Shown here: positions 1-64,000 of the stretch, one piece after another | How positions within the stretch are numbered: position 1 is the stretch's first letter | How the letters are laid out: the number at the start of each line of letters is the position of its first letter | Position numbers and translations under genes: made by a program | Source of the DNA: an uncultured Actinomycetota bacterium | GTDB taxonomy: Bacteria; Actinomycetota; Actinomycetes; Actinomycetales; Dermatophilaceae | NCBI GenBank assembly: GCA_963747405.1 | Contig: CAVVFG010000011.1 | Span: forward strand, 5,018-69,017 | Direction: 5' to 3' | DNA: 64,000 nucleotides | The notes under the pieces: model-generated | Seen by the model: only the letters and a program-made list of their open reading frames with translations | Told to the model about the DNA's origin: nothing | Database searches by the model: none

Positions 1-2
1 GG

Positions 3-1508
3 TGGAAGCCCGACCGCACCCTGGTGCTGCTCGCCGACGACGTCACGCCGCGGGCCACCCTGCTCGACCCCGCGACCGTGCGCATCACCGCCCGGGCCGC
101 CGGCACGGTCAACGCGCAGGGCCGGTACACCGCCGCGCGGCCGGGCAGCGAGGTGTCGGCCACCTTCGGCCTGTCCACCGTGGGCGGCGAGTGGCGGATC
201 AGCGAGCTGCCGGAGGACTTCGGGCGGTGGATCGCGAGCTCACAGGTCTCCCGGCTCGTGCAGCCCTACGACGTGCACTACGTCTCGACCAGCCAACGCT
301 CGCTGGTCCCCGACACCCTGTGGTTCCCGGTCGACAAGCTCGCGACCCGGCTGGCCCGCGCCCAGCTCGTGCCGGTGCCACCACACCTCGACGACACCGC
401 CGTCACCGCCGTGCCCGCGGGCACCCGGTTGCTCGGGGACGCCGTGTCCATCGAGTCGGGTGTCGCCGCCGTCAACCTCATCTCGGAGGAGAAGCTCAGC
501 GCCGGCGAGAACACCAGGCAGAACCTGTGGGCCCAGTTCGTCAGCACGCTGACCCAGGACACCGAGGTGAACCGCGTCGAGCTGTCCGTCAACGGGGTGC
601 CGGTCAACCTCGGTGGCCTCGACGGCCCGGCCGGCACCCTGGCCGAGGTGGGGTTCAGCACCCCACCCGAGCCGGCGCCGGTCCAGCCGGTCGTGCGGCG
701 CGGTGACGACGTGGTGGTGTTCGACCCGAGCACGCTGGGTGACGCGGAGCCGCGCCAGCCGACGGTGTCGGGCACCTACCCGCAGGTGCCGCGCGCCTTC
801 CGCCGCCTGGCGCTGTCGGCCGACGGCAACGAGCTCGCCGCCATCGATCCCGGCAACAACGGCATCTCGCGCTGGCGGGGCACCAACCGCTACGAGGTGC
901 CGCTCGACGCCACGGACGTCGGGAGCCCTTCCTACGACCAGCGCGGCTACCTGTGGATGGGCGGGGTCGGCACCAAGGGTGCCAAGGCCCCGCGGCTCTG
1001 GGTGGTCGACCTGTCGGCGGACCCGGCCGACCCGCGGGCCGCGGCCACCCCCGTCCAGGCGGCCTGGCTCGACGACAGGCGCGTGGTCGAGGCGCGCGTC
1101 GCCCGCGACGGCGACCGCGTGGCGGTGCTCTCGACCGCGCTCGACGGGTCCGACACCCGCATCGACATCGCCGGGGTGGTGCGCACCGGTGGCGGTCTGC
1201 CGCAGCGGCTCGCGGCGCCCTTGCGCGTCGGCACCTCCCTGACCCGGGCCACCAGCATGGCGTGGCTCGACGACCGCACCCTCGCCGCGCTCGGCGTGCT
1301 CGACGGCAAGGTGCTGCGCCCGGTGGTCGTCTCCGTCGGTGGCGAGGTGCGGGGCCTGACTCCCGTCCCGGATGCCGTCAGCATCACCTCCACCGGCGGG
1401 GAACGCGACCTGTGGGTCGTCACCTCGAAGGGCCGGCTGCAGAGCCGAGCCGGATCCCAGTGGGTCGACAGCGGCCCGGCGACCGACCTCGCCACCGCCG
1501 CCGGCTGA
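3..1508 (+). CDS. lpqB: LpqB lipoprotein (GerMN + beta-propeller), 5'-truncated by window edge
   Basis: Frame is open from position 3. GerMN-like segment (LVPDTLWFP...LARAQL...VPAGTRL) and C-terminal propeller (ARVARDGDRVAVL). Sits upstream of comF-hpf as in the mtrAB-lpqB locus. Confidence 0.85.
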   Translation, partial: WKPDRTLVLLADDVTPRATLLDPATVRITARAAGTVNAQGRYTAARPGSEVSATFGLSTVGGEWRISELPEDFGRWIASSQVSRLVQPYDVHYVSTSQRSLVPDTLWFPVDKLATRLARAQLVPVPPHLDDTAVTAVPAGTRLLGDAVSIESGVAAVNLISEEKLSAGENTRQNLWAQFVSTLTQDTEVNRVELSVNGVPVNLGGLDGPAGTLAEVGFSTPPEPAPVQPVVRRGDDVVVFDPSTLGDAEPRQPTVSGTYPQVPRAFRRLALSADGNELAAIDPGNNGISRWRGTNRYEVPLDATDVGSPSYDQRGYLWMGGVGTKGAKAPRLWVVDLSADPADPRAAATPVQAAWLDDRRVVEARVARDGDRVAVLSTALDGSDTRIDIAGVVRTGGGLPQRLAAPLRVGTSLTRATSMAWLDDRTLAALGVLDGKVLRPVVVSVGGEVRGLTPVPDAVSITSTGGERDLWVVTSKGRLQSRAGSQWVDSGPATDLATAAG

Positions 1509-1514
1509 CCCGGG

Positions 1515-1552
1515 TCGTCCACAGGCGGACGGCGCGGGGACCGTCATCCACA
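1515..1552 (+). promoter_or_regulatory. Two TCCACAG (DnaA-box-like) motifs upstream of comF
   Basis: TCGTCCACAG at 1515 and TCATCCACAG at 1544 in the lpqB-comF gap. The same core occurs upstream of the SAF/CpaE genes and tadA. Confidence 0.35.
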
Positions 1553-1603
1553 GCTCGGGCTCGGCACTGTCGGGCCGGCGGCGCGGGGGGCAGCGTGTCC
1601 GGC

Positions 1604-2428
1604 ATGGGAACGACGTGGTGGAGCGCCTGGGCAGAGGTGCGGCACGCCCTGGCGGCGGCGCTCGAGCTGGTGCTGCCCTCGAGCTGCGCAGCCTGTCACG
1701 CGGTGGCGGTGAGGGGCCCGCTGTGTGCCCCGTGCCGGGCGGGCGTGCGCGCGGCGTCACGGCACGTCGCGCCGGCGGGTCCGCCCCCGCCGGCGGGTCC
1801 GCGACCGCCCCCGCCGGCGGGTCCGCCGTGCTGGTCCGGGGCCCACTTCGAGGGCCCCCTGCGCCTGGCGGTCACCGCCTACAAGGACGAGGGGCGGCGC
1901 GACCTGCGCGACGAGCTGGCCCGGCTACTCGGCACGGCCCTGTCGTCGGCCGCCGACGACCCGGCCCTGCGGCGTCGCCTGGCGTCGGGCGAGGAGGTGC
2001 TCGTCGTGCCGGTTCCGACGGCGGGCGCCTCGCGCCGCCGGCGGGGTGACGACCCCGTCGCGGCCCTCGCCCACGCGGCCACCGCGGCCGTCGGGGTGGC
2101 GCCGCCCACGCCAGGAATGGTGGTGGTGCCGGCGCTCGCCCACACCCGCCGGGTGGCCGACCAGGCGCACCTCGACCGTCAGTCGCGCGCCCGCAACCTG
2201 GCCGGCTCGATGGTCGTGGCTCCGGCCTGGCGTGAGGTGGTGCGCGGAGCCGTCTGCGTGGTCGTCGACGACGTCGTCACGACCGGCGCGACCCTTGCCG
2301 AAGCGGCCCGAGCCCTCCACGACGCCGGGGCGCGACACGTCGTCGCGGCAACGTGCGCGACGACACCTCGACGTGCACCGGACCCACCCTTGTGGCCCCC
2401 AAGGCCGCAGACTAGCGTCATTGCATGA
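1604..2428 (+). CDS. comF: ComF family amidophosphoribosyltransferase-like protein
   Basis: N-terminal CAAC...CAPC Zn-ribbon, PRTase motif VVVDDVVTTGATL, position between lpqB and hpf. Confidence 0.85.
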   Translation: MGTTWWSAWAEVRHALAAALELVLPSSCAACHAVAVRGPLCAPCRAGVRAASRHVAPAGPPPPAGPRPPPPAGPPCWSGAHFEGPLRLAVTAYKDEGRRDLRDELARLLGTALSSAADDPALRRRLASGEEVLVVPVPTAGASRRRRGDDPVAALAHAATAAVGVAPPTPGMVVVPALAHTRRVADQAHLDRQSRARNLAGSMVVAPAWREVVRGAVCVVVDDVVTTGATLAEAARALHDAGARHVVAATCATTPRRAPDPPLWPPRPQTSVIA

Positions 2429-2506
2429 GCCCCGATCCTCCGGAGGTGGTGCCCCTGACGCGGTTCGGCACTGAGCAGCGAGACCCCCACCAACGAGGAG
2501 GAACAC

Positions 2507-3163
2507 GTGGACATCGTCGTCACCGGACGGCACCTGACCGTCTCCGACCGCTTCCGGGCACACATCGAGGACAAGCTCGAGAAGATCACCCAGCTCGAGC
2601 CCCGCACCCGTCGGGTCGAGGTCCTGGTGAGCCATGAGCCCAACCGCCGACAGGCGGAGGTCTGTGACCGGGTCGAGATCACCTGCTACGCCAAGGGGCC
2701 CGTGGTGCGGGCCGAGGCGTGCGTCGAGGACAAGTACGCCGCCCTCGACCTGGCGATCGACAAGCTGATGGAGCGGCTCAGGCGTCAGAAGGACCGGCGA
2801 CAGGTGCACCGTGGGCGTCGCACCCCCGAGTCGGTGGCCAGTGCGACCGCGCGCATCGTCACCCCGGCCGAGGGTGGCCCCGTCGGCGGCGTCGACGACG
2901 GCGACCCGTTCGGTGACTCCCCGGTCGAGGTGCGCGAGAAGGTGCACCGCTCCACCCCGATGACGCTGTCCGACGCCCTGCGTGAGATGGAGCTGGTCGG
3001 CCACGACTTCTACCTCTTCCACGACGTCGACACCGACCGGGCCAGCGTGGTCTACCGCCGCCGGGGCTGGAGCTACGGTGTCCTGCACCTCGACCTCGAC
3101 GGGTCGCTGCCCGACGAGGCCGCGCCGGCCGACACCACCGAGGTCGAGGCCGCGGCCTCCTGA
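2507..3163 (+). CDS. hpf: Ribosome hibernation promoting factor (long HPF/RaiA)
   Basis: MDIVVTGRHLTVSDRFR..., DKYAALDLAIDKL, C-terminal PMTLSDALREMELVGHDFYLF S30EA_C domain. Confidence 0.92.
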   Translation: MDIVVTGRHLTVSDRFRAHIEDKLEKITQLEPRTRRVEVLVSHEPNRRQAEVCDRVEITCYAKGPVVRAEACVEDKYAALDLAIDKLMERLRRQKDRRQVHRGRRTPESVASATARIVTPAEGGPVGGVDDGDPFGDSPVEVREKVHRSTPMTLSDALREMELVGHDFYLFHDVDTDRASVVYRRRGWSYGVLHLDLDGSLPDEAAPADTTEVEAAAS

Positions 3164-3220
3164 GCGGCGTTTGGTCACATTCCTCTGGGCAGCGCCCACC
3201 CGAACTGCAACGATGGGCCC

Positions 3221-3928
3221 GTGCCCGCTGACGACGTGATCTCGAGCGCCACCGAGGGCGCCGTGCTGCCGCCGGTGCGCGTGATGATCGCCGACGACCA
3301 CGACCTGTACCGGCGTGGCATGCGAGTGGTCGTCGAGCTCGACGGCGCCGCCGTCGTGGTCGGCGAGGCGAGCAACGGCATCGCCGCCGTCGAGGTGTGC
3401 GCTCAGGTGCTGCCCGACGTCGTGCTGATGGACGTGCGGATGCCGGGCATGGGCGGCATCGAGGCGTGCCGGCGGATTCGCGAGGCCGTGCCCGGTGCCC
3501 GGATCCTCATGCTGACCATGTCCGACGACGAGTCGGACCTCTTCGAGGCGATCAAGGCAGGGGCGAGCGGCTACCTCCTCAAGGACCTTCCCGGTGAGGA
3601 GGTGGCCGCCGCCGTCCGGCGGGTCTACGACGGCCAGGCGATCATCCCGCCCGGGATGGCGGCCACGCTGCTGGCCGAGTTCACCCGGCTCAGCCAGGAC
3701 CCCGAGCCGGTGACCGGCACCGCGCCGCTGCTGACCGACCGCGAGGTCGAGGTGCTGCGGCTGGTGGCTCGCGGCCTGGCCAACCGCGAGATCGCCGAAC
3801 GGCTCGGCATCTCCGAGAACACCGTCAAGAACCACGTCCGCAACATCCTCGAGAAGCTGCACCTGCACTCGCGGGTCGAGGCGGCCGTCTACGCTCACCG
3901 GCAGCACCTGCTCCCGACGGATGAGTGA
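3221..3928 (+). CDS. Orphan NarL/LuxR family response regulator
   Basis: Receiver ([23 protein letters not shown]) plus LuxR HTH (LTDREVEVL...NREIA...[13 protein letters not shown]). No adjacent kinase. Confidence 0.92.
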
Positions 3929-5117
3929 CCCACCGCCCGCCATACACCTCTCGACCCGAGCCGCGCGACGCATCGCGCTGGCCGCCCAGGGGTTCGCGCG
4001 GCCCCGGCCCGCCGACCCGGGAACCCGCGACGTGCAGCGCGTGGTCGACACGGTCGGCGTGGTGCAGATCGACAGCGTCAACGTCGTCGTGCGCAGCCAG
4101 TACCTGCCGTTCTTCTCACGGCTGGGGCCCTACGACCGCCGGCTGGTCGACCGGGCCCGCGACGTGGCGCCCCGCCGGGTGGTGGAGTACTGGGCGCACG
4201 AGGCGTCGCTGGTGCCGCCCTCCACCTGGCCCCTGCTCGACTTCCGGATGCGCCGGGCCCGCGAGGACGCCTGGGGTGGGATGCGGCGGGTGGCTCGCGA
4301 CCACCCGGACCTGGTCGCCGCGGTGCTCGCCGAGGTGACCCGGCGCGGACCGCTCACCAGCCGGCAGGTGGAGGCCGCGCTGGCCCACGACCTGCCACGC
4401 CAGCGCGACGAGTGGGGCTGGAACTGGTCGCTGGTCAAGAACGCCCTTGAGCACCTCTTCTGGGCCGGTGAGGTGTCCAGCGCCGGCCGCACGGCCCAGT
4501 TCGAGCGCCGCTACGCGCTGCCCGCCCGGGTGCTGCCGCCCGCCCTGCGCGAGCTGGCCCTCGACCCCGACTCGCGCCCGGGGGAGGGAGAGGCGGTCCG
4601 GCGGCTGGTCGACATCTCGGCCCGGGCCCTGGGGGTGGGGTCGGAGCAGTGCCTGCGGGACTACTTCCGGCTCTCGCCCGAGCAGGCCAGGCCGGCGATC
4701 GCGTCCCTGGTGGCCGACGGGACGTTGGTGCCAACCACCATCGAGGGCTGGCACCGCGCCGCCTACCTGCACCGCGACGCACGCCGTCCGCGGCGGGTCA
4801 CCGCTCGAGCGCTGCTCTCGCCGTTCGACTCGCTGATCTGGCAGCGCGACCGCACCCGCGCCGTCTTCGGGTTCGACTACCGGCTCGAGATCTACGTGCC
4901 CGAGCCGCAGCGGGTGCACGGCTACTACGTGCTGCCCTTCCTGCTGGGGGAGCACCTCGTGGCCCGGGTCGACCTCAAGGCCGACCGTGCCGCAGGCGTG
5001 CTGCGAGTGCGCCGCTGCACGTGGGAGCCCGGCCGCGGCAGCCCCGAGGACCGGTCCGAGCTCGACGCCGAGCTCGCCCTGCTCGCCCACTGGCTCGGGC
5101 TCGGCCGTCCAGGCTGA
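3921..5117 (+). CDS. Winged-helix YcaQ/AlkZ-like DNA glycosylase family protein (HTH_42)
   Basis: [38 protein letters not shown]...GYYVLPFL motifs. Confidence 0.85.
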
Positions 5118-5209
5118 CGCAAGGTGGGCCGAACAGACCGGGGCGAACAAAACCGGAACCGACTCGGAGTGTGACGGAACCTGTCGTCCGGACGCGCAAG
5201 TTGACCCGT

Positions 5210-5229
5210 TTGGGTGATGTGCCACCCAA
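5210..5229. promoter_or_regulatory. Inverted repeat TTGGGTG-N6-CACCCAA upstream of accessory tadE
   Basis: Perfect 7-bp arms at 5210-5216 and 5223-5229, just after a TTGACC hexamer at 5201. Confidence 0.25.
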
Positions 5230-5291
5230 CTGTGCGCTGGACGATGGATACGGATGTCCACACTCGGTGGCTCCCCTAGGAGCGTGCGAAC

Positions 5292-5766
5292 ATGCTGGCA
5301 GGCTGGCGCCGAAGCGCTGGACGACGCGGCGAGCGGGGCGCAGCAGCAGTCGAGTTCGCCCTCATCGTGCCCGTGCTCATCCTGCTCCTGTTCGGGATCA
5401 TCACTTTCGGGTTGCTGTTCGCGCAGAGTCTCGCGCTGGGCAACTCGGCCCGGCAAGCGGCGCGCTTCGGGGTCGCGAACAACGCCGCACGCACTTGCGC
5501 GGATGTGGTGGCCGAGGCCCAGAACTCCTCGAGACCACTGGTACCGCTGCCCCCCTCTGGGGTGACGATCAAGCGAGGTGCCACGTCGGCCTCCGCCAGC
5601 CCTGTGTGCAGCGTGCCCACGGCGAAGCCGTGCACCGGCTCCGCGCCCACCGACAACCTCTACGTGACGGTCTCCTTCGACGCCGACGTAATGCTCCCCG
5701 CTGCCTGGCATGGGATCCACGAAAACGTTGACCGGCGCGGGGGTGTTCCGATGCGAGTTCACATGA
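5292..5766 (+). CDS. tadE: TadE-like pseudopilin carrying a +1 frameshift that fuses it to the next gene
   Basis: ERGAAAVEFALIVPVLILLLFGIITFG prepilin motif. The natural C-terminus LPGMGSTKTLTGAGVFRCEFT* is in the +1 frame from 5701; there is a C4 run at 5696-5699. Confidence 0.75.
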
Positions 5767-6998
5767 TGAGCCCCGATCGCCGCGATGAGAGGGGCGCGGT
5801 CGCCCTGGTGGTCACCTTTATGATGATCGTGCTGTGCATCTGCGCGGCGATGGTCACCGATTTGGGGATGGCCTACGTCAACAAGCGTCAGGCACAGACC
5901 GCGGCCGACGCGGCAGTTCTGGCGGCGGGACGTGTGATTGCCGGGCAGCCGGGAAGCTGCACCGACATTGCCGCCAACACCCTTCTCATGCAGACGGCGA
6001 ACGAGGCCGCGGATGATCTGCGGCAGGAGAACCTGCCGGGATCACCGGACGCGGATCTCGTAGCGAGTTGCTCCACCGGGTCGCTGACGCTTGACTACCA
6101 CGTCAACGTCGACTCCCCACTCTGGCTCGGTCAGATGGTCATGGGCACAGACCAGATCAACGTGGACCGGGAGGCGCAGGTGACCCTCCAGCCCGGTGGC
6201 ATGTCCGGAGGGTGCGGGCTGTGCTTCATCGGCACCGGGCCGATGCGCACCGGCAACGCTGACTACCAGGTCAACGGCGGCAACATCCACATCAACGGCA
6301 ACCTCAACGCCGGACCCAACGGCGTGTGGTCGGTGGTCGCCCCCAACGGGACGATCGGCATCTCCGGCAGCGTCAGCGGTGGGCAGTTCAGCCCTCCGTG
6401 GGTGCCCGACCCGGTGATCACCGACCCGCTGGCATCGATGAACCTGCCGCTGTTCACCACCGGCCTCGTCCACAAGACTGACCCGTGCACCCAGGGGCCG
6501 GGCATCTACGGATCGTTCGAGATCCCCAAGAACCCGGACTGCGTCCTGTCGCAGGGCGCGTACGTCTTCACCGGGGCGCTGACCATGAAGAAGAACTCGG
6601 TGCTGACCAGCAGCGGATCCGGGGTGACCCTGTACTTCATGAGCCCGAACGGTCGGATCGACGTGAAGAACGGCACCGTGGACAACCTCGAGGCGCCGCT
6701 GACCGGGCCACCGGCTGGTGCGCCTCCGGGCTGGCCAACCGGGTTCGCCATCATCTATGACCGGACCAACACCAACCTGATCTCGGCGCAGGGCAACGGC
6801 AGCACCACGATCACCGGCGGCATCTACGGACGGGACGCCACGCTGGACTTCAACGGCAGCTCCGCGTTCCACATTCTGCGTGGCCCGGTCGTGGTCACGT
6901 CCGGCACCGGCAACGGCAACCCCGGCACCGTCTTCGTGGACCAGGCAGTCGACGTGGGCGGCATCCCGCTCGTCGGTGGAATGCAGATGACCAAGTAG
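5763..6998 (+). CDS. TadG-like/Tad_N pseudopilin with large beta-rich C-terminal domain (putative tip adhesin)
   Basis: DERGAVALVVTFMMIVL...DLGMAYVNKRQAQTAADAAVLA motif. ATG at 5763 overlaps the TGA at 5764-5766 (ATGA coupling). Confidence 0.75.
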   Translation: MMSPDRRDERGAVALVVTFMMIVLCICAAMVTDLGMAYVNKRQAQTAADAAVLAAGRVIAGQPGSCTDIAANTLLMQTANEAADDLRQENLPGSPDADLVASCSTGSLTLDYHVNVDSPLWLGQMVMGTDQINVDREAQVTLQPGGMSGGCGLCFIGTGPMRTGNADYQVNGGNIHINGNLNAGPNGVWSVVAPNGTIGISGSVSGGQFSPPWVPDPVITDPLASMNLPLFTTGLVHKTDPCTQGPGIYGSFEIPKNPDCVLSQGAYVFTGALTMKKNSVLTSSGSGVTLYFMSPNGRIDVKNGTVDNLEAPLTGPPAGAPPGWPTGFAIIYDRTNTNLISAQGNGSTTITGGIYGRDATLDFNGSSAFHILRGPVVVTSGTGNGNPGTVFVDQAVDVGGIPLVGGMQMTK

Positions 6999-7024
6999 CC
7001 CACCATCCGTGTACTCGGCGGCAG

Positions 7025-8158
7025 TCAGTTGCGCAGCAGCTCCCAGTGCAGGGCGTCGACGGCCCGCCCGTCGGGCAGCACGTCGGCCGCGCTCTCGCGC
7101 CCCCAGATGGCGAACCCCAGGCGGTCGAGCACCTGGTTGCTGGCGGCGTTGTCCTCCGCGGTCTGCGCCACGAGCCGCCGCATCCCCAGCCCGCCGACCG
7201 AGCGTGGAGTGAACGCGTGCGCCACCAGCGCCCGCGCCCCGCTGGTCGCGACGCCTCGACCGCGCGCGCTCGGCACCACCTGGTACCCGAGCTCTGCGGT
7301 GTCGTCGTCGAGGGTGCCCTCGCTGACGAACACGAGAACCTCACCCAGCGCGGCATCCGTCGTGGTGTCGGCGACGCACCAGCTGAGCACGCGGCCGAGC
7401 GACATCTGCTCGCGCCGGATGGTCAGCCACTCGGGGAAGGTGTCGGCGTCGAGCACCCCGCGCGCCGGCATGTAGTGCTCCGGCTGGTCTCGCGGCTCGA
7501 GCGCGGTCACGTCGGCGTCGCGCCACGGGCGCAGCCGGATGCCGTCGCCGGCCGGCGCCGGCAGCACTGGTACGTCCTCCCACGGTGTGCGGGGCTCCAT
7601 CACGTCGTCGGCCCCGAGGCTCGCGCGCCACACGTCGAGCGGCGGGGCATCGGCGTCGTCCGGGTCAGGGTGCGACTGGGGGATCGTCCCGTGGTGGGTG
7701 AAGCCGCACGACCAGGCGACCCGCCACGAGGGGAAGTTCCCCCTGACGGCCATCCAGTGCACCCGCACGCCGCCCTGCGTGAACCACCAGCGGCAGGCCA
7801 GCCGCAGCGCGCCGGCCATCAGCCCCTGGCCCCTGCCGTCCGGGTGCAGACCGAACCCGGTCTCCGCGGCGCCACCACCGCGTGGGCGCAGGTCGACCGA
7901 GCCGAGGAAGCGGGCGTCGGGGTCGGCGGCATCCGTGACCGCCCAGTGGCGCACGCCGTTCGGCACGCTCCACTCGTGCTCGATTGTCCCCAGGAAGGAG
8001 CGCGCATCGTCCAGCCCGTAGGGCCGCGGCACGGTCGTCCAGCGCAGCGTGTCGGGGTCGTTGCACTGCTCGACGATCCGCTCGGCATCCTCGAGGCGGT
8101 GGGCGCGCAGCCGCACCACCCCGTCGGTGAGCTCGGGCACGCAGCCCGGGAACGGCAT
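7025..8158 (-). CDS. Tandem GNAT (RimJ/RimL-type) acetyltransferase
   Basis: Two repeats of the E(T/L)G(F/Y)...RG(Q/R)G acetyl-CoA motif. GGAGG RBS 10 nt before the ATG at 8158. Confidence 0.85.
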   Translation of the reverse strand: MPFPGCVPELTDGVVRLRAHRLEDAERIVEQCNDPDTLRWTTVPRPYGLDDARSFLGTIEHEWSVPNGVRHWAVTDAADPDARFLGSVDLRPRGGGAAETGFGLHPDGRGQGLMAGALRLACRWWFTQGGVRVHWMAVRGNFPSWRVAWSCGFTHHGTIPQSHPDPDDADAPPLDVWRASLGADDVMEPRTPWEDVPVLPAPAGDGIRLRPWRDADVTALEPRDQPEHYMPARGVLDADTFPEWLTIRREQMSLGRVLSWCVADTTTDAALGEVLVFVSEGTLDDDTAELGYQVVPSARGRGVATSGARALVAHAFTPRSVGGLGMRRLVAQTAEDNAASNQVLDRLGFAIWGRESAADVLPDGRAVDALHWELLRN

Positions 8159-8334
8159 ACCGGTCATTCCTCCACCCAACCACCTGCCCGGGGCCGCGGG
8201 AACTCGGGCCGCCGTGCGCGGCGTTGCCCTTCGGGGGTGCCGCTTGCCGGGTCGGTCGGGCGCTCCCGGCTCGACTACCCTAGGCAGGTCCGGTCGAGCG
8301 ACCGCCATGCTGTCACGCCAAGGGAGTCCCACTC

Positions 8335-11249
<2,915 letters not shown>

Positions 11250-11253
<4 letters not shown>

Positions 11254-11279
11254 CACCGCCGGTGCTGACACCGCCGGCG
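11250..11279 (+). repeat. Two 15-bp direct repeats at the secA stop codon
   Basis: CTGACACCGCCGGTG / CTGACACCGCCGGCG, followed by a partial CTGCACCCCC. Confidence 0.6.
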
Positions 11280-11477
11280 CTGCACCCCCGGTGACCAGGC
11301 CCGGCCGCGAACGCACGTTCGCGGCCGGGCCTCGTGCCGCCGGCGGCGCTCTCGGCGGGCAGCGCCGAGCGCTCACCCCTGCCGGGTGGTCTCGGGCCAC
11401 GTTTGCCGGCAGCCACTGACGCGTGCGACCTCCGGACGGTACGGTGCCGAGAACAGGCCAGCGAGAGACAAGGACGC

Positions 11478-12428
11478 GTGGTGTCCAAGGACCTGACCCC
11501 GTCAGGACGGCCCGTCGTGGCGCCCCAGCTCGGGCCCGAGGCCCGGCTGGCACTCGACCTCGCCCTCGGGGTGGCCGGTGTCACCGCGGGAGCCGCCGTC
11601 GTGGCGGTGCGGACCGTGCACCGGGTGGCCGCACCCGTGACCCGGATGCTGTGGCGACCGCCGTTCGTGCCGGCCCGGTTCCACCCCGCCACCGTCTTCG
11701 ACGACCTGGCGCGCAGCGGTGGCGCCGACCGCGAGGAGCTGCGCCGGCGGGTGGAGGTGCTGCTCGACGCCTGGGTGCCCGCCCTCGTCGCCGCCCTGGT
11801 CGAGCGGATCGACCTCACCCGACTCGTCGAGGACCACGTCGACCTCGACCAGATCGTCTCGACCGTCGACCTGGATGCCGCGGTCGCGAGGGTCGACCTG
11901 GACGCCGCCGTGGCCCGGGTCGACGTCGACGCCGTCGTGGCTCGCGCCGACCTGGACGGGGCGGTCGCCCTGGTCGACCTCGACGCCGTCGTCGCGCGGG
12001 TGGACATCGACGCCATCCTCGGCCGGGTCGACCTCGACGACGTGGCGGCCCGCCTCGACGTGGATGCCGTGGTGGCGCGCGCGGACCTCGACGCGGTCGT
12101 CGACCGGATCGACCTCGACGAGGTGGCGGCCAAGCTCGACGTGGATGCCGTGGTGGCCCGCGCGGACCTCGACGCGGTCATCGACCGGATCGACGTCATC
12201 GGCATCGTCGAGGAGGTGCTCGACGTCATCGACCTCCCGGCGATCATCCGTGACTCCACCGGGTCGATGGCCTCCGAGACGGTGCGGGGCGTTCGGATGA
12301 CGGGCATCACGGCCGATGACGCCCTGAGCCGTGTGGTCGACCGGGCGCTGTTCCGGCGTCGCCACCGACACACGCCGCAGGGCCCGCCGACACCGCCGGC
12401 CGTGCTGCCCCCGGTGGTCACTCCGTGA
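11478..12428 (+). CDS. Hypothetical protein with about 13 tandem 9-aa xD(L/V/I)DAxVAR repeats
   Basis: Repeats are visible in the translation. The TGA overlaps the GTG start of the RDD gene. Confidence 0.7.
   Translation: MVSKDLTPSGRPVVAPQLGPEARLALDLALGVAGVTAGAAVVAVRTVHRVAAPVTRMLWRPPFVPARFHPATVFDDLARSGGADREELRRRVEVLLDAWVPALVAALVERIDLTRLVEDHVDLDQIVSTVDLDAAVARVDLDAAVARVDVDAVVARADLDGAVALVDLDAVVARVDIDAILGRVDLDDVAARLDVDAVVARADLDAVVDRIDLDEVAAKLDVDAVVARADLDAVIDRIDVIGIVEEVLDVIDLPAIIRDSTGSMASETVRGVRMTGITADDALSRVVDRALFRRRHRHTPQGPPTPPAVLPPVVTP
11838..12215 (+). repeat. Coding 27-bp tandem repeat array (9-aa period) with a higher-order 81-bp duplication
   Basis: VDLDAAVAR-type units. VDLDDVAARLDVDAVVARADLDAVVDR and IDLDEVAAKLDVDAVVARADLDAVIDR are near-duplicates. 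Confidence 0.8.
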
Positions 12429-13093
12429 GCGGCCCGGAGCTCTCACCGGTCCCCAAGGAGGCGCGCCCGTACCAGGGTGCTCCCGCCGGGCTCGTGACCC
12501 GCGTCGTCGCGAACACGATCGACACCCTGGTCGTGGCCGCGATGATGGCCGCATGCTACGCCGGCTGGGTCTCGGTGCTCTTCCTGCTCGACCCGCAGAG
12601 CTTCACCTTCCCCGACACCAGCTTTCTCGACTTCCTGACCGTTGCCTTCATCCTCGCCACCCTGTACCTGTGGCTGTCGTGGTGGCTCGTGGGCCGCACC
12701 TACGGTGATCACCTCATGGGGATCCGGGTCACGGGCAGGCACCGGCCCCGGCTGGGTCCGCTGCGGGCGCTGGCACGCGCGGCGCTGTGCGCCTTCTTCC
12801 CGATCGGGTTGTTCTGGTGCATCGTCAGCCCCAGGCGCCGCTCGGCCCAGGACATCGCGGTGTTCAGCCAGGTCGTCTACGACTGGATGCCGCGCCCGGC
12901 AGGGCAGCAGGACATGAGCGCTGGGGCCCTCGACGAGGACGGGCTAGTGGGCGAGGCGGCTGTCGACGAGACCGGGCGGGCCGCGAAGCCGTTGGCACGC
13001 TCGCGGTTCCGCAGCCGTGGTGCGCGCTCCGGCGACGTGTCGGGAGCCGACCTCGCCGCGCGCACTCACCCTCTCGACACCACGGAGAGCTGA
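12425..13093 (+). CDS. RDD family membrane protein
   Basis: AGLVTRVVANTID, GRTYGDHLMGIRV, RRRSAQDIAVFSQVVY match the RDD pattern. Confidence 0.82.
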   Translation: MSGPELSPVPKEARPYQGAPAGLVTRVVANTIDTLVVAAMMAACYAGWVSVLFLLDPQSFTFPDTSFLDFLTVAFILATLYLWLSWWLVGRTYGDHLMGIRVTGRHRPRLGPLRALARAALCAFFPIGLFWCIVSPRRRSAQDIAVFSQVVYDWMPRPAGQQDMSAGALDEDGLVGEAAVDETGRAAKPLARSRFRSRGARSGDVSGADLAARTHPLDTTES

Positions 13094-13102
13094 GCCACGC
13101 CG

Positions 13103-14779
13103 ATGAGCGCCCCCACCGCCACCCGGACCGCCGCTGCCAGCACCGTGGTCCTGACCACCCTGGCGGCAGCGCAGTTCCTGATGACCTTGGACAGCTCGGT
13201 CATGAACGTCTCGATCGCGACGGTGGCGCAGGACGTCGGCACCGACGTGACCGGCATCCAGACGGCGATCACGCTCTACACGCTGGTCATGGCCTCGCTG
13301 ATGATCACCGGCGGCAAGATCGGCGGCATCCTGGGCCGCAAGCGGGCCTTCGCCATCGGCTGCGTCATCTACGGCATGGGCTCGTTCACGACAGCGCTGG
13401 CGCAGAGCCTCCCGGTGCTCATCGTCGGCTGGTCGCTGCTCGAGGGCATCGGCGCGGCGCTGATCATGCCGGCGATCGTGGCTCTGGTCGCCACCAACTT
13501 CGGTGTGCCGGACCGCCCGCGCGCCTATGGTCTGGTCGCCGCCTCCGGTGCGGTCGCCGTGGCCGCCGGGCCGCTGATCGGGGGAGTGCTGACGACCTAC
13601 GCCTCGTGGCGATGGGTGTTCGCCGGAGAGGTGGTGATCGTCGCCGCGATCCTCGTCCTCGCCCGCCGGATGGCCGACGCGGCGGCCGACCCGGGTGCCG
13701 CCCTCGATCTCGTGGGCACGGCGCTGTCGGCGCTCGGCCTCGGACTGGTGGTGTTCGGGATCCTCAGGGGCGGTACCTGGGGCTTCGTCAACCCCAAGCA
13801 GGGCGCGCCGTCCTGGGCCGGCCTGTCGCCCGTGGTCTGGCTGGTGCTCGGTGGCGCCCTCGTGATCTGGGGGTTCCTGGCCTGGGAGAACCGCCGGCTC
13901 GCTGCGGGGCGGTCGGCCCTGCTCGACCCCGCGATGCTCGCGATCGCACCGCTGCAGAAGGGCCTGACCGCCTTCTTCTTCCAGTTCCTGTTGCAGGCCG
14001 GGCTCTTCTTCTGCGTTCCGCTCTTCCTCTCGGTCGCCCTCGGCCTGAGCGCGATCGACACCGGGCTGCGGGTCATGCCGCTGTCCATCACCCTGCTGCT
14101 GGCGGCGATCGGGGTGCCCAGGCTCTTCCCGAACGCCTCGCCCCGGCGCGTCGTGCGGCTGGGCTTCGTGGCGCTCCTGGCCGGCATCCTGTCGCTGCTG
14201 GCAGCCCTCGAGGTGGGTGTCGGTGCGGGCATCGTGACCGGACCGCTCCTGCTCGCGGGGTTGGGCATCGGTGCCCTCTCCTCGCAGCTCGGGGCGGTGA
14301 CGGTGTCGGCGGTTCCTGACGAGCAGAGCGGCGAGGTGGGCGGCATCCAGAACACGTTCACGAACCTCGGCGCCTCGATCGGCACCGCGCTCGCCGGAGC
14401 CGTGCTGATCTCGGCGTTGACCTCGTCGTTCCTCACCGGCATCGCGGACAACCCGGCGATCCCGGCCTCGGTGTCGTCGCAGGCCGGCGTGGAGCTGTCG
14501 AGCGGGATCCCGTTCGTCTCGGACGCTCAGCTCGAGAGCGGCCTCGAGGAGGCGAACGTCGACCCCGCGGCCGCGACGGCGATCGTCGAGGAGAACGCGG
14601 CATCTCGCCTGGACGGCCTGCGCAGCGCCCTCGCGGTGCTGGCCCTGCTCGCACTGGTAGCCGTCTTCACCTCGGGCGGCCTGCCGGTCCGCCAGCCGGG
14701 CAGCCCCGAGGGGGAGCCGTCGGAACAGGCGCGCGCGCCGGGGGCCGGACCAGGGGTCAGCCCACCTGGAGCGCACTGA
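13103..14779 (+). CDS. MFS transporter (DHA2/EmrB-QacA type)
   Basis: QFLMTLDSSVMNVSI, GGKIGGILGRKR, 14-TM-like hydrophobicity. Confidence 0.9.
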   Translation: MSAPTATRTAAASTVVLTTLAAAQFLMTLDSSVMNVSIATVAQDVGTDVTGIQTAITLYTLVMASLMITGGKIGGILGRKRAFAIGCVIYGMGSFTTALAQSLPVLIVGWSLLEGIGAALIMPAIVALVATNFGVPDRPRAYGLVAASGAVAVAAGPLIGGVLTTYASWRWVFAGEVVIVAAILVLARRMADAAADPGAALDLVGTALSALGLGLVVFGILRGGTWGFVNPKQGAPSWAGLSPVVWLVLGGALVIWGFLAWENRRLAAGRSALLDPAMLAIAPLQKGLTAFFFQFLLQAGLFFCVPLFLSVALGLSAIDTGLRVMPLSITLLLAAIGVPRLFPNASPRRVVRLGFVALLAGILSLLAALEVGVGAGIVTGPLLLAGLGIGALSSQLGAVTVSAVPDEQSGEVGGIQNTFTNLGASIGTALAGAVLISALTSSFLTGIADNPAIPASVSSQAGVELSSGIPFVSDAQLESGLEEANVDPAAATAIVEENAASRLDGLRSALAVLALLALVAVFTSGGLPVRQPGSPEGEPSEQARAPGAGPGVSPPGAH

Positions 14780-15299
14780 CCCGCCACTTGCCGTCCTGGC
14801 CCACCAGCCGCACCGCGACGGCTCTGACCCGCGGACCGTCGCTGATGACGACCGCCGCCTCGGCCACGCCGTCGGCCGGCTCGCACACCCGCACCCGCAC
14901 GACCCGCAGCCGGGGACGCGACCGCGGCGCGTTGCCCTCGGCGACCCGCCGGGCGACCAGGGCACTGCGCCGGGCCACCACGGCGTAGACCTCGGGAGTG
15001 GTCCATCGCAGCACCTGCGGCGCCGACCGTACCCCGGTCATGACCTCGAGCAGGGCGAGGGCGATGCGGCCGGCCCAGGTGGCGGGGTCGGGCAGGTCGT
15101 CACGCAGGGTCCGTTGCGGGCCGAAGAACTGCTCGTCGGAGGCGGCGGCGAAGTCGACGGCCAGGGTGTCCTGGATGTAGGGGGTGCGTCCCTCGCGCTC
15201 GGCCGTGGCCAGCCGCGACCGGCGGATGGCCTCCTCGAGCGACAGCGGCGGCGGCAGCGGCCGGCTCGGGGGCGCCACGTGGAGCAGGCCGGCGCTCAC
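14757..15299 (-). CDS. Rv3235 family protein
   Basis: LLEVMTGVRSAPQVLRWTTPEVY, VRVCEPADGVAEA...RVRAVAVRL...W. GTGA overlap with the LysM gene stop. Confidence 0.8.
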   Translation of the reverse strand: MSAGLLHVAPPSRPLPPPLSLEEAIRRSRLATAEREGRTPYIQDTLAVDFAAASDEQFFGPQRTLRDDLPDPATWAGRIALALLEVMTGVRSAPQVLRWTTPEVYAVVARRSALVARRVAEGNAPRSRPRLRVVRVRVCEPADGVAEAAVVISDGPRVRAVAVRLVGQDGKWRVSALQVG

Positions 15300-16048
15300 G
15301 ACGTCACCGTGTCGGGCGCTCGCAGCAGCTGTCCGGGGAGCAGGAGGTCCGGATCGTCGCCGACGACGTCGCGGTTCGCCTCGAACCAGGCGGGCCACGC
15401 GCGGGCGATCTCGGCCTCCGAGGCGTCACGGCCGAGGTGACGCGCGGCGATCGCCCACAGGGAGTCACCGCGGCGCACGACCACCTCGAGCGGCGCATCG
15501 CGCCCCGTGCCGGCTCGGGGTGCCTGGCTCAGCATCCGCACGTCGGGCTGGGAGCGGACCACCGGCGGTCCCGGCACCCATCGCCCACCGGGCGTGCTCG
15601 CGGCGCCGGCCCGGGGTGCCCACCCGGGGTCGGGCAGCGGAACGAACACCGGGTCGGGTGGAGGGAGGGGGGCGAGCACCATCACGGGTGGCCCCGCCGC
15701 GGCTGCCCCCGGGGCCACTCCGGCGACGACCGCCGCACCGAGGGCGACTCCCACCGCACGCCGGACCAGCCGCGGGGTCACCAGGGCGCCGACCCGCTGC
15801 GCGGCCGCCCCGATGACTCCGGGCGCGAGAGCGAGCAGCTCGAGCAGGACTCCTACGGCCAGCACCACCAGGACCGCGAGCGCGGTGCACGCCGCCACGG
15901 CGGTGAGCGCCTCGGCCGGTCGCACCGGCACCCCGCGGGCCATGTCGCGCCACGGGCCGGCCGCGACGTCTCGCAGCCACGGAATCGGCGCCACCACCGC
16001 CAGGACCAGTGCTGTTCCGCGGACCACCACCCTGCTTCTGAGCATCAT
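15296..16048 (-). CDS. Membrane protein with C-terminal LysM domain
   Basis: VVVRRGDSLWAIAARHL...NRDVVGDDPDLLLPGQLL. Confidence 0.85.
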   Translation of the reverse strand: MMLRSRVVVRGTALVLAVVAPIPWLRDVAAGPWRDMARGVPVRPAEALTAVAACTALAVLVVLAVGVLLELLALAPGVIGAAAQRVGALVTPRLVRRAVGVALGAAVVAGVAPGAAAAGPPVMVLAPLPPPDPVFVPLPDPGWAPRAGAASTPGGRWVPGPPVVRSQPDVRMLSQAPRAGTGRDAPLEVVVRRGDSLWAIAARHLGRDASEAEIARAWPAWFEANRDVVGDDPDLLLPGQLLRAPDTVTS

Positions 16049-16145
16049 TGTCCCCCTGTTTGCTGTCGTTTGATGCGGTTTGCCTGCGAAGGACAGTATT
16101 CGATGCGTCCGACACCCACAAGCCGGATCGACCTACGCTGTGGAC

Positions 16146-16697
16146 ATGAGGTGGGAGGGACTGTTCGAGGACCTCGAGGGGCAGCTGGCCGCCGAACAAC
16201 GTCGCGAGCGCGACGACGAGGTGGCCGAGCGCACCCGGCGCGAACGCGCGCTGGTCACGCTGGGGTCCCGCCTGGCCGCCGGGCTGGGCGCCCGCGTCGA
16301 CATCGGGCTCGTCGGCGGGCACCGGGTCGAGGGCGTCCTGGGTGACCTCGGGGACGGGTGGGTGCTGGTGCGGGTCGGCGCCGACGCCCACGAGGTGCTG
16401 GTGCCGCTGACCGGCGTGTCGACGCTGCGTTCGCTGCGGGTGCAGACGGCATCCGGGCGCACCGCGCGCCGGTTCGGGCTCGGCTACGCGCTGCGGGCCC
16501 TCTCGCGGGACCGCGCCACGGTGGCCGTCGCCCTGGTCGGAGCCGGCCCACGCCTGCTCGGGACGATCGACGCGGTGGGCGCCGACCACCTCGACCTCGC
16601 CGAGCACCTCGAGGGGGTGCCGCGGCGCCGTGAGAACGTCCGGGCGGTGACGACCGTGCCGTTCGCCGCAGTCCTGGCCGTGGAGTCACGCCGCTGA
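16146..16697 (+). CDS. Conserved actinobacterial hypothetical protein
   Basis: MRWEGLFEDLEGQ start and GTIDAVGADHLDLAEH. Typically divergent from the LysM gene. Confidence 0.72.
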   Translation: MRWEGLFEDLEGQLAAEQRRERDDEVAERTRRERALVTLGSRLAAGLGARVDIGLVGGHRVEGVLGDLGDGWVLVRVGADAHEVLVPLTGVSTLRSLRVQTASGRTARRFGLGYALRALSRDRATVAVALVGAGPRLLGTIDAVGADHLDLAEHLEGVPRRRENVRAVTTVPFAAVLAVESRR

Positions 16698-16746
16698 CTC
16701 GCGAGGTCCCCCCGCGGGTTCCGGGGGCCCGAGCGCAGCAGGTGCG

Positions 16747-16992
16747 TCAGGGGGCGTCGCCGGGCCCGTCGTCCGCGGTGTCGAGGTCGGAGCGGGTGGT
16801 GACCAGCTCGCGCGTCTCGGTGTACATCCGCTGGATGTAGGCCTCGAGCTCGACGGTCTCGACGCGCCACTGGCCACGGCCGCCGACCTTGATGGCCGGC
16901 AGGTCGCCCGAGCGCACCAGGGCGTAGGCCTGGGCTGCGGAGATGTCGAGGATCTCGGACACCTCGGTGAGCGGGATGAAGCGACGGGCCAC
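16747..16992 (-). CDS. Small HTH_17 (excisionase/BldC-like) DNA-binding protein
   Basis: RFIPLTEVSEILDISAAQAYALVRSGDLPAIKVGGRGQWRV. Confidence 0.85.
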   Translation of the reverse strand: MARRFIPLTEVSEILDISAAQAYALVRSGDLPAIKVGGRGQWRVETVELEAYIQRMYTETRELVTTRSDLDTADDGPGDAP

Positions 16993-17004
16993 GTCGTCAG
17001 TGTG

Positions 17005-17043
17005 CCATCCACAGGTGGTGCCACTGCCGAGGTTGTCCACAGG
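17005..17043 (+). promoter_or_regulatory. Two TCCACAGG motifs (one a perfect TTGTCCACA) between the HTH gene and the SAF/CpaE genes
   Basis: CCATCCACAGG at 17005 and TTGTCCACAGG at 17033. Confidence 0.4.
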
Positions 17044-17094
17044 TGCGTCCGCTCGGGAGGCGGAGCCCGGCATCCTGCACCAGAATCGGGCCGC

Positions 17095-17766
17095 ATGAGT
17101 GACCTGCCCACCCCCACCGCCGCACGGGTCCGCGCCCCGTCGTGGCGCGACTCCCGGCTGCTCGTCGGGGTGCTTCTCGTGCTCGTCTCCACCGTCGCCG
17201 GCTCGGTGGTCGTCGCCCGCGCCGACGACCGGGTGCCGGTCTACGCCGCCAAGGGCGCCCTCGCGCCGGGCCAGCGGCTCACCGAGGCCGACGTGGTGCG
17301 CGTCGACGTGCTGCTCGGCGACGGCTCGGCGCGCTACCTGCCGGCCGACAGTGCCGTCCCCGGCGACACCTGGTCGCTGCGCCCGCTGCGGCCGGGCGAG
17401 CTGATCCCGGCGTCCGGCGTCGGCTCGGCCGCCGAGGTCGGCGTGCAGCAGGTGGCGCTGCTGGTCGATGCCACCTCGGCGGCGGCCATCGCGTCCGGTT
17501 CGGTCGTCGACGTCTACGTCAACCGGCCCACGGAGGGCACGTCCGTGGGCCTGCCCACCTACGCCGGGCCGGAACGCGTGCTCGAGGCGGTGTCGGTCGT
17601 CCGGGTCGCCGGCGAGGACACCGTGCTCGGCGCATCCGCGGAGACCCGCGCGGTGCACGTCATGGTGCCCCGGGAGTCCGTGCCGGAGGTGGTCGCCGAC
17701 GTGGACCTCGGCGCGCGCATCACCCTCGTGCCGGTGCCCGGCGGGGTGTCGGCGGCCGCGTCGTGA
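17095..17766 (+). CDS. SAF-domain protein (CpaB/RcpC-like)
   Basis: N-terminal TM, VYAAKGALAPGQRLTEADV SAF motif, GSVVDVYV. Coupled to the CpaE-like ATPase. Confidence 0.72.
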   Translation: MSDLPTPTAARVRAPSWRDSRLLVGVLLVLVSTVAGSVVVARADDRVPVYAAKGALAPGQRLTEADVVRVDVLLGDGSARYLPADSAVPGDTWSLRPLRPGELIPASGVGSAAEVGVQQVALLVDATSAAAIASGSVVDVYVNRPTEGTSVGLPTYAGPERVLEAVSVVRVAGEDTVLGASAETRAVHVMVPRESVPEVVADVDLGARITLVPVPGGVSAAAS

Positions 17767-19133
17767 CCAGCGTCCTCACGGCGGTCACGCACCGCCTCGA
17801 GGCGGCGTTCGTCCGCGTCATCGAGGCGACGCCCGACCTCACCCTGGTCCGCCGCTGCGCCGACGTCGCCGAGCTGCTCTCGGCGGGCGCGGCCGGGGTG
17901 GCCCGGGTGGCGGTGGTCTCGCCAGACCTGCGCGGGCTCGACCGCGACGCGCTGCGCCACCTCGCCGGCCACGGCGTGCGGGTGGCCGCCCTCGTGGCCG
18001 GCGACGACGAGGAGGGTGAACGGCGGCTGCGCCAGCTCGGGGTGGCGACGATCCTGCGCCCCGAGCACGACGCGGCATCCGTCGCCCGTGCCCTGGTCAC
18101 CCTCGCCGGCGCCAGCACCGGCTCACCCGTCGCCGACGGCCCGGCGGCCCCGGCCCCCGTCGGCCTGGCACCGGGCGACGGGGGCCGCCACCTCGAGGGC
18201 GGTCTCCTCGACGACGACCCGCAGGCACGCACCCCGGTCACCACGGTCTGGGGTCCGACCGGAGCCCCCGGCCGCACCACGGTCGCCGTCACCCTGGCCG
18301 CCCAGCTCGCAGCCCGCGGGGTGCGAACCCTGCTCGTCGACCTCGACACCTGGGGCGCCAGCGTGGTGCAGGTGCTCGGCCTGGTCGACGAGGCGCCCGG
18401 CGTGGCCGCCGCCGCCCGAGCCTCCGAGCAGGGCACCCTCGACGTTCCCGGGCTCGCCCGGCTCGCACCCGAGGTCGTCCCCGGCCTGCGCGTGCTCACC
18501 GGCCTGCCCCGGGCCGACCGATGGCCCGAGCTGCGCGCCGGCGCGGTCGAGGACGTCCTGCGGCTGGCGCGCAGGGTCGCCGACCACGTCGTCGTCGACG
18601 CGGGTTTCGCGGTCGAGGACGACGAGGAGCTCAGCTACGACACCGCCGCCCCCCGACGCAACGCCGCCACCCTGACCGCCCTCGAGGCGGCCGACCACCT
18701 CGTCGTCGTCGGTGCGGCCGACCCGGTCGGGCTGCAGCGCCTGGTCCGCGCGGTCCAGGACGTCGCGGTGCTGCCCTCACCCCAGCCCACCGTCGTGGTC
18801 ACCAAGGTGCGCTCCTCGGTCGCGGGCCGGCGCCCCGAGCGCGCGATCAGCGACGTGCTGCGCCGCTTCGCCGGCATGGATGCCGTGCGCTTCCTGCCCT
18901 GGGCCCCCGACGAGTGCGACGCGGCCCTCCTGGCGGGGCGCTCCCTCGTCGAGGTCGCGCCGCGGGCCGACATCACCGTGGCGGTGGCCGAGCTCGCCGC
19001 CGCGCTCGACCCCCGGGCGGAGCCGCCGTCGTCAGGTGGCCGGCGCCCGGCATCCCGGTCCGCCCGGCGTACTCGCAGAGGCGACCGGGTCGGCGCACGT
19101 CATGGGGTGCCGCTGCCCCGGCCGAGCGTCTGA
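17763..19133 (+). CDS. CpaE/TadZ/MinD-like ATPase with N-terminal receiver-like domain
   Basis: Deviant Walker A VWGPTGAPGRTT, LLVDLD, VVVDAGF, ADHLVVVGAADPVGL. Confidence 0.8.
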   Translation: MTSVLTAVTHRLEAAFVRVIEATPDLTLVRRCADVAELLSAGAAGVARVAVVSPDLRGLDRDALRHLAGHGVRVAALVAGDDEEGERRLRQLGVATILRPEHDAASVARALVTLAGASTGSPVADGPAAPAPVGLAPGDGGRHLEGGLLDDDPQARTPVTTVWGPTGAPGRTTVAVTLAAQLAARGVRTLLVDLDTWGASVVQVLGLVDEAPGVAAAARASEQGTLDVPGLARLAPEVVPGLRVLTGLPRADRWPELRAGAVEDVLRLARRVADHVVVDAGFAVEDDEELSYDTAAPRRNAATLTALEAADHLVVVGAADPVGLQRLVRAVQDVAVLPSPQPTVVVTKVRSSVAGRRPERAISDVLRRFAGMDAVRFLPWAPDECDAALLAGRSLVEVAPRADITVAVAELAAALDPRAEPPSSGGRRPASRSARRTRRGDRVGARHGVPLPRPSV

Positions 19134-19145
19134 CACGATAGGCCC

Positions 19146-20576
19146 GTGGCAGACCGGCTCAGCTCCCTCGACACCTCGTTCCTGAACCTCGAGGACGCGG
19201 CGACGCCGATGCACGTCGGGTCGGTGATGGTCTTCGACGCACCCTCCGGGGGGTTCGACTACGAGAGCCTGGTGACGCTCATCAGCCAGCGCATCGCGCA
19301 CGTCCCGCGCTACCGCCAGCGGATCAAGACCGTGCCCGGCGGCCTGGCGAACCCGGTGTGGGTCGATGACACCCACTTCGACATGACCTACCACGTGCGC
19401 CGCAGCGCCCTGCCCCGGCCGGGCTCCGACGAGCAGCTCGAGGAGCTCGTCGCACGCATCCAGCCCCGACCGCTCGACCGAAGCCGCCCGATGTGGGAGG
19501 TCTACCTCGTCGAGGGGCTGGCCGAGAACCGCTTCGCCATCATCACCAAGACCCACCACAGCCTGGTCGACGGCGTCAGCGCCGTCGACATCGGCAACGT
19601 CCTGGTCGACGGCAACCCCACCGCCAGCGAAGGTGTGCTCACGACGTGGCGGGCCCGGCCCGAGCCAAGCGGTGCCGAGCTGGTCGTGTCAGCGCTCACC
19701 GAGGCGGCCCGCACCCCGAGCCAGGTGGTCGAGACCGTCCAGCACGGGGTCAGCGACGTCACCCGGGCCGTGGGCAAGGTGGCCGGTGTGGCCGGCGACG
19801 TCATCTCGACCCTGGCCCGGGTCTCGACCCGGCCTGCCCCCGAGTCCCCGCTCAACGCCACGGTCGGCCGAGCCCGTCGCTACGTCATGATCGGCACCGA
19901 CCTCGAGGACTACCGCCGCGTGCGCAGCCGCCTGGGTCGCGGCTCCTTCGCCGAGGAGGTGAGCGTCAACGACGTCATCCTCGCCACCGTTGCCGGGGCG
20001 TTCCGCTCGTGGCTGCTCACCCGCGGCGAGTCCGTCTACCCCGATACGACGATCCGGGCCATGGTGCCGGTGTCCGTACACGCCGGTGACGACTCCCCGA
20101 CCGGGGCCCAGGTCACCGCCTGTTTCGTCGACCTGCCGGTGGGGGAGCCCGGCCCGTCGATGCGGCTGCATCAGATCGCCTTCTCGATGCGCCAGCAGAT
20201 GGAGGGCGGCTCGCGTCGGGCGGTCTCGGCCGAGACCCTCTCCACCCTGGGCGGTTTCGCCCCGCCGACCATGCACGCGCTCGGTGCCCGGCTGGGCGGT
20301 GCGGTGTCCAAACGGCTCTACAACGTGGTCATCACCAACGTGCCCGGCCCGCAGACCCCGCTCTACGCAGCCGGTGCCCGGATGGTGTCGACCTACCCGG
20401 TCACCCCACTGGGCCGGGGGCAGGCGCTCTCGATCGGGTTGACGTCGTACGACGGCGGTGTCTACTACGGCCTGTACGCCGACCGCGACGCCATGCCGGA
20501 CGCCGACGTGCTCGGTCGCGGGGTGGTCGACGCCCTGCACGAGCTGCTCGAGGCGCCGCGCGTCGGGGCCGGCTGA
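19146..20576 (+). CDS. Wax ester synthase/diacylglycerol acyltransferase (WS/DGAT)
   Basis: Catalytic HHSLVDG motif, PMHVG, ITNVPGPQTPLY. Confidence 0.93.
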   Translation: MADRLSSLDTSFLNLEDAATPMHVGSVMVFDAPSGGFDYESLVTLISQRIAHVPRYRQRIKTVPGGLANPVWVDDTHFDMTYHVRRSALPRPGSDEQLEELVARIQPRPLDRSRPMWEVYLVEGLAENRFAIITKTHHSLVDGVSAVDIGNVLVDGNPTASEGVLTTWRARPEPSGAELVVSALTEAARTPSQVVETVQHGVSDVTRAVGKVAGVAGDVISTLARVSTRPAPESPLNATVGRARRYVMIGTDLEDYRRVRSRLGRGSFAEEVSVNDVILATVAGAFRSWLLTRGESVYPDTTIRAMVPVSVHAGDDSPTGAQVTACFVDLPVGEPGPSMRLHQIAFSMRQQMEGGSRRAVSAETLSTLGGFAPPTMHALGARLGGAVSKRLYNVVITNVPGPQTPLYAAGARMVSTYPVTPLGRGQALSIGLTSYDGGVYYGLYADRDAMPDADVLGRGVVDALHELLEAPRVGAG

Positions 20577-20610
20577 CCGGCGCCGCCCACCACGACCGAC
20601 AGGAGCCGTT

Positions 20611-21036
20611 GTGCCGCTGACCCGGGTCTACCTCCCGCTGACCCCCGAGGACCTCACCGGGCTCGCCGAGGGGCGGTCGCTGGGCCCACGGCCCGCCCAC
20701 GCGGTGACGCCCGCCCTGGGGAAGCCGGGACTCGTCACCGACGAGGAGGAGCTCGAGCACGCGGCCTGGCTCGCGGCCACCGAGGAGGCGCTCGTGGAAG
20801 CCGACGCCGCGGGTCGTCGTCGTGTGGTGGCGGCCGCCGACGTCGACGCGGCCGTCGTGGGGCACCCGACCGCCGCGGACCCGCCGTCGAGGGTCGAGCT
20901 CTCGGCTCCGGTCGAGCGCCGCCGCATCGTGTCGTTCCACATCGACGAGGAGCCCGGTTCCAGCGAGCCGACCGACCTGCTCTGGTACGACGTCACCGAG
21001 CTCTCCGCCGTGCGAACGCTGCTCGACCAACCCTGA
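20611..21036 (+). CDS. Conserved hypothetical protein (DUF6912-like)
   Basis: RVYLPLT, RRVVAAAD, SFHIDE, DLLWYDVTEL. AGGAG RBS. Confidence 0.68.
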   Translation: MPLTRVYLPLTPEDLTGLAEGRSLGPRPAHAVTPALGKPGLVTDEEELEHAAWLAATEEALVEADAAGRRRVVAAADVDAAVVGHPTAADPPSRVELSAPVERRRIVSFHIDEEPGSSEPTDLLWYDVTELSAVRTLLDQP

Positions 21037-21226
21037 GCCGACGGCCGCCCACGGCATCCGCCGCCGCGCGCACCGCATCGGATGCTGTCGCGCCACGGCA
21101 TCGGCTTGCGTGCCCACGGCACCCGCCGCCGTACCCCCCGGCGTCCGCGGCTTGCGCCCCACGAACGCTGGGCGCGAGAGTGGGGTTGGTCCCGACATCG
21201 CACCCCGACACGAGGAGCCCCACCGC

Positions 21227-22855
<1,629 letters not shown>

Positions 22856-22862
22856 CGCTTCT

Positions 22863-22935
22863 CGACTTCGTGCGACTTGACTGCGGTTCTGGACCCCAGA
22901 GAGTCTGAGAACCGCGCCCAAGTCGCACGAAGTCG
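22863..22935. terminator. Long imperfect hairpin between convergent genes (bidirectional terminator or REP-like element)
   Basis: 16-bp perfect arms CGACTTCGTGCGACTT (22863-22878) / AAGTCGCACGAAGTCG (22920-22935), plus inner arms GCGGTTCT / AGAACCGC. Confidence 0.6.
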
Positions 22936-22945
22936 CGGCGCGCGG

Positions 22946-23440
22946 TCAGCGGGCGAGCCACTCGCGCAGTAGCCGGATCTCGATGGAGATGGCGGCGTTG
23001 ATCGGCTCCGCGGCCGCCCGCTCGAGCCTGCCGCCGATCAGTGGCACGTTCGCCTTGAGGTCGGCCGCGAACAGCCACACGGTGTCGTCACCGTGGGGCT
23101 CGAGCCGCACCGTGCCCTTGACCGTGAGCGGCGCGCCCTTGACGTGGATGTCGACCATCGACGCCCGTGAGCCGTCGGGTCCCTCGGCGCTCCAGTCGAG
23201 CACCTCGATGATGGTGAGGTGGTCGCCGACGAAGGACCGGGCCATGTCGGGCAGCCCGTCGGAGGGCAGCTGACGATCGGTGTGCACCCGGTGCCCGTCG
23301 CTGCCGCCGCCGACCTTGACGGTGTAGACGCCGTTGTTCGTGGTGGCGGCGCACTTGGCTTCCTGGAAGGCCGGGTCGATGAGCAGGGCGTGAACCTCGT
23401 CCACCGTCCCGTTGAGCTTCTCTCGCGTCGTCAGTCGCAC
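22946..23440 (-). CDS. DUF2505 family (SRPBCC/START-like) protein
   Basis: RQLPSDGLPDMARSFVG...W, KANVPLIGGRLE pattern. Confidence 0.8.
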   Translation of the reverse strand: MRLTTREKLNGTVDEVHALLIDPAFQEAKCAATTNNGVYTVKVGGGSDGHRVHTDRQLPSDGLPDMARSFVGDHLTIIEVLDWSAEGPDGSRASMVDIHVKGAPLTVKGTVRLEPHGDDTVWLFAADLKANVPLIGGRLERAAAEPINAAISIEIRLLREWLAR

Positions 23441-23476
23441 CAGGCGTCCTCTCGCTCGTCGGGTCCGGGAATCCTC

Positions 23477-23998
23477 TCACCCCCCGCGCAGCCGGTGCGA
23501 CAGGTCGGACAAGCCGCTGGTCGACTCGCGCAGCACCCCGAGCACCCAGTCGCGGCGGCGCACGTGCTGAGCCAGCACCAGGTCGAGCTCGGCCTGCAGC
23601 GCTCGCTGCGTCGCGGCGCGCGCCGCGTCGGCGTCGGCGTCGGCCGGGCCGGTGACTCCCCAGCCGATCTCCACCCGCCCCTCGCGCACGTCGAGCCCGG
23701 CCGCGCGGGCGCGCTCCTCGATCGCCCGCCCCCGCGCCACGAGGTCGGCGAGGTCGGTTGCGTGGTCCTGGAGCACCCGGCCGACCCGGTCGAGCTGGCC
23801 GGAGGCGGTGTCCGTGGCCGCGGCCAGGTCGGCGGCGCGGCGCCGGGTGGCCGCTGAGGTGCGGCCTGCCCACCCCTCGCCGAGAGCCTGGGATGCCGTG
23901 CGCACGCCGGTCGCGCGGTCGGTGAGCCGCTGCGACACCGAGCGCACGGTGCCCGCACACGCCGACAGGGATGCCGGGTCGCCCGGCACCACGCTCAC
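23477..23998 (-). CDS. WXG100/ESAT-6-like helical protein (putative)
   Basis: VPGDPASL start, central GEGWAG (W-x-G) flanked by helical segments. GTGA-coupled to the upstream small gene. Confidence 0.5.
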   Translation of the reverse strand: MSVVPGDPASLSACAGTVRSVSQRLTDRATGVRTASQALGEGWAGRTSAATRRRAADLAAATDTASGQLDRVGRVLQDHATDLADLVARGRAIEERARAAGLDVREGRVEIGWGVTGPADADADAARAATQRALQAELDLVLAQHVRRRDWVLGVLRESTSGLSDLSHRLRGG

Positions 23999-24303
23999 GC
24001 CGGGTCCTCGACGTCCACCGGCGCGGCCGTGGAGGCACCGGCATCCGCCGGCCCGCCGGCACCGACCGGCCCCTCGGCGTGCCGGGCGAGCGCGGGGGAG
24101 AGGTCGGCGGCCTGCTCGCCGAGCGCACGCAGCGTGTCGGCGACCTGGTCGAGCCAGTCGTCGAGCACGCGCTGCGGCCGGGGCTCGCCGGTCACCACGA
24201 GGCACGCCAGCACGTCGTCCTCGGCCTCGTTGACGGTGGCGCGAAGCCCGTCGAGCTGCTCGAGGGCCGCGCGAGCGCGCTGCGGGTCGGGTCGCAGGGG
24301 CAC
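23995..24303 (-). CDS. Small helical hypothetical protein
   Basis: 102-aa ORF translationally coupled to the WXG-like gene. Confidence 0.55.
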   Translation of the reverse strand: MPLRPDPQRARAALEQLDGLRATVNEAEDDVLACLVVTGEPRPQRVLDDWLDQVADTLRALGEQAADLSPALARHAEGPVGAGGPADAGASTAAPVDVEDPA

Positions 24304-24380
24304 CTGCCCACTCTAGGGATGTCCGGCGCCGGCGCCGCCGGGTTACCCACAGGCCGGGCGTCGTGCCCACCGTGTCCCGA

Positions 24381-24534
24381 GATCGACCAATAGGTCGCGT
24401 CAGGGATGTCGGCTCGTCCTGGGATCGACCAATAGGTCGCGTCAGGGATGCCGGCTCGTCCTGGGATCGACCAATAGGTCGCGTCAGGGACGTCGGCTCG
24501 TCCTGGGATCGACCAATAGGTCGCGTCAGGGACG
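24381..24534. repeat. Intergenic 42-bp tandem repeat x3.7 (REP-like; core ATCGACCAATAGGTCGC)
   Basis: Units start at 24381, 24423, 24465 and 24507 and differ by only 1-2 nt. The core holds a GACC-AATA-GGTC mini-hairpin. Confidence 0.9.
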
Positions 24535-24582
24535 CAAGATCCTTCGCTGCGGCTGGCCGAGGTGTCGGCGTAGGGTCGCCGG

Positions 24583-25005
24583 ATGGCTCCCGACGACCGC
24601 GCCGACATCCTGCCCGGCGGCCCTCTCGACGCCCTCGCCGAGGTCCAGCAGCTGCTCGACGACCTTCGTGGCGCCGACCCGCAGGTCGACGCCACGGCCC
24701 GGCTGCTCTTCGCGCGCGAGGCGTGGCGCCTCGACGACGACGGCCCGGCCGCGTCGCTCTCGGCCACCCTCGAGTCCGCCCTCACCAAGGCTTCTCCAAA
24801 CAGCGCTGTGCAGCAACGGTTCTCGGCTCCTGACTGGGTGGAGGCGCCACTGTGGCAGGCGGACGGCATCCCGGCCCTCGTCTGTGGTCCCGACGGTGGC
24901 GGCATGCACGCCGCCGACGAGTGGGTCGACCTCGACCAGGTGCGCCGGTATGCCGTTGCCCTCACCGGCGCCGTCGCGTACTGGGCGGCCGAGCATGCCC
25001 ACTGA
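24583..25005 (+). pseudogene. C-terminal remnant of an M20 (ArgE/DapE-like) peptidase
   Basis: GIPALVCGPDGGGMHAADEWVDL is the M20 C-terminal motif. The N-terminal metal ligands are absent and the repeat array sits where they would be. Confidence 0.7.
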
Positions 25006-26416
25006 CCCACGCCGGCTGCGTGGCGACGCCCCGCTGCTCGACGCCTGGCTGCGCTTCCACGAGGAGGCGCCGACGCCCTTCACCATCCCCGGCCACAAGC
25101 AGCGGCGCGACCTGGTCGGCGATGTCGTCGCCGGCGACGTCCCCCTGTACGCCGGCCTCGACACGATGAAGCTGGCCCGCGGCGTCGTGGCCGAGGCCGA
25201 GGCGCGTGCCGCCCGGCTGTGGGGAGCCGACCTGTGCCGCTTCTCGGTCGGTGGGTCGACGCACGGCAACCAGGCGCTGGCGCTGGCGGTGGCGCAGCCG
25301 GGCGACCGCGTGGTGGTGGCGCGCACGCTGCACCGCTCGATGCTGCTCGGCCTGGTGCTCGCCGGCCTGGCACCGGTATGGCTGCGCCCGGAGGTCGACC
25401 CCACCCACGGGCTCCCCACCGGTGTGACGGCCTCGGCCCTCGACGCCGCGCTCGCCGCGGCGCCCGACGCCAAGGCCGTCTTCGTCGGCGACCCGTCCTA
25501 CGTCGGCACCGTCGGCGACGTGGGCAGCCTGGCCACCGTGGCGCACCGGCACGGCATCCCGCTCGTGGTGGATGCCGCGTGGGGCGCGCACCTCGGCTTC
25601 CACCCCGCCCTGCCGCCGCACGCGCTCGCCGCCGGCGCCGACGCCCTCGTCACGAGCGCTCACAAGGCCCTACCGGCCTGGTCGCAGGGTGCCCTGGTAC
25701 TGGCGCGCAGCCGACGCATCGGCCGGGCCCGGTTCGACGCGGCCGTGGTGGCGACCGCCACGACCAGCCCCTCGGGCGCCATCCTCGCCAGCATCGATGC
25801 CGCCCGCGCCCTCCTCGCGCGCGACGGCGAGTCCCTGCTCGGCCCGGTCATCGAGGCGGTGGCCGCGGTGCGCGAGCGGCTCGCGCGGGTGCCCGGCCTG
25901 GTCGTGCTCGACGGTCCAGGGGTCGACCCCACCCGGCTTACCCTGGTGCTTCCCGGCACCGGTGCCGACGGCAACGACGTGGAGGCCGACCTGCTGGCCC
26001 GCGGCATGCCCGTCGAGATGGCCGACCGTGACACGCTCGTCGCGATGGTCACCATGGCCGACACCGGTGAGGGCCTGGTCGACCTCGCCGTGGCGCTGGT
26101 GGAGTCGGTCGAGCGGCACCGCGCCGGTCCCCGGCCGGTGGTCGCCTCGGGAGTCTGGGCGGTCGACCCGGTTCCCGTCGTCACCCCGCGCGAGGCGTTC
26201 TTCGCGCCGCGCGAGAGCGTCGAGGTCGAGCGGGCGGTGGGCCGGGTCAGCGCCGAGCTGGTCGCGCCGTACCCACCCGGCATCCCGGTGCTGGCACCCG
26301 GCGAGGAGGTCACCCTCGACGCCGTCGACGCCCTGCGGGCGGCCCGGGCGGCCGGCAGCCGGATCGCCTACGCCGCCGACCCCACCGTGCACACGCTCGA
26401 CGTGATCGCCGAGTAG
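24995..26416 (+). CDS. PLP-dependent Orn/Lys/Arg decarboxylase (fold type I)
   Basis: FTIPGHK, GGSTHGN, VDAAWGAH, PLP lysine SAHK, C-terminal PYPPGIPVLAPGE. Confidence 0.88.
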   Translation: MPTDPRRLRGDAPLLDAWLRFHEEAPTPFTIPGHKQRRDLVGDVVAGDVPLYAGLDTMKLARGVVAEAEARAARLWGADLCRFSVGGSTHGNQALALAVAQPGDRVVVARTLHRSMLLGLVLAGLAPVWLRPEVDPTHGLPTGVTASALDAALAAAPDAKAVFVGDPSYVGTVGDVGSLATVAHRHGIPLVVDAAWGAHLGFHPALPPHALAAGADALVTSAHKALPAWSQGALVLARSRRIGRARFDAAVVATATTSPSGAILASIDAARALLARDGESLLGPVIEAVAAVRERLARVPGLVVLDGPGVDPTRLTLVLPGTGADGNDVEADLLARGMPVEMADRDTLVAMVTMADTGEGLVDLAVALVESVERHRAGPRPVVASGVWAVDPVPVVTPREAFFAPRESVEVERAVGRVSAELVAPYPPGIPVLAPGEEVTLDAVDALRAARAAGSRIAYAADPTVHTLDVIAE

Positions 26417-26424
26417 CCGGGCCG

Positions 26425-27948
26425 TCAGCCGCCGGCGCGGAACCCCCGAGCCACCTCAGCGAGCAACCGCGCCCCGAACCCCGTCGCGCCCTTGCTCCGC
26501 CACGCCTCGTCCGCGTCGACCTGCATGGTGCCGGCGATGTCGACGTGCGCCCAAGGGGTCTCGCCCACGAACTCCTGCAGGAACAGCGCGGCGGTCGTCG
26601 ACCCGGCGAACGGCCCGCCCAGGTTGGAGATGTCGGCGATCTCCGAGTCGAGCTGCTTGCGGTACTTCTTCTCCAGCGGCAGCTGCCACACCGGCTCGTC
26701 GGTGGCCAGCGCGGCCTCCTTGAGCAGCTCGACCAGCTCGCGGTCGTTGCCGAACAGCCCGGCCGTCGACTGCCCCAGCGCCACCAGCACGGCCCCGGTC
26801 AGCGTGGCGATGTCGATGATCGCGTCGACGCCCTCCTCGACGGCCAGCACCAGCGCGTCCATCATCGCCAGGCGGCCCTCGGCATCGGTGTTCTTGATCT
26901 CGACGGTGGTCCCCCCACGTGCGGTCAGCACGTCGCCGAGCTTGTAGGCGGAGCCCGAGGGCATGTTGTCGGTGCACATCAGCCAGCCGGTGACCGCGCT
27001 CGTCGTGCCCAGGTCGCGCAGCGCCACGAACGCGCCGAGCACCGCCGCCGCGCCGCCCATGTCCATCTTCATCAGCAGGTGCATCGGGTCGGACGGCTTG
27101 ATGCTGATGCCCCCGGAGTCGTACATGATCCCCTTGCCGACCAGCCCCAGGTGACCCGTCGGCTCGCCCGGCGGCAGGTAGCGCAGCTTGACCATGCGGG
27201 GTTCCTCGGTACTGCCGGCGTTGACGCCGAGGATGCCGCCGCAGCCCAGCTCGATGAGCTGCGCCTTGTCGAACGACTCGACCTCGAAGCCGTAGCGCGT
27301 CCCCAGCTCGGCGGCGATGTCGGCCATGGCGGATGCCGTGAGGTGGGCGGGTGGGCCGTTCGCCAGGTCGCGCGCCACGGCGGCCGCGCGGCTGCTGACG
27401 ACACCGGTCGCCACCCCGGCGGCGACCTCGTCGGGGTCGGCCCCGTCGACCGCGAGCGCGAGGTGGGTCAGCGGCTGCTCGCGGTGCTTCGAGCGCAGCG
27501 CGGTGAACCGGTAGCGAGCCAGGAGCGCGCCCTCGGTGGCGGCCCGGCCGGCATCCACCGCTCCGACGGCGGTCGACGGCATCCGCACGCCGAGCCGGCC
27601 ACCCGTGCGGGCAGTGGCGCGGGCGGCGGCGGCCACGGCGTCGCGCAGCGCCACCTCGTCGAGGCTGCCGGGGGCACCGGCACCGACGAGCACCAGCACC
27701 GGCCCGTCGGCACGGGGGACCACGAGGCTGGAACCGGCCGACCCGTCGAAACCGGCTGCCCGCAGGGCAGATCGGTCGAGGCCGGTGCCGAGGTCGGCCG
27801 GTAGGTCGCCCTCGGCGGGCACGAGCACGGCCACCGCGTCGAGCGCCGACGGGTCGAGGGTGGCGACCGCCGAGACGGCGACGCTCGTGCGCTCCGACGG
27901 CACGGGGCTGTAGTCGGCGGGGATGAGCAGGCTGGGATTGCGGGACAT
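26425..27948 (-). CDS. pepA: Leucyl aminopeptidase (M17)
   Basis: GLVGKGIMYDSGG, MKMDMGGAA, NTDAEGRL, WAHVDIAG. Confidence 0.93.
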   Translation of the reverse strand: MSRNPSLLIPADYSPVPSERTSVAVSAVATLDPSALDAVAVLVPAEGDLPADLGTGLDRSALRAAGFDGSAGSSLVVPRADGPVLVLVGAGAPGSLDEVALRDAVAAAARATARTGGRLGVRMPSTAVGAVDAGRAATEGALLARYRFTALRSKHREQPLTHLALAVDGADPDEVAAGVATGVVSSRAAAVARDLANGPPAHLTASAMADIAAELGTRYGFEVESFDKAQLIELGCGGILGVNAGSTEEPRMVKLRYLPPGEPTGHLGLVGKGIMYDSGGISIKPSDPMHLLMKMDMGGAAAVLGAFVALRDLGTTSAVTGWLMCTDNMPSGSAYKLGDVLTARGGTTVEIKNTDAEGRLAMMDALVLAVEEGVDAIIDIATLTGAVLVALGQSTAGLFGNDRELVELLKEAALATDEPVWQLPLEKKYRKQLDSEIADISNLGGPFAGSTTAALFLQEFVGETPWAHVDIAGTMQVDADEAWRSKGATGFGARLLAEVARGFRAGG

Positions 27949-28049
27949 CGTCAGCTCCAAGTGTCGGCTGCTCAGACCCTAGTGCCGAGCGGCCCGAGCG
28001 GCACAGGTATGTCGAACGCCCTGTGCGGCACGGGGCTAGAGTCGCGCGC

Positions 28050-29609
28050 ATGAGCCCGGTGGCGACGACCTTGGTCATCCTCGCCCTTGCCGTCGTCGCC
28101 TTCATGTCCAACCGGATCCCGTTGGGGATCGTCGCCATCGGTGTGTCGGTCTCGCTGTGGCTCACCGGCATCCTCGACCTGAACCAGGCGCTCGCCGGCT
28201 TCGGCGACCCGACCGTCATCTTCATCGCGACGCTGTTCGTCGTCGGCGAGGCCCTGGACTCCACCGGCGTCACCGCGTGGGCCGGCCAGCAGCTGATCGC
28301 CCGCGGTGGCACCGACCGCGGCCGGCTGCTCACCGTCGTCTGCCTGCTGGTAGCGGGGCTCACCGCGCTGATCAGCGTCAACGGGGCGGTCGCCGCGCTC
28401 GTCCCGGTCGTCGTGGTGGTCGCCACCCGGGCGGCGCTGTCGCCCTCGCAGATGCTGATGCCGCTCGCGTTCTCCGCACACGCGGGGTCGATGCTCGCCC
28501 TGACCGGCACGCCCGTGAACATCATCGTCAGCGAGGCGGCTGCGGATGCCGGGGGTCGCCACTTCGGCTACTTCGAGTTCGCGCTGGCCGGCGTGCCGCT
28601 GCTGGTCGGAACGGTGCTGGTGGTCGTGCTCCTCGGCCGCCGGCTGTTGCCCGAGCGCACCGCGGCGACGCTGCCGCAGGACCTCGGCGACCTCACCGAC
28701 GCGCTGCGCGCGCAGTACGCCCTGCCCGACGGCGACCTCGTCGGCACCGAGCGCGGGGTGACCGAGGTCGTGGTGGCGCCCCGGTCGCCGTTGATCGGGC
28801 AGCACCTCTTCCCGGGCATGGCCACTGCGAGCGGCGACCTCGTGGTGCTGGCGCTGCAGCGTTCCGGCGACCCCATCGAGGGGCCGGAGGAGACGCTGCG
28901 GGCCGGCGACACCCTGCTGCTGAGCGGCTCATGGGAGAAGCTGCAGCAGCACACCACCGGCGGCTCCGAGGTGCTCGTGGTGCACGAGCCCGCGCAGCTG
29001 CGGCGCGGCGTGCCGCTCGGCCGCGGCGCCAGGCGGGCGATCGGCATCCTCGCCGCCATGGTGCTGCTCCTCGCGACCGGCATCGTGCCCGCGGCGATCG
29101 CCGGCCTGTTCGCCGCGGCCGCCATCGTGCTCAGCGGGGTGCTCACCTCGACGCAGGCCTACCGGGCGGTCTCGTGGACCACGGTGGTGCTCGTGGGCGG
29201 GATGATCCCGCTCTCGACGGCGTTCGTCACCACCGGCACCGCCGACGCGATCGCCGCCCGCCTGCTCGACCTGGTCGGCTCGGCCTCGCCGCACGTGGCG
29301 CTGCTCGCCGTGTGCGTGCTGACGATGCTGCTCGGCCAGCTGATCAGCAACACGGCGACCGTGCTGATCATGGTGCCGATCGCCGCGGTCGTGGCCGCCG
29401 ACCTCGGCTCGTCGCCGCTGCCCTTCATGATGGCACTGGGCATCTCCGGCGCGGCGTCGTTCCTCACGCCCGTCGCCACCCCGGCCAACACGATGGTGCT
29501 CGAGCCCGGCGGTTACCGCTTCGACGACTACTGGAAGCTGGGCCTGCCCCTCATGTTCCTGTTCCTCGCGGTCGCCGTGGTGTGGGTGCCGCTCGTGTGG
29601 CGGTTCTAG
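28050..29609 (+). CDS. SLC13/CitT-type permease with TrkA-C domain
   Basis: PLAFSAHAGSMLALTGTPVN, TrkA-C EVVVAPRSPLIG, SFLTPVATPANTMVLEPGGYRFDDYWKLG. Confidence 0.85.
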   Translation: MSPVATTLVILALAVVAFMSNRIPLGIVAIGVSVSLWLTGILDLNQALAGFGDPTVIFIATLFVVGEALDSTGVTAWAGQQLIARGGTDRGRLLTVVCLLVAGLTALISVNGAVAALVPVVVVVATRAALSPSQMLMPLAFSAHAGSMLALTGTPVNIIVSEAAADAGGRHFGYFEFALAGVPLLVGTVLVVVLLGRRLLPERTAATLPQDLGDLTDALRAQYALPDGDLVGTERGVTEVVVAPRSPLIGQHLFPGMATASGDLVVLALQRSGDPIEGPEETLRAGDTLLLSGSWEKLQQHTTGGSEVLVVHEPAQLRRGVPLGRGARRAIGILAAMVLLLATGIVPAAIAGLFAAAAIVLSGVLTSTQAYRAVSWTTVVLVGGMIPLSTAFVTTGTADAIAARLLDLVGSASPHVALLAVCVLTMLLGQLISNTATVLIMVPIAAVVAADLGSSPLPFMMALGISGAASFLTPVATPANTMVLEPGGYRFDDYWKLGLPLMFLFLAVAVVWVPLVWRF

Positions 29610-29690
29610 CCGTCTAACCCGCGACGGAGCCGCCGACGTGCGTCGGGGGCCGCGTGGTTGGATCATCGCAACTAGCCCGTGGAGGATGCC

Positions 29691-30899
29691 GTGAACCCCG
29701 TACTCGCCTTCGTCGTCGTGATGGCAGTCTGGACGGTCAGCGAGTTCGTGGCGAAGAAGACGAAGTCGCTGCTGTCCTCGCTGTTCGTCGCCTCGCTGAT
29801 CTTCCTGGCCGGCTTCCTGAGCGGCATCTTCCCCGACGACCTCCTGGCGAGCTCGTCGCTGCTGGCCCTGGCCGGGGTCGTCGTCGGCTTCATCATCGTG
29901 CACCTGGGCACCATGATCAGCCTCGACGACTTCAAGAAGCAGTGGCGCACCTTCCTCATCGGCGCGTCGACGGTGGTGGGCATCGGGGTGGCGCTGTGGC
30001 TGGCCAGCCTGCTCTTCGGCGCCCGGATCAGTGGCAGTGCCGCCGACGGCTACGCGCAGGCGCTCGACTTCGTCGCGGCCGGCACCGGGGCCCTCTCGGG
30101 CGGGACGATCTCGGTCATCATCGTGCAGGAGGCGGCGCTCGGCGTCGGCCTCACCGCCATCGCCGTGTTCCCGGTGCTGATCGCCGCGCTGCAGGGGCTG
30201 GTCGGCTTCCCCCTCACCTCGATCATCCTGCGCCGTGAGGCGGCCCGGCTCAAGGGCGAGTACCGGGCCGGCAACCTCGCGCCCGCCGAAGTGCCCGAGG
30301 CGGGTGCGGCCGAGAAGTCGATGCTTCCGGCGGCCTTGCGCAACACCCCCGGAACCCTGTTCGTCGTCGGGGTCGTCGTGCTGGTGTCGCTCGGCATCAA
30401 CAACCTCACCGACGGCATCCTCAACACCTTCGTCGTGGCGCTGGTATTCGGCATCCTGCTGCGCACCTTCGGGGTCTTCAAGCCCTCGGTGCTGGCCGGC
30501 ATCGACTCCTTCGGCCTGATGATGCTGGCCATCATGATCCTGGTCTTCGGGCCGCTGGCCACCGTGCAGGTCGCGGACGTCAAGGCCCTGGCGTTCCCCC
30601 TGGTGGTCGTCTTCGTCTTCGGCGTGCTCGGCATCGCCGGCTTCTCGGCCCTGGTCGGCAGGCTGCTCGGCTACAGCATCCCGATGTCGGTGGCCATCGG
30701 GCTCACCTCGCTCTACGGCTTCCCCGGCACGATGATCCTGTCGCAGGAGGCGGCCAAGGGGGCCGGCGAGAACCCCGAGGAGGTCGCCGCCATCGAGCAC
30801 GAGATCCTGCCCAAGATGATCGTCGCCGGCTTCTCCACGGTCACCATCACCTCGGTCATCGTCACCAGCATCATCGCCGGGCGGATCGGCGCGGGCTAG
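29691..30899 (+). CDS. Uncharacterised polytopic membrane protein (putative transporter)
   Basis: About 11-12 hydrophobic segments; LYGFPG...ILPKMIVAGFSTVTITSV motif. GGAGG RBS before the GTG at 29691. Confidence 0.72.
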   Translation: MNPVLAFVVVMAVWTVSEFVAKKTKSLLSSLFVASLIFLAGFLSGIFPDDLLASSSLLALAGVVVGFIIVHLGTMISLDDFKKQWRTFLIGASTVVGIGVALWLASLLFGARISGSAADGYAQALDFVAAGTGALSGGTISVIIVQEAALGVGLTAIAVFPVLIAALQGLVGFPLTSIILRREAARLKGEYRAGNLAPAEVPEAGAAEKSMLPAALRNTPGTLFVVGVVVLVSLGINNLTDGILNTFVVALVFGILLRTFGVFKPSVLAGIDSFGLMMLAIMILVFGPLATVQVADVKALAFPLVVVFVFGVLGIAGFSALVGRLLGYSIPMSVAIGLTSLYGFPGTMILSQEAAKGAGENPEEVAAIEHEILPKMIVAGFSTVTITSVIVTSIIAGRIGAG

Positions 30900-31112
30900 C
30901 GCCTGGCGCCCGGGCGGGGTGTGCGGGCGCCGCGCAGGACGCGGGCACCGGCATCCGGATGCCGTGCCGCACCGGGCGCTGTCCCGTGGGCGAGACAGGC
31001 GGCCGCGGAGGCCGGGCCGGAGCGAGGCCCGGAAGTGGATAGGCTCGGTCGCGGACACGAGGGCGTGTCCCGCCGTCTCCGGTGAGTAGCGACGAAGGAG
31101 TGCCACCGCACC

Positions 31113-34100
31113 ATGTCGACCCCGCTGGCCCGTACCCGTAAGGACGTCCTCAAGCCGATCGCCGCGGCGTTCGAGCAGGTGGCGCCCGATGGCGGGGGGG
31201 CCGAGTTCGTCGCCCGCTACTTCCGGCACGTCCCGCTCGACGAGCTCACCTCGCGCAGCCCCGACGTGTACGCCGGCGCGGCCGCCAGCCACCTCGAGCT
31301 CGCCCGCCACCGGCTCCCGGGGATGGCCAACGTGCGGGTCTACAACCCCAGCACCGAGCTCGACGGCTGGAGCAACGCGCGCACCGTGATCCAGATCGTC
31401 ACCGACGACATGCCCTTCCTCGTCGACTCCGTCACCGGCGCGCTCGTCAACGCGGGCATCGACATCCACCTCATCGTGCACCCGCAGCTGGTGGTGAGCC
31501 GCGACGCCGTCGGCGAGCTCGAGCGGGTCGTCGCGCGCGACGTCAGCGGCCGGAAGAAGGCGAAGGTCGCCGTCGGCGAGCTGTCCGAGTCGTGGATGCT
31601 GCTCTCGATCGACCGCGAGAGCGACGAGGAGCGCCGGGCGCTGCTCGAGCGCACCGTGCGCGACGTGCTCGAGGACGTGCGGCAGGCCGTGGAGGACTGG
31701 CCCAAGATGCGCAGCAAGTGCCTCGTGCTCGCCGCCGAGCTCGAGGGCGCGCCGCCGCCGGTCGTCGACGCCGACGAGACCGCGCTCGCCATCCGCTTCC
31801 TGCGCTGGATGGCCGATGACCACTTCACCTTCCTGGGTTATCGCGACTACACGCTGCACCACACGGGCGAGGGCGAGGTGATCACCCCGGTCACCGGCTC
31901 CGGGCTGGGCCTGCTGCGATCCGACCCGCCGCTCGGCCAGGACCCCGTGCTGCTCACCCCGCAGGCCTCGGCCAAGGCGCACGAGCCCACCATCCTGGTG
32001 CTCACCAAGGCCAACACCCGCTCCACGGTGCACCGCATCGCGCACCTCGACTACGTGGGCGTGAAGCGGTACGACGACCAGGGCGAGGTCGTCGGTGAGC
32101 GACGGTTCCTCGGGTTGTACGCCTCGACCGCCTACACCGAGTCGGTGATGCGGGTGCCGCTGGTCGCCGAGAAGGTGAACGCCGTGCTCGAACGCTCGGG
32201 CGTGATGCCCGACAGCCACACCGGCAAGGACCTGCTCGGGGTGCTCGAGGGCTACCCCCGCGACGAGCTGATCCAGGCCAGCGTCGAGCAGCTCTACGAG
32301 ACCGCCATGGCGGTCACCCAGCTGCAGGAGCGCCGCCGCACCAAGCTGTTCATCCGCGAGGACGACTTCGGGCGGTTCGTCTCCTGCCTGGTCTACATCC
32401 CGCGCGACCGCTACAACACCAGCGTGCGCCTGCGGATGGCCGACATCCTCAAGGAGACCTTCCACGGCGAGTCGGTCGAGTTCTCCGCCCGGGTGAGCGA
32501 GTCCGCGCTGTCCAGGCTGCAGTTCGTGGTGCGGGTGCCCAAGGGCAAGCGGGTGCCCACGCTCGGCCGCGCCGAGCAGGACGACCTCGAGCACCGGCTG
32601 GTCGAGGTGAGCCGCACCTGGAGCGACCGGCTCGGCGACGCCCTGCGCGCCGCGCGGGGTGAGGAGGAGGGCGACCGCCTCATGGACCGGTTCGGGCGGG
32701 CCTTCCCGACCGCCTACGAGGAGACCTTCTCGGTCAACCAGGGCGTCGCCGACCTCCGCCACCTCGACCGGCTCGGGGACGGCACCGGTACCAGCGTCGC
32801 GCTCTACCGACCCGCCGGTGCGCCCGGCGACGTGCGCCGCTTCAAGCTGTTCCGGGTCGACCCGCTCAGCCTCACCGACATCCTGCCGATCTTCACCGAC
32901 ATGGGCGTCGAGGTCGTCGACGAGCAGCCCTTCGAGGTGGCCCGCGCCGACGGCACCACCCTGCACGTCTACGACTTCGGCCTGCGGGTGCCCGACGCCG
33001 CGATCTGGGACGAGTGCCCGCACGAGCAGCTGCGCGACCTGTTCGAGGGCGCCGTCGCTGCCGTGTGGGACGGCCGCGCCGAGAGCGATGGCTTCAACCG
33101 GCTGGTGCTCGCCGCCCAGCTCCCCTGGCGCCAGGTGGTCGTGCTCCGGGCCGTCGCGAAGTACCTGCGCCAGACCCGGGCCACCTACTCGCAGGACTAC
33201 CTCGAGGACGCCCTCGTCTCGCACCCGTCTATCGCTCGTGACCTGGTCTCCTTGTGGGAGAACCGTTTCGACCCGGAGCGCTTCGCAGGTGAGGTCGGCG
33301 ACGAGCGCACCACCGCGGAGGAGGAGGCTGCCGGCCGAGTGGTCGACGCCCTCGACGAGGTCTCATCGCTCGACCACGACCGGATCATCCGGGCCTTCCT
33401 CGGCGTCATCCGCGCGGGGTTGCGCACGAACTACTACCAGCCGGGCGCCGACGGCGAGCACAAGCCCTACGTCTCGCTCAAGCTCAACCCCAAGGCCGTG
33501 CCCGACCTGCCGGCGCCCCGGCCGCGGTTCGAGATCTGGGTCTACAGCCCGCGGGTCGAGGGCGTCCACCTGCGCTTCGGCCCGGTCGCGCGCGGCGGCC
33601 TGCGCTGGAGCGACCGGCGCGAGGACTTCCGTACCGAGGTACTCGGCCTGGTCAAGGCGCAGATGGTCAAGAACGCCGTCATCGTGCCGACCGGCTCCAA
33701 GGGCGGGTTCTACCCCAAGCAGCTGCCCGACCCCACCGTCGACCGCGAGGCGTGGCTGGAGGAGGGCAAGGCGGCCTACCGGATGTTCATCTCCGCGCTG
33801 CTCGACATCACCGACAACCGGGTGGCCGGTGCCGCGGTGCCGCCCGAGCACGTGGTGCGGCACGACTCCGACGACGTCTACCTCGTCGTCGCGGCCGACA
33901 AGGGCACGGCCACGTTCTCCGACATCGCGAACGGTGTGGCTCAGTCCTACGGCTTCTGGCTCGACGACGCGTTCGCGTCGGGCGGCTCGGCGGGCTACGA
34001 CCACAAGGCGATGGGCATCACCGCCCGCGGCGCGTGGGAGTCGGTCAAGCGGCACTTCCGCGAGATGGGCGTCGACACCCAGACCCAGGACTTCACCGTC

Positions 34101-36005
34101 GTCGGCGTCGGCGACATGAGCGGCGACGTCTTCGGCAACGGGATGCTGCTCTCCGAGCACATCCGCCTCATCGCCGCGTTCGACCACCGGCACGTCTTCG
34201 TCGACCCCACGCCGGATGCCGCGGCCTCCTTCGCCGAGCGCCGCCGCCTGTTCGACCTGCCGCGCTCCTCGTGGAGCGACTACGACACGTCGCTGATCTC
34301 GGCCGGCGGTGGCGTCTTCCCGCGAAGCCTGAAGTCGATCCGGGTGACGCCGGAGATGGCCGAGGCGCTGGGCATCAAGGGCGTGGAGCGGATGACCCCT
34401 GCCGAGCTGATCCACGCCATCCTGCTCGCCCCCGTCGACCTGCTGTGGAACGGCGGCATCGGCACGTACGTCAAGGCCTCCACCGAGGACCACCTCTCCA
34501 TCGGCGACCGAGCCAACGACGCCATCCGGGTCGACGGCAAGCAGCTGCGGGTCAAGGTCGTCGGGGAGGGTGGCAACCTCGGGCTCTCGCAGCTCGGGCG
34601 GATCGAGGCCGCGTTCTGCGGGGTACGGGTCAACACCGACGCCATCGACAACTCGGCCGGCGTCGACACCTCCGACCACGAGGTCAACATCAAGATCCTG
34701 CTCGGCGAGGTGGTCCGCCGCGGCGAGCTCACCACCGACCAGCGCAACGAGCTGCTCGTCTCGATGACCGACGACGTGGCCGACCACGTGCTGCGTGACA
34801 ACTACGAGCAGAACGTGCTGCTGGGGAACGCCCGCGCGCAGGAGGCCTCGATGGCCAGCGTGCACGAGCGGCTCATCCACTGGCTTGAGGACCGTGGCGA
34901 GCTCGACCGGGCGCTGGAGTTCCTCCCCACCGATGCCGAGATCGAGAAGCGGCTACACGACGGGCTGGGCCTGAAGTCACCGGAGTTCTCGGTGCTGGTG
35001 GCCTACGCCAAGCTCGCGCTCAAGCAGGACATCCTGGCGAGCTCCATCCCCGACGACCCGTACTTCGACAGCACCCTGGCCCACTACTTCCCGCCGCAGA
35101 TCCGCGAGCACTACGCCGCGGAGCTGGCCAACCACCCGCTGCACCGCGAGATCATCACCAACTCGGTGGTCAACTCGATGGTCAACCGGGGCGGCATCAC
35201 CTTCGCCTTCCGGGCCCAGGAGGAGGCCGGGGCCACCCCCGAGCAGGTCACCCGCGCCTTCGTCGTGTGCCGCGAGGTGTTCGGGCTGGCCGACTACGTG
35301 CGTGAGGTCGAGGCCCTCGACACCGTCGTGTCGACGTCGGCGCAGACCGCGCTGTACCTCGAGTTCCGCCGGCTGCTCGACCGGTCGGTGCGCTGGTTCC
35401 TCACGGCGCGGCCGTCGGCGCTGGACATCGGGGCCGAGGTCGAGCGGTTCTCCGACATCCTGACCGACCTGCGCCAGCAGGTGCCCACCCTGTTGCGCGG
35501 TGAGGAGAAGCGCCGCCTGGAGCGCAAGGCCGGTGACCTCGTGAAGGCGGGGGTGCCGGAGGACCTCGCGCTGCGCGCGGCATCCCTGCTCGACTGGTAC
35601 TCCCTGCTCGACATCATCGACATCGCCACCGACACCGGGCGCGAGCCGACCGACGTGGCCCCGCTCTACTACCTGGTCTCGGAGCGGTTCGGCATCGACG
35701 CGATGCTGGGCAAGGTCACCAGGCTGCCGCGCGACGACCGCTGGGACGCCCTGGCCCGAGGCGCGCTGCGCGACGACCTCTACGCGGTGCTCGAGTCGCT
35801 GACCCGCTCGATCATCGAGGTCGGTGCGCCGGACGCCGAGCCGGCCGCCCAGTGGGAGGCGTGGGAGAAGGCCAACAAGGAGTCGGTGCAGCGCAGCAAG
35901 ACCTCGCTGTCGGCGATCCGCCGGCTCGAGAACCCCAACATCGCCGCCCTGTCGGTCGCGCTGCGCACGCTGCGCTCGGTGATCCGGGTCGGCGCCAGCA
36001 GCTGA
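31113..36005 (+). CDS. gdh: NAD-specific glutamate dehydrogenase (large GDH2 type)
   Basis: 1630 aa. [59 protein letters not shown]. Confidence 0.97.
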   Translation: [1630 protein letters not shown]

Positions 36006-36015
36006 ACCGGGGGAC

Positions 36016-36096
36016 CCCCCAGGCGCGTCCCGGAATCGACCAATAGGTCACATTGGAGACCCCCAGGCGCGTCCCGGAATCGACCAATAGGTCACA
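36016..36096. repeat. Two 37-bp direct repeats (44-bp period) of the same REP-like family as at 24.4 kb
   Basis: CCCCCAGGCGCGTCCCGGAATCGACCAATAGGTCACA at 36016 and 36060. Confidence 0.88.
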
Positions 36097-36174
36097 GCGG
36101 GGACGCTGGGTGGCGGCTGCCGCAACCCTGGGCGGCCGGCATCCGGGAGGGTGGGGTGACCTAGGCTTCGCGGC

Positions 36175-37653
36175 GTGAGCACCCTCGCCGAGATGCTGCG
36201 CGACACGACGACCCTCGAGCCGGCCGAGTCGGAGTGGCTGCACCTGCTCGCGGGCGACTGGCAGCTCATCGCCGACCTGTCCTTCGCCGACCTCGTGCTG
36301 TGGGTGCGCGGCGGCATGGACGGCTGGCGGGCGGTAGCCCACGTGCGGCCCAACACCGGCCCGATGGTCTTCTACGAAGACATCGTCGGCAGCACGTCGA
36401 CCCGCTCGCGCGCCTCGATGCTCGACGAGGCCGCCCGCTCCCGGCGCCTCGTGGCCAAGCCCGCGCCGACCGTCCGCGAGGACATGTCCATCCGCGAGGA
36501 TGCCGTGCCGGTCGTGCGCGGTGGCCGCGCCATCGCGGTCGTCACCCGGCACGCGAACCTCACCGGTGGACGCACCCCGAGCCGGCTCGAGCTGACCTAC
36601 CGCGACCTGGCCGACTCCATCATGCGAATGGTGGCGGCCGGCGAGTTCCCCTCGACGTCGTCACCGACCGGGATGCGGCGTGGGGCCCCCCGGGTCGGCG
36701 ACGGTGTGATCCACCTCGACGCCGACGGGCTGGTCAAGTACGCCAGCCCGAATGCCGTGTCGGCCGTGCACCGGATGGGTCATGTCGGCGACGTGATCGG
36801 CGAGGTGCTCGCCCAGGTGGTGACCGACCTGGTGTCGCGCAGCGGCGCGAACGTCGACGAGTCGCTGGCCGTCGTGGCGACCGGGCGCGCCGGCTGGCGC
36901 TCGGAGGTGGAGACGGCGAGCGCGACCATCACCATGCGCGCCATCCCGCTCACCCTCGGCGGAGTGCGCACCGGTGCCATGGTGCTGCTGCGCGACGTTT
37001 CCGAGCTGCGCCGCCGCGAGCAGGAGCTGCTCACCAAGGACGCGACCATCCGCGAGATCCACCACCGGGTGAAGAACAACCTGCAGACGGTCGCGGCGCT
37101 GCTGCGCCTGCAGGCGCGTCGGGTCACCGACGACGCGGCCCGGGCCTCGCTCGAGGAGGCGGTGCGGCGGGTCGGCACCATCGCACTGGTGCACGAGACG
37201 CTCAGCCAGGGCTTCGACGAGACCGTGAACTTCGACGAGATCGCGGTGCGAGGGCTGCGGGCGGTGGTGGAGGTCGCCACCCGCGAGCACCACGTCGAGC
37301 CGACCTTCACCGGCAGCTTCGGCCGGATGCGGGCCGAGGACGCCACCGCGCTGGCGATGATCATCTCCGAGCTGGTGCAGAACGCCGTCGAGCACGGCCT
37401 GGAGGACCGCGACGGGAAGGTCGAGGTGGCGGTGAGCCGGCGGACGCTCCACGACGGCGAGGAGGAGCTGACCGTGGTGATCACCGACGACGGGGTCGGG
37501 CTCCCGGCGGGCTTCCGGCCCTCGCTGGCCGGGCTGGGCACCCGGATCGTGACGTCGCTGGCGGCCGATCTCAAGGGCCGCATCCGATGGGAGAACAACG
37601 TGCCGAACGGCACGCGCGTGGAGTTCGTCTGCCGGCTGCGTCCCCTGCGCTAG
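36175..37653 (+). CDS. pdtaS: PdtaS-type cytoplasmic sensor histidine kinase
   Basis: WQLIADLSFADLVLW N-terminal domain and HisKA_2 EIHHRVKNNLQ. Convergent with whiB1. Confidence 0.9.
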   Translation: MSTLAEMLRDTTTLEPAESEWLHLLAGDWQLIADLSFADLVLWVRGGMDGWRAVAHVRPNTGPMVFYEDIVGSTSTRSRASMLDEAARSRRLVAKPAPTVREDMSIREDAVPVVRGGRAIAVVTRHANLTGGRTPSRLELTYRDLADSIMRMVAAGEFPSTSSPTGMRRGAPRVGDGVIHLDADGLVKYASPNAVSAVHRMGHVGDVIGEVLAQVVTDLVSRSGANVDESLAVVATGRAGWRSEVETASATITMRAIPLTLGGVRTGAMVLLRDVSELRRREQELLTKDATIREIHHRVKNNLQTVAALLRLQARRVTDDAARASLEEAVRRVGTIALVHETLSQGFDETVNFDEIAVRGLRAVVEVATREHHVEPTFTGSFGRMRAEDATALAMIISELVQNAVEHGLEDRDGKVEVAVSRRTLHDGEEELTVVITDDGVGLPAGFRPSLAGLGTRIVTSLAADLKGRIRWENNVPNGTRVEFVCRLRPLR

Positions 37654-37686
37654 GACCCGGCCTACGGGTGGGCGAGGGAGCCGAGG

Positions 37687-37935
37687 TCAGCCGGCGCGGC
37701 GGGCCCGGGCGTTGCGACGCTTGAGCGCGCGGCGCTCGTCCTCGGACATGCCACCCCAGACACCGGCATCCTGACCCGACTCGATGGCCCACTTCAGGCA
37801 GGTGTCGACCACCTCGCACCGACGGCAGACGGCCTTGGCCTCCTCGATCTGAGCGATCGCCGGGCCGGTGTTCCCAATGGGGAAGAACAGCTCGGGGTCC
37901 TCGTCGAGGCAGGCAGCGCGGTCGCGCCAGTCCAT
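37687..37935 (-). CDS. whiB1: WhiB1 Fe-S transcription factor
   Basis: MDWRDRAACLDEDPELFFPIG...CRRC...C...GVWGGMSEDERR. Confidence 0.93.
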   Translation of the reverse strand: MDWRDRAACLDEDPELFFPIGNTGPAIAQIEEAKAVCRRCEVVDTCLKWAIESGQDAGVWGGMSEDERRALKRRNARARRAG

Positions 37936-38098
37936 GAAGGGTGCTCCTTGTCGCGGGGGTATGCGGGGGTCGAGCGCCTGCGGGGGGTGGGTGCGGACGC
38001 TTGCTGGATGCGTCGTCGCAGCCGGAACGGACGTCCACAGCACAGACGTCCGTGCTGCCACACTACCGGGACGGTCCCAATCCAGGAAGGATCGGGGG

Positions 38099-38114
38099 TG
38101 TGACAGTTCCGACA
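38099..38114. promoter_or_regulatory. Possible CRP-type site upstream of whiB1
   Basis: TGTGA-N6-CGACA versus the TGTGA-N6-TCACA consensus. Candidate -10 TAGTGT on the minus strand at 38060-38065. whiB1 is CRP-regulated in M. tuberculosis. Confidence 0.3.
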
Positions 38115-38199
38115 GGCGGAAGGTGTCGGGGGTGCTACCTCGACTCAACGGCCACGGGGGTGGTGGGTGTTCCCACCCCCGCTGACTAGGGTGGATGCC

Positions 38200-38601
38200 G
38201 TGTCAGACACCCCGCCACGCGGCTCGCGGCGCGTTGCCGCTCTGCTCAGTGGCCTGCAGGCGCTCACCCTTGCCGGCTTCGCGGTGTACTACGTCGTCGA
38301 GCTCGCCCTGGGGGAGGGGAGCGACGCCGTCCGAGTGGTGATGTCGGCGCTGTTGATCCTGGTCGGGGCGGTGGGGCTCGGCCTCCTGGCCCGTGGCTGG
38401 CTCGGTGACGCGTCATGGCCGCGCACCCCGACCATCGTCTGGAACGCGATCCTCGTGCCGGTCGGCATCAGCCTGGTCCAGGGCACCCGGGTGACGGTCG
38501 GCTGGGCCGTGCTCGCCGTGGCCGTCGTGGGTATCGGCGCTGCCTGGGTGGCCCGGGACTCCGAGACCGAGGTGCTCCCGGGGCGCGACGTTCCCGACTG
38601 A
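38200..38601 (+). CDS. Small integral membrane protein
   Basis: Four hydrophobic segments and a W(P/A)RTPTIVWN motif. Divergent from whiB1. Confidence 0.7.
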   Translation: MSDTPPRGSRRVAALLSGLQALTLAGFAVYYVVELALGEGSDAVRVVMSALLILVGAVGLGLLARGWLGDASWPRTPTIVWNAILVPVGISLVQGTRVTVGWAVLAVAVVGIGAAWVARDSETEVLPGRDVPD

Positions 38602-41600
38602 GCGTTCCGCCAGCACGACCTGCAGCTCGGTGACAACCCCGTGTGCGACGTGGACGCCGCGGCCGGGGAGCCGGGGAATCCCGTCGGGCATCGTCGCCGA
38701 CAGCAGGAAGCGGTCGGCGGCGCCGGGGTTCAGCACGACACCGCACCCGTCGCGTGCCACGTCGACATCGAGGCCGCTGAACCTCGAGGCCAGCGCGGCA
38801 GGGCTGGTCGACACCACGACCAGGCCGTCGTCGCGGTCGACGAGCTCGGCGATCTCGCGCAGCACGGGCATCGCGTCGCAGCCAGCGAGCCGGTCGGCGT
38901 CGTCGACGCACAGCGCCAGGTCGCGGTGCTGGTGCCGGAGCGCGACGAGGGACTCCGCGTCGCCAGGAGCGATGGCGACCGAGCCGGCCGGCCAGGGCAG
39001 CCGGCCGGAGTCGGCCGAGGTGACCACCGCGACCAGACGTCCTGTGTCGCAGAGGGATTGCACGACCACTCGCAGGGCGTTCGTGCGACCGGACCTGGGT
39101 GGGCCGACGACGAGGAGCCGGCGGCCGTCGGTCTCCGGGCGCCACGAGAACAGGGTCGCGTGCTCCCCCCCGACCCCGAGGAGCACGTCGAGTGCGTGGC
39201 GGTGGCCGGCACCCGCCCGACCGCCGGTGACGGGTGGCAGCTCCTCGCGGCGGACGACGGTCGGCAGGCTGACCCACCGCCACGCCGCGCCCTGAGCGGG
39301 GCGTCGTGCCGCCCTGCGCGCGATCACCTCCGTGTCGCGGGCCGGCACCAGCGCGAACTGCACCTCGCGCTTGTCATGAACCCGCACCGCGCGGCCGGGT
39401 GGCGGGTGCTGCGGAGCGTCCGTGGGGCGCAGGCCGGCGAGCGCGGCATCGAGCGGGTCGACGTGGCCCACCAGGAAGGTGCGTCCGGCCACCTCGCCCC
39501 ATCGTGGGTGCAGCAGGCTGCGACCACCGGCGAGCGCGCCGACCACGCCCACCGACCGACCGTCGCGCAGCACGCGCAGGAGCGAGGCGGTGAGGTGGTC
39601 GGACCCGTGGGCCGGGTGGGCCTCGACGAGCTGCTCCCAGCCGTCGACGACCAGCAGGATCGTCGGAGGCGCGCCCGGGTCGCTTTCCGCCGCGGAGGCA
39701 TCCGGCCCCGGCTGCACCGCTGCTGCGCGGCGGCGGTCCACCTCGCAGCGCAGGTGCTGCACGAGGGCGGTGCAGGCGCGCACGTCGTCGACCCGGGTGC
39801 GGGTGCCCAGGTGCGGGAGGGCGCCGAGATCGGCCAGCGACCCGTGCCCGTCGACGACGTGCAGGTGCAGCGACTCGGGGCCGAACCGGCGAGCCGCCGC
39901 CAGGGCTAGTGCCCGGAGGGCGGTGGTGCGCCCGCTGCCGGCCCCGCCGGCGAGCAACCAGGAGCCGTCGGTGGCGTCCCACCGCAACGGCGCCACGCGC
40001 TGCAGGTCCGGCTCGTCGACGAGACCGACCACGACGCACTGATCGCCCGACCCCGCGCCGGCGCCGTCCTCCTCATCGGCGCCGTCGCGACTGCTGTCGG
40101 CGCACGCCACCACGGCCGGCAGCGGAGCCATCCACGGTGACCTGGGCACGACTCCACCCCGCAGGCGGTGCGCGTCTCGCACCGCGGTCACCGCAGCGGG
40201 CGGTGCACCGGCGTCCGCCTCGTCATCGGGCGGCGTCGACCGGGCCAGGGCGTCGCCGTCGGTGACCGGCCGGACCGTGAGCCCGACGCCGGGGCGGACC
40301 CGCGGCGCCGCGACGGTCGCCGACTGGAAGGTGACCAGGGACCCGTCGGCCCCGCGGGCCAGGGCCCGCCCCGGCGTGCTCGGCGCGATACCGGCGGCCG
40401 CGCCGTCGTCGAGCACGTCGACCGAGTCCGCACGGTCCCGCATCCGGAAGGCGATCCGCAGCGAGACGTTGGCTTGCACCTCCGCGTTGAGGGCGCCCGA
40501 CGGTCGCTGGGTCGCCAGGACGAGGTGGACGCCCAGGGACCGGCCGAGAGCAGCCAGCCGCACCAGGCCGGTCACGAACTCGGGAAGCTCCTCGACCAGC
40601 GCCCGCAGCTCGTCGACCACCACGACCAGTCGAGGGACTGGCTGCGAGCCCGGGCTCCGAAGCCGCTGGTAGCCCTCGAGGTCGCTGACGCCGACAGCCG
40701 CCATGATCCGCTCCCGTCGACGCAGCTCGGCACGCAGGGACGACAGCGCACGCGAGACCAGGTGGTCGTCGAGGTCGGTGACCAGCCCGACGACATGGGG
40801 AAGGCCGGAGCACGGGCCGAAGGCCGCACCACCCTTGAAGTCGACGAGGACGAAGGTGAGCTCCTCGGGGGGTGCGGAGACGGCGAGCGAGGCGACCAGG
40901 GTGCGCAGGAACTCCGACTTGCCCGACCCGGTGGTGCCACCGACGAGCACATGCGGACCGTCGCGGCACAGGTCGACGACGAAGGGGCCTGCGGGGGTCG
41001 ACCCCACCACGGCGGCCAGGCTCGACCGCGCCGAGGCAGCCCCGAGGGCGGCGGCCTCCCGGCAGCGCCACCGCTCGGCCACCGTGACGGCGGTCGGCTC
41101 GCCGCCCAGGGCCTCGGCCAGGGTGAGCCGGGGCGGCAACCCGGCAGTGCCCCGGGAGTCGGCGCAGCGCACCGGGGCCAGGGCCCGGGAGAGCCGGTCG
41201 ACCCACCACGGGGCGACGAGGTCGGGCAAGAATGCCACCGGGCCGTCTGGCCCGTCGAGCAGGAGAGCGGAGCCGACCCGGTGCACCACGGCGCGGCAGC
41301 CGGGCGCGAGCCGCGTGCGGCTCGGGGCGGCCACGAGCACGACCGCGCCGTCGGCAATGGCGGCCTTCACGAGACCGGCCGAGCCGGGCCCGGGACGGGG
41401 AACCACGAGCAGGCGAAGGGGGCCGGCACGGCCTCGGTGGGCACCGTCACCCGAGCTGGACGGCGGCCGGCCGGCCGGCCGCGCGGAACCGTCAGCGTGC
41501 GGCAACCGGGCGGCCCAGGACCACCGCGGGTCGCTCGACGCGACCGTCACGGACAGCTCGTGCGGGGCGTTGGCCGTGCACAGCTGACCCACGAGGTTGG

Positions 41601-42780
41601 CCAGGTGGCCGTCGGTGAACGCGCTGGGCCCCACGACACCGAGGCAGGACAGCTCGGCCAGGTCGGCCACGAGGGGGGTGTGCGCCACGGTCGGGCGGGT
41701 CTGCGTGGTGCCGTCGACCCACACGACGCGGGTCGGCACGTCGCCCAGACCGAGGCGAACCAGGGAGGTACCACCACCGGACCAGATGCCGCCGAGTCTC
41801 CGCTCGGCGGTCGCCAGGACGGCCGCGGGGTCGGGGTGCGAACGGTCGAGCCGCTCCCGCTCGGTGCGCAACGCTGCGGTGAGCCGGCCCCGCGCCTGCT
41901 CCAGGGCCACGGCATGGGCCTCGAGCTCGCGACGCCGGGCCCGGCCCGAGCCCCAGCGATCTCCGAGGGCACCGGCCAGCAGGGACACCGGGCCGAGCGC
42001 GGCGAACAGCAGCAGCTGGGGACCGAGGAAGAACGCCAGGGCGATGGCGACGGGCACCGGCGCGACGGCCGCCAGCCAGGGCACCCGAGCCCGTTGCCGC
42101 TCCTGCGGTGCCGCGGGGGCGGTGACCCGGACGTCGGTGAGGGGCGGCGCGGGCCCGGGGGTGGGGCTGACGCGCACCGTGCCGTCACCCGGGTGCCGTA
42201 GCGGCGGACCGGGGCCGCCGGCGCGCCGTAGCCGCAGGGTCGTCGACCCGATGACCACCGTCGACGTGGCGTCGACCGGGGTGACGGTGCCGACAGGCGC
42301 GCCATCGACCACGACGCCGTTGGTCGACGCCCGGTCCTCGACGGTGACCCCGCTCGAACCGACAGCCACGTACAGGTGCTCGCGGCTGAGGGACTCGTCG
42401 TCGACGACCAGCCCGGCCACCGGCGCCCGGCCCACCGCGACGCCGGGTGGGAACAGCGGGTGGCGGCGCCCGGCATCCGGGCCGCCGACGACGACGAGGT
42501 CGAGCACGGAGCCGGGCCCGGGCAGCCGGGCCGGGACCGGCGCCCCGGCCGGTGCTGCGGCGACGGCGACGGCGGCACCGTGCAGCAGCGGCGGCATCCC
42601 CACCACACCGTCGGGCGGGAGCACGCGCCCGCCCGCGCTGAGACCCGGCACCGGCTCGCCGAGGTGGCGGGCCAGTGCGGCGCACAGCTCGGCGACCGTG
42701 GACCGGCTCGACCACACCACCACGACCTCGACCGGGTGCGGTCGTCGTCGTGGTAGGTGGACGGTGAGCGTCATCTCCAT
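38413..42780 (-). CDS. FHA-domain FtsK/SpoIIIE (EssC/EccC-like) ATPase
   Basis: FHA (VGR...SLSREH), TM pair, and three ATPase modules: GTTGSGKSE/VVVDE, GAGSGRTT, PPRSGRTN. Confidence 0.85.
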   Translation of the reverse strand: MEMTLTVHLPRRRPHPVEVVVVWSSRSTVAELCAALARHLGEPVPGLSAGGRVLPPDGVVGMPPLLHGAAVAVAAAPAGAPVPARLPGPGSVLDLVVVGGPDAGRRHPLFPPGVAVGRAPVAGLVVDDESLSREHLYVAVGSSGVTVEDRASTNGVVVDGAPVGTVTPVDATSTVVIGSTTLRLRRAGGPGPPLRHPGDGTVRVSPTPGPAPPLTDVRVTAPAAPQERQRARVPWLAAVAPVPVAIALAFFLGPQLLLFAALGPVSLLAGALGDRWGSGRARRRELEAHAVALEQARGRLTAALRTERERLDRSHPDPAAVLATAERRLGGIWSGGGTSLVRLGLGDVPTRVVWVDGTTQTRPTVAHTPLVADLAELSCLGVVGPSAFTDGHLANLVGQLCTANAPHELSVTVASSDPRWSWAARLPHADGSARPAGRPPSSSGDGAHRGRAGPLRLLVVPRPGPGSAGLVKAAIADGAVVLVAAPSRTRLAPGCRAVVHRVGSALLLDGPDGPVAFLPDLVAPWWVDRLSRALAPVRCADSRGTAGLPPRLTLAEALGGEPTAVTVAERWRCREAAALGAASARSSLAAVVGSTPAGPFVVDLCRDGPHVLVGGTTGSGKSEFLRTLVASLAVSAPPEELTFVLVDFKGGAAFGPCSGLPHVVGLVTDLDDHLVSRALSSLRAELRRRERIMAAVGVSDLEGYQRLRSPGSQPVPRLVVVVDELRALVEELPEFVTGLVRLAALGRSLGVHLVLATQRPSGALNAEVQANVSLRIAFRMRDRADSVDVLDDGAAAGIAPSTPGRALARGADGSLVTFQSATVAAPRVRPGVGLTVRPVTDGDALARSTPPDDEADAGAPPAAVTAVRDAHRLRGGVVPRSPWMAPLPAVVACADSSRDGADEEDGAGAGSGDQCVVVGLVDEPDLQRVAPLRWDATDGSWLLAGGAGSGRTTALRALALAAARRFGPESLHLHVVDGHGSLADLGALPHLGTRTRVDDVRACTALVQHLRCEVDRRRAAAVQPGPDASAAESDPGAPPTILLVVDGWEQLVEAHPAHGSDHLTASLLRVLRDGRSVGVVGALAGGRSLLHPRWGEVAGRTFLVGHVDPLDAALAGLRPTDAPQHPPPGRAVRVHDKREVQFALVPARDTEVIARRAARRPAQGAAWRWVSLPTVVRREELPPVTGGRAGAGHRHALDVLLGVGGEHATLFSWRPETDGRRLLVVGPPRSGRTNALRVVVQSLCDTGRLVAVVTSADSGRLPWPAGSVAIAPGDAESLVALRHQHRDLALCVDDADRLAGCDAMPVLREIAELVDRDDGLVVVSTSPAALASRFSGLDVDVARDGCGVVLNPGAADRFLLSATMPDGIPRLPGRGVHVAHGVVTELQVVLAERSVGNVAPREHLGLGVPGHPGSADTHDGHGEHGPADRHPGALDQADADRHEDRVPDDGRGARP

Positions 42781-42819
42781 GGCGCCACCGTAGGAAGACC
42801 GACCGACGACGCCTCGAAG

Positions 42820-42830
42820 TTATCCACAGG
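42820..42830 (+). promoter_or_regulatory. Perfect TTATCCACA(GG) box in the FtsK/tadA divergent promoter
   Basis: Exact DnaA-box consensus; shares TCCACAGG with the sites at 1.5 kb and 17.0 kb. Confidence 0.4.
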
Positions 42831-42925
42831 CCCGGCGCCAGCAGATGCGCGCGGGGGTGACGTCGGGTTTGCTATGCCGAGACATCGGTGGTCGGCGGAG
42901 GGGTCCGGCCACAGGAGGGGGAGAC

Positions 42926-44158
42926 GTGGATGCCGTCCAGACGCTCGAGGGCGAGGTTCGTGAGCTGATCCGCCGCTCCGGGCTGGACCCGGCGCGCGAC
43001 GAGGGCGAGGTGCGCCGCCTCGTGCGCGAGGCCGTCGCCGACTACGACGAGCGGTCGATGCTCGGTGGGATGCCGGTGATCGCCGACGTCGAGGCGGCGT
43101 CACGCACGGTGTGGGACACGGTGGCCGGCTACGGGCCGCTCCAGCAGTACTTCGACGACCCCTGCGTCGAGGAGATCTGGATCAACGAGCCGTCGCGGGT
43201 GTTCGTCGCTCGCGAGGGGGTCGCCGAGCTGACCACGACGCTCCTCTCGCACGACCAGGTCAGGGACCTCGTCGAGCGGATGCTGAAGTCGTCGGGCCGC
43301 CGGGTCGACCTCAGCTCGCCGTTCGTCGATGCCGTGCTCCCCGACGGCAGTCGCCTGCACGTCGTCATCCCGGACATCACCCGCGAACACTGGTTCGTCA
43401 ACGTGCGCAAGTTCGTGGTCAAGGCCGACTCGATGGACGACCTGGTGCGCCTCGGCACCCTCACGAGGCAGGCGGCCCGGTTCCTCGAGGCGGCCGTTGC
43501 CTCCGGGCTCAACGTGCTGGTCGCGGGCGGTACCCAGGCCGGGAAGACGACCCTGCTCAACTGCCTCGCCTCTGCCGTGCCGGCGCGCGAACGCATCGTC
43601 ACCTGCGAGGAGGTCTTCGAGCTGCGCATTCCCCACCGCGACGTCGCGGCGATGCAGTGCCGCCAGCCGTCGCTCGAGGGCACCGGTGAGATCCCGCTGC
43701 GCCGGCTGGTCAAGGAGGCGCTGCGGATGCGGCCGTCGCGGATCGTGGTGGGCGAGGTGCGCCAGGCCGAGAGCCTCGACCTGCTCATCGCACTGAACTC
43801 GGGCCTTCCGGGCATGTGCACCATCCACGCCAACAGTGCCCGCGAGGCCGTCACGAAGATGTGCACCCTCCCGCTGCTCGCCGGCGAGAACGTCTCGGGT
43901 CGCTTCGTGGTCCCGACGGTCGCCGCCTCGATCGACATCGTCGTCCACGCCGCCCTAGAGCGCGACGGCCGGCGCACGGTCCGCGAGGTCGCTGCCGTGC
44001 CGGGGCGCGTGGAGGGCGACGTCGTCGAGATCGCCGACCTGTTCGTCCGGCGTGGCGGTGCCCTGGTGCGGGCGGACGGGTTCCCCCCGCACGTCGACCG
44101 CTTCGAGCGGGCCGGCTACGACCTGTCCGCCCTGCTCGCCCAGGCGGCTGCAGCGTGA
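42926..44158 (+). CDS. tadA: Tad pilus assembly ATPase TadA/CpaF
   Basis: AGGTQAGKTT, EEVFEL, LRMRPSRIVVGEVR, TIHANSA. Confidence 0.95.
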   Translation: MDAVQTLEGEVRELIRRSGLDPARDEGEVRRLVREAVADYDERSMLGGMPVIADVEAASRTVWDTVAGYGPLQQYFDDPCVEEIWINEPSRVFVAREGVAELTTTLLSHDQVRDLVERMLKSSGRRVDLSSPFVDAVLPDGSRLHVVIPDITREHWFVNVRKFVVKADSMDDLVRLGTLTRQAARFLEAAVASGLNVLVAGGTQAGKTTLLNCLASAVPARERIVTCEEVFELRIPHRDVAAMQCRQPSLEGTGEIPLRRLVKEALRMRPSRIVVGEVRQAESLDLLIALNSGLPGMCTIHANSAREAVTKMCTLPLLAGENVSGRFVVPTVAASIDIVVHAALERDGRRTVREVAAVPGRVEGDVVEIADLFVRRGGALVRADGFPPHVDRFERAGYDLSALLAQAAAA

Positions 44159-45024
44159 CCGGGCTGCTCCTCGGGCTGCTGCTGGGCATCGGTCTGTTCC
44201 TCGTGTGGTGGAGCTGCTGGGTGCCGTCGCAGCAACCGCCGCCGCGTGCGCGCCGGCCCGGCCCGGTCGACCGGCTGTCCGACGAGATCGTGCAGGCGGG
44301 GTTCGCGGGATTGTCGGTGCGCACCCTGCTCACCGCCTGTGTCGTGACGTCGCTCCTGGTGCTCGCGCTGGTGCAGGCCACCGTCGCCGTCCTGCCGATC
44401 GCCGCGTGCTTCGCCCTCATGGCCGCGTACCTCCCACTGGGTGTCGTGCGGGCCCGGTCACGACGCCGCCGCGCGCGACTGCGTGACCTGTGGCCGGATG
44501 CCGTCGACAACATCACCTCGGGCGTGCGCGCGGGGATGGCGCTGCCCGAGGCACTGTCGCAGCTCGGCACGCGCGGCCCGGAGGAGCTGCGCGAGCCGTT
44601 CCGGGCGTTCGCGGACGACTACCGGCTCAGCGGGCGCTTCCACGACTCGCTCGACCGCCTCAAGGAGCGGTTGAGCGACCCGGTGGGCGACCGGCTCGTC
44701 GAGAGCCTGCGGATCGCCCGTGAGGTGGGTGGCACCGACCTGGGCCACCTCCTGCGCACCCTGTCGGGCTTCCTACGCGAGGACGCCCGCACCCGCGCCG
44801 AGCTCGAGACCCGGCAGGCGTGGACGGTCAACGCCGCCCGACTGGCCGTGGCCGCGCCGTGGGTCGTCCTCGCCATGCTGTCGACGAACCCCGAGTCCGT
44901 GGCGGCCTACTCCACCGCCGCCGGCGCCGCAGTGCTCCTCGTCGGCGGTGTCCTCACTGCCGTGGCCTACTGGGCGATGGTGCGCATCGGCCGGCTGCCC
45001 GAGGACGAGCGGGTGCTGCGGTGA
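44155..45024 (+). CDS. tadB: TadB (T2SS F family)
   Basis: WPDAVDNITSGVRAGMALPEAL and GGTDLGHLLRTL. Coupled to tadA. Confidence 0.9.
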   Translation: MTGLLLGLLLGIGLFLVWWSCWVPSQQPPPRARRPGPVDRLSDEIVQAGFAGLSVRTLLTACVVTSLLVLALVQATVAVLPIAACFALMAAYLPLGVVRARSRRRRARLRDLWPDAVDNITSGVRAGMALPEALSQLGTRGPEELREPFRAFADDYRLSGRFHDSLDRLKERLSDPVGDRLVESLRIAREVGGTDLGHLLRTLSGFLREDARTRAELETRQAWTVNAARLAVAAPWVVLAMLSTNPESVAAYSTAAGAAVLLVGGVLTAVAYWAMVRIGRLPEDERVLR

Positions 45025-45953
45025 GCGGGCTGGCCCGCAGCGGAGCGCTGCTCGGCTTCGTGATGGGGCTGGGCCTGGCGCTGGTCTGGCTGGGCCTGCC
45101 GCTCCACCGGCGGGCCGGGCTGGCCGGGCGCGTGCTGCCCTACCTGCGTGACACCCCCAGGCCGTCCCGGCTGCTCGACGACCCATGCCCCGCCGGCGGA
45201 GCGCTCGGCGTGGTTGCCGGCCCCGTGATCCGAGACCTCGGCGCCGTCGTCGAGCGGGTCATGGGCGGGGCCGACTCCGTGCGCCGGCGCCAGCTGCGCG
45301 CCGGGCTGGCGGCCGACGTCGACCGGTTCCGTGCCGAGCAGGTGCTCTGGGGAGCTCTCGGCGCCGTCGTCGGAGGTGCCGCCGGAGTCCTGGCACTGGT
45401 ACTTCGCGAGGCCGGCGTCGTCACCGTCGTGATGCTCACTGCGATCGGCCTGGGCGTCGGAGTCACGGGCGCCGACTACCTCCTCTCCCGTCGCGCGGCT
45501 CGCCGCGAGGCGCGGATGCTCACCGAGTTCCCCACCGTCGCCGAGCTGCTCGCCCTGGCGGTCGGCGCCGGTGAGGGAGCGGTCGGGGCCCTCGACCGGG
45601 TCTGCCGGCTCTCGCACGGCGAGCTGGCCGGTGAGCTGCGGCGGTGCTTGGCCGACGCCCGCGCCGGGGCCAATCTGCCGACCGCACTGCAGGGACTGGC
45701 CGACCGTACCGGCCTGGCCAGCCTGCGCCGGTTCGTCGACGGTGTCGTCATCGCCGTGCAGCGCGGCACCCCCCTCGCCGACGTCCTGCGGGCCCAGGCC
45801 CAGGACGTCCGCGAGGAGGGGCGCCGATCACTGATGGAGGCCGGCGGCCGCAAGGAGATCGCCATGATGGTCCCGGTCGTCTTCCTGATCCTCCCGGTGA
45901 CGGTGCTCTTTGCCGTCTTCCCCGGGTTCACCTTCTTCCGCTTCACTCTCTGA
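45021..45953 (+). CDS. tadC: TadC (T2SS F family)
   Basis: EFPTVAELLALAVGAGE, RGTPLADVLRAQA, MMVPVVFLILP. Confidence 0.9.
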   Translation: MSGLARSGALLGFVMGLGLALVWLGLPLHRRAGLAGRVLPYLRDTPRPSRLLDDPCPAGGALGVVAGPVIRDLGAVVERVMGGADSVRRRQLRAGLAADVDRFRAEQVLWGALGAVVGGAAGVLALVLREAGVVTVVMLTAIGLGVGVTGADYLLSRRAARREARMLTEFPTVAELLALAVGAGEGAVGALDRVCRLSHGELAGELRRCLADARAGANLPTALQGLADRTGLASLRRFVDGVVIAVQRGTPLADVLRAQAQDVREEGRRSLMEAGGRKEIAMMVPVVFLILPVTVLFAVFPGFTFFRFTL

Positions 45954-45970
45954 CCAGGAAGGACCGACCG

Positions 45971-46180
45971 ATGTCGATCATCCGCACCCTGCCCCTGCGA
46001 GCGCACCTGCTCGCCGACCGCCAGCTCGCCAGGGCCGCCCGACGCGCCGAGCGGGGTGACGTGCCCGGCTGGGTGCTCATCACCTTGATGACGGCCGGGC
46101 TCGTCACCGCCTTGTGGGTCGTCGCGAAGGGCCAGCTCGTCGCCATGTTCCAAAGCGCCCTGTCGTCGGTGAAGGGCTGA
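45971..46180 (+). CDS. flp: Flp-like major pilin
   Basis: 69 aa. ERG|DVPGWVLITLMTAGLV cleavage/hydrophobic pattern, located after tadC. Confidence 0.75.
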   Translation: MSIIRTLPLRAHLLADRQLARAARRAERGDVPGWVLITLMTAGLVTALWVVAKGQLVAMFQSALSSVKG

Positions 46181-46189
46181 TCCCGCCCG

Positions 46190-46573
46190 ATGCGGTGGGC
46201 GCGGGACGAGCGGGGCGCAGCCGTCGCGGACTTCACGATGGTGTCCGTGCTGGTCGTCGCGGTGTTCCTCGCCGTCTTCCAGCTCGGGCTCGCGCTGCAC
46301 ACCCGCAACACGCTCATCTCCTGTGCCTCCGAGGGGGCACGGCTGGGAGCACGGGCGGATGCCGTTGCGGGGCAGGGTGTGTCACGTACCCAGTCCCTGA
46401 TCAGTGCGTCGCTCTCGTCGCGCTACGCGCGCCAGGTCAGCAGCCGCCAGACGGTCGTCGAGGGCGTGCGGGTCATCGAGGTCCGAGTGGTCGCCCCCGT
46501 CCCGGTGATCGGGCTGCTCGGGCCGGAGGACCGGCTCGACGTGGTCGGGCGGGCCTTCTTGGAGGCGCAGTGA
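46190..46573 (+). CDS. tadE: TadE-like minor pilin
   Basis: DERGAAVADFTMVS...ASEGARLGA. Confidence 0.85.
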   Translation: MRWARDERGAAVADFTMVSVLVVAVFLAVFQLGLALHTRNTLISCASEGARLGARADAVAGQGVSRTQSLISASLSSRYARQVSSRQTVVEGVRVIEVRVVAPVPVIGLLGPEDRLDVVGRAFLEAQ

Positions 46574-47016
46574 CCCGGCCCCGGCCCGCGCCGCTCGACG
46601 AGGGTGGCAGCGCCGTCGTCGAGTTCGTCGTGCTCGGCGTGCTGTTGCTCATCCCCCTCGTCTACCTCGTCCTGACGCTGGCGCGGGTGCAGGCCGGGTC
46701 GTATGCCGTCAGCCAGGCGGCGCGCGAGGCGGGCCGTGCCTTCGTCACCGCCGAGACGGACGGCAATGCGACGGCCCGAGCACAGGCCGCCGCACGACTC
46801 GCCTTCGCCGACCACGCGTTCGAGGACTCCGGCCGCGTGACCATCGCCTGTGACGCAACCCCGTGCCTTCGCCCGGACGGCCGGGTCGTCACCGCCGCGA
46901 CGGTTCGCGTGCCGTTGCCGCTGGTGCCGTCCTTCGTCCGCCACGTCATCCCGATGGCGGTGCCGGTGAGCGCGAGCCACCTGTCGACGGTCGACCGGTT
47001 CCGAGGGCTCGGGTGA
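46570..47016 (+). CDS. TadE/TadF-like minor pilin
   Basis: DEGGSAVVEFVVLG...QAAREAGRA. Confidence 0.82.
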   Translation: MTRPRPAPLDEGGSAVVEFVVLGVLLLIPLVYLVLTLARVQAGSYAVSQAAREAGRAFVTAETDGNATARAQAAARLAFADHAFEDSGRVTIACDATPCLRPDGRVVTAATVRVPLPLVPSFVRHVIPMAVPVSASHLSTVDRFRGLG

Positions 47017-47486
47017 CCAGCCGCAGCGGCGAGCGTGGCCGCTCGAGGCAGGACGAGACCGGCTCGATCAGCCTGTTCATCCTCGGGCTGTCACTGGTCG
47101 CGATGCTGCTCATCGCCGGGGCCGTGGCCGTCACCTCCGCGCACCTGTCACGCATGCGGTTGCTCGACGTCGCCGACGGTGCCGCGCTGAGCGCGGCGAA
47201 CGCCCTCGACGACGCGGCCTACGCGCAGGGCGTGGGGGAGTCGGTGCCGCTGAGCAACGCCTCGGTGCAGGAGCGCGCAGCCGCCTACCTCGGTGCCCGT
47301 CCCCGACCGGGCAGCATCTCGCGGTGGCGGCTCGCGCCGGGCACCGGTACCCCTGACGGCCGGACCGCGGTGGTCGTGGTCGTCGGCGAGGCGCAGCTTC
47401 CGATGGTCGGCACGGCGCTGCGTGAGCTGGGGGTCAGCCTGACGATCCGCGTCGAGTCCAGGGCACGTTCCGACCTCGCCGGCTGA
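47013..47486 (+). CDS. TadG-like minor pilin
   Basis: DETGSISLFILG...LLDVADGAALSAA. Confidence 0.8.
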   Translation: MTSRSGERGRSRQDETGSISLFILGLSLVAMLLIAGAVAVTSAHLSRMRLLDVADGAALSAANALDDAAYAQGVGESVPLSNASVQERAAAYLGARPRPGSISRWRLAPGTGTPDGRTAVVVVVGEAQLPMVGTALRELGVSLTIRVESRARSDLAG

Positions 47487-47516
47487 CCGCACCCGAGCGG
47501 CGCACGGCCCTGTCGC

Positions 47517-48184
47517 TCAGCCGGTCACGACCTCCGGCGCCTCCGCATGAGCGCGCACCAGCGCCACCACGAGCCGGTCGGCGGCGTCGTTGGCGCGGGC
47601 CAGCATCCGGGTGGTGGCCGGCGTGGCCAGGGCATGCCGGCAGGCCAGCTCGCCGAGCACGTCGAGCAGCAGGCTGCAGCAGCGCTGGAACGCCGCCACG
47701 CTCTCGCCGAGGTTCCCGCTTCGGCGGCGCGCGAGCCTGCCGTGCATCGCCGCCGCCTGCAGGGCCGGGGCCAGCGCGGCCTCACGTTCCCGTCGGGTGC
47801 TGCCGTCGACGTAGCCCAGCACCCCGTCGACCAGGGTCCGGCCACCGAGAGCGAGCACGGCGTGGGTCTGCTCGTCGGCCCCGTCGAGCCACGAGACGTC
47901 CGGGCACGCGGCGGAGATGCTGGCGCGCAGGATGTCGACCACCGTGTCCGTCGAGCCACCCAGGGCGGCGATCGACGGCTCGGTGCTCGCGGCATCGGGC
48001 AGCAGGTGCTCGAGCGTCGAGCGGGCGTAGCGGCGGTGACCGCCCGGGGTCGTGAAGGTGACGATCTTCCCGGCCACGCTCCATCGCCGCAGCGTCGCCG
48101 GGGAGACCCCGAGCATGGCGCTCGCCTCGTTGACCCCGAGCCAGACCTCACGGTCCTCGGCAAAGGGGTGCGGACCGGTGACCA

Positions 48185-48185
<1 letters not shown>
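47517..48185 (-). CDS. BldC/MerR-like HTH regulator with C-terminal all-helical domain
   Basis: WLGVNEASAMLGVSPATLRRW...GKI...TPGGHRRY. TGATG-coupled to the decaheme gene. Confidence 0.85.
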
Positions 48186-49977
<1,792 letters not shown>

Positions 49978-49981
<4 letters not shown>

Positions 49982-50763
49982 GGCGTCATCACCCTCTCGA
50001 CCGAACCGGTGATGCTGTCCGTGGACACCCCGCCCTGGCGGATCTCGCGCAGGACTCCGTCGCGGTCGACGAAGAAGTGCGCCGGGATGGCGGACACGCG
50101 GTAGGCGTCCGCGATGGCGGACTGCTCGTCGGCACCGACCGGATAGGTGGTGCCCACCCGCGAGGCATAGCTGCGCACGGCATCCTGGCCCTCGTTGATG
50201 TTCACCCCGAGCACCACCAGACCGTCCTTGCCGTACTTCTCGTAGGCGGCCTGCACGTCGGCAACCTCCGCCTGGCAGGCGGCGCACCAGCTGGCCCCGA
50301 AGACCAGCCACACCGGCTTGCCGCGGTACTGGTCCAGGGTCACCTTCGTGCCGTCGACGGTGGTCAGCGTGAAGTCCTGCGCCGCCGCGCCCACCTTGGG
50401 CGCGGGCACGGTCGACTGGCCGGGCAGGGCGACGACCGTGGTGCCGGACGCGTTCGCGGCATCGGTTCGTCGGCCGTTGATGACCCAGGCACCGCCCGCG
50501 ACGAGCGCCGCGGTCACGAGGAGGACGGCCAGCGTGCCGAACCGGCTCGAGCGGATCCGCTCGCGCAGGTCGCGTCGTCCGGCCGCCCCGTCACCGGCCG
50601 ACCCGACCCGCTGCCGCGCACCGGCCCCGGGCTCGGGCTCGGCGAGCACGTCCACCCCCTCGACGTGCTCCACCGCGACCGGCGCGGCCCGGGCCGTGCG
50701 CACCGGCGAGGCGGGGGCAGGGTCGGCGAGGAGGCCGTCGTCGAACAGGTCGTCGTCGTCCAT
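49978..50763 (-). CDS. resA: TlpA/ResA thiol-disulfide oxidoreductase
   Basis: TM anchor, WLVFGASWCAAC, AIPAHFFVDRDG. Confidence 0.9.
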
Positions 50764-50819
50764 GGGTGGTGCGCTTCCCTTCAGGTGTGGGTCTGCCCTG
50801 CTGCCGGTGTGCGGGTCGA

Positions 50820-51752
50820 TCAGGTGTAGCTGTGCAGCCCGCCGAAGAAGGCGTTGCCGACGAAGGTCAGCACGACGCTCGCGAAGCCGATGACGAGCAG
50901 CCAGGCGGCGCGGCGGCCGGTCCAGCCGCGGGCGACGCGGGCGTGCAGGAAGCCGCCGTAGATCAGCCAGGTGACGAGCGAGGCGGTCTCCTTGGGGTCC
51001 CAGCTCCAGTAGCTGCCCCAGGCGATCTCGGCCCAGACGGCGCCGAGCACGAGCACCATGGTGTCGAGCGGGAAGCCGATGACGACGGCGCGGTAGCCGA
51101 GCCGGTCGAGCACCTCGTCCTTGGGCACCAGGTGCTTCCAGCGCTGCGGGGTCCACAGCGTGAGGGCGGCTGCTGCGAAGGAGATCGCGAAGGCGCCGTA
51201 GGCGAAGATCGCCACGATGATGTGGATGGTGAGCAGCAGGCTGTTCTGCAGGGCCGGCACCAGCGGGTCGACCTGGGTGTTCTGGGCGCCGGCGTAGAGC
51301 AGGGCGAGCACCGTCATCGGGAGGATGAACAGGGCCAGCGTGCGGGCGTGGTAGCGCCACTCGAAGTAGCAGTAGGCGGCGAGCATGCCCCAGGCCAGCG
51401 ACGTCGCGAACTCGTACTGGGTGACGAACGGGCCGTGGCCGGTGGCCGCCATCCGCAGGCCGAGGGCCGCCGTGAGGAAGCCGAGGGCGATCCAGGTCAG
51501 GCGCGTCCCGTAGCGGGCCAGGGTCGTCGCCGACACGGCGGTGTCCCGGGCCACGATGTCCTGCTGCGCGGCTGCGGAGACCGAGTCGACGTCGTCGAAC
51601 AGGTCCTCACCGGATGCCGTGACGAGCACCTTTCGCCGCGAGGCGCCGGCGGCCGCCCGGTGACCCGCGCTCATGGCCCACGCGTAGGCGATGGTCGCGA
51701 GGACCGTGGAGATCAGTGCCGCGACGAACGCGAACTGGGAGTAGGTGATCAT
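50820..51752 (-). CDS. ccsA: Cytochrome c synthase CcsA (ResC)
   Basis: WWD domain WAEIAWGSYWSWDPKET; His ligands in GHGPF, TIHII and FLHAR. Confidence 0.95.
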   Translation of the reverse strand: MITYSQFAFVAALISTVLATIAYAWAMSAGHRAAAGASRRKVLVTASGEDLFDDVDSVSAAAQQDIVARDTAVSATTLARYGTRLTWIALGFLTAALGLRMAATGHGPFVTQYEFATSLAWGMLAAYCYFEWRYHARTLALFILPMTVLALLYAGAQNTQVDPLVPALQNSLLLTIHIIVAIFAYGAFAISFAAAALTLWTPQRWKHLVPKDEVLDRLGYRAVVIGFPLDTMVLVLGAVWAEIAWGSYWSWDPKETASLVTWLIYGGFLHARVARGWTGRRAAWLLVIGFASVVLTFVGNAFFGGLHSYT

Positions 51753-51757
51753 GCCTG

Positions 51758-53269
51758 TCACTCCTTCGAGGGCTGGCCGACAGGGGCGTCAGGCCGTGTG
51801 ATGGTGGACACCAGGTCCGAGAACACCGGCTCGAAGCCGGGGTCACGCTTGAGGGGGGCGCCGAGCCGCACGCTGGCGGTGCCGTCGGCGGTGTCGCGTA
51901 CCCGCACCCACAGGCGGCGGTGCGGCATGAAGAACACCAGGTAGCAGCCCAGGATCAGCAGCGCCGCACCCAGGCCCACGACCCACGAGCCGCTGTCCTG
52001 CTTGACGGTCAGCCCGGTGTACTGGCGGTTGCGCTCGTAGGTGTAGGTGAGACCGTCGACGACGGCGGACTGACCCTGGCTGACCACCGGCGTGCCGAGG
52101 GGGGTGTCGACCCCGTCCTTGTGCACCTCGAGCTGCGCCGAGCCGGCGGGCAGGTCGGCCAGCACCTGGCCGGACGCGGCCTCGACGACGTAGACGGTGA
52201 TGCCGCGGTCGGGGATGGTCAGCTGCCCGATGCTCTGCTGCCCGTCGTCGGACTGCCACTGCAGCGGGACCAGCCCGGAGTAGACCTTGGTGTCGCCGTC
52301 GCTGACGGTGACGTCGGCGCCGTTGCCGAAGGACGACTGGTGGAACCACGTGCCGTCGTAGATGAGCGGCGAGTTCACCCGGGTCTCGTGGCGCGCGACC
52401 TGCTTGCCGTCCTGGGTCAGCACCAGGTCGGACACGTAGTCCTTGGGGGCCCCGTTGTCGTAGTAGGAGTCGGTGAAGCTCTTGGCCTCCACCGTCAGGC
52501 CGGTGCCGTGGCCCACGCTGACCGGCACGCCGACCGGCGCGATGAAGCTCTTGTCGCGAAAGCCCGTGCTGGCGCTGACGACGAAGCCGAGCATGACGAC
52601 GATGAGGCTGAGGTGGGCGATGACGGTGCCGAAGGGGCCCCAGCGGAAGCGGTCGGCGTACAGCGCTGTGCCGGTGGCGGCCTGGGCGTCGATGATGCGG
52701 AAGTGCTTGGCGCGCAGGGCTGCCCGCACGTGCTCGGTTGCCGCTGCGCTGTCCATGGGCAGGTCGACGGTGGCCCGCAGCGGCGCGTGGTCGTAGAAGA
52801 CCTCGCTCATCGTGGTGCGTGGCTTGGTCGCCACTCGCCACAGCCGGGGGGCCCGGTTGACCGAGCAGGCCAGGATGCTCAGGCTCAGCAGGGCGAACAG
52901 GCCCATGAAGTACCAGGTCGAGAAGACGTGGAACAGGCCGAGCTTGTCGAGGATGCCGGCCCACCCGCCGTAGCGCTGGGTCGGCGTGCCGGCGAGCCAC
53001 TGCTGGTACGCGGCCGGGTCGGCCCGCACCTCCGGCTCCACCTGCATGAGCAGGGTGCCGAGGAGGGTCAGCACGCCGAGGGTGAGGATGATCCACAGCC
53101 CGGTGCGCATCGAGATGAGGAAGAGCCAGATCTTGCGCAGCGGGTGGGCGTGGTGGTGGCCGTGGCCGTCCTGCTCACTCCCGTCCAGGACGTCGACGCC
53201 GTGCTCGTGGTCGACGTGTCCGGGCACGTGCGAGGTGATGTCCTCGCGGCCCCTCACGGTGGTCGTCAT
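51758..53269 (-). CDS. resB: Cytochrome c biogenesis protein ResB/CcsB
   Basis: FLISMRTGL, VFSTWYF, GTVIAHLSL, VNSPLIYDG..FHQSSF, YTGLTVKQDSG. His-rich N-tail. Confidence 0.92.
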   Translation of the reverse strand: MTTTVRGREDITSHVPGHVDHEHGVDVLDGSEQDGHGHHHAHPLRKIWLFLISMRTGLWIILTLGVLTLLGTLLMQVEPEVRADPAAYQQWLAGTPTQRYGGWAGILDKLGLFHVFSTWYFMGLFALLSLSILACSVNRAPRLWRVATKPRTTMSEVFYDHAPLRATVDLPMDSAAATEHVRAALRAKHFRIIDAQAATGTALYADRFRWGPFGTVIAHLSLIVVMLGFVVSASTGFRDKSFIAPVGVPVSVGHGTGLTVEAKSFTDSYYDNGAPKDYVSDLVLTQDGKQVARHETRVNSPLIYDGTWFHQSSFGNGADVTVSDGDTKVYSGLVPLQWQSDDGQQSIGQLTIPDRGITVYVVEAASGQVLADLPAGSAQLEVHKDGVDTPLGTPVVSQGQSAVVDGLTYTYERNRQYTGLTVKQDSGSWVVGLGAALLILGCYLVFFMPHRRLWVRVRDTADGTASVRLGAPLKRDPGFEPVFSDLVSTITRPDAPVGQPSKE

Positions 53270-53282
53270 CGCGATGCCTCTT

Positions 53283-54026
53283 TCAGACGGGGATGGTCGG
53301 GAAGAACTGGGAGAGCCGCATGAGCAGGTTCGTGATCATCAGGAAGCCGACGGCGACGAGCATGGAGCCGGTGGCCAGGGAGACGACGGCGTCGTGCCGG
53401 GCGAACCAGCTGAGGCGCTGGCGCAGGCTGTCCGCGCCGAGTGCCACGAGGATGAAGGGGATGCCGAGCCCGAGCGCGTAGGCGAGGAGCAGCACCGTCC
53501 CCTGGGCGAGGTCCGAGCGCAGCGACGCCAGGCCGATGATCCCGCTGAGGATCGGGCCGATGCAAGGCGTCCACCCGGCCGCGAACACCACCCCGAACAG
53601 CGCCGAGCGGCCCACGCGCGGCGCCTGCTCGATCACGGTGCCGTCGGCGTGGCGCTGCACGAGCCGGCCCATGTTGGCCCCGGCGCCGGCCTGGCGACCC
53701 AGGACCGGGAGCGAGATCAGGCCCGCGACGTGCAGGCCCATCACCACCAGGATGGCGCCGCCGACCTGGCGCAGCAGGCCGACGTGGTCGCGCAGCGCGT
53801 AGCCGACCAGCCCGATGGAGGCCCACAGCGCCACGAACACGACGGTGAAGCCGATGACGAAGGCCAGGGCCTGCCGGAAGGCGACACTGCGGGTGGGCCG
53901 GCCCGTGTCGTTGGTGCCGCCGACGATGAAACCGACGTAGACCGGCACCAGCGGCAGGCAGCACGGCGACGCGAACGACACCAGACCCGCGGCGAAGGCC
54001 ACCGCCAGGGTGATGTTCCCGTTCAT
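53283..54026 (-). CDS. ccdA: Cytochrome c biogenesis protein CcdA
   Basis: SFASPCCLPLVP and GWTPCIGPIL redox cysteine motifs. Confidence 0.94.
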   Translation of the reverse strand: MNGNITLAVAFAAGLVSFASPCCLPLVPVYVGFIVGGTNDTGRPTRSVAFRQALAFVIGFTVVFVALWASIGLVGYALRDHVGLLRQVGGAILVVMGLHVAGLISLPVLGRQAGAGANMGRLVQRHADGTVIEQAPRVGRSALFGVVFAAGWTPCIGPILSGIIGLASLRSDLAQGTVLLLAYALGLGIPFILVALGADSLRQRLSWFARHDAVVSLATGSMLVAVGFLMITNLLMRLSQFFPTIPV

Positions 54027-54065
54027 GTCAGCCGCGCTTCCTGTCGTGGTGGTGGGGGGTCGAGG

Positions 54066-54955
54066 TCACTTGGCGGGCGTCGGCGCTGAGCTGGAGACGG
54101 ACCCGACCTGGGACTGCACGGTCTTGGCGAGCTCGCTGTTCGGGTCGATCGCCACGACCTTGGCCCACTCGGTCTTCATCTCCGCGTTGCGGCCGGTCGT
54201 CATGTAGAGGAAGCCCAGGTCGTAGTGCATCTCGGCGTTCTTCGGGTAGGCCTTGATGCCGGTCTTCCAGGCCTGCTCCGCGGCGGCGGTGTCGCCACCG
54301 TTGTAGGAGGCGGCCCCGAGGCTGATCAGGCCCTGCTCGTTCTTGGGGTCGACGGCCAGCACCTTCTGGGCAGAGGCCTTGGCGCTGGTCCAGTCGTTGG
54401 CGGTGAAGTACAGGTCGGTGATCTTCTGCAGCGACGCGACGTCCTTCGGGTCGGCCTTGACCTTCGCGGTCAGCGCGGCCAGCTGGGCCTGGTCGATCGT
54501 GGGCGCCGCGCTGGGGGCGGCGGCCGAGCTGGCGGTGGCGGCGGAGGTGACGTCCGGCACGGTGGGGCGGCCCATCCAGTAGACGCCGAACACGACTGCG
54601 ACCGTCGCGAGGACGGCGATGATGCCGATCAGGACGCGGTTGGTCGAGCCGCCCGCCGGCGCGGGGGCCGGTGCCACGACGGTGGCCGGAGCCGCCGCTC
54701 GGGAGGGGGGACGAGCTGGGACTCGGGACCTGTCAGCAGGGAGAAGATGCGGTCCGCCTCCTGCTGGCGGCGGTCCGCCCATCCGCGGATCTCGCTGGGC
54801 GCCTGGTCGAGGAAGTCACCGATCCGGTCGTACGTCGTCTCGACCTCCTGGTCGTCCGCGGCGGCGTCGAGCCCGAACCGGGCAAGCAGTCCGTCTCTCG
54901 TCACGACCGCGTCGGACGTGGTTCCCGTGGCGGTCGCTTCCCGTACTGGGGACAT
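54066..54955 (-). pseudogene. Membrane-anchored TPR protein (CycH/NrfG-like) split by a 1-nt deletion (may be an assembly error)
   Basis: The 5' part (ATG 54955, GAGGAG RBS) and the TM+TPR part are in different frames. Adding one base to the G6 run at 54705-54710 gives a continuous 891-nt ORF. Confidence 0.7.
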
Positions 54956-55034
54956 GGGGTTCGCTCCTCGATCATCGGCAGTGGTCGGTGTTCCTGGGTG
55001 CCGATTTCAGTATCGTTTTGAGCGATTTGCGGAA

Positions 55035-55065
55035 CTATCCGCCTAGGGGCACATATCCGATAGAG
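55035..55065. promoter_or_regulatory. Island operator-like motif, copy A
   Basis: CTATCCGCCTAGGGGCACATATCCGATAGAG, 24/31 identical to 61352-61382. Lies 80 nt upstream of the maturation operon start. Confidence 0.6.
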
Positions 55066-57740
55066 GTGACCGGGGCGGGGGTGCTGTACGTCGCCTGCTG
55101 GTGGTCCTTGCCGTGGCACGTGAGGGTGCACGAGGCGCCGGTCGCCGTCTTGGTGAAGGTGGGCACCCCGCCCATCGACCGGCTCGGCAGGACGTTCGGG
55201 CCGAAGACGACCAGGCGGTCGCCGGACAGCTTCTGGGTGGTCGGCGGCTTCGTCGTGCCGTGGTCGTCGAAGTGGCACTCCGCGCAGCGGGCGTTGCCCT
55301 GCCCGGCCCCGGGGGTGTCGATGTCGAGCCCGCCGCTGCCGGCGTCGGAGATCCCGGACGTGTGCAGGCCGTGGAACACGAAGTTCGTGCCCTCCGCCGC
55401 CGCGGGGCGCCGCTGGTTCATGAAGGGCGTCTCCATGTGGCAGGTGAGGCACAGCGCGAAGCCCGCGTTGTCGTAGAACCGCCCGGATGCCGAGAGCACG
55501 CGGTTCTCGTAGGGGCGAGTGAGGATTCCGCGGTTGGTGGAGGCGTGCACGGTGCTGGTGGCGTCGGGCGCGTTGCGGGCAGGGTCGGTCGACGTGCCGG
55601 TGGTGTTGCTCGAGTGGCAGCTGACGCAGCGCACGGTGTCGCCGGTGCTGAAGTTCCACAGCTTGTAGGGGGAGGTACCGGCGAGGCTGTCCGCCAGCTT
55701 CTGCGTCTGGTTCTTCCCGGGGGCCTCGATCGGGTGGTATGAGGCGTTCGCCGGGTTGAGCGCCACGGCGAGGTCGGTGGCGCTCTGCGACGGCTTGCCG
55801 GGCACGTCCGCCGGCTGAGAGGTGAAGCCGGAGTGGCACTTGAAGCAGAGCTGGTACTCCGCGGTGACCGGTGCGACGGTGCCGTCCAGCCAGGTGTAGC
55901 CGGGGGCTGTCCCGGCCGCCCCGTTGGTGACCGCGACGCCGGAGACGTTGACCAGTGAGCCCGGGGGCGTCCAGCCCGTGGCGGTCATGGTCGGGGGCGT
56001 GTCGGTCGAGCCGTGCGGGTTGTGGCAGTCGCTGCACTGGCTGTGCCGGTCGAGCCGGCCCTCGAACTCGTTCTCGGCGTCGAGCGTGTGGCCGGTGGCG
56101 TCCGCCGTGTCGTGCGACCAGTACGAGCGCGTCGTGGGGTCGTTCGCGGGCTGGCCGAGGGTGTACTGCGCCTTCACGTCAGCGGCATCGCCGACTGCGC
56201 CGCCCGCGTGGCAGGCGTAGCACTGCTCGGTGATCGACGGCGCCTTGACCAGCGCACCGGCCTTCGCCGTGTGTGCCTGGTGGCACACGCTGCACTGTCC
56301 GCTCGTCGTCGAGGAGTAGGGGTCGTGGATCGTCGCGGGACCGTTCGGCCCGACCGGTCCGACCGTCACGACGTACGACGGGCCGGCGGTGGCGACCTCG
56401 GTCAGCATGGCCTGCGCCGTGGTGTCGGGCACGAAGGCGGCAGCCATCGTGGCGACGAGGTCGGTGGCCGCAGCGGCAGCGGCCGGCGCGGCATCCGCGA
56501 CGTCGGTGGTGCTCGTGCTCGTGAGGTTTGCGGTGACGGGGACGGTGGTGCCGCCCCTCGCGGGCTGCGAGACCAGGCGGTAGGCGGGCGGCGCAGAGCC
56601 GGCCGCGGTGGTGGCGCGGGCCGGGGCGCTGCCGCTGGGGGATCCCTGCTTCTGACCCGGGCTCTGGAGCACCGGCGGTGGGTCGGCGACCGTCACGCTC
56701 ACCGTGTCCGCTCCGGGGATCGCGGCGCCGCCGTCGGTGACCCTCAGGTCGTAGGTCGCGCCGTACGGCGCGTCGATCGAGAAGGCAGCGGTGAACTCCT
56801 GCTCGGTCACGGTGCCGGCCAGCACGGTGTACCGGGGCGCGGCCTGGACCCCACTGAGCCGGTGTCCCTCGGCCTGGGCCGCCCCGTCGGGCGCGGCGAG
56901 CCGCGCCTCGTCGGGCGTGGTGGTGGTGTTCTCGGGTGCGGTTCGGGTGCCGCCGTTGGCCTTCACCCACTCCTCCGCCGCGTGCAACGGGATGGCGGGC
57001 ACCGCCTCGTCGGGCACCACCTGGAAGGTGTTCGCGCCGGCTACCCGGTACTCGAGCCGGGGCGCCACTGCCACGTCGCCGGGGCCGCCGTTGCCGAGCT
57101 GCAGCACGATGCGGAAGGTCTGGAAGGGGAGCAGGCCGGTGAGGGGCTGTCCGGCAGGCAGGTAGGTCGGCGTGGTGCCTGGAGCACCGAGGGTGGCCAG
57201 CGCCGCCGGCCCGCCGAACAGCCCTGGTGTGATGCTGGCCGGTGCGCTGGACGGCGTCGGTGACGGCGTGGGAGCCGGTGCTGCCGCCGAGGCGGAGGGC
57301 GCCGGGACAGGGCTCGCGGCCGACGGAGTGGACGAGGGTGTGGGGAGCGGGGACGGGGTGCTGCTGCCGTCGGCGGTGGCGCCCGGGGCCGGTGTGGGGG
57401 CCGGCGTCGGTACGGGGGTGGTCTGGATGCCGGCGCTGCCCGGGGTGGGGGTCGCGCTGCTCGACGGTGTGGTCACGTCGGTGACGGCGACCCGCTGGAC
57501 CGCGGCCTGCTGGGTGGCGGCCCGCTGGGTGGCGGCCCGCCGCGCCGCGGAAGCGCTCGCCGTGCGGGGGGTGGACGTGGGGGCTGCCACGGTCGGTGCC
57601 GGGCCGGCCGACTGCAGGCCCACGGTCTGCACGACGGCGATGGTCGACGCGGTGAGGAGCACCGCGGCGGCGGCGAGGACGTGGGCCGGCCGGACGTCGA
57701 ACCGCGCGGTGCGCGGTGTCCTGCGGCGCTCCTGCGTCAT
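55035..57740 (-). CDS. Stalked octaheme cytochrome c (7 CxxCH + 1 CxxxCH)
   Basis: N-terminal signal/TM, P/T/S/A-rich linker and beta-rich domain, then CSVCH, CYACH, CSDCH, CFKCH, CVSCH, CLTCH, CAECH, CTLTCH. Confidence 0.88.
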   Translation of the reverse strand: MTQERRRTPRTARFDVRPAHVLAAAAVLLTASTIAVVQTVGLQSAGPAPTVAAPTSTPRTASASAARRAATQRAATQQAAVQRVAVTDVTTPSSSATPTPGSAGIQTTPVPTPAPTPAPGATADGSSTPSPLPTPSSTPSAASPVPAPSASAAAPAPTPSPTPSSAPASITPGLFGGPAALATLGAPGTTPTYLPAGQPLTGLLPFQTFRIVLQLGNGGPGDVAVAPRLEYRVAGANTFQVVPDEAVPAIPLHAAEEWVKANGGTRTAPENTTTTPDEARLAAPDGAAQAEGHRLSGVQAAPRYTVLAGTVTEQEFTAAFSIDAPYGATYDLRVTDGGAAIPGADTVSVTVADPPPVLQSPGQKQGSPSGSAPARATTAAGSAPPAYRLVSQPARGGTTVPVTANLTSTSTTDVADAAPAAAAAATDLVATMAAAFVPDTTAQAMLTEVATAGPSYVVTVGPVGPNGPATIHDPYSSTTSGQCSVCHQAHTAKAGALVKAPSITEQCYACHAGGAVGDAADVKAQYTLGQPANDPTTRSYWSHDTADATGHTLDAENEFEGRLDRHSQCSDCHNPHGSTDTPPTMTATGWTPPGSLVNVSGVAVTNGAAGTAPGYTWLDGTVAPVTAEYQLCFKCHSGFTSQPADVPGKPSQSATDLAVALNPANASYHPIEAPGKNQTQKLADSLAGTSPYKLWNFSTGDTVRCVSCHSSNTTGTSTDPARNAPDATSTVHASTNRGILTRPYENRVLSASGRFYDNAGFALCLTCHMETPFMNQRRPAAAEGTNFVFHGLHTSGISDAGSGGLDIDTPGAGQGNARCAECHFDDHGTTKPPTTQKLSGDRLVVFGPNVLPSRSMGGVPTFTKTATGASCTLTCHGKDHQQATYSTPAPVTSIGYVPLGG

Positions 57741-57785
57741 CGTCGGTGCTCCAGTCGCTCGTCGTTCGTTCGTCGTCCGGAGCCA

Positions 57786-57812
57786 CAGGCGGCCTGGGTG
57801 AGAGGCCGCCTG
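57786..57812 (-). terminator. Perfect 10-bp stem-loop between the hexaheme and octaheme genes
   Basis: CAGGCGGCCT (57786-57795), 7-nt loop, AGGCCGCCTG (57803-57812). No U-tract. Confidence 0.55.
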
Positions 57813-57853
57813 CAGCTCACAGACGGGTCTGGCTCGGTGTGGTGTCCGCCGGG

Positions 57854-59044
57854 TCAGACGTTGTGGCACATCACGCAGGTACCGCGGTCGTCCACACGGA
57901 GCAGACGGCTGTCGGAGCTGGTGCCGGTGCCGTTGGGCCACTCGACCTTCGAGTTCGGCATCTGGGCGTTCGTGCCGTGTGCTACGTGGCACTGGATGCA
58001 GTTGCGGTTTGCCGAGGCGTCGCCGCTGACCTGGTCGCCGGTGTGCCGGTACGAGAAGACGGCGTCACCGGAGTTCTTGCCCCACGACCCGGACGGTGCC
58101 AGGTACCGCGTGTGGCACGTGGTGCACCACGCGGCGACATTCGCCTGGAACGAGCTGACGGTCGCGGAGATCGTCTTCTGAACCGGGGTCGGGTCGGTGG
58201 TGGAGGTTCCTCCGAGGATGGTCGTCGTGCCCGTGTCGGCCACGGCGTTGGGGTCGCCGGCGATCCAGTAGTTGGTCGTCGTGTAGACCTTGTTCGCCGT
58301 GTCCTTGATGACGATCCCGGGCGTGGTGTTGCCCGGAAGGGTCGCCGTGAACCCCGAGTCGGACGGCACAGCCCGCAGGATGCGGTACTGCCCGTTGCCG
58401 TGCGGGTCGTGGCAGGCCGTGCACTCGAGCTTGGTGTTCGTCGTCGTGCTCATGTCCTTGCCGGCGTTCGCCGTGCCGGAGATGGGCCCGTTGCCCCACA
58501 TGATGCCCACGCCACCGAGGTGGTTGGACGTCGTGTCCTGCGGGGTGGCGGCGGGTGGGACCAGCTGGTTGCGGGACCGGTAGTTCGTACCGCTGAGGTA
58601 GATCTCCTTGGTCGCCGTACCCGTCCCGAGTGCTGCCTTCTCGAAGCCGCCACCCCGCAGGGCGCCGGCCACTGTGGTGCCACGGTCGACGGTCAGGGTG
58701 GTTCCGTCGGGGTACGTCGTCGTCGATGCGGCGTCGTAACCCAACCCACTCTGTACGTCGGTCGTTGCACCGGTTCCACCGTCACCGTGGCACGAGTAGC
58801 ACAGGCTTTCCTCGCTCGTGGCGTTGAGCAGGTAAGCCGCGCGAGCCGTGTGGGCCCGGTGGCACGAGGCGCAACGCCCCTGGCCGGCATCGGTGATCTT
58901 GACACCGCTGGTCGGCGTGTTCGTGGCGGTGGACACGTGTGGGCCGTTGTCGGCGTAGGCCGGCACCGCCCCGAGGAAGAACGCGGCCGCGGCCGTCGCG
59001 CCAAGCGCTACCAGCCTCGTCCGTACCTTCTTGTGCGTTCTCAT
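57854..59044 (-). CDS. Secreted hexaheme cytochrome c, OmcS/CwcA-like (putative nanowire subunit)
   Basis: Sec signal ending AYA|D; CASCHRAH, CYSCH, LECTACHDPH-YRIL, WCTTCH, CIQCHVAH, terminal CVMCHNV. Confidence 0.85.
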   Translation of the reverse strand: MRTHKKVRTRLVALGATAAAAFFLGAVPAYADNGPHVSTATNTPTSGVKITDAGQGRCASCHRAHTARAAYLLNATSEESLCYSCHGDGGTGATTDVQSGLGYDAASTTTYPDGTTLTVDRGTTVAGALRGGGFEKAALGTGTATKEIYLSGTNYRSRNQLVPPAATPQDTTSNHLGGVGIMWGNGPISGTANAGKDMSTTTNTKLECTACHDPHGNGQYRILRAVPSDSGFTATLPGNTTPGIVIKDTANKVYTTTNYWIAGDPNAVADTGTTTILGGTSTTDPTPVQKTISATVSSFQANVAAWCTTCHTRYLAPSGSWGKNSGDAVFSYRHTGDQVSGDASANRNCIQCHVAHGTNAQMPNSKVEWPNGTGTSSDSRLLRVDDRGTCVMCHNV

Positions 59045-59089
59045 TGTCGCGTTCCAATCTGAGCTGTGAAGTTGTGTACTCCTGTTGTT

Positions 59090-59145
59090 GTGCGGTGAAT
59101 TTCCTTGCGGTGAACCCGAACGGCTGGTTCGGCGACCAGGTCGCC
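59090..59145 (-). promoter_or_regulatory. Structured/repeated leader upstream of the hexaheme gene
   Basis: TGCGGTGAA twice (59091, 59106), CCGAAC/GTTCGG hairpin, GGCGACC-A-GGTCGCC palindrome (59131-59145). Confidence 0.35.
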
Positions 59146-59187
59146 GCACCTCCGTCAGGCCACTTCTGTGGGACCGGGAACCAGTCA

Positions 59188-60261
59188 TCAGTACCCCCAC
59201 ACCTCGATGCGGTTGTTCTCCCGGTCGGCGACGTAGACGCGACCACGGGTGTCCGCGGCAACGCCGTTGGGGAAGGTGAACTTGCCGTCGTCGTGCCCCT
59301 CGTCGCCGAAGGAGGCGACGTAGCCGGGGTGGTCCGTCGGCGAGGAGCCGAGCGTGAACAGCCGCACCATGTGGTCGGTGGTGTCGGCCACGAACATCCG
59401 GCCCTGGTCGTCGACCGCGAGGCCGCGGGGCAGGCCCAGGTCGCCGTCGCCGACGCCACGGGCGATGAGGGTCGACACCGTGCCGGCCCGGTCGATGGAG
59501 ACGACGCGACCGTTGTTGCTGTCGCTGACGTAGATGCCGCCGTCCGGCCTGACGACGATGGCGTTGGGGTAGTTGAGCTCGCCCTTGCCGAGCACGCTGC
59601 GCAGCGTGCCGTCGTGGGCGAACACCAGGATCCGGTGGTCGGCGGGCTTGGCGCTGAGCACGTCGGCGACGTAGACGGTGCCGTCGGGGCCGACCGCCAG
59701 GCCCAGGGGCGAGATGGTGCCGACGCCCTTGCCCTTCGGCTGGAAGGTGGAGAGGTAGGTGCCGGTCTCGTCGTAGACGTACACCTTGCCGGCTGCGCGG
59801 TCGCCGACGTAGACGTCGGCGTTGGTGGGGTCGACCGCGACGTAGACGGGCACGTGCAGCGTCTTGGGTGTGGCCGGGGGCAGCAGCTCGCCGACCTTGA
59901 CGCCGTCGCGGTCGAAGATGAACGTCGTCGGGGTGGCGCCGGACTGCGTCGCGTAGATCCGCTCCCCGTCGGGCGAGACGGCGACGCCGAGCGGGCGGAC
60001 GACGTCGTAGACCGACGTCTTGTAGGTGGGGGCGTGCGCGTCGCTGAGCCCGGGCAGCTCGGTGAGCGGCTTGCGGTTCAGCAGGTACCAGGTGAACAGG
60101 CCCACGAGGAGCACGAGCAGGGCGAACACGACGGCGAGGATGATGCGGCGGCGCTTGCGGCGGCCCTCGTCGACGGGCGGCACCGGGGCCGGCGGGGTGG
60201 GGGGCTCGGAGAGGTCGTCGAGCAGGTCGAGCAGGTCGGTGCTGGACTGGGTCTCACTCAT
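59188..60261 (-). CDS. Membrane-anchored NHL-repeat beta-propeller protein
   Basis: TM after RRKRRR; repeats PLGVAVSPDG, PVYVAVD, PLGLAVGPDG, PNAIVV, PRGLAVD, PNGVAAD. Confidence 0.9.
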   Translation of the reverse strand: MSETQSSTDLLDLLDDLSEPPTPPAPVPPVDEGRRKRRRIILAVVFALLVLLVGLFTWYLLNRKPLTELPGLSDAHAPTYKTSVYDVVRPLGVAVSPDGERIYATQSGATPTTFIFDRDGVKVGELLPPATPKTLHVPVYVAVDPTNADVYVGDRAAGKVYVYDETGTYLSTFQPKGKGVGTISPLGLAVGPDGTVYVADVLSAKPADHRILVFAHDGTLRSVLGKGELNYPNAIVVRPDGGIYVSDSNNGRVVSIDRAGTVSTLIARGVGDGDLGLPRGLAVDDQGRMFVADTTDHMVRLFTLGSSPTDHPGYVASFGDEGHDDGKFTFPNGVAADTRGRVYVADRENNRIEVWGY

Positions 60262-60273
60262 CGCAGGTCACCC

Positions 60274-61254
60274 TCACTTCTTCTTCGCCGTGGCCGGTGG
60301 TGCGAGGGGCTTGACGCCGATGGCTGCCAGCGCGCTGATGGCGGCGATGTTCTTGGGGTCCTTGGCCAGCGCCTTCTGGTACCAGGTGCCGGCGGCCTTG
60401 GTGTCGTGGCCGGTCTCGGCGATGAGTCCGAGCCCGAGCATCGCGTCGGCGGCGGCGGGGCCTGCGGTGAGAGCGGTGAGCTGGGTGCGGGCCTGGTCGA
60501 CCTTTCCGCTGCAGAAGCCGCCCATCGCCGAGGAGTAGCTCGCGAGCTCGGGCTTCTTCAGCGCGGCGTAGGCGGCCTGCATCTGCTGGTAGGGCTCGCA
60601 CCAGCCGGTCGGCACGAAGCGCAGGGCGTCGCGGAAGGTCGCGACCGCCTCGGCGTTCGCGCCCTTCTGCATCTGGGCCAGGCCCACCTGGTACATGGCG
60701 TCGGAGTCGGTCGGCTCGATCTTCAGCGCGTGGCCGAGCTGGCCGAGTGCGACGTCCGACTTGTTCTGCTTCACCGCGATGCTGCCCAGGTAGTAGTACG
60801 CCGCAGCGAGCTGGGAGTCGGCGCCGGCGAACTCACCCTTGCGGGTGGCCGTGACGATCTGGGTGAGGGATGCGGTGGCCTGGTCGAGCTGGCCCTTCGT
60901 CATCAGGGCGAAGCCCTTGCCGAGCAGCGCGTCCTTGTTGCCGGGGGCGGCCTTGAGCACCTGGTCGAACTGCTTGACCGCGTCGTCGTAGCGCGCGGCC
61001 TGCTCGTACACCTCGCCCAGCTGGAGCCGGGCCTGCAGGTCGTCGGGGTTCTTGCGCACTGCTGCCTCGGTGAGCGCGACCTGCCGCTCGACGATGGAGG
61101 GCGCGGCGGTCACGTGCTGGTCCTTGTAGTACAGGAGCCCGAAGGCGACCAGCCCGACGGCGAGGGCCGCGGCCCCGATACGCAGGAGCACGGCCATCGT
61201 GCGGTCGGACGGATCCGCCGCCGTGAGCCGGTGGGGGCTCATCGTGTGTGCCAT
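60274..61254 (-). CDS. Membrane-anchored TPR protein
   Basis: N-terminal TM; TPR signatures (ARLQLGEVYEQAARYDDA, ALLGKGFAL, AMYQVGLAQ). GAGGT RBS. Confidence 0.88.
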   Translation of the reverse strand: MAHTMSPHRLTAADPSDRTMAVLLRIGAAALAVGLVAFGLLYYKDQHVTAAPSIVERQVALTEAAVRKNPDDLQARLQLGEVYEQAARYDDAVKQFDQVLKAAPGNKDALLGKGFALMTKGQLDQATASLTQIVTATRKGEFAGADSQLAAAYYYLGSIAVKQNKSDVALGQLGHALKIEPTDSDAMYQVGLAQMQKGANAEAVATFRDALRFVPTGWCEPYQQMQAAYAALKKPELASYSSAMGGFCSGKVDQARTQLTALTAGPAAADAMLGLGLIAETGHDTKAAGTWYQKALAKDPKNIAAISALAAIGVKPLAPPATAKKK

Positions 61255-61351
61255 AGGTACCTCACCCGTTCCTTTGGCGGTGTGGCGGCATCCCTGCCGT
61301 CGGAGGACGGACCTCCTCCACGTCCATCGTGGGTGGGCGGGCCGGTGAGGC

Positions 61352-61382
61352 CTATCCGCCGCAGGGTAGATATCGGGTAGAG
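61352..61382. promoter_or_regulatory. Island operator-like motif, copy B
   Basis: CTATCCGCCGCAGGGTAGATATCGGGTAGAG in the divergent gap between the TPR gene and the kinase gene. Confidence 0.6.
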
Positions 61383-61562
61383 CCCTGGCCGCGACCCCCT
61401 CGCCGGGCACACCGGCTCGACGGGCGGGCGCGACATCGGCACCACTACACTGCGTCGTGGACAGCGCCCGGAAGGCGCCGGCAAAGGAGCGGACCGATCA
61501 ACACCAGTGGAGTGACCGGCTCGGGAGGCGCCGAGAGCGCGCACTCCCGCTCTGCCGCCACC

Positions 61563-63356
61563 ATGGCGGAGCGCCCTGGCCCCGATCCGGTCGTCGGTCC
61601 CGCTCCGCGTACCCGGCTGGTCGACCGCCGGCTGTGGGCGATCGGCATCCTGGTTCCCGTCGGGTTCGCGATCGGGCTCGAGCTGGTCCGCTGGCAGCTC
61701 GAGCAGCAGGGCGTCTGGTCGCCGGGCGTCTTCGAGATCTGGCACATCGCCGGCCTGGCCGTGGTCGTGGTCGGCATCGTGCTGTTCGCGTTGTTCATGT
61801 TCCGGCTCATCGACCAGATCGACCGGCAGGTCGTCCGCCAGAACCGCGACCTCACCGCGGCGAACGCCGTGGCGGGGGCCATCCAGGGCCAGGCGACGGT
61901 GCCGGCCATCGTCGACAGTGCCCTGACCTCGCTGCTGCGCACCTCGGGGGCCCGCCAGGCCCGCATCCGCTTCCCGGAGCCGGTCGGGTTGCCCGACAGG
62001 GACACCCACGCCCGCACGCTCACCGTTTCCGGCGCCCGGGTCGACACCGGCAGCCCCTCGCTCGAGGTGCCCATGGCACACGGTTCTGGCGTCGTCGGAC
62101 GGCTGGCTCTGTGGTACCCGGCGGGTGCCGATGTCGCCGACCGCATCGGCGGCGCCGCGCTGTCCAGCCTGACCACCCAGATCGCATGCGCCATCCAGCT
62201 GGCCGGCGCAGTGGGCGACCTGGAACGGCGCAAGCTGGAAGGACACGCCTTCTACGACATCCTCCTGCGCGTCTCGAACCAGGAGCCGACCACGCCGGTG
62301 CTCGAGGCGGTCGTTCGACATGCGGCTGCACTGCTCGGTGCGGATGCCGCCGTCGTCACGGTGTCGCCGGAGACGACCCGCACGATCCGGTTCGATTCGG
62401 GGTCGGGGGCACAGGCGCCGGCGCAGCGGCCCGACGGCGCCACCGTCGTGTCCTTCGGGCTGCCCGTCGCGCCGCCGCCGGGCGGCGGCCAGGCCACGGC
62501 CGCCGCCGACGACCGCGAGTGGGCGCACACCGCGAGCCGCGACGTCACCGGCGGGGCCGGCCACCTCGGCGAGCTGTGGGTGGCCCGCACCACTGGGGCC
62601 GAGTTCACCGACCGCGACCGCGGTTTCCTCGGCACCCTGGCGAGCCTGGCCGGCATCGCGCTGTCCGGGGCCCAGATGCGCGAGGGCGCGCGGCAGCGCG
62701 CCGTGCTCAGCGAGCGCACCCGGATCGCGCGTGAGATGCACGACAGCCTGGCCCAGGTGCTCGGGGCAGTGCACCTGCGGCTGCGGGCCCTCGAGACCGG
62801 CGTCGGAACCCTGACCGACGACGCGGTGGTGGCCGAGGTGGAGGCGCTCGCGGACGTGTGCGCCGAGGCCTACCGCGATGTGCGCGAGACCATCCTCGGG
62901 CTGCGTGACGCAAACCGGCACGCCGAACGCAGCCTCGAGGACAACCTGCGGTCCTACCTCGAGGCCTACTCCACCCAGAGCGGCATCGGCGCCCGGCTGG
63001 ACAACGAGGTCGGCCACGAGGTGGCGCTCTCGCCGAGGGCCGAGGTGCACATCATCCGGATCGTCCAGGAGGCGCTGACCAACGTGCGCAAGCACGCGGG
63101 CGCCCGCTCGGTGGTCGTCAGCATCCGCGGCGACGACACCACGACGTGCTTCGTCGTCGCCGACGACGGCGTCGGCTTCGACACCGAGGCGACGGCCGGC
63201 TCGCAGGACGGCTACGGCCTGTTCACCATGCGCGACCGGGCGGCACTGCTGGGCGGTACGGTGCAGGTCCACTCCGCACCCGGGGCCGGAACCACCGTGA
63301 CGGCCAGCGTGCCCGAGCGGCCCCATCCCTCCTTCACCACGAGGCCCACCGGATGA
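61563..63356 (+). CDS. Sensor histidine kinase (2 TM, GAF-like domains, HisKA_3, HATPase)
   Basis: ERTRIAREMHDSLAQ, RIVQEALTNVRKHA, DDGVGF, GYGLFTMRDRA. Confidence 0.92.
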   Translation: MAERPGPDPVVGPAPRTRLVDRRLWAIGILVPVGFAIGLELVRWQLEQQGVWSPGVFEIWHIAGLAVVVVGIVLFALFMFRLIDQIDRQVVRQNRDLTAANAVAGAIQGQATVPAIVDSALTSLLRTSGARQARIRFPEPVGLPDRDTHARTLTVSGARVDTGSPSLEVPMAHGSGVVGRLALWYPAGADVADRIGGAALSSLTTQIACAIQLAGAVGDLERRKLEGHAFYDILLRVSNQEPTTPVLEAVVRHAAALLGADAAVVTVSPETTRTIRFDSGSGAQAPAQRPDGATVVSFGLPVAPPPGGGQATAAADDREWAHTASRDVTGGAGHLGELWVARTTGAEFTDRDRGFLGTLASLAGIALSGAQMREGARQRAVLSERTRIAREMHDSLAQVLGAVHLRLRALETGVGTLTDDAVVAEVEALADVCAEAYRDVRETILGLRDANRHAERSLEDNLRSYLEAYSTQSGIGARLDNEVGHEVALSPRAEVHIIRIVQEALTNVRKHAGARSVVVSIRGDDTTTCFVVADDGVGFDTEATAGSQDGYGLFTMRDRAALLGGTVQVHSAPGAGTTVTASVPERPHPSFTTRPTG

Positions 63357-64000
63357 GCGAGCCGATCCGCATCCTGCTCGTCGACGACCAGCCGCTCTTT
63401 CGTGGTGCGATCGCCGCGCTGCTCGCCAGCCAGCCCGACATGGAGGTGGTCGGCGAGGCCGAGAACGGCCTCCTCGGGGTCGAGAAGGCCCGCGAGCTGC
63501 ATCCCGACCTCGTCATCCTCGACGTCGACATGCCGGTGATGAACGGCGTCGAGGCGGTGCGGCTGATCCGCGAGCAGGTGATGGACGTCAAGGTCATCAT
63601 GCTGACCGTCTCCGACGTCGAGGACCACGTCATGGACGCCCTGCGCCACGGGGCGCACGGCTACCTGCTCAAGGACCTGCGCCCCGAGCAGCTGCACGAC
63701 ATGATCCGCTCGGTCATGCGCAACGAGACGCCCATCTCACCGGCCGTCGCCGGCCGGCTGCTCCGCGAGATCCGCGACGGCGGCGCGAAGAAGGTCACCT
63801 CACCGTCCCCGGAGCAGGCCCGGTCAGTGGTGACGCCGCGCGAGCTGGAGATCCTCCGGCTGGTGGCCGTGGGGATGAGCAACAAGGAGATCGCCAAGCG
63901 GCTCGTCATCACCGAGGGCACGGTCAAGAACCACGTGCACAACGCCCTCGAGAAGCTGCACCTCGACAACCGGATCCAGGCTGCCGCGTACGTGATCCGG
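63353..64000 (+). CDS. NarL/LuxR response regulator, 3'-truncated by window edge
   Basis: IRILLVDDQ, DLVILDVDMP, GAHGYLLKD, TPRELEILRL...NKEIA...TVKNHVHN. ATGA-coupled to the kinase. Confidence 0.93.
   Translation, partial: MSEPIRILLVDDQPLFRGAIAALLASQPDMEVVGEAENGLLGVEKARELHPDLVILDVDMPVMNGVEAVRLIREQVMDVKVIMLTVSDVEDHVMDALRHGAHGYLLKDLRPEQLHDMIRSVMRNETPISPAVAGRLLREIRDGGAKKVTSPSPEQARSVVTPRELEILRLVAVGMSNKEIAKRLVITEGTVKNHVHNALEKLHLDNRIQAAAYVIR

Follow-up and report, generated by a model that had tools for sequence, protein, structure and literature searches.

A conserved octaheme cytochrome gene paired with a hexaheme cytochrome gene in a candidate wall-crossing electron transfer cluster of Actinomycetota and Chloroflexota

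How extracellular electron transfer works through a thick monoderm-type envelope is understood for few organisms, all of them thermophilic Firmicutes. In the Thermincola pathway, electrons are passed from ImdcA to PdcA, then to CwcA, a wall hexaheme, and then to the surface cytochrome OcwA (PMC7911101). Multiheme cytochromes have long been considered rare in Actinobacteria (PMC7399161), and genes for NHL and TPR proteins recur in Gram-positive multiheme clusters (PMC10376724).

Here, we describe a conserved cluster of ~13 kb in the window, by which we mean the whole 64,000-nucleotide stretch of actinomycetotal DNA that was analyzed. The cluster encodes a TPR protein, an NHL propeller, a hexaheme cytochrome, an octaheme cytochrome, a second TPR protein, CcdA, ResB, CcsA, a thioredoxin, and a 10-heme NapC/NrfH-like protein (Table 1). 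A literature search found no paper describing this octaheme/hexaheme cluster. The cluster resembles the system of Thermincola potens and Thermincola ferriacetica in its monoderm setting and its membrane-anchored quinol-side cytochrome of about 10 hemes. It also shares a six-heme cytochrome; CwcA is proposed to lie in the peptidoglycan and has been modeled on OmcS as a polymer (PMC7911101), and our hexaheme is likened to CwcA by its description there. In both cases there is a larger cytochrome, the nonaheme OcwA in Thermincola, which would be at the outer face here too, so that the overall logic appears to match. Unlike the Thermincola system, this cluster lacks a PdcA-like soluble decaheme, is compact, carries its own maturation system along with NHL and TPR genes, and occurs in other phyla. 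OcwA, which like OmhA is a surface terminal reductase of Gram-positive bacteria, has an NrfA/OTR-like heme core. The octaheme has no detectable sequence or fold likeness to it and combines eight hemes, including a CX3CH site, with PT linkers and an Ig-like domain at the N-terminal side.

Table 1. Features of the octaheme locus and its neighbors, in window positions
Feature	Position	Strand	Evidence
Octaheme cytochrome gene	55035..57740	(-)	901 aa plus stop; ORF and start confirmed; identical 901-aa database protein P0001; at least 295 homologs found
N-terminal Arg-rich n-region and hydrophobic core (aa 1-45)	57606..57740	(-)	Kyte-Doolittle scan; homolog cleavage sites
Linker 1, Pro/Thr/Ser/Ala-rich, low complexity (aa ~46-179)	57204..57605	(-)	PTSA 0.70-0.80
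Family-specific Ig-like beta-sandwich (aa 180-365)	56646..57203	(-)	AlphaFold2 pLDDT 90-98, all-beta
Linker 2 (aa 366-470), disordered, with two lineage-specific helices	56331..56645	(-)	pLDDT 32-57
C-terminal eight-heme domain (aa 471-901)	55038..56330	(-)	7 CxxCH and 1 CxxxCH; doubled-CXXCH module first (aa 479-513)
GC-rich hairpin, hexaheme-octaheme spacer (predicted)	57774..57825	(-)	Core stem 57804-57812 / 57786-57794; MFE -52 kcal/mol (spacer), z = -4.2
Hexaheme cytochrome gene, 396 aa	57854..59044	(-)	Cleavable signal peptide (between AYA and DNGPH); six CxxCH; at least 1524 homologs
NHL-repeat beta-propeller, membrane-anchored	59188..60261	(-)	PF01436 E 7e-26; TM aa 40-58, KD 2.9
TPR protein, membrane-anchored (start approximate)	60274..61254	(-)	TPR_16 E 3e-26; TPR_CcmH_CycH E 2e-9; TM
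Second TPR protein, membrane-anchored (start approximate)	54066..54782	(-)	TPR families; TM
System II cytochrome c maturation genes	49978..54026	(-)	CcdA 53283-54026, ResB 51758-53269, CcsA 50820-51761, thioredoxin/ResA-like 49978-~50700
10-heme NapC/NirT/NrfH-like quinol dehydrogenase, membrane-anchored (start approximate)	48185..49960	(-)	PF03264, TIGR03153, TM
Two-component system	61329..63997	(+)	HisKA_3 kinase with GAF 61329-63356; NarL/LuxR-type response regulator 63353->63997; Pfam

The cluster is conserved in Actinomycetota and Chloroflexota from soil and freshwater. Relatives are encoded in at least 539 species genomes, and the 80 best loci are almost all from these two phyla. One related locus, L045, comes from a Mn-associated Chloroflexi MAG. 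Sixty-two related loci extend 5 kb or more upstream; in 56 of these the hexaheme gene lies directly upstream of the octaheme gene, and the NHL and TPR genes lie upstream in 59 each. The same hexaheme-octaheme pair is present in L081 and L082, two loci that were reached independently from hexaheme homologs. This gene order supports a partnership of the two cytochromes. An earlier note on this DNA would have been refuted by homologs that often lack a hexaheme neighbor, and the loci do not bear that out. In 3 of the 62 loci the octaheme occurs with upstream NHL and TPR genes and without a hexaheme; thus, the octaheme is not only a filament accessory. Downstream, TPR is found in 51 of 58 loci and the NrfH-like gene in 48 of 55. 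All four System II components (CcdA/ResB/CcsA/ResA) are present and adjacent; the synteny of the maturation genes extends to 48 (CcdA) and 49 (ResB) of 58 loci, with 34 to 94% identity by tblastn. The thioredoxin of the window has AhpC-TSA/Redoxin matches in Pfam, and the maturation homologs in L081 and L082 carry PF02683, PF05140, PF01578, and PF00578. Both of these loci also have a histidine kinase and response regulator upstream of the cluster, and relatives of the response regulator were found in 49 related loci. No protease gene was found by Pfam in the conserved cluster of the window, L081, or L082.

The membrane cytochrome of the cluster is like ImcH, CymA, and NrfH in having a NapC/NirT N-terminal domain (PF03264, 44.3 bits against a cutoff of 24.1; TIGR03153, E 1.5e-15), one transmembrane helix (query aa 107-125), and extra hemes. 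Unlike proteins of that type, it has 10 CxxCH motifs and no CX3CH. An ImcH homolog with a single transmembrane segment has been reported in Intrasporangium calvum and Anaerolinea thermophila (PMC6295460) and may be the ortholog of this gene.

The octaheme represents a real, uncharacterized family. By ORF inspection its gene starts at the ATG at 57740, with GGAG 9 nt upstream, and its stop codon occupies 55035-55037. The earlier note had described a signal-like helix, a linker, a beta-rich domain, a second linker, and eight heme motifs, and we found the same order by motif scan and AlphaFold2. The count of eight is right, but the last motif is CX3CH and not CxxCH. The first linker is Pro/Thr/Ser/Ala-rich as described (fraction 0.70 to 0.80 across aa 51-200), but it is about 135 to 150 aa long instead of about 130. 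The only hydrophobic 19-mer (aa 19-37) has a Kyte-Doolittle value of 2.1, compared with 2.2 to 2.9 for the true transmembrane anchors of the NHL, TPR, and thioredoxin neighbors. In most homologs an alignment places an Ala-X-Ala-type cleavage site past the hydrophobic core, after an FGP break. The N terminus is therefore probably a cleaved Sec signal peptide, possibly a signal anchor, and a permanent membrane anchor is doubtful. The sequence has neither a sortase motif nor a lipobox (its first Cys is C483) nor any known wall-binding domain that would retain a cleaved octaheme. Both linkers vary among homologs: the distance from the N terminus to Y193 is 0 to 397 aa (median, 129), and linker 2 is 47 to 117 aa, the window's protein having the longest. 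In the latter, the AlphaFold2 model and homolog alignment show disorder at aa 366-423 and two lineage-specific helices at aa 425-451. Such variable-length PT-rich linkers fit the earlier suggestion of a stalk that would act as a spacer through the wall.

The non-heme domain is modeled by AlphaFold2 as a beta-sandwich over aa 180-355 (pLDDT 90-98). Its length is constant in homologs at about 175 aa, and a conserved SPGQ(R)QG motif at aa 360-366 closes it. A Pfam search with this domain gave no match at E<=5, and Foldseek gave only weak, generic Ig/FnIII/CBM-like matches. The domain occurs in only 70 representative clusters among 1.84 billion, almost all of the octaheme family. Judging from these searches, the domain is previously undescribed and family specific.

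The heme domain is 377 to 439 aa long in homologs. Its CxxCH motifs are at aa 483, 507, 569, 632, 705, 764, and 819, and its CxxxCH motif (CTLTCH) is at aa 871. None of the eight varies among 97 homologs, and 11 further non-motif His residues are invariant as well; one of these, H669, lies in an invariant loop, D656-N677 (NPxNxSxHPxE). The hemes are probably bis-His ligated and closely packed. With the MtrC/MtrF domain II/IV model PF22113 the heme domain reaches 44.6 to 46.8 bits (cutoff, 30), and in this respect the octaheme is like MtrC, OmcA, and MtrF. It also joins beta-rich and multiheme domains, as MtrC does, and probably faces outside like MtrC. The MtrC/OmcA family is recognized by a match to its whole-protein model and by ten hemes in two pentaheme domains. 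The octaheme differs from it in having eight hemes, no match to that model (TIGR03507), no lipoprotein signal, and no porin partner; its beta domain, an Ig-like sandwich joined by disordered linkers, is not related to theirs. A profile search of all PDB sequences at E<=1 returned only MtrA and one low-complexity match; solved OmcZ chains and OcwA gave no sequence match. Foldseek with the octaheme model placed no multiheme structure among its matches.

The earlier note had also pointed to a likeness between the first heme pairs of the octaheme and the hexaheme and suggested that this shared head could dock onto a filament. The likeness is real: by hand count 15 of 29 positions are identical, the BLASTP alignment spans 57 aa at 46% identity (E 3e-10, 48.9 bits), and hhalign gives a probability of 98.6, across only 47 columns. 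The shared head, though, is the generic doubled-CXXCH domain (PF09699/TIGR01905), which is recognized by a CxxCH pair about 20 to 25 residues apart with a His soon after the first. The octaheme follows this pattern (CSVCHQAH, 19 aa, CYACH; aa 483-511) and scores 52.6 bits with PF09699 at aa 479-513 (cutoff, 20.6) and 32.4 with TIGR01905 (cutoff, 25.2). The hexaheme scores 65.4 bits with PF09699, so these scores about equal the mutual match of the two cytochromes. The likeness is confined to this Pfam module (Paired_CXXCH_1), reaching past the domain itself in hhalign (GxGA..DV). The cluster's NrfH-like protein carries the domain as well, and MtrA (6r2q_A) is built from repeats of it. Because the shared module is generic, it is no evidence of docking.

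We found a strong difference in transcript abundance between the paired genes. A hairpin of <=-28 kcal/mol follows the hexaheme stop in 73% of 63 loci, compared with 3% of random windows and 0 to 19% of positions after other cluster genes. Its sequence varies between lineages while the pairing is kept, and RNA contig coverage ends just past it. The hairpin is predicted to be a terminator/attenuator or an mRNA-stabilizing 3' structure. In metatranscriptomes there is 8 to 40 times more hexaheme RNA than octaheme RNA. Four runs (peat, soil, and freshwater) gave contig depths of 10 to 150 for the hexaheme versus 0.5 to 3.8 for the octaheme, depths from assembled metatranscriptomes of relatives being a rough measure of expression only. 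Hexaheme words were found in at least 22 metatranscriptomes and octaheme words in none. NHL, CcdA, and ResB are as conserved as the two cytochromes yet also have low depth; thus, the contrast cannot be put down to sequence conservation. Given the RNA excess, the hexaheme is the bulk component of the pair, and the octaheme is a minor component. This stoichiometry fits equally a filament with an accessory subunit and an abundant wall relay with a tethered terminal cytochrome. A model with the octaheme as anchor, cap, or adaptor would predict the hairpin and the RNA excess; the nucleator or anchor function itself is unproven.

We lean, with moderate confidence, toward the octaheme being a wall-reaching cytochrome of low copy number in an extracytoplasmic electron transfer module that is self-contained and conserved in monoderm-type Actinomycetota and Chloroflexota. 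The most likely function of the cluster is to move respiratory electrons through the cell wall, and from the sequences we infer the localization, electron path, direction, and terminal role of the octaheme as follows. Menaquinol would be oxidized by the membrane-anchored 10-heme protein, and electrons would pass to the secreted hexaheme, which in large excess would fill or span the wall as a relay population or polymer, and then to or from the octaheme. The octaheme would be exported via Sec, receive its hemes from the cluster's own CcdA/ResB/CcsA/thioredoxin system, with the two TPR proteins possibly assisting at the atypical CX3CH site, and then reside in the envelope. Its eight closely packed hemes would form a short wire, which the Ig-like domain and the two variable PT-rich linkers would place or hold in or beyond the wall. 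It would most likely be a terminal or interface cytochrome, exchanging electrons with outside acceptors or donors, for example Fe(III), humics, or Fe(II), or with the end of the hexaheme relay. The hairpin would set expression by letting only a fraction of transcripts proceed into the octaheme gene. A role as terminal reductase is suggested by analogy, with a heme domain that, MtrA module aside, matches no solved multiheme structure by sequence or Foldseek.

A different arrangement, which we regard as unlikely, is that the hexaheme forms a wall-spanning or extracellular heme filament and the octaheme is its low-copy base, cap, or nucleator, with the di-heme module mimicking a hexaheme subunit to take one filament end and the Ig-like domain and linkers tying that end to the envelope. 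The strict gene pairing would fit this, as would major/minor expression through a conserved hairpin, as in pilin operons, and a homologous N-terminal di-heme module that reaches past the Pfam domain. The module is generic, however, and in three loci the octaheme gene sits with NHL and TPR genes in the absence of a hexaheme; a membrane base is also unlikely with a signal peptide that looks cleavable in most homologs. The hexaheme (start at ATG 59044, correcting an earlier reading) has the basic features of an OmcS-type subunit: it is secreted, with 396 aa, six CxxCH motifs, and a cleavage site between AYA and D. Six conserved non-motif His residues are available for its six hemes, and one is in the invariant mature N terminus, DNGPH, a position which we take to be comparable to that of the inter-subunit His of OmcS. 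The hexaheme family profile matches OmcS (6ef8_A) at E 2.7e-3 over profile positions 180-295 (~115 aa, across hemes 3 and 4) and OmcE at E 6e-4, but both matches are borderline and Cys/His-rich, and the single hexaheme sequence gave no match to OmcS. By our own estimate from approximate OmcS positions, heme spacing agrees only at hemes 3 and 4. The AlphaFold2 model of the hexaheme is poor (pLDDT 57), and Foldseek found no structural neighbor for it. The sequence likeness of the hexaheme to OmcS and OmcE is weak, and its model is too poor for fold comparison. Thermincola CwcA has been modeled as such a polymer (PMC7911101). The Geobacter OmcS and osc cluster likewise has a secreted, highly expressed six-heme cytochrome beside other cytochromes and a beta-propeller, and the NHL neighbor parallels the beta-propeller-like OscD (PMC13194489, citing Shen et al. 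2025). Unlike that cluster, ours has no OscEFG or OscH equivalents and is from a monoderm organism, and the osc cluster as described there has no counterpart of the octaheme. We regard it as unlikely that Actinomycetota and Chloroflexota of soil, peat, and freshwater make a filament or wall-spanning polymer of the hexaheme with the octaheme as dedicated minor subunit and a stoichiometry set by the hairpin. If they do, no earlier cytochrome "nanowire" system would have had a defined accessory subunit, and none would have come from these phyla.

The octaheme could instead be an extracytoplasmic enzyme and not a wire, with the hexaheme as its abundant carrier and nitrite, hydroxylamine, sulfur oxyanions, Fe(II), or Mn(II) as candidate substrates. 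Eleven invariant non-motif His residues for eight hemes, together with the D656-N677 loop, could mark a catalytic or metal site, at a heme or at the loop with the surplus His. The very strong conservation of NPxNxSxHPxExxGxN and SPYKLWNF outside the heme motifs is consistent with this, and the origin of L045 and the NrfG/CcmH-like matches of the TPR proteins agree with it. In other bacteria special catalytic hemes, such as those of NrfA (CXXCK) and MccA, accompany an atypical site and dedicated maturation, and the cluster has both an invariant CX3CH site and its own maturation system. However, the octaheme has no sequence or fold likeness to the NrfA, HAO, ONR, OTR, or MccA families, its conserved His residues suffice for bis-His ligation at all eight hemes, and its long flexible linkers and Ig-like domain would be unusual in such enzymes. 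We judge an enzymatic role to be quite improbable. Low octaheme expression relative to a supposed carrier fits the enzyme and wire models alike. OmcZ, a larger precursor whose Ig-like domains are removed by a protease, offers another comparison. Like it, the octaheme has eight hemes, one of them at a non-CxxCH motif, and an Ig-like domain on the same polypeptide with a linker between. The Ig-like domain could then be a carrier or inhibitor, and cleavage in the disordered, protease-accessible linker 2, near the conserved SPGQRQG at the domain boundary, could free a heme domain that self-assembles or diffuses outward. Against this, the domain order is opposite to that of OmcZ, the conserved cluster has no dedicated protease gene, no sequence match links the octaheme to solved OmcZ chains, and the low transcript level speaks against a bulk polymer. 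Such a pro-protein seems very improbable to us.

The module, as we favor it, has its own maturation system and two-component regulator and occurs in >=539 species-level genomes. The octaheme, fixed to its partner gene, low in copy number, and unique in its Ig-like domain, poses a concrete question about how cytochromes are organized in a Gram-positive wall. Cultured Intrasporangium strains have the cluster, which makes the question testable. Should the pair pass electrons to iron minerals or humics, the drivers of iron and carbon redox cycling would come to include two very abundant soil phyla. The hexaheme gene is visibly transcribed in peat, soil, ice, and freshwater metatranscriptomes, and one sediment run showed coverage of the hexaheme alone.

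A genome scan with one genome per species found an octaheme relative in at least 539 genomes. The best 80 of these loci (L001 to L080) are nearly all from Actinomycetota or Chloroflexota, and their gene order is conserved. The co-directional cluster reads TPR, NHL beta-propeller, hexaheme, octaheme, TPR, CcdA, ResB, CcsA, thioredoxin, and NapC/NrfH-like cytochrome, and next to it are genes for a kinase of the HisKA_3 type and a LuxR-type regulator. Both TPR proteins, the NHL beta-propeller, and the 10-heme NapC/NrfH-like cytochrome are anchored by transmembrane (TM) helices. The hexaheme has 396 aa, six CxxCH motifs, and a signal cleavage site between AYA and DNGPH. Among the 62 loci testable upstream of the octaheme, NHL and TPR are each present in 59 and the hexaheme in 56; the hexaheme is missing from 3 loci that still have the octaheme, NHL, and TPR. 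Downstream, TPR is present in 51 of 58 testable loci; CcdA was found in 48/58, ResB in 49/58, and the NrfH-like gene in 48/55. When two distant hexaheme homologs (loci L081 and L082) were taken as starting points, the same cluster was found around them, with an octaheme of 805 to 816 aa. In the 15 loci that we inspected, the pair was always encoded by separate ORFs, one with 6 hemes and the other with 7+1. The two Myxococcota outliers lack the whole cluster context. The partnership of octaheme and hexaheme, which the earlier note had proposed, is strongly supported. Some Chloroflexia carry two tandem six-heme paralogs upstream of the octaheme (L024, 8081-11107; L051, 8210-11227). A candidate Rosetta-stone fusion, the 685-aa database protein P0181 that matches both cytochromes and seems to join the hexaheme to the Ig-like domain, was rejected because it is a read-through with multiple frameshifts that stems from an error-prone assembly.

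Features of the window and of the two cytochromes
Feature	Window position	Strand	Residues	Description
Octaheme gene	55035-57740	-	901 aa	ATG with GGAG in front
Octaheme N-terminus			19-37	Arg-rich, then a single hydrophobic stretch (residues given)
Octaheme linker 1			up to ~180	Pro/Thr/Ser/Ala-rich, PTSA 0.70-0.80
Octaheme beta-sandwich (Ig-like)			180-355	Predicted structure, pLDDT 90-98
SPGQ(R)QG motif	56643-56663	-	360-366	Closes Ig-like domain, borders disordered linker
Octaheme linker 2				Disordered, between beta-sandwich and heme domain
Octaheme C-terminal domain				7 CxxCH + 1 CTLTCH (CX3CH)
Hairpin	57774-57825	-		Directly after hexaheme stop codon; equivalent spacer in L001-L080
RNA contig ends	57853			X23 and X27
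Hexaheme gene	57854-59044	-	396 aa	Directly upstream of octaheme
Hexaheme mature N-terminus DNGPH	58939-58953	-		Invariant in 60 homologs; AlphaFold pLDDT < 50
Sigma-70-like site	59043-59070			Rejected as hexaheme promoter
10-heme NrfH-like protein, repeat tract	49650-49800	-		Asp-Gly-Ala repeats (ADGADGADG...)
Tad/Flp pilus locus	42845-47486	+		TadA/CpaF-like ATPase, TadE- and TadG-like pseudopilins
FHA + FtsK/SpoIIIE ATPase protein	38413-42819	-	1468 aa	EccC/type VII-like or DNA-translocase-like
Glutamate dehydrogenase, then histidine kinase	31086-37653	+	1639 codons stop to stop (dehydrogenase)	Large, NAD-specific; PdtaS-type GAF kinase

A protein identical to the octaheme is in the database. 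The closest relatives of the window are from Ornithinibacter, Intrasporangium, and Actinomycetales MAGs. Soil metagenome contigs are near-identical to the window, which has a G+C content of 70 to 76% and probably comes from a soil actinobacterium resembling Intrasporangiaceae. The parts and the eight motifs described in the earlier note were confirmed, but one motif is atypical and linker 1 is somewhat longer than claimed. The hydrophobic segment of the octaheme has a KD value of 2.1, compared with 1.9 for the hexaheme, which has a canonical cleavage site, and 2.2 to 2.9 for the true anchors of NHL, TPR, and thioredoxin; by these values it is more like the hexaheme segment than like the true anchors. 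Most octaheme homologs have an FGP helix breaker followed by an AXA-like site (MALA/A, GALA/D, ASA/E), and the cleavage site of the octaheme in the window is ambiguous. For the family as a whole, the sequences favor cleavage of the signal peptide over a permanent membrane stalk, which is less likely and which no result favored. The octaheme has no lipobox (its first Cys is aa 483), and we noticed in it neither a sortase motif nor any wall-binding domain of a known type. The Ig-like domain and the PT region, possibly glycosylated, are candidates for its retention.

More than 295 homologs, down to 40% identity, span both the beta-sandwich and the heme domain. Among 97 of them, the lengths of the beta-sandwich (~175 aa) and the heme domain (377 to 439 aa) are kept, while the N-terminal part (0 to 397 aa) and linker 2 (47 to 117 aa) vary freely and thus behave like spacers. 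The isolated Ig-like domain had zero matches to Pfam at E<=5. Among 1.84 billion representative proteins, we found it in 70 clusters only, almost all of which are the octaheme family. Foldseek with the octaheme model returned weak, generic Ig/FnIII/CBM-like beta-sandwich matches (best E, 8e-4) and no multiheme protein. By these searches, the beta-sandwich is a family-specific, hitherto undescribed domain. SPGQ(R)QG is nearly invariant in both phyla (S360, G362, Q363, G366) and could serve for processing, for cross-linking, or for the binding of a partner. The octaheme of two Nanopelagicales-like loci (L036 and L038) is without the Ig-like domain, and these loci also have a longer hexaheme ORF, of 512 to 575 codons stop to stop.

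The earlier note suggested that the octaheme could dock onto the end of the hexaheme filament through a shared CxxCHxAH head. The two proteins share 46% identity over 57 aa (hhalign probability of 98.6 over 47 columns), and this short similarity coincides with the stretch matched by the generic doubled-CXXCH domain (Pfam PF09699/TIGR01905). The PF09699 model fits each protein about as well as they fit each other, and the same module is also found in MtrA and in the cluster's NrfH-like protein. Judged from sequence, the similarity shows common ancestry of a di-heme module and is no evidence of a docking surface.

The 113-nt spacer 3' of the hexaheme stop contains a hairpin with a core stem of 16 consecutive GC-rich pairs (spacer MFE, -52 kcal/mol; z = -4.2). 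We scanned 100 nt per region with a threshold of <= -28 kcal/mol and found a hairpin after the hexaheme stop in 73% of 63 loci, compared with 3% for random windows in the same loci. The value was 0% after ResB, 2 to 8% after TPR, CcdA, octaheme, and NHL, and 19% after CcsA. The pairing is kept across lineages although the sequences differ. A search of Rfam with the hairpin found nothing significant; the best match, a Streptomyces sRNA, reached 25.9 bits, short of the gathering score of 52.

At least 22 metatranscriptomes, whose sources are peat, soil, ice, and freshwater sediment, contain words from the hexaheme gene; words from the octaheme gene, which is 2.3-fold longer, were found in 0. In four such runs, contig depth at >=80% identity was 10 to 150 for the hexaheme and 0.5 to 3.8 for the octaheme, a ratio of roughly 8 to 40; contig depth is a crude measure of expression, but the direction was consistent across runs. 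In a fifth run, coverage was limited to the hexaheme and the part of the spacer that ends just beyond the hairpin. Sequence conservation does not explain the contrast, since NHL, CcdA, and ResB match the hexaheme in conservation and yet also have low depth. Thus, the hexaheme is the bulk product and the octaheme is a minor product. The simplest cause of the ratio would be that the hairpin terminates or stabilizes most transcripts before the octaheme gene. Contigs from two soil metatranscriptomes of different studies (X23 and X27) stop exactly one base past the hexaheme stop, with Illumina adapter sequence following. These stops point to a sharp RNA/cDNA end in relatives, which might be a 3' end or the result of reverse transcription halting at a hairpin. 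The sigma-70-like site was rejected because of its overlap with the hexaheme ATG and because RNA contigs reach further upstream.

The cluster is a complete kit of quinol dehydrogenase, two secreted cytochromes, maturation system, membrane-anchored scaffold/chaperone proteins, and regulator. As the most likely mechanism, we propose that the octaheme acts as a low-copy, linker-borne interface cytochrome of an electron conduit. The Ig-like domain and spacers would hold its eight-heme wire in or beyond the wall, where it would trade electrons between the plentiful hexaheme on one side and external donors or acceptors on the other. We infer this localization, the contact with the hexaheme, and the direction of electron flow, which may be reduction or oxidation.

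It is possible, if somewhat doubtful, that the hexaheme polymerizes into a filament. Circumstantial points in favor are its very high expression and its six conserved non-motif His for six hemes, one of them within DNGPH. The NHL propeller neighbor also has a parallel in the OmcS companion cluster (PMC13194489), and there is a precedent in Thermincola CwcA, a wall hexaheme modeled on OmcS as a polymer (PMC7911101). However, of the PDB matches to the hexaheme family profile, which were MtrA (doubled CXXCH), OmcE (E, 6e-4; 27 aa), and OmcS (E, 2.7e-3; ~115 aa across hemes 3 and 4), the latter two are borderline and were obtained with this profile only; the single hexaheme sequence retrieved neither. 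The AlphaFold model of the hexaheme is also poor (pLDDT 57), and Foldseek found no structural neighbor for it. If there is a filament, the octaheme could be an accessory subunit of it. The full model of the earlier note, in which the octaheme is the base, the cap, or the nucleator, is unlikely; none of the results supported an anchoring or nucleating mechanism. Residues A31, A33, D34, G36, and H38 around the mature N-terminus DNGPH are invariant (numbering of the family alignment A3, which is true numbering +2).

Two other readings concern the octaheme itself. All eight heme motifs, 11 further His, and a non-heme loop (D656-N677) are invariant in its family, and the octaheme could be an extracytoplasmic enzyme whose activity involves the surplus His and the conserved loop. 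Its heme domain is recognized by the models for the doubled-CXXCH module and for MtrC/MtrF heme domains, and it had no match to solved multiheme proteins by sequence or fold. It could also be an OmcZ-like pro-protein; OmcZ, OcwA, and MtrC were absent from the PDB searches with the hexaheme sequence and both family profiles.

Multiheme electron conduits in monoderm bacteria are already known. Multiheme clusters of Gram-positive bacteria repeatedly contain NHL and TPR genes (PMC10376724), and Intrasporangium calvum and Anaerolinea have been noted to carry an ImcH-like protein that has a single TM helix (PMC6295460). The present cluster corresponds to the Thermincola chain (PMC7911101) but belongs to other phyla and consists of unrelated proteins. 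Our literature search on the Actinobacteria/Chloroflexi cluster found no paper on the family or the cluster and only a passing mention of the ImcH homolog of Intrasporangium calvum; a search for "omcS-companion" matched nothing. The new features are an unrelated octaheme, whose Ig-like domain is unique and whose CX3CH site is invariant; a maturation system dedicated to the cluster; a major/minor expression pattern attributed to a hairpin; and a wide spread in two abundant soil phyla.

The Tad/Flp locus adjoins the cytochrome cluster. We rejected it as a secretion partner: its genes are common only to the three closest relatives (L001, L003, and L044) and thus lie outside the conserved module. 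The glutamate dehydrogenase and the PdtaS-type kinase are both unrelated to the cytochrome cluster. In the NrfH-like protein, the Asp-Gly-Ala tract is cytoplasmic and precedes the TM helix.

Follow-up and report, generated by a model that had tools for sequence, protein, structure and literature searches.

The two 31-nt sequences preceding the structural and maturation operons of a multiheme-cytochrome island are copies of a real, selectively maintained cis-element common to both operons, and this motif is specific to the island. In the reading that we favour (probability about 60%), the NarL-family response regulator (RR) encoded beside the island would bind the motif and activate both operons, the motif being the upstream half of an island-specific promoter module.

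The island and its two motif copies

The window, i.e., the whole 64,000-nucleotide stretch that was analysed, contains the following genes and motif copies:

47517..48185, (-): HTH protein, 222 aa, with a BldC-like winged HTH and a sensor-globin-like (RsbRD_N-type) helical domain
48185..54026, (-): rest of the maturation operon (Pfam, NCBIfam, synteny)
48185 to about 49990, (-): NapC/NrfH-like multiheme quinol dehydrogenase
49978-50781, (-): TlpA/ResA-like redoxin
50820-51761, (-): CcsA
51758-53269, (-): ResB
53283-54026, (-): CcdA
54066..54955, (-): first maturation gene, with N-terminal domain, transmembrane helix and CcmH/CycH-like TPR domain (Pfam TPR)
55035..55065, (-): copy A of the 31-nt motif, CTCTATCGGATATGTGCCCCTAGGCGGATAG in gene orientation (direct reading)
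55035..61254, (-): structural operon (Pfam; synteny kept in 79 genome loci)
55035 to about 57740, (-): octaheme MtrC-domain cytochrome (Pfam)
57854-59050, (-): hexaheme cytochrome (Pfam)
59188-60261, (-): NHL beta-propeller (Pfam)
60274-61254, (-): TPR protein (Pfam)
61352..61382, (-): copy B of the 31-nt motif, CTCTACCCGATATCTACCCTGCGGCGGATAG in gene orientation (direct reading)
61563..63356, (+): histidine kinase (HK), with transmembrane segments, a weak GAF match, HisKA_3 and HATPase (Pfam)
63353..64000, past the window end, (+): NarL-family RR, receiver plus GerE HTH (Pfam)

The first maturation gene appears in the window as two overlapping ORFs (54629-54955 and 54066-54782) with a frameshift near 54700, and is a single continuous ORF in six other loci (L001, L003, L004, L009, L015 and L017). 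The ATG of the HTH protein overlaps the stop codon of the NapC-like gene, and the island contains no sigma or anti-sigma gene.

Read on the plus strand, the two 31-mers lie exactly at 55035-55065 and 61352-61382, as the initial annotation had it, and are identical without gaps at 24/31 positions. No pair of 31-mers drawn from the two 200-nt upstream regions matches better; in 300 dinucleotide-preserving shuffles of these regions the best match averaged 18.8 and reached 22 at most. Direct reading likewise bears out the imperfect inverted repeat described for each copy (6/7 in both) and the double occurrence of GGGTAGA at 11-nt spacing in copy B. The reported distances upstream of the operon starts correspond to gaps of 79 nt from copy A to the maturation-operon ATG at 54955 and of 97 nt from copy B to the structural-operon ATG at 61254, and copy A does overlap the last codons of the octaheme ORF, which ends at 55035, together with its stop codon (55035-55037). 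A weight matrix trained on orthologous islands gave copy B 41.9 bits and copy A 38.7 bits and matched exactly these two sites, with no third match of 5 bits or more within the 64-kb window; among 200 windows of 64 kb simulated by a Markov model, the best score was 2.1 bits on average and 14.7 bits at most.

Distribution and anatomy of the motif

Conservation in orthologous islands, proposed earlier as a test, was found: the weight matrix recovered 266 sites (171 unique) from 1.93 Mb, nearly all on the strand of the cytochrome genes and upstream of structural, maturation or single-cytochrome operons. A count by strand gave 128 matches on the gene strand versus 3 on the other. The position equivalent to copy B, 5' of the TPR1 gene, accounts for 69 unique sites with the motif, and that equivalent to copy A for 66. 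The flanks of the motif have zero information content, and the island proteins are merely ~40% identical. The motif is also not scattered at random, since a metagenome scan by motif alone returned 120 contigs, 115 of them carrying island genes, and the same scan run on viral contigs returned 0. Its range across phyla extends from Actinomycetota to Chloroflexota. The initial proposal of an element common to structural and maturation genes thus stands.

In gene orientation the consensus is C-T-S-T-A-Y-C-c-g-A-w-A-Y-s-T-R-C-C-nnn-C-G-R-C-G-G-A-T-K-G, comprising two direct half-sites (TSTAYC and YSTRCC) at 11 nt and a third, inverted half-site (CGGAT) 21 nt from the first; both the direct (11-nt) and the inverted internal repeats are upheld across the whole site set. 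Copy A, with ATGTGCC as its second repeat, is of the 'maturation-operon' subtype, and copy B, with ATCTACC, of the 'structural-operon' subtype. Placement of the motif tracks function, not gene homology: in most islands it stands 5' of ResB/CcsA-type (System II) maturation genes, in another lineage 5' of ccmE-ccmABC..F (System I) genes, and at one locus (L059) the motif-led operon runs on into hemA, hemC and hemB.

Promoter geometry and the response regulator

Downstream of the two copies the following elements were recognised:

55009..55014, (-): predicted -10 hexamer GATACT of the maturation-operon promoter (spacing as in copy B), with a predicted transcription start near 55002-55007
55012..55029, (-): second conserved element, tandem 9-mers CAAATCGCT and CAAAACGAT (logo of 30 unique maturation-type promoters)
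61326..61331, (-): predicted -10 hexamer CACGAT of the structural-operon promoter (A53/T57 pattern and direct reading), with a predicted transcription start near 61319-61323

A -10-like hexamer follows the motif at a constant spacing of 20 nt in 95/125 sites; its marks are A53 and T57 in motif numbering (95/125 sites versus 2.4% background). The last three bases of the motif (T-K-G) form the start of a weak -35 hexamer, which in copy B corresponds to motif positions 29-34 (TAGGCC). In the consensus a 17-nt spacer and a -10-like hexamer, nAnnaT, come next. In at least 12 loci of Solirubrobacterales the ATG/GTG of the TPR ORF begins exactly 6 nt past this hexamer, so that the start codon coincides with the predicted transcription start, apparently a leaderless-mRNA arrangement. 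Because the -10 spacing is fixed and the start codon falls at the predicted start, the motif would extend from about -63 to -33 and overlap the weak -35; a strong sigma-70 consensus promoter was looked for and is not present. 'Operator-like', the term first applied to the motif, does not suit a site that lies neither between nor after the promoter elements, and the layout suggests activator geometry on a weak sigma-70-type promoter, not a classical operator. Coverage in public RNA contigs was confined to the hexaheme gene of relatives.

The most likely reader of the 31-mer, judged from sequence comparison, is the RR. Its gene adjoins the first site in almost every island, and no other island protein is as well conserved (56-98% identity versus ~40% for the others). 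The receiver residues DD, D and K are retained in it. From Actinomycetota to Chloroflexota, nearly all loci with the motif share the recognition helix EGTVKNH[VI]HNALEKL; five of them (L034, L038, L042, L057 and L058) have single substitutions, and L054, L060 and L063 have a variant, HNILEKL, that shows no clean covariation with motif variants. In the motif-less loci L065, L068 and L079 the helix is clearly different. Among loci selected by their cytochrome gene, and with phylogeny ignored, the motif is present in 46/46 with an RR orthologue (RR orthologue versus motif, 46/0/3/3), and L047, L059 and L062 have weaker motifs and no RR gene found in the 6-8 kb of sequenced flank. NarL-family proteins bind repeated heptamer half-sites. 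The initial annotation had named either the NarL-type RR or the HTH protein as reader; adjacency, the helix and the 46/46 co-occurrence single out the former as the best candidate, whereas the HTH protein tracks the 9-mers in the spacer.

We suggest that the phosphorylated RR occupies the half-sites as an oligomer and, acting like a class II activator, recruits or stabilises RNA polymerase at these otherwise weak promoters. The operon for the structural cytochromes (copy B) and that for cytochrome c maturation (copy A) would in this way be switched on together, the 31-mer serving as the upstream half of a promoter module particular to this mobile multiheme-cytochrome island. Autoregulation of the two-component system through the 31-mer, also considered possible at first, is not supported as a conserved feature: the HK and RR genes lie upstream and co-directional in 74/82 islands (the HK is divergent from copy B in this clade), and none of 53 assessable loci has the motif 5' of the HK.

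The same RR might instead act at the same site as a repressor, occluding the -35 region and keeping the island silent until a signal arrives. Repression is known for NarL-family regulators, alongside activation, and the site does overlap the -35 position, but we consider this unlikely: the site stretches 5' of the -35 and leaves spacer, -10 and transcription start uncovered, and the core promoters are weak (only T-K-G in the -35, a -10 without the first T, no match to the sigma-70 consensus) and therefore typical of activator-dependent, not repressed, promoters.

The spacer element, other readings and known systems

The core of the second element, CAAATCGCTCAAA (55017-55029), lies inside the -35/-10 spacer of the copy A promoter. 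With phylogeny ignored, the element occurs in 29/29 HTH-encoding loci and is absent in 6/6 assessable HTH-less loci. The HTH protein matches HTH_17/MerR in Pfam and reaches 46 bits against NCBIfam HTH_BldC, under the 77-bit cutoff; aligned to BldC (6AMA) it keeps R30 and GGHRRY and has A for K26. Its AF2 model (pLDDT 86) retrieved BldC (TM 0.82-0.86 on target) and globin-coupled sensor domains (TM ~0.6) in Foldseek. BldC sites are 9-bp direct repeats, AATTXXXX(C), on which BldC forms head-to-tail multimers (PMC5859096), and the second element is a candidate site of the BldC-like HTH protein.

That this protein, not the RR, binds the 31-mer, as a head-to-tail multimer on the 11-nt direct repeats, is improbable. 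Its domain is BldC-like, BldC multimerises in this way on direct repeats (PMC5859096), such repeats are present in the 31-mer, and in L059 the HTH gene belongs to the motif-driven operon while an RR gene was not found in the flank. However, the 31-mer is kept, at up to 42 bits, in six loci without an HTH gene after the NapC-like gene (L013, L042, L058, L076, L083 and L098); in L013 the HTH protein is absent and the 31-mers still score 36 and 42 bits. Moreover, a different element shows perfect co-occurrence with the HTH gene, namely the 9-nt tandem repeats of the spacer, whose period and A/T-rich-plus-C pattern are closer to BldC sites than are the GC-rich 11-nt repeats.

We give still less credence to the 31-mer being itself an alternative (ECF-type) sigma promoter, with CTSTAYC as -35 and CGGATKG as -10 about 17 nt apart. 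The distance between the best-conserved blocks (positions 1-7 and 25-31) is within the promoter-spacer range, but the island lacks a sigma or anti-sigma gene, the middle block (positions 10-18) is conserved like the ends, which is unusual for a spacer, and the A53/T57 hexamer 20 nt downstream and the start codons 6 nt later would be left unexplained. A transcribed RNA element (leader, riboswitch or processing site) instead of a DNA site is hardly credible: no terminator separates copy A from the octaheme gene, so that read-through transcription from that gene would cover it, but Rfam gave no match, folding is no better than in shuffles (z-scores -0.07 and +0.97), the sequence is conserved at a fixed distance from the -10 hexamer, and in leaderless loci the motif cannot belong to the mRNA.

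Activation by the RR can be compared with several known systems. The island RR best matches NarL both in the PDB (E. coli NarL 1a04, E = 1.9e-46) and in NCBIfam, where its 201 bits fall under the 250-bit NarL equivalog cutoff. E. coli NarL/NarP sites are heptamers, TACYYMT, with high affinity in a 7-2-7 arrangement; the TACYY start recurs in the island half-sites TAYCC and TRCC, and several half-sites, direct and inverted, lie upstream of and overlapping the -35, but there is no 7-2-7 pair, only two direct repeats at 11 nt and the inverted one 21 nt from the first. This departure from the canonical arrangement speaks against an activating RR, as does the overlap with the -35, a position from which a site could just as well repress. 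The recognition helix reads TVKNHVHNALEKL in the island RR and TVKVHVKHMLKKM in NarL, and only one of the three base-contacting residues of NarL (K188) is retained. The island kinase differs as well, its NCBIfam match being limited to the NarQ/NarX-type transmitter region without a NarX-type sensor match, and the targets are multiheme cytochromes and maturation genes, not nitrate/nitrite genes.

Mycobacterium DosR/DevR is likewise an actinobacterial NarL-family RR (DevR 3c3w is among the PDB matches of the island RR) with several sites per promoter, the proximal one overlapping the -35, which activates a dedicated hypoxia regulon; the DosR box, however, is a 20-bp palindrome, whereas the island site is asymmetric and strictly oriented. 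Pho boxes are direct-repeat sites that replace the -35 and give activator-dependent sigma-70 promoters, resembling the 11-nt direct repeats directly upstream of and overlapping a poor -35 here, but PhoB is an OmpR-family winged-helix protein and the island regulator has a GerE/LuxR-type HTH. The linkage of a two-component system to ResA, ResB and ResC(CcsA)-type System II genes recalls the B. subtilis resABCDE operon, in which ResDE is linked to cytochrome c maturation genes; ResD, unlike the island RR, is OmpR-family with other boxes, and the island regulon extends to large multiheme cytochromes, with System I ccm genes added in other lineages. Finally, the predicted model of the island HTH protein superposes on Streptomyces BldC at 1.1-2.4 A, and the second element resembles BldC sites in that its tandem 9-mers, AAATCGCT(C), have an A-rich tetrad and a C as ninth base (PMC5859096); BldC has 68 residues and no sensor domain, whereas the island protein carries a sensor-globin-like domain of ~150 residues.

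The 31-mers and their conservation in orthologous islands

The coordinates and sequences of the two 31-mers, copy A and copy B, stand as quoted in the initial annotation, with an ungapped identity of 24/31, and direct reading bears out its description of an imperfect inverted repeat (6/7 in each copy) and of GGGTAGA occurring twice in copy B; copy A overlaps the stop codon of the octaheme gene. The neighbouring genes of both 31-mers are all on the minus strand; a HisKA_3 histidine kinase and a NarL-type response regulator lie to the right of copy B in divergent orientation.

Features of the two promoter regions in the window
61352-61382, plus-strand coordinates: copy B of the 31-mer
61331-61326, minus strand: predicted -10 hexamer CACGAT (copy B)
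61254, minus strand: ATG of the TPR gene, with copy B 97 nt upstream; followed by genes for an NHL propeller, a hexaheme cytochrome and an octaheme MtrC-domain cytochrome (structural operon)
55035-55065, plus-strand coordinates: copy A of the 31-mer
55014-55009, minus strand: predicted -10 hexamer GATACT (copy A)
54955, minus strand: ATG of the maturation operon, with copy A 79 nt upstream; first gene followed by CcdA, ResB, CcsA, a TlpA/ResA-like redoxin, a NapC/NrfH-like cytochrome and an HTH_17/MerR-like protein

The window has a G+C content of 72.5%. An identity of 24/31 exceeded that of all 300 dinucleotide shuffles (300/300) of both 200-nt upstream regions (mean 18.8, maximum 22), and a weight matrix run over the window recovered the two copies only (41.9 and 38.7 bits), all else scoring below 5 bits; the top score of the same matrix in simulated windows was 14.7 bits.

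We assembled 79 loci, seen with flanks of +/-10 kb, from species-representative genomes (loci are denoted L001 and so on throughout), starting from a homologue search with the hexaheme protein, which gave a graded family, and an alignment of 16 of its members. A Hamming scan with both 31-mers in gene orientation returned one to four matches in almost every locus, almost always on the cytochrome strand, and the iterated weight matrix found 128 matches on that strand versus 3 on the opposite one, with the consensus C-T-S-T-A-Y-C-c-g-A-w-A-Y-s-T-R-C-C-nnn-C-G-R-C-G-G-A-T-K-G. According to the record titles, the carriers include Ornithinibacter, Intrasporangium, Dermatophilaceae, Propionibacteriales, Kineosporiaceae and Solirubrobacterales, as well as several classes of Chloroflexota and one Deferrimicrobiaceae MAG. 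The sequence logo shows zero information content in the flanks of the motif although the island proteins are just ~40% identical between distant loci, which shows that the 31-mer is kept by selection and is not a relic of recent shared ancestry. Specificity was assessed independently of any protein by scanning the degenerate pattern CTSTAYCNNANAYNTRCCNNNCGRCGGATKG over a metagenome collection. It occurred in at least 120 contigs, with island genes beside the match in 115 of 120 among the matches listed; the other listed contigs were disrupted by an insertion sequence, short, or carried variant islands. The same pattern had zero matches in 2.9 million viral contigs. The initial annotation had named lack of conservation in orthologous islands and widespread random occurrence as outcomes that would speak against an operator; both are answered in the negative.

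The usual order of the islands is histidine kinase, response regulator, motif, TPR, NHL, hexaheme, octaheme, motif, TPR2, CcdA, ResB, CcsA, ResA, NapC-like and HTH, TPR and TPR2 being the first genes of the structural and maturation operons. Solirubrobacterales have additional motif copies immediately ahead of the hexaheme gene, and in a lineage with System I maturation the motif stands ahead of ccmE-ccmA-ccmB...ccmF, which replace ResB/CcsA (L083 10370, L098 4910, L116 201, L164 175, L199 384). At L059 (1316-6195), where genes were named from reading the translations and not by family search, a divergent motif copy drives an operon that begins with genes for a PCYCGC-motif protein and the HTH protein and continues on the same strand into hemA, hemC and hemB; the kinase/regulator pair was not found in the 6.4 kb upstream. 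As these variants (the extra hexaheme copies, the System I genes and the hem operon) show, the motif tracks the function of making multiheme cytochromes and not particular homologous genes.

Half-sites, subtypes and promoter geometry

Motif positions are counted along the 31-mer in gene orientation and on downstream. When the 171 unique sites were compared with themselves, a direct repeat offset by 11 nt scored highest (positions 2-8 vs 13-19, 4.04/7 compared with 2.0-3.1 at other offsets), followed by an inverted repeat (positions 4-9 vs 25-30, 3.56/6 vs 1.54 for random), and these two repeats together make up a site of three half-sites, two direct and one inverted. The inverted repeat emphasized earlier is therefore present, but forms only part of the symmetry, the direct repeat being stronger family-wide. 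Short half-sites repeated at helical-turn spacing are what is expected for response regulators of the NarL/LuxR (GerE) family. In NarL regulon sites, however, the heptamer TACYYMT forms a 7-2-7 inverted pair, whereas the island half-sites share TAYCC only and are arranged as a direct pair with an 11-nt offset, the inverted copy standing 21 nt away from the first; a strict NarL regulon site was rejected on this layout and on the score of the regulator, which lies under the NarL equivalog cutoff. Two subtypes are kept across phyla by position, a structural (TPR) subtype with G3, C14 and A16 (CTGTACC...ATCTACC) and a maturation subtype with C3, G14 and G16 (CTCTATC...ATGTGCC), and copies B and A of the window fit them, respectively, at positions 14 and 16.

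When the logo was extended downstream, A at position 53 together with T at position 57 occurred in 95/125 sites against a background of 2.4%, which we read as A(-11) and T(-7) of a predicted -10 hexamer, of sigma-70 type, that fills positions 52-57. A canonical 17-nt spacer puts the -35 hexamer at positions 29-34, of which T-K-G alone is conserved (T-K-G-nnn). In at least 12 Solirubrobacterales loci the TPR ORF starts (ATG/GTG) exactly 6 nt past the hexamer, at position 64, which lends independent, if indirect, support to a transcription start 6-8 nt after the -10. From this fixed -10 spacing and these start codons, the promoter is predicted to be a weak one with the 31-mer at about -63 to -33, a layout that would represent an activator site overlapping the -35 element and not an operator between or after the core elements. 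A fixed distance to the -10, a poor -35 and a site overlapping it, all of them seen here, are features of activator-dependent (class II-like) sigma-70 promoters. Scans for sigma-70 consensus promoters and terminators around copies A and B found none, an absence that fits weak promoters without being positive evidence for them. It is possible that the same regulator represses from this site, but weak core promoters fit repression less well than activation.

The start of the TPR gene coincides with the predicted transcription start in L016 (5829), L020, L021, L022, L023, L025, L027, L032, L034, L037 and L056. Leaderless mRNAs are common in Actinobacteria, and the coincidence of start codon and predicted transcription start implies that the structural operon of Solirubrobacterales would likewise yield leaderless messages. 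Public reads over the promoter region came from DNA runs only. Metatranscriptome contigs of relatives contain the hexaheme gene only and diverge upstream; in four freshwater-sediment metatranscriptomes, assembled RNA contigs from close relatives (85-99% alike) cover the hexaheme gene (window 57849-59075) and none of its neighbours, which hints at either a separate promoter or a far more stable or abundant message.

Candidate readers of the 31-mer and of the spacer element

The island response regulator is a full NarL-family protein (Pfam Response_reg and GerE), with E. coli NarL as best PDB match (1a04, E = 1.9e-46) and NarL as best NCBIfam match; its receiver residues DD, D and K are intact, so that a regulator with phospho-acceptor residues is encoded alongside its presumed targets. 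No other island protein is as conserved as this regulator (56-98% identity), and in nearly all islands its gene adjoins the first copy of the motif. Nearly all loci with the motif share the recognition helix EGTVKNH[VI]HNALEKL, which shows single substitutions in L034, L038, L042, L057 and L058 and the variant HNILEKL in L054, L060 and L063, whereas the motif-less L065, L068 and L079 have clearly different helices. The helix variant HNILEKL pairs suggestively with a motif variant (CGATKCATG in L060, L063 and L047), a pairing that is broken by L054. Among loci picked via the cytochrome gene, the counts of regulator orthologue against motif are 46/0/3/3, not corrected for phylogeny; the exceptions L047, L059 and L062 have weaker motifs, and the regulator gene is absent from their 6-8 kb of sequenced flank. 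By adjacency, conservation, the shared helix and this co-occurrence, the regulator proposed in the initial annotation is the best candidate reader of the 31-mer, which we infer it to bind and activate from. Possible autoregulation of the two-component system through the motif, also proposed there, is no conserved property: in 74/82 islands kinase and regulator lie upstream of the first motif and point the same way, which makes the divergent arrangement of the window a minority type, and the 53 loci sequenced far enough have no motif ahead of the kinase gene, apart from one 17-bit match on the wrong strand.

The second candidate, a 222-aa HTH protein (47517-48185), has an N-terminal domain that aligns to BldC (6AMA, 6AMK), retaining R30 and the GGHRRY wing motif and with K26 replaced by A. 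Superposition of its AlphaFold2 model (pLDDT 86) on BldC gives 1.1-2.4 Å, and the C-terminal helical domain of the model is similar to the sensor domains of globin-coupled sensors (TM about 0.6 on target, with weak E-values); Pfam RsbRD_N is annotated in some homologues. Within the 17-nt spacer of maturation-type promoters we found a spacer element of tandem 9-mers, CAAATCGCT and CAAAwcGAy (window 55012-55029, copy A). The BldC repeat is 9 bp long, AATTXXXX(C), and the spacer element resembles the Streptomyces BldC site in its pattern of 9-bp tandem repeats (PMC5859096). It comprises an A/T-rich tetrad with a C-G pair four bases on, and the islands carrying it encode a BldC-like wHTH protein. 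All 29 HTH-encoding loci have the element (29/29) and none of the HTH-less loci does (0/6), with no mixed cases; the six HTH-less loci, each with at least 700 nt sequenced beyond the NapC-like gene, represent about three lineages. The operon whose promoter carries the element ends with the HTH gene itself. Binding of the HTH protein to the 31-mer, the other reading offered by the initial annotation, is disfavoured, as the HTH-less loci still keep the 31-mer (6/6). Since the spacer element co-occurs with the HTH gene while HTH-less loci retain the 31-mer, the most economical assignment on these sequence patterns is that the 31-mer would be read by the response regulator at every promoter, and the spacer repeats of the maturation promoter by the HTH protein. 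A classical MerR operator was rejected, the spacer being 17 nt and not 19-20 bp and the element a direct repeat and not a dyad, and so was a MerR coiled-coil dimer, the modelled protein having a globin-like domain in place of a MerR-type coiled coil.

Two further readings of the 31-mer were considered. An ECF-type sigma promoter is disfavoured because the island lacks a sigma gene, and hence a sigma/anti-sigma pair, because conservation extends to the middle block, an unconserved spacer in such promoters, and because there is a separate -10 further downstream. An RNA element is likewise disfavoured, given loci with leaderless mRNAs, an Rfam scan of 54000-62000 (E <= 1) with no relevant match and one irrelevant sub-threshold one, and folding of both copies that was no better than shuffles (z = -0.07 and +0.97).

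A possible two-tier circuit and accompanying observations

Extracellular electron transfer is the presumed role of the large multiheme cytochrome clusters of Gram-positive bacteria from soil and sediment. In the literature found, such clusters in Gram-positive MAGs, including Solirubrobacterales, receive passing mention only (PMC6344600), and we found no description of this cluster, its motif or its regulators, nor of when or how the clusters are switched on. A response regulator site in an activator-dependent promoter, as the 31-mer appears to be, is of a kind already known; what is unusual are its length and information content, with cross-phylum constancy of site and regulator, its operon-specific subtypes, and the second, BldC-like element. 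Tentatively, with a probability of roughly three in ten, we propose a portable two-tier circuit that moved with the island across phyla. In the first tier, the NarL-type regulator would read the 31-mer on each island promoter, through operon-specific subtypes, from Actinomycetota to Chloroflexota. In the second, the fusion of BldC-like wHTH and sensor-globin-like domains would bind the tandem 9-mers in the -35/-10 spacer at the promoter of its own maturation operon, and might act as a feedback or checkpoint sensor, perhaps of heme, oxygen or redox state, that balances maturation capacity against apocytochrome synthesis. If true, the BldC family would thereby gain its first sensor-coupled member to which a site and a regulon can be assigned.

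A long, highly specific site of ~40 bits with a defined promoter geometry offers a direct handle on regulation and allows the regulon to be read in any genome or metagenome. So far it ties structural cytochrome genes to those for System II or System I maturation and, in one lineage, to genes of heme biosynthesis; cis-element and regulator seem to have stayed essentially unchanged while the island moved between phyla. With a candidate kinase/regulator pair named, the signal can be sought, and the promoter and regulator might serve as a ready-made inducible cassette for cultured relatives, e.g., Intrasporangium. Intrasporangium sp. DVR (L004) and Intrasporangium calvum (P0024) are cultured strains with the island, and OY968825.1 is an example of a complete genome that has it.

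Several minor observations concern the surrounding genes. The first gene of the maturation operon (54066-54955, minus strand) is broken up into two ORFs that overlap but differ in frame (54629-54955 and 54066-54782), and the shift, near 54700, is either a real frameshift or an assembly error; it is a single continuous ORF with an N-terminal domain, a transmembrane helix and TPR in L001, L003, L004, L009, L015 and L017. At the other end of this operon, the NapC-like gene and the HTH gene (47517-48185) overlap by stop codon and ATG (TGATG), suggesting that the two are translationally coupled. Just beyond the window end, close relatives carry a weak, degenerate third motif-like copy, CAGTAYCGTTTGTGTGCCCATCGCCGGATGT (5.1 bits), with a TACCGT hexamer at -10 spacing and a small receiver-like gene downstream. 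This stand-alone gene of ~105 aa follows the response regulator gene in most islands (L001 3975-4379) and would fall just past 64000 of the window. The island borders on the gene of a T2SSE/CpaF-like secretion ATPase (42794-44158); after it come small ORFs whose N-termini are hydrophobic and which look TadE-like (e.g., 46190-46573), and this neighbourhood (42794-47486) may represent a Tad/Flp pilus cluster.

Follow-up and report, generated by a model that had tools for sequence, protein, structure and literature searches.

An OmcS-like hexahaem cytochrome as a putative wire element in a gene module for extracellular electron transfer of monoderm bacteria

Introduction

The cytochrome filament OmcS of Geobacter sulfurreducens consists of hexahaem subunits in which haem 5 owes one of its ligands, a distal His, to the neighbouring subunit (PMC6584659; PMC9473688). 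Filaments of the tetrahaem cytochrome OmcE also use a histidine of the adjacent subunit (PMC9473688). The loci of the OmcE type also carry a gene for a beta-propeller protein, and the bacterial examples described are from diderm phyla and have a gene for an outer-membrane barrel (bioRxiv 10.1101/2025.10.22.684050).

In Thermincola potens and T. ferriacetica an OmcS-like hexahaem cytochrome of the cell wall, CwcA, works with the membrane decahaem cytochrome ImdcA; it has been proposed to stack as a wire across the peptidoglycan, based on a homology model built on OmcS at 18% identity (PMC7911101). Gram-positive iron reducers also pair NHL and TPR genes with multihaem cytochromes (PMC10376724). 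Arbour et al. 2020 noted a homologue of OmcS, with each of the six CxxCH motifs, in a MAG of the Coriobacteriales (PMC7399161). No cytochrome filament from monoderm (Gram-positive-type) bacteria was described in the literature searched, and a review of cytochrome nanowires from 2026 contains no mention of Gram-positives or Actinobacteria. Mineral-directed electron transfer in single-membrane, thick-walled bacteria is much less understood than the systems of Geobacter and Shewanella.

The locus described here was found in a 64,000-nucleotide stretch of DNA from an uncultured member of the Dermatophilaceae (Actinomycetota), the whole of which is referred to as the window. Sequence comparisons point to a real, uncharacterised wire cytochrome of the OmcS superfamily that would belong to an extracellular electron transfer system of monoderm bacteria.

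Results

The gene for the hexahaem c-type cytochrome (57854..59044), for which no strand was given in the initial annotation, lies on the minus strand according to the reading of the open reading frame (ORF). The precursor (MRTHKK...CVMCHNV*) has 396 amino acid residues and the mature protein 365, and the assignment is based on the ORF, the motifs, Pfam and hhalign. The GC3 of the gene, 0.89, is like that of the neighbouring genes. A plus-strand ORF over the same gene (57716-59062) was rejected as a GC-rich shadow frame. Residues 1-31 (58952..59044, minus strand) form a predicted Sec signal peptide, with hydrophobic residues from 9 to 27, in which neither a lipobox nor a twin-arginine motif was found. 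Cleavage is predicted between ...AVPAYA and DNGPH, the site read from the sequence in the initial annotation, and A29, A31, D32, G34 and H36 around it are invariant in 59 homologues.

All 12 cysteines lie within six CxxCH motifs, which start at residues 58, 82, 208, 307, 349 and 390. Beyond those of the motifs, exactly six histidines occur in the mature protein, H36, H65, H175, H215, H334 and H356; the precursor has a seventh, H4, inside the signal peptide. The translated ORF therefore bears out the six motifs and six further histidines noted at the outset, and this pattern is conserved across the homologues. From the N-terminus onwards (all coordinates on the minus strand), His36 of the GPH motif (58937..58939), the fifth residue of the mature protein, is a proposed distal haem ligand, which is invariant in the 59 homologues or at least 90% conserved in a set of 108. 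The haem 1 motif CASCHRAH (C58-H65; 58850..58873) includes His65, a candidate inter-subunit ligand, and the haem 2 motif CYSCH (C82-H86; 58787..58801) is aligned with haem 2 of OmcS. A putative distal ligand lies between haems 2 and 3 (His175 in TTSNH; 58520..58522) and another between haems 4 and 5 (His334 in YRH; 58043..58045), both of which are invariant in the 59 and the 108 sequences. The haem 3 motif CTACHDPH (C208-H215; 58400..58423), then G-N-G-Q-YR, is the best-conserved match to OmcS (CSSCHDPHGKYR), while the haem 4 motif (W)CTTCH (C307-H311; 58112..58126) matches WCANCH of OmcS and the haem 5 motif CIQCHVAH (C349-H356; 57977..58000) matches CLSCHRAH. The haem 6 motif CVMCH (C390-H394; 57863..57877) ends two residues before the stop codon and is found at the same C-terminal place in most members of the family.

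The 12 cysteines and 12 histidines are invariant or at least 90% conserved among the 59 and 108 homologues (35-93% identity), and exactly six CxxCH motifs are present in 130 of 144 family representatives. Together with the GC3 value and the environmental transcription described below, this shows that the architecture has not arisen by chance. The pattern suggests a Sec-exported c-type cytochrome in which every haem is bis-His ligated. The domain matches above cut-off are generic: Pfam PF09699 (Paired_CXXCH_1; 65.4 bits, cut-off 20.6) leaves the function undefined, as a generic domain, and the same class of match was obtained with the doubled CXXCH domain TIGR01905 (64.4 bits, cut-off 25.2). 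The named multihaem families of NCBIfam all scored below cut-off, including DmsE (35 bits against 192), GSU2203 (31 against 325), NrfH (20.7 against 134) and NrfB (17.7 against 167).

Comparison of the hexahaem family with the OmcS family profile by hhalign gave a probability of 99.2 and an E value of 2.7e-19, and a probability of 98.9 when the signal peptides were left out. The alignment with G. sulfurreducens OmcS that had been proposed in the initial annotation is collinear through all six haem motifs; with a low mact setting the six are aligned in order from residues 1-396 of the query to residues 1-433 of OmcS. In a block-permutation control (160 permutations) the native order scored 131.5 against a mean of 85 (sd 20) and ranked second among 161 orders, an equally good score being reached when the haem 1 and haem 5 blocks were swapped. 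The haem 2-3-4 segment supplies most of the homology signal. Since the blocks of haems 1 and 5 can change places without loss of score, the correspondence of His65 to His16 of OmcS rests on position, the alignment itself being ambiguous. In BLASTP the hexahaem protein is only 24% identical to OmcS over 221 columns (E 2e-7); an HMM of the OmcS family matched all 264 members of the hexahaem family, and the hexahaem family profile matched OmcS in the PDB with an E value of 4.4e-3. A phmmer search of the PDB sequences with the single protein did not find OmcS and gave only motif-level matches, such as MtrA (mislabelled entry 6r2q). Judged by sequence, the protein is a distant homologue of OmcS at the superfamily level, close members of the OmcS family being at least 50% identical.

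The likeness to OmcS (6EF8/6NEF) extends to the order of the six CxxCH motifs, those of haems 1, 3 and 5 having the form CxxCHxxH in either family, to GGxF after haem 2, CHDPHG-x-YR at haem 3 and WCxxCH at haem 4, and to a last haem that lies 2-3 residues from the C-terminus. The non-motif histidines of the OmcS family (precursor numbering) are H27, H41, H135, H172, H282 and H360, of which five are invariant and H27 is at least 90% conserved. Both families have one such histidine per inter-motif segment, including one within the first five residues of the mature protein. The counterparts are His36 and mature His2 of OmcS, His65 and His16, His175 and the histidine of KGH110, and His334 and that of LRH257; the last pair is topological, since His334 is not placed opposite H257 by hhalign because the loop lengths differ. 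The one-to-one ligand architecture proposed from the sequence is therefore seen again in the family alignments, as the same six-His pattern with profile probabilities of 98.9-99.2. The order of OmcS landmarks given in that proposal holds for the motifs, which are collinear, but its YRIL match is partly coincidental: in the profile alignment HGNGQYRIL lies opposite HGKYRRF of OmcS, right after CHDPHG, and not opposite the later AYRIL.

In addition to the low identity, the protein differs from OmcS in the length of the mature chain (365 against 407 residues), in other loop lengths and in predicted beta-rich insertions. The profile match to OmcE is weak (E 1.9e-4, in the region of the LECGSCH motif), and the tetrahaem nanowires of this type (G. 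sulfurreducens, 7TFS; Desulfuromonas soudanensis; archaeal PcECN/AvECN) differ in having four haems, with similarity in one motif. The Coriobacteriales protein differs in being 28% identical to OmcS and detectable by BLASTP, and in its source, an anaerobic member of the Coriobacteriia whose genome encodes many multihaem cytochromes; its description includes no conserved module, expression data or family survey (PMC7399161).

The AlphaFold model built from 108 diverse sequences has a pLDDT of 85.6; a model from 59 sequences had a pLDDT of 60, and the Foldseek search made with it was meaningless. The hexahaem models contain no haems. An arm comprising residues 32-80, with His36, haem 1 and His65, is of low confidence (pLDDT 52-71) and the rest of the chain is above 85; such an arm fits one that would pack onto a neighbouring subunit. 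Beta strand is predicted for about 21% of the model, above the content reported for OmcS, and the decorations around the haem core probably differ from those of OmcS, while the fold outside the core may also differ. A Foldseek search of the PDB with the model of pLDDT 85.6 returned neither OmcS nor any other cytochrome, the best E value being 2.7. For OmcS and OmcE themselves, Foldseek reportedly retrieves close homologues only (PMC9473688), and the null result was therefore treated as uninformative on homology.

The hexahaem gene is part of a recurring gene order, TPR-NHL-hexahaem-octahaem-TPR-CcdA-ResB-CcsA-decahaem with a two-component system, which recurs among 78 loci of the Actinomycetota and Chloroflexota. 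Upstream, on the same strand, are the genes of a membrane-anchored NHL-repeat beta-propeller protein of 357 residues (59188..60261, minus strand; Pfam NHL 6.9e-26; transmembrane residues 36-54), which adjoins the hexahaem gene in 77 of the 78 loci, and of a membrane-anchored TPR protein (60274..61254, minus strand, start uncertain within 61197-61410; Pfam TPR_16 2.6e-26 and a weak TPR_CcmH_CycH match), a type present in 73 loci. Beyond these lies a divergent two-component system (61329..64000, plus strand), with a HisKA_3 kinase (61329-63356, start uncertain) and a NarL/LuxR-type regulator that runs from 63353 to the end of the window; its genes are adjacent in 59-61 of the 78 loci.

Downstream, an octahaem cytochrome of 901 residues (55035..57740, minus strand) has an N-terminal membrane anchor, a stalk rich in Pro, Thr, Ser and Ala, a beta domain, and seven CxxCH motifs and one CxxxCH. 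It matches the Pfam MtrC/MtrF domain II/IV (5.6e-12), all eight motifs are present in 44 of 50 homologues, and the conserved residues include 16 Cys and 20 His with no Met. Its haem 1-2 module is 39% identical to residues 56-129 of the hexahaem protein, and it is a candidate surface-exposed or anchoring partner. A second membrane-anchored TPR protein of 238 residues (54066..54782, minus strand; 61 of 78 loci) is followed by dedicated genes for System II cytochrome c maturation (50820..54026, minus strand), which encode CcdA (53283-54026; DsbD_TM 3.6e-17), ResB (51758-53269; 1.6e-72) and CcsA/ResC (50820-51761; Cytochrom_C_asm 5.7e-41) and are syntenic in 49-55 of the 78 loci. The last member is a membrane-anchored decahaem cytochrome with an N-terminal module of the NapC/NirT type (48185..49981, minus strand; about 598 residues from MSTSGDD, 10 CxxCH, one transmembrane segment; Cytochrom_NNT 3.9e-11). 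On the basis of its family it is a candidate quinol dehydrogenase feeding the pathway, and its similarity to ImdcA of Thermincola lies in the N-terminal module only (BLASTP 1e-11, 28% over 110 residues).

By description, CwcA (Tfer_0075 in T. ferriacetica) shares with the present protein the hexahaem, all-bis-His character, the monoderm host and, as a candidate in the window, a partner decahaem in the membrane. Thermincola differs in being a thermophilic member of the Firmicutes, of another phylum and habitat, and in its terminal reductase, the nonahaem OcwA, which is of another type; the window encodes no nonahaem like OcwA. The omcS locus of Geobacter likewise combines a gene for a beta-propeller with a two-component system next to it, but its propeller is of the YncE/lactonase type and is accompanied by a 718-residue protein without a Pfam match and an LpoB-like lipoprotein, where the window has the NHL propeller and the TPR proteins. 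As expected for a monoderm actinobacterium, outer-membrane components are absent from the cluster in the window, including any outer-membrane barrel or lipoprotein secretion gene. The cluster further differs from that of OmcS in its TPR, System II, NapC-type decahaem and stalked octahaem genes.

The 113-nt spacer after the stop codon of the hexahaem gene contains a strong RNA stem-loop (57775..57824, minus strand; MFE -52 kcal/mol, z -4.2). A counterpart of this hairpin is present in 82% of 40 related loci, with a median z of -3.6 against -0.05 to -1.0 in control windows, and a GC-rich hairpin is also found 3' of the omcS gene. Metatranscriptome depth falls at the position of the hairpin, which is a probable attenuator or 3' stabiliser that would raise hexahaem mRNA over that of the downstream genes. 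Relatives of the hexahaem gene are transcribed in soil, peat, wetland, freshwater sediment and ice, and were found in at least 22 metatranscriptome runs at 14-27% of words, compared with 2 runs at 4% for the NHL gene and 8 runs at 5-10% for CcdA and ResB. In four runs the hexahaem gene had a contig depth of 9-37 where most neighbours had 0-5; such depth measures expression poorly, and these runs had been picked because they contain the hexahaem gene. An excess of transcript over the neighbours is as expected for an abundant structural subunit. A sigma-70-like promoter over the start codon was rejected, the metatranscriptome contigs carrying a 5' leader of at least 30-60 nt.

The hexahaem family comprises 3117 clusters at 50% identity in the Actinomycetota and Chloroflexota, with members in the Actinomycetes, the Thermoleophilia and the Chloroflexota. 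The samples from which cluster-bearing Actinomycetota and Chloroflexota originate include soil, groundwater, peat (palsa), wetland and sediment, and the complete cluster is present in cultured strains of Intrasporangium (L006, L007); I. calvum PheN6 and Intrasporangium sp. DVR carry it in full.

Discussion

It is very probable that the protein is an OmcS-superfamily hexahaem cytochrome within a module for extracellular electron transfer. The best explanation overall, to which we give a probability of about 0.5, is an OmcS-like bis-His wire cytochrome that serves a monoderm electron transfer module and stacks into a polymer. Haem attachment would take place on the outer side of the membrane, through the System II that the cluster encodes (CcdA, ResB and CcsA), perhaps aided by the membrane-anchored TPR and NHL-propeller proteins. 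The decahaem, if it acts as other NapC/NirT-type proteins do, would draw electrons from the quinol pool, and the hexahaem protein, as the abundant wire element, would conduct them through the thick wall to or from the octahaem on its Pro/Thr stalk, and onward to acceptors or donors outside the cell, for example Fe(III)/Mn(IV) oxides and humics. We infer the location in the wall, the direction of the electrons, the polymerisation and the role of His65.

The subunits would most likely stack head to tail as in OmcS, with haem 1 against haem 6 of the neighbour and with His65 of CASCHRAH completing the ligation of the neighbour's haem 5, giving a polymer that spans the wall or is longer. The inter-subunit histidine of OmcS is reportedly His16, in the account of Wang et al. 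from 2019. By analogy with OmcS a nanowire is plausible, and a polymer with an inter-subunit histidine approaches an even chance; not every OmcS paralogue of Geobacter is known to polymerise, which counts against it. Also somewhat short of an even chance is the full picture of a monoderm nanowire in which a His65-to-haem 5' polymer crosses or extends beyond the wall, the octahaem with its paralogous haem 1-2 head primes or caps it, System II with the TPR and NHL proteins matures it, and hundreds of Actinomycetota and Chloroflexota of soil, wetland and sediment carry the module and transcribe it there.

The twelve axial ligands could instead all be intramolecular, in a non-polymerising relay in which a monomer or small oligomer, located between membrane and wall, carries electrons from decahaem to stalked octahaem or back. 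Six histidines for six haems fit this equally well; the AlphaFold monomer is compact and confident over residues 80-396, no fold match to the OmcS filament subunit was obtained with Foldseek, the octahaem on its long Pro/Thr stalk could alone bridge the wall, and the polymer of Thermincola CwcA is a homology model only (PMC7911101). However, the protein is collinearly homologous to one that has been solved only as a polymer, it has haems at both extreme ends of the chain, and the arm with His36, haem 1 and His65, though invariant in sequence, packs poorly when the monomer is modelled, while the transcript excess and the conserved attenuator-like hairpin are what is typically seen for a structural subunit of high stoichiometry. 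The relay is on balance doubtful, if far from improbable.

Unlikely, in our view, is a wire for electron uptake, in which extracellular donors (Fe(II), Mn(II), reduced humics, a cathode or a partner cell) would supply the quinone pool or an oxidase. Chains of bis-His haems are reversible, and NapC/NirT-type proteins can work in either direction. Hosts such as Intrasporangium, Ornithinibacter, Dermatophilaceae and Solirubrobacterales are mostly known as aerobes or facultative aerobes, many of the source samples are soils and the MAG of one relative carries the label Mn-Chloroflexi (L078), all of which would suit uptake; against it, no feature of the sequence sets the direction, transcripts of relatives come from peat, wetland and freshwater sediment, settings in which cells may plausibly dispose of electrons without oxygen, and the closest Gram-positive gene sets, those of Thermincola and Dethiobacter, belong to Fe(III) reducers (PMC7911101, PMC10376724). 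Very unlikely is a respiratory enzyme system for a soluble substrate, in which the octahaem would be a catalytic enzyme like the octahaem enzymes for nitrite, tetrathionate, sulfite or hydroxylamine, served by the hexahaem protein as a dedicated redox partner. A NapC/NirT-type quinol dehydrogenase with a dedicated System II is a layout that nrf-type clusters share, nitrate/nitrite respiration is known from Intrasporangium calvum, and there is weak NCBIfam similarity to the NrfH and NrfB modules, far below cut-off, as is every score for an enzyme family. There is, however, no CxxCK or other signature of a catalytic haem, the 20 conserved His of the octahaem family for eight haems, with no Met, are enough for bis-His ligation throughout, the best domain match of the octahaem is to MtrC/MtrF domain II/IV, and a long Pro/Thr stalk is typical of surface display; an Nrf/Otr/Hao-like enzyme was rejected on the motifs and the NCBIfam scores.

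The OmcS-like wire cytochrome and its family point to one conserved genetic module for electron transfer from monoderm bacteria to minerals, carried by Actinomycetota and Chloroflexota that are not usually counted as electroactive. As cultured Intrasporangium strains carry the complete cluster, tests by genetics, electrochemistry and cryo-EM are directly possible. If the hexahaem protein polymerises, nanowires of the OmcS type would extend to monoderms, in a system without outer-membrane secretion parts that could ease the assembly of engineered conductive protein wires.

The hexahaem cytochrome and its family

The hexahaem gene (59044..57854, minus strand) is an ORF of 396 codons, MRTHKKVRTRLVALGATAAAAFFLGAVPAYA|DNGPH...CVMCHNV*, with a Sec-type signal peptide that has neither a lipobox nor a twin-arginine motif and is predicted to be cleaved before DNGPH. 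Every cysteine of the protein belongs to one of six CxxCH motifs, whose first residues are 58, 82, 208, 307, 349 and 390. The mature chain has six further histidines and no more (His36, His65, His175, His215, His334 and His356); a seventh in the precursor, His4, lies within the signal peptide. Every countable detail of the initial annotation (ORF coordinates, six CxxCH motifs and six further mature histidines) was thus borne out. The third-position GC of the gene (0.89) is like that of the adjoining genes, and a long plus-strand ORF across the same DNA was rejected as a shadow frame.

A word-indexed search recovered 1656 relatives and an exhaustive profile search 3117 clusters (50% identity) at E ≤ 1e-3, 449 of them at E ≤ 1e-30. 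In alignments of 59 and 108 members, reaching down to ~35% identity, all 12 cysteines, all 12 haem-ligand candidates and the mature N-terminus A-D-N-G-P-H are invariant or at least 90% conserved. Exactly six CxxCH motifs are present in 130 of 144 family representatives, in most of which the last motif lies 2–3 residues from the C-terminus. Judged by sequence, this is a conserved family, and its pattern has not arisen by chance. Some representatives (P0157, P0165, P0194, P0216, P0241 and others, including P0256 from a Limnocylindrales MAG of the Chloroflexota) carry a Pro-rich extension of 20–30 residues, ending in Pro (e.g. ...PTPAPLVP), after the last haem motif; the C-terminal haem end may therefore not be free in every member. 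Database names for the relatives are restricted to 'cytochrome c3 family protein', 'doubled CXXCH' or 'hypothetical'. In the curated libraries the generic Paired_CXXCH_1 is the sole domain recognised in the hexahaem protein, and the named multihaem families all score far under cut-off.

Relation to OmcS

OmcS, the hexahaem nanowire subunit of Geobacter sulfurreducens, was represented by a mature sequence identical to PDB 6EF8 chain A, and 44 members of its family were aligned for profile comparison. OmcS was not found when PDB sequences were searched with the hexahaem protein using phmmer; BLASTP aligned the two with 24% identity over 221 columns (E 2e-7), and the hexahaem family profile reached OmcS at E 4.4e-3, ranked after MtrA and OmcE. 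Plain sequence searches thus barely link the two families; profile-profile comparison links them clearly. The top PDB match, 6r2q_A, is labelled 'Cystathionine beta-synthase', yet its sequence is that of an MtrA-type decahaem with repeated CxxCH; the molecule name appears to be wrong.

The alignment proposed in the initial annotation bore out the relationship, being collinear over the six haem motifs with an hhalign probability of 99.2% (E 2.7e-19, score 146); on relaxed realignment the motifs were paired in order over the full length of both proteins. Off-register matches of unrelated haem motifs, taken as the background for CxxCH-rich proteins, scored only 32–45. As a control, signal peptides were removed and the six haem-centred blocks of the OmcS alignment permuted. 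The native order scored 131.5 against a permutation mean of 85 (sd 20, 160 permutations) and ranked second, exceeded solely by the order in which the CxSCHRAH-like blocks of haem 1 and haem 5 changed places. The core of the OmcS signal is thus the ordered haem 2-3-4 region (GGxF, LxCxxCHDPHG-x-YR, WCxxCHT).

Six non-motif histidines are conserved in the OmcS family (five invariant, His27 at least 90% conserved), each in an inter-motif segment of its own, with the first at mature position 2. This layout is that of His36 to His356 in the hexahaem protein, independently of any alignment, and both families have CxxCHxxH at haems 1, 3 and 5. The 'one-to-one ligand architecture' proposed earlier is thereby backed by data. 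One of the matches listed with it, YRIL, is shifted: hhalign pairs it with OmcS KYRRF and not with the later AYRIL.

Structure prediction

AlphaFold2 with 108 diverse sequences gave a hexahaem model with pLDDT 85.6 and pTM 0.83 (pLDDT 60 with 59 sequences). Beta strand makes up ~21% of the model (residues 100–200 and 272–297), more than is reported for OmcS, which makes it probable that the two proteins are decorated differently around the haem core. Confidence is >85 throughout except at mature residues 32–80 (52–71), which hold His36, the haem 1 motif and His65. This segment is sequence-invariant and in the model poorly packed as a monomer, as would be expected of an arm lying on a neighbouring subunit, and hints at such a role. 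A Foldseek search of the PDB with the model had a best E of 2.7 and returned no cytochrome; taken literally this is the non-OmcS fold that the initial annotation held would count against it, from a tool that for OmcS or OmcE is reported to recover close homologues and nothing more remote (PMC9473688).

Genomic context

On the minus strand, the hexahaem gene follows those of a membrane-anchored TPR protein and a membrane-anchored NHL beta-propeller and is followed, after a 113-nt spacer, by genes for an octahaem protein (55035–57740), a second TPR protein, CcdA, ResB and CcsA (together the full System II set for cytochrome c maturation) and a membrane-anchored decahaem with a NapC/NirT-like N-terminal module (48185–49981). 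Divergently transcribed genes next to this module encode a HisKA_3 kinase and a NarL/LuxR regulator.

The octahaem (901 aa, minus strand) is anchored at its N-terminus and continues with a Pro/Thr/Ser/Ala-rich stalk, a beta domain and seven CxxCH plus one CxxxCH motifs; among domain matches MtrC/MtrF domain II/IV scores best, and 44 of 50 family members have eight motifs. Its first two-haem module (residues 472–576; IHDPY...CSVCHQAHTAK...CYACHAGG) shares 39% identity over 83 aa with hexahaem residues 56–129 (the haem 1–2 region), with the preceding His and that of CxxCHxxH among the shared residues. On this resemblance, the module could dock on a hexahaem subunit in the manner that such subunits might use among themselves, and so serve as primer, anchor or cap.

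A close relative was present in 239 genomes in a scan of one genome per species. The 78 loci kept comprise 49 from the Actinomycetota (Intrasporangium, Ornithinibacter, Dermatophilaceae, Propionibacteriales, Micrococcales, Solirubrobacterales) and 29 from the Chloroflexota (Chloroflexia, Limnocylindrales). Gene order is kept almost wherever the contig is long enough, with the NHL propeller in 77 of the 78, the first TPR protein in 73, the octahaem in 63, the second TPR protein and response regulator in 61 each, the histidine kinase in 59, CcdA in 55, ResB in 52, CcsA in 49 and the decahaem in 30. At many Solirubrobacterales loci (L022, L026, L028, L030, L031, L034–L037 and others) the octahaem was not detected downstream of the hexahaem gene; instead the NHL and hexahaem genes are separated by ~2 kb of additional sequence, which suggests a different partner gene in that lineage.

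Outside the module the window carries genes ordinary for an actinobacterial chromosome (LpqB, HPF, SecA, NAD-glutamate dehydrogenase, Tad pilus genes). Positions 3–11253 hold a typical core (LpqB-like lipoprotein, hibernation-promoting factor, LuxR-type response regulator, GNAT acetyltransferase and SecA). The module is chromosomal and is not carried by any obvious mobile element. Tad/Flp-type pilus genes (42845–47486), including a T2SSE/CpaF-like ATPase (42845–44158) and a TadE-like gene (46181–46573), directly adjoin the module; a further TadE/Tad-domain ORF lies at 5280–6998. Next to the ATPase gene, a 1468-aa EssC/EccC-like protein (38413–42819, minus strand) has FHA/YscD-like N-terminal and FtsK/SpoIIIE ATPase domains. 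At ~14660–19130 and 23430–26450 no frame is favoured by codon-position GC, overlapping ORFs on both strands having first-position GC of 0.8–0.98 and third-position GC of ~0.8–0.9; low-complexity genes rich in Ala, Gly and Pro, or regions that are non-standard, may account for this.

Expression of the hexahaem gene

The window's own sequence is present in soil metagenomes, and samples of wetland, pond, sediment, rhizosphere and peat contain relatives. Across many studies (soil, peat, freshwater sediment, ice) the hexahaem gene was detected in at least 22 metatranscriptome runs (14–27% of 31-mers), compared with 2 RNA runs (4%) for the equally conserved NHL gene and 8 (5–10%) for the more conserved CcdA+ResB (2.3 kb). 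Contig depth, a crude measure of expression, was compared over the 15.5-kb module in four metatranscriptomes picked because the hexahaem gene was present. Depth was 9–37 on this gene; the neighbouring genes had essentially zero coverage in the two sediment runs, while in the peat and soil runs most neighbour bins were at ~0–5 with a few scattered at 8–18. Coverage drops at the 3′ end of the gene, where a stem-loop of ~21 bp is found (57824..57775; spacer MFE −52 kcal/mol, z −4.2). A comparable hairpin directly follows the hexahaem stop codon in 82% of 40 related loci (median z −3.6, against −0.05 to −1.0 in three control windows). Despite the crude depth measure and the selected runs, three independent lines agree that hexahaem mRNA is far more abundant than that of the partner genes; this is the pattern expected of a many-copy subunit. 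At the Geobacter locus (L079), omcS and omcT are each followed by a GC-rich hairpin (11305–11415 and 12708–12832; z −2.0 and −3.5), a loose parallel.

Comparison with known systems and proposed function

Multihaem cytochrome gene sets with NHL- and TPR-repeat proteins are known from the Gram-positive iron reducer Dethiobacter (PMC10376724). The Thermincola pathway consists of ImdcA (membrane decahaem), PdcA, CwcA (cell-wall hexahaem) and OcwA; CwcA, which could not be kept soluble, was modelled on OmcS (18% identity), and its subunits were proposed to form a stacked wire across the peptidoglycan; a polymer hypothesis thus already exists for Firmicutes (PMC7911101). The window's decahaem matches ImdcA in its N-terminal module (BLASTP 1e-11). 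In Geobacter, omcS has two-component system genes upstream and a beta-propeller gene downstream, beyond which lie genes for proposed outer-membrane secretion components, according to a recent paper citing Shen et al. 2025; OmcE loci encode a beta-propeller lipoprotein and an outer-membrane barrel (bioRxiv 10.1101/2025.10.22.684050). The window's cluster keeps the propeller and regulator but lacks the outer-membrane parts, which fits a monoderm host. OmcS has widespread proteobacterial homologues (PMC10954620) and one from the Coriobacteriales was noted in 2020 (PMC7399161). Our literature search found no account of the hexahaem family or its module in Actinomycetes, Thermoleophilia or Chloroflexota and no described Gram-positive cytochrome filament; neither Gram-positives nor Actinobacteria are mentioned in a cytochrome nanowire review of 2026.

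The hexahaem protein is most probably (about 0.85) a wire cytochrome of the OmcS superfamily that belongs to an extracellular electron transfer module. In such a monoderm conduit, the decahaem would trade electrons with the quinone pool. The System II encoded in the cluster would mature the hexahaem, which would form a haem chain through the wall, and the stalked octahaem would serve as surface or anchoring partner. The TPR proteins, which have a weak likeness to the CcmH/NrfG chaperone type, and the NHL propeller may aid maturation or assembly, and the two-component system would govern expression. The same module could be used for electron uptake, an unlikely directional variant that is compatible with the other readings. 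That the hexahaem protein is instead the redox partner of a soluble-substrate reductase is very improbable; the octahaem family conserves 16 Cys and 20 His and no Met, and so gives no sign of an open catalytic haem.

By homology with OmcS the hexahaem protein may polymerise, as initially annotated, at a little under even odds; a relay that does not polymerise is a credible reading, if a rather doubtful one. The inter-subunit ligand of OmcS was reportedly identified by Wang et al. in 2019 as His16, the His of the first CxxCHxxH, which makes His65 the candidate inter-subunit ligand of a putative head-to-tail hexahaem polymer. One haem 5 ligand of OmcS is supplied by the adjacent subunit (PMC6584659, PMC9473688), and by homology haem 5 of the hexahaem protein would likewise take one ligand from its neighbour. 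Cultured Intrasporangium strains (L006, L007) carry the full cluster, and the nanowire hypothesis is therefore open to direct test.
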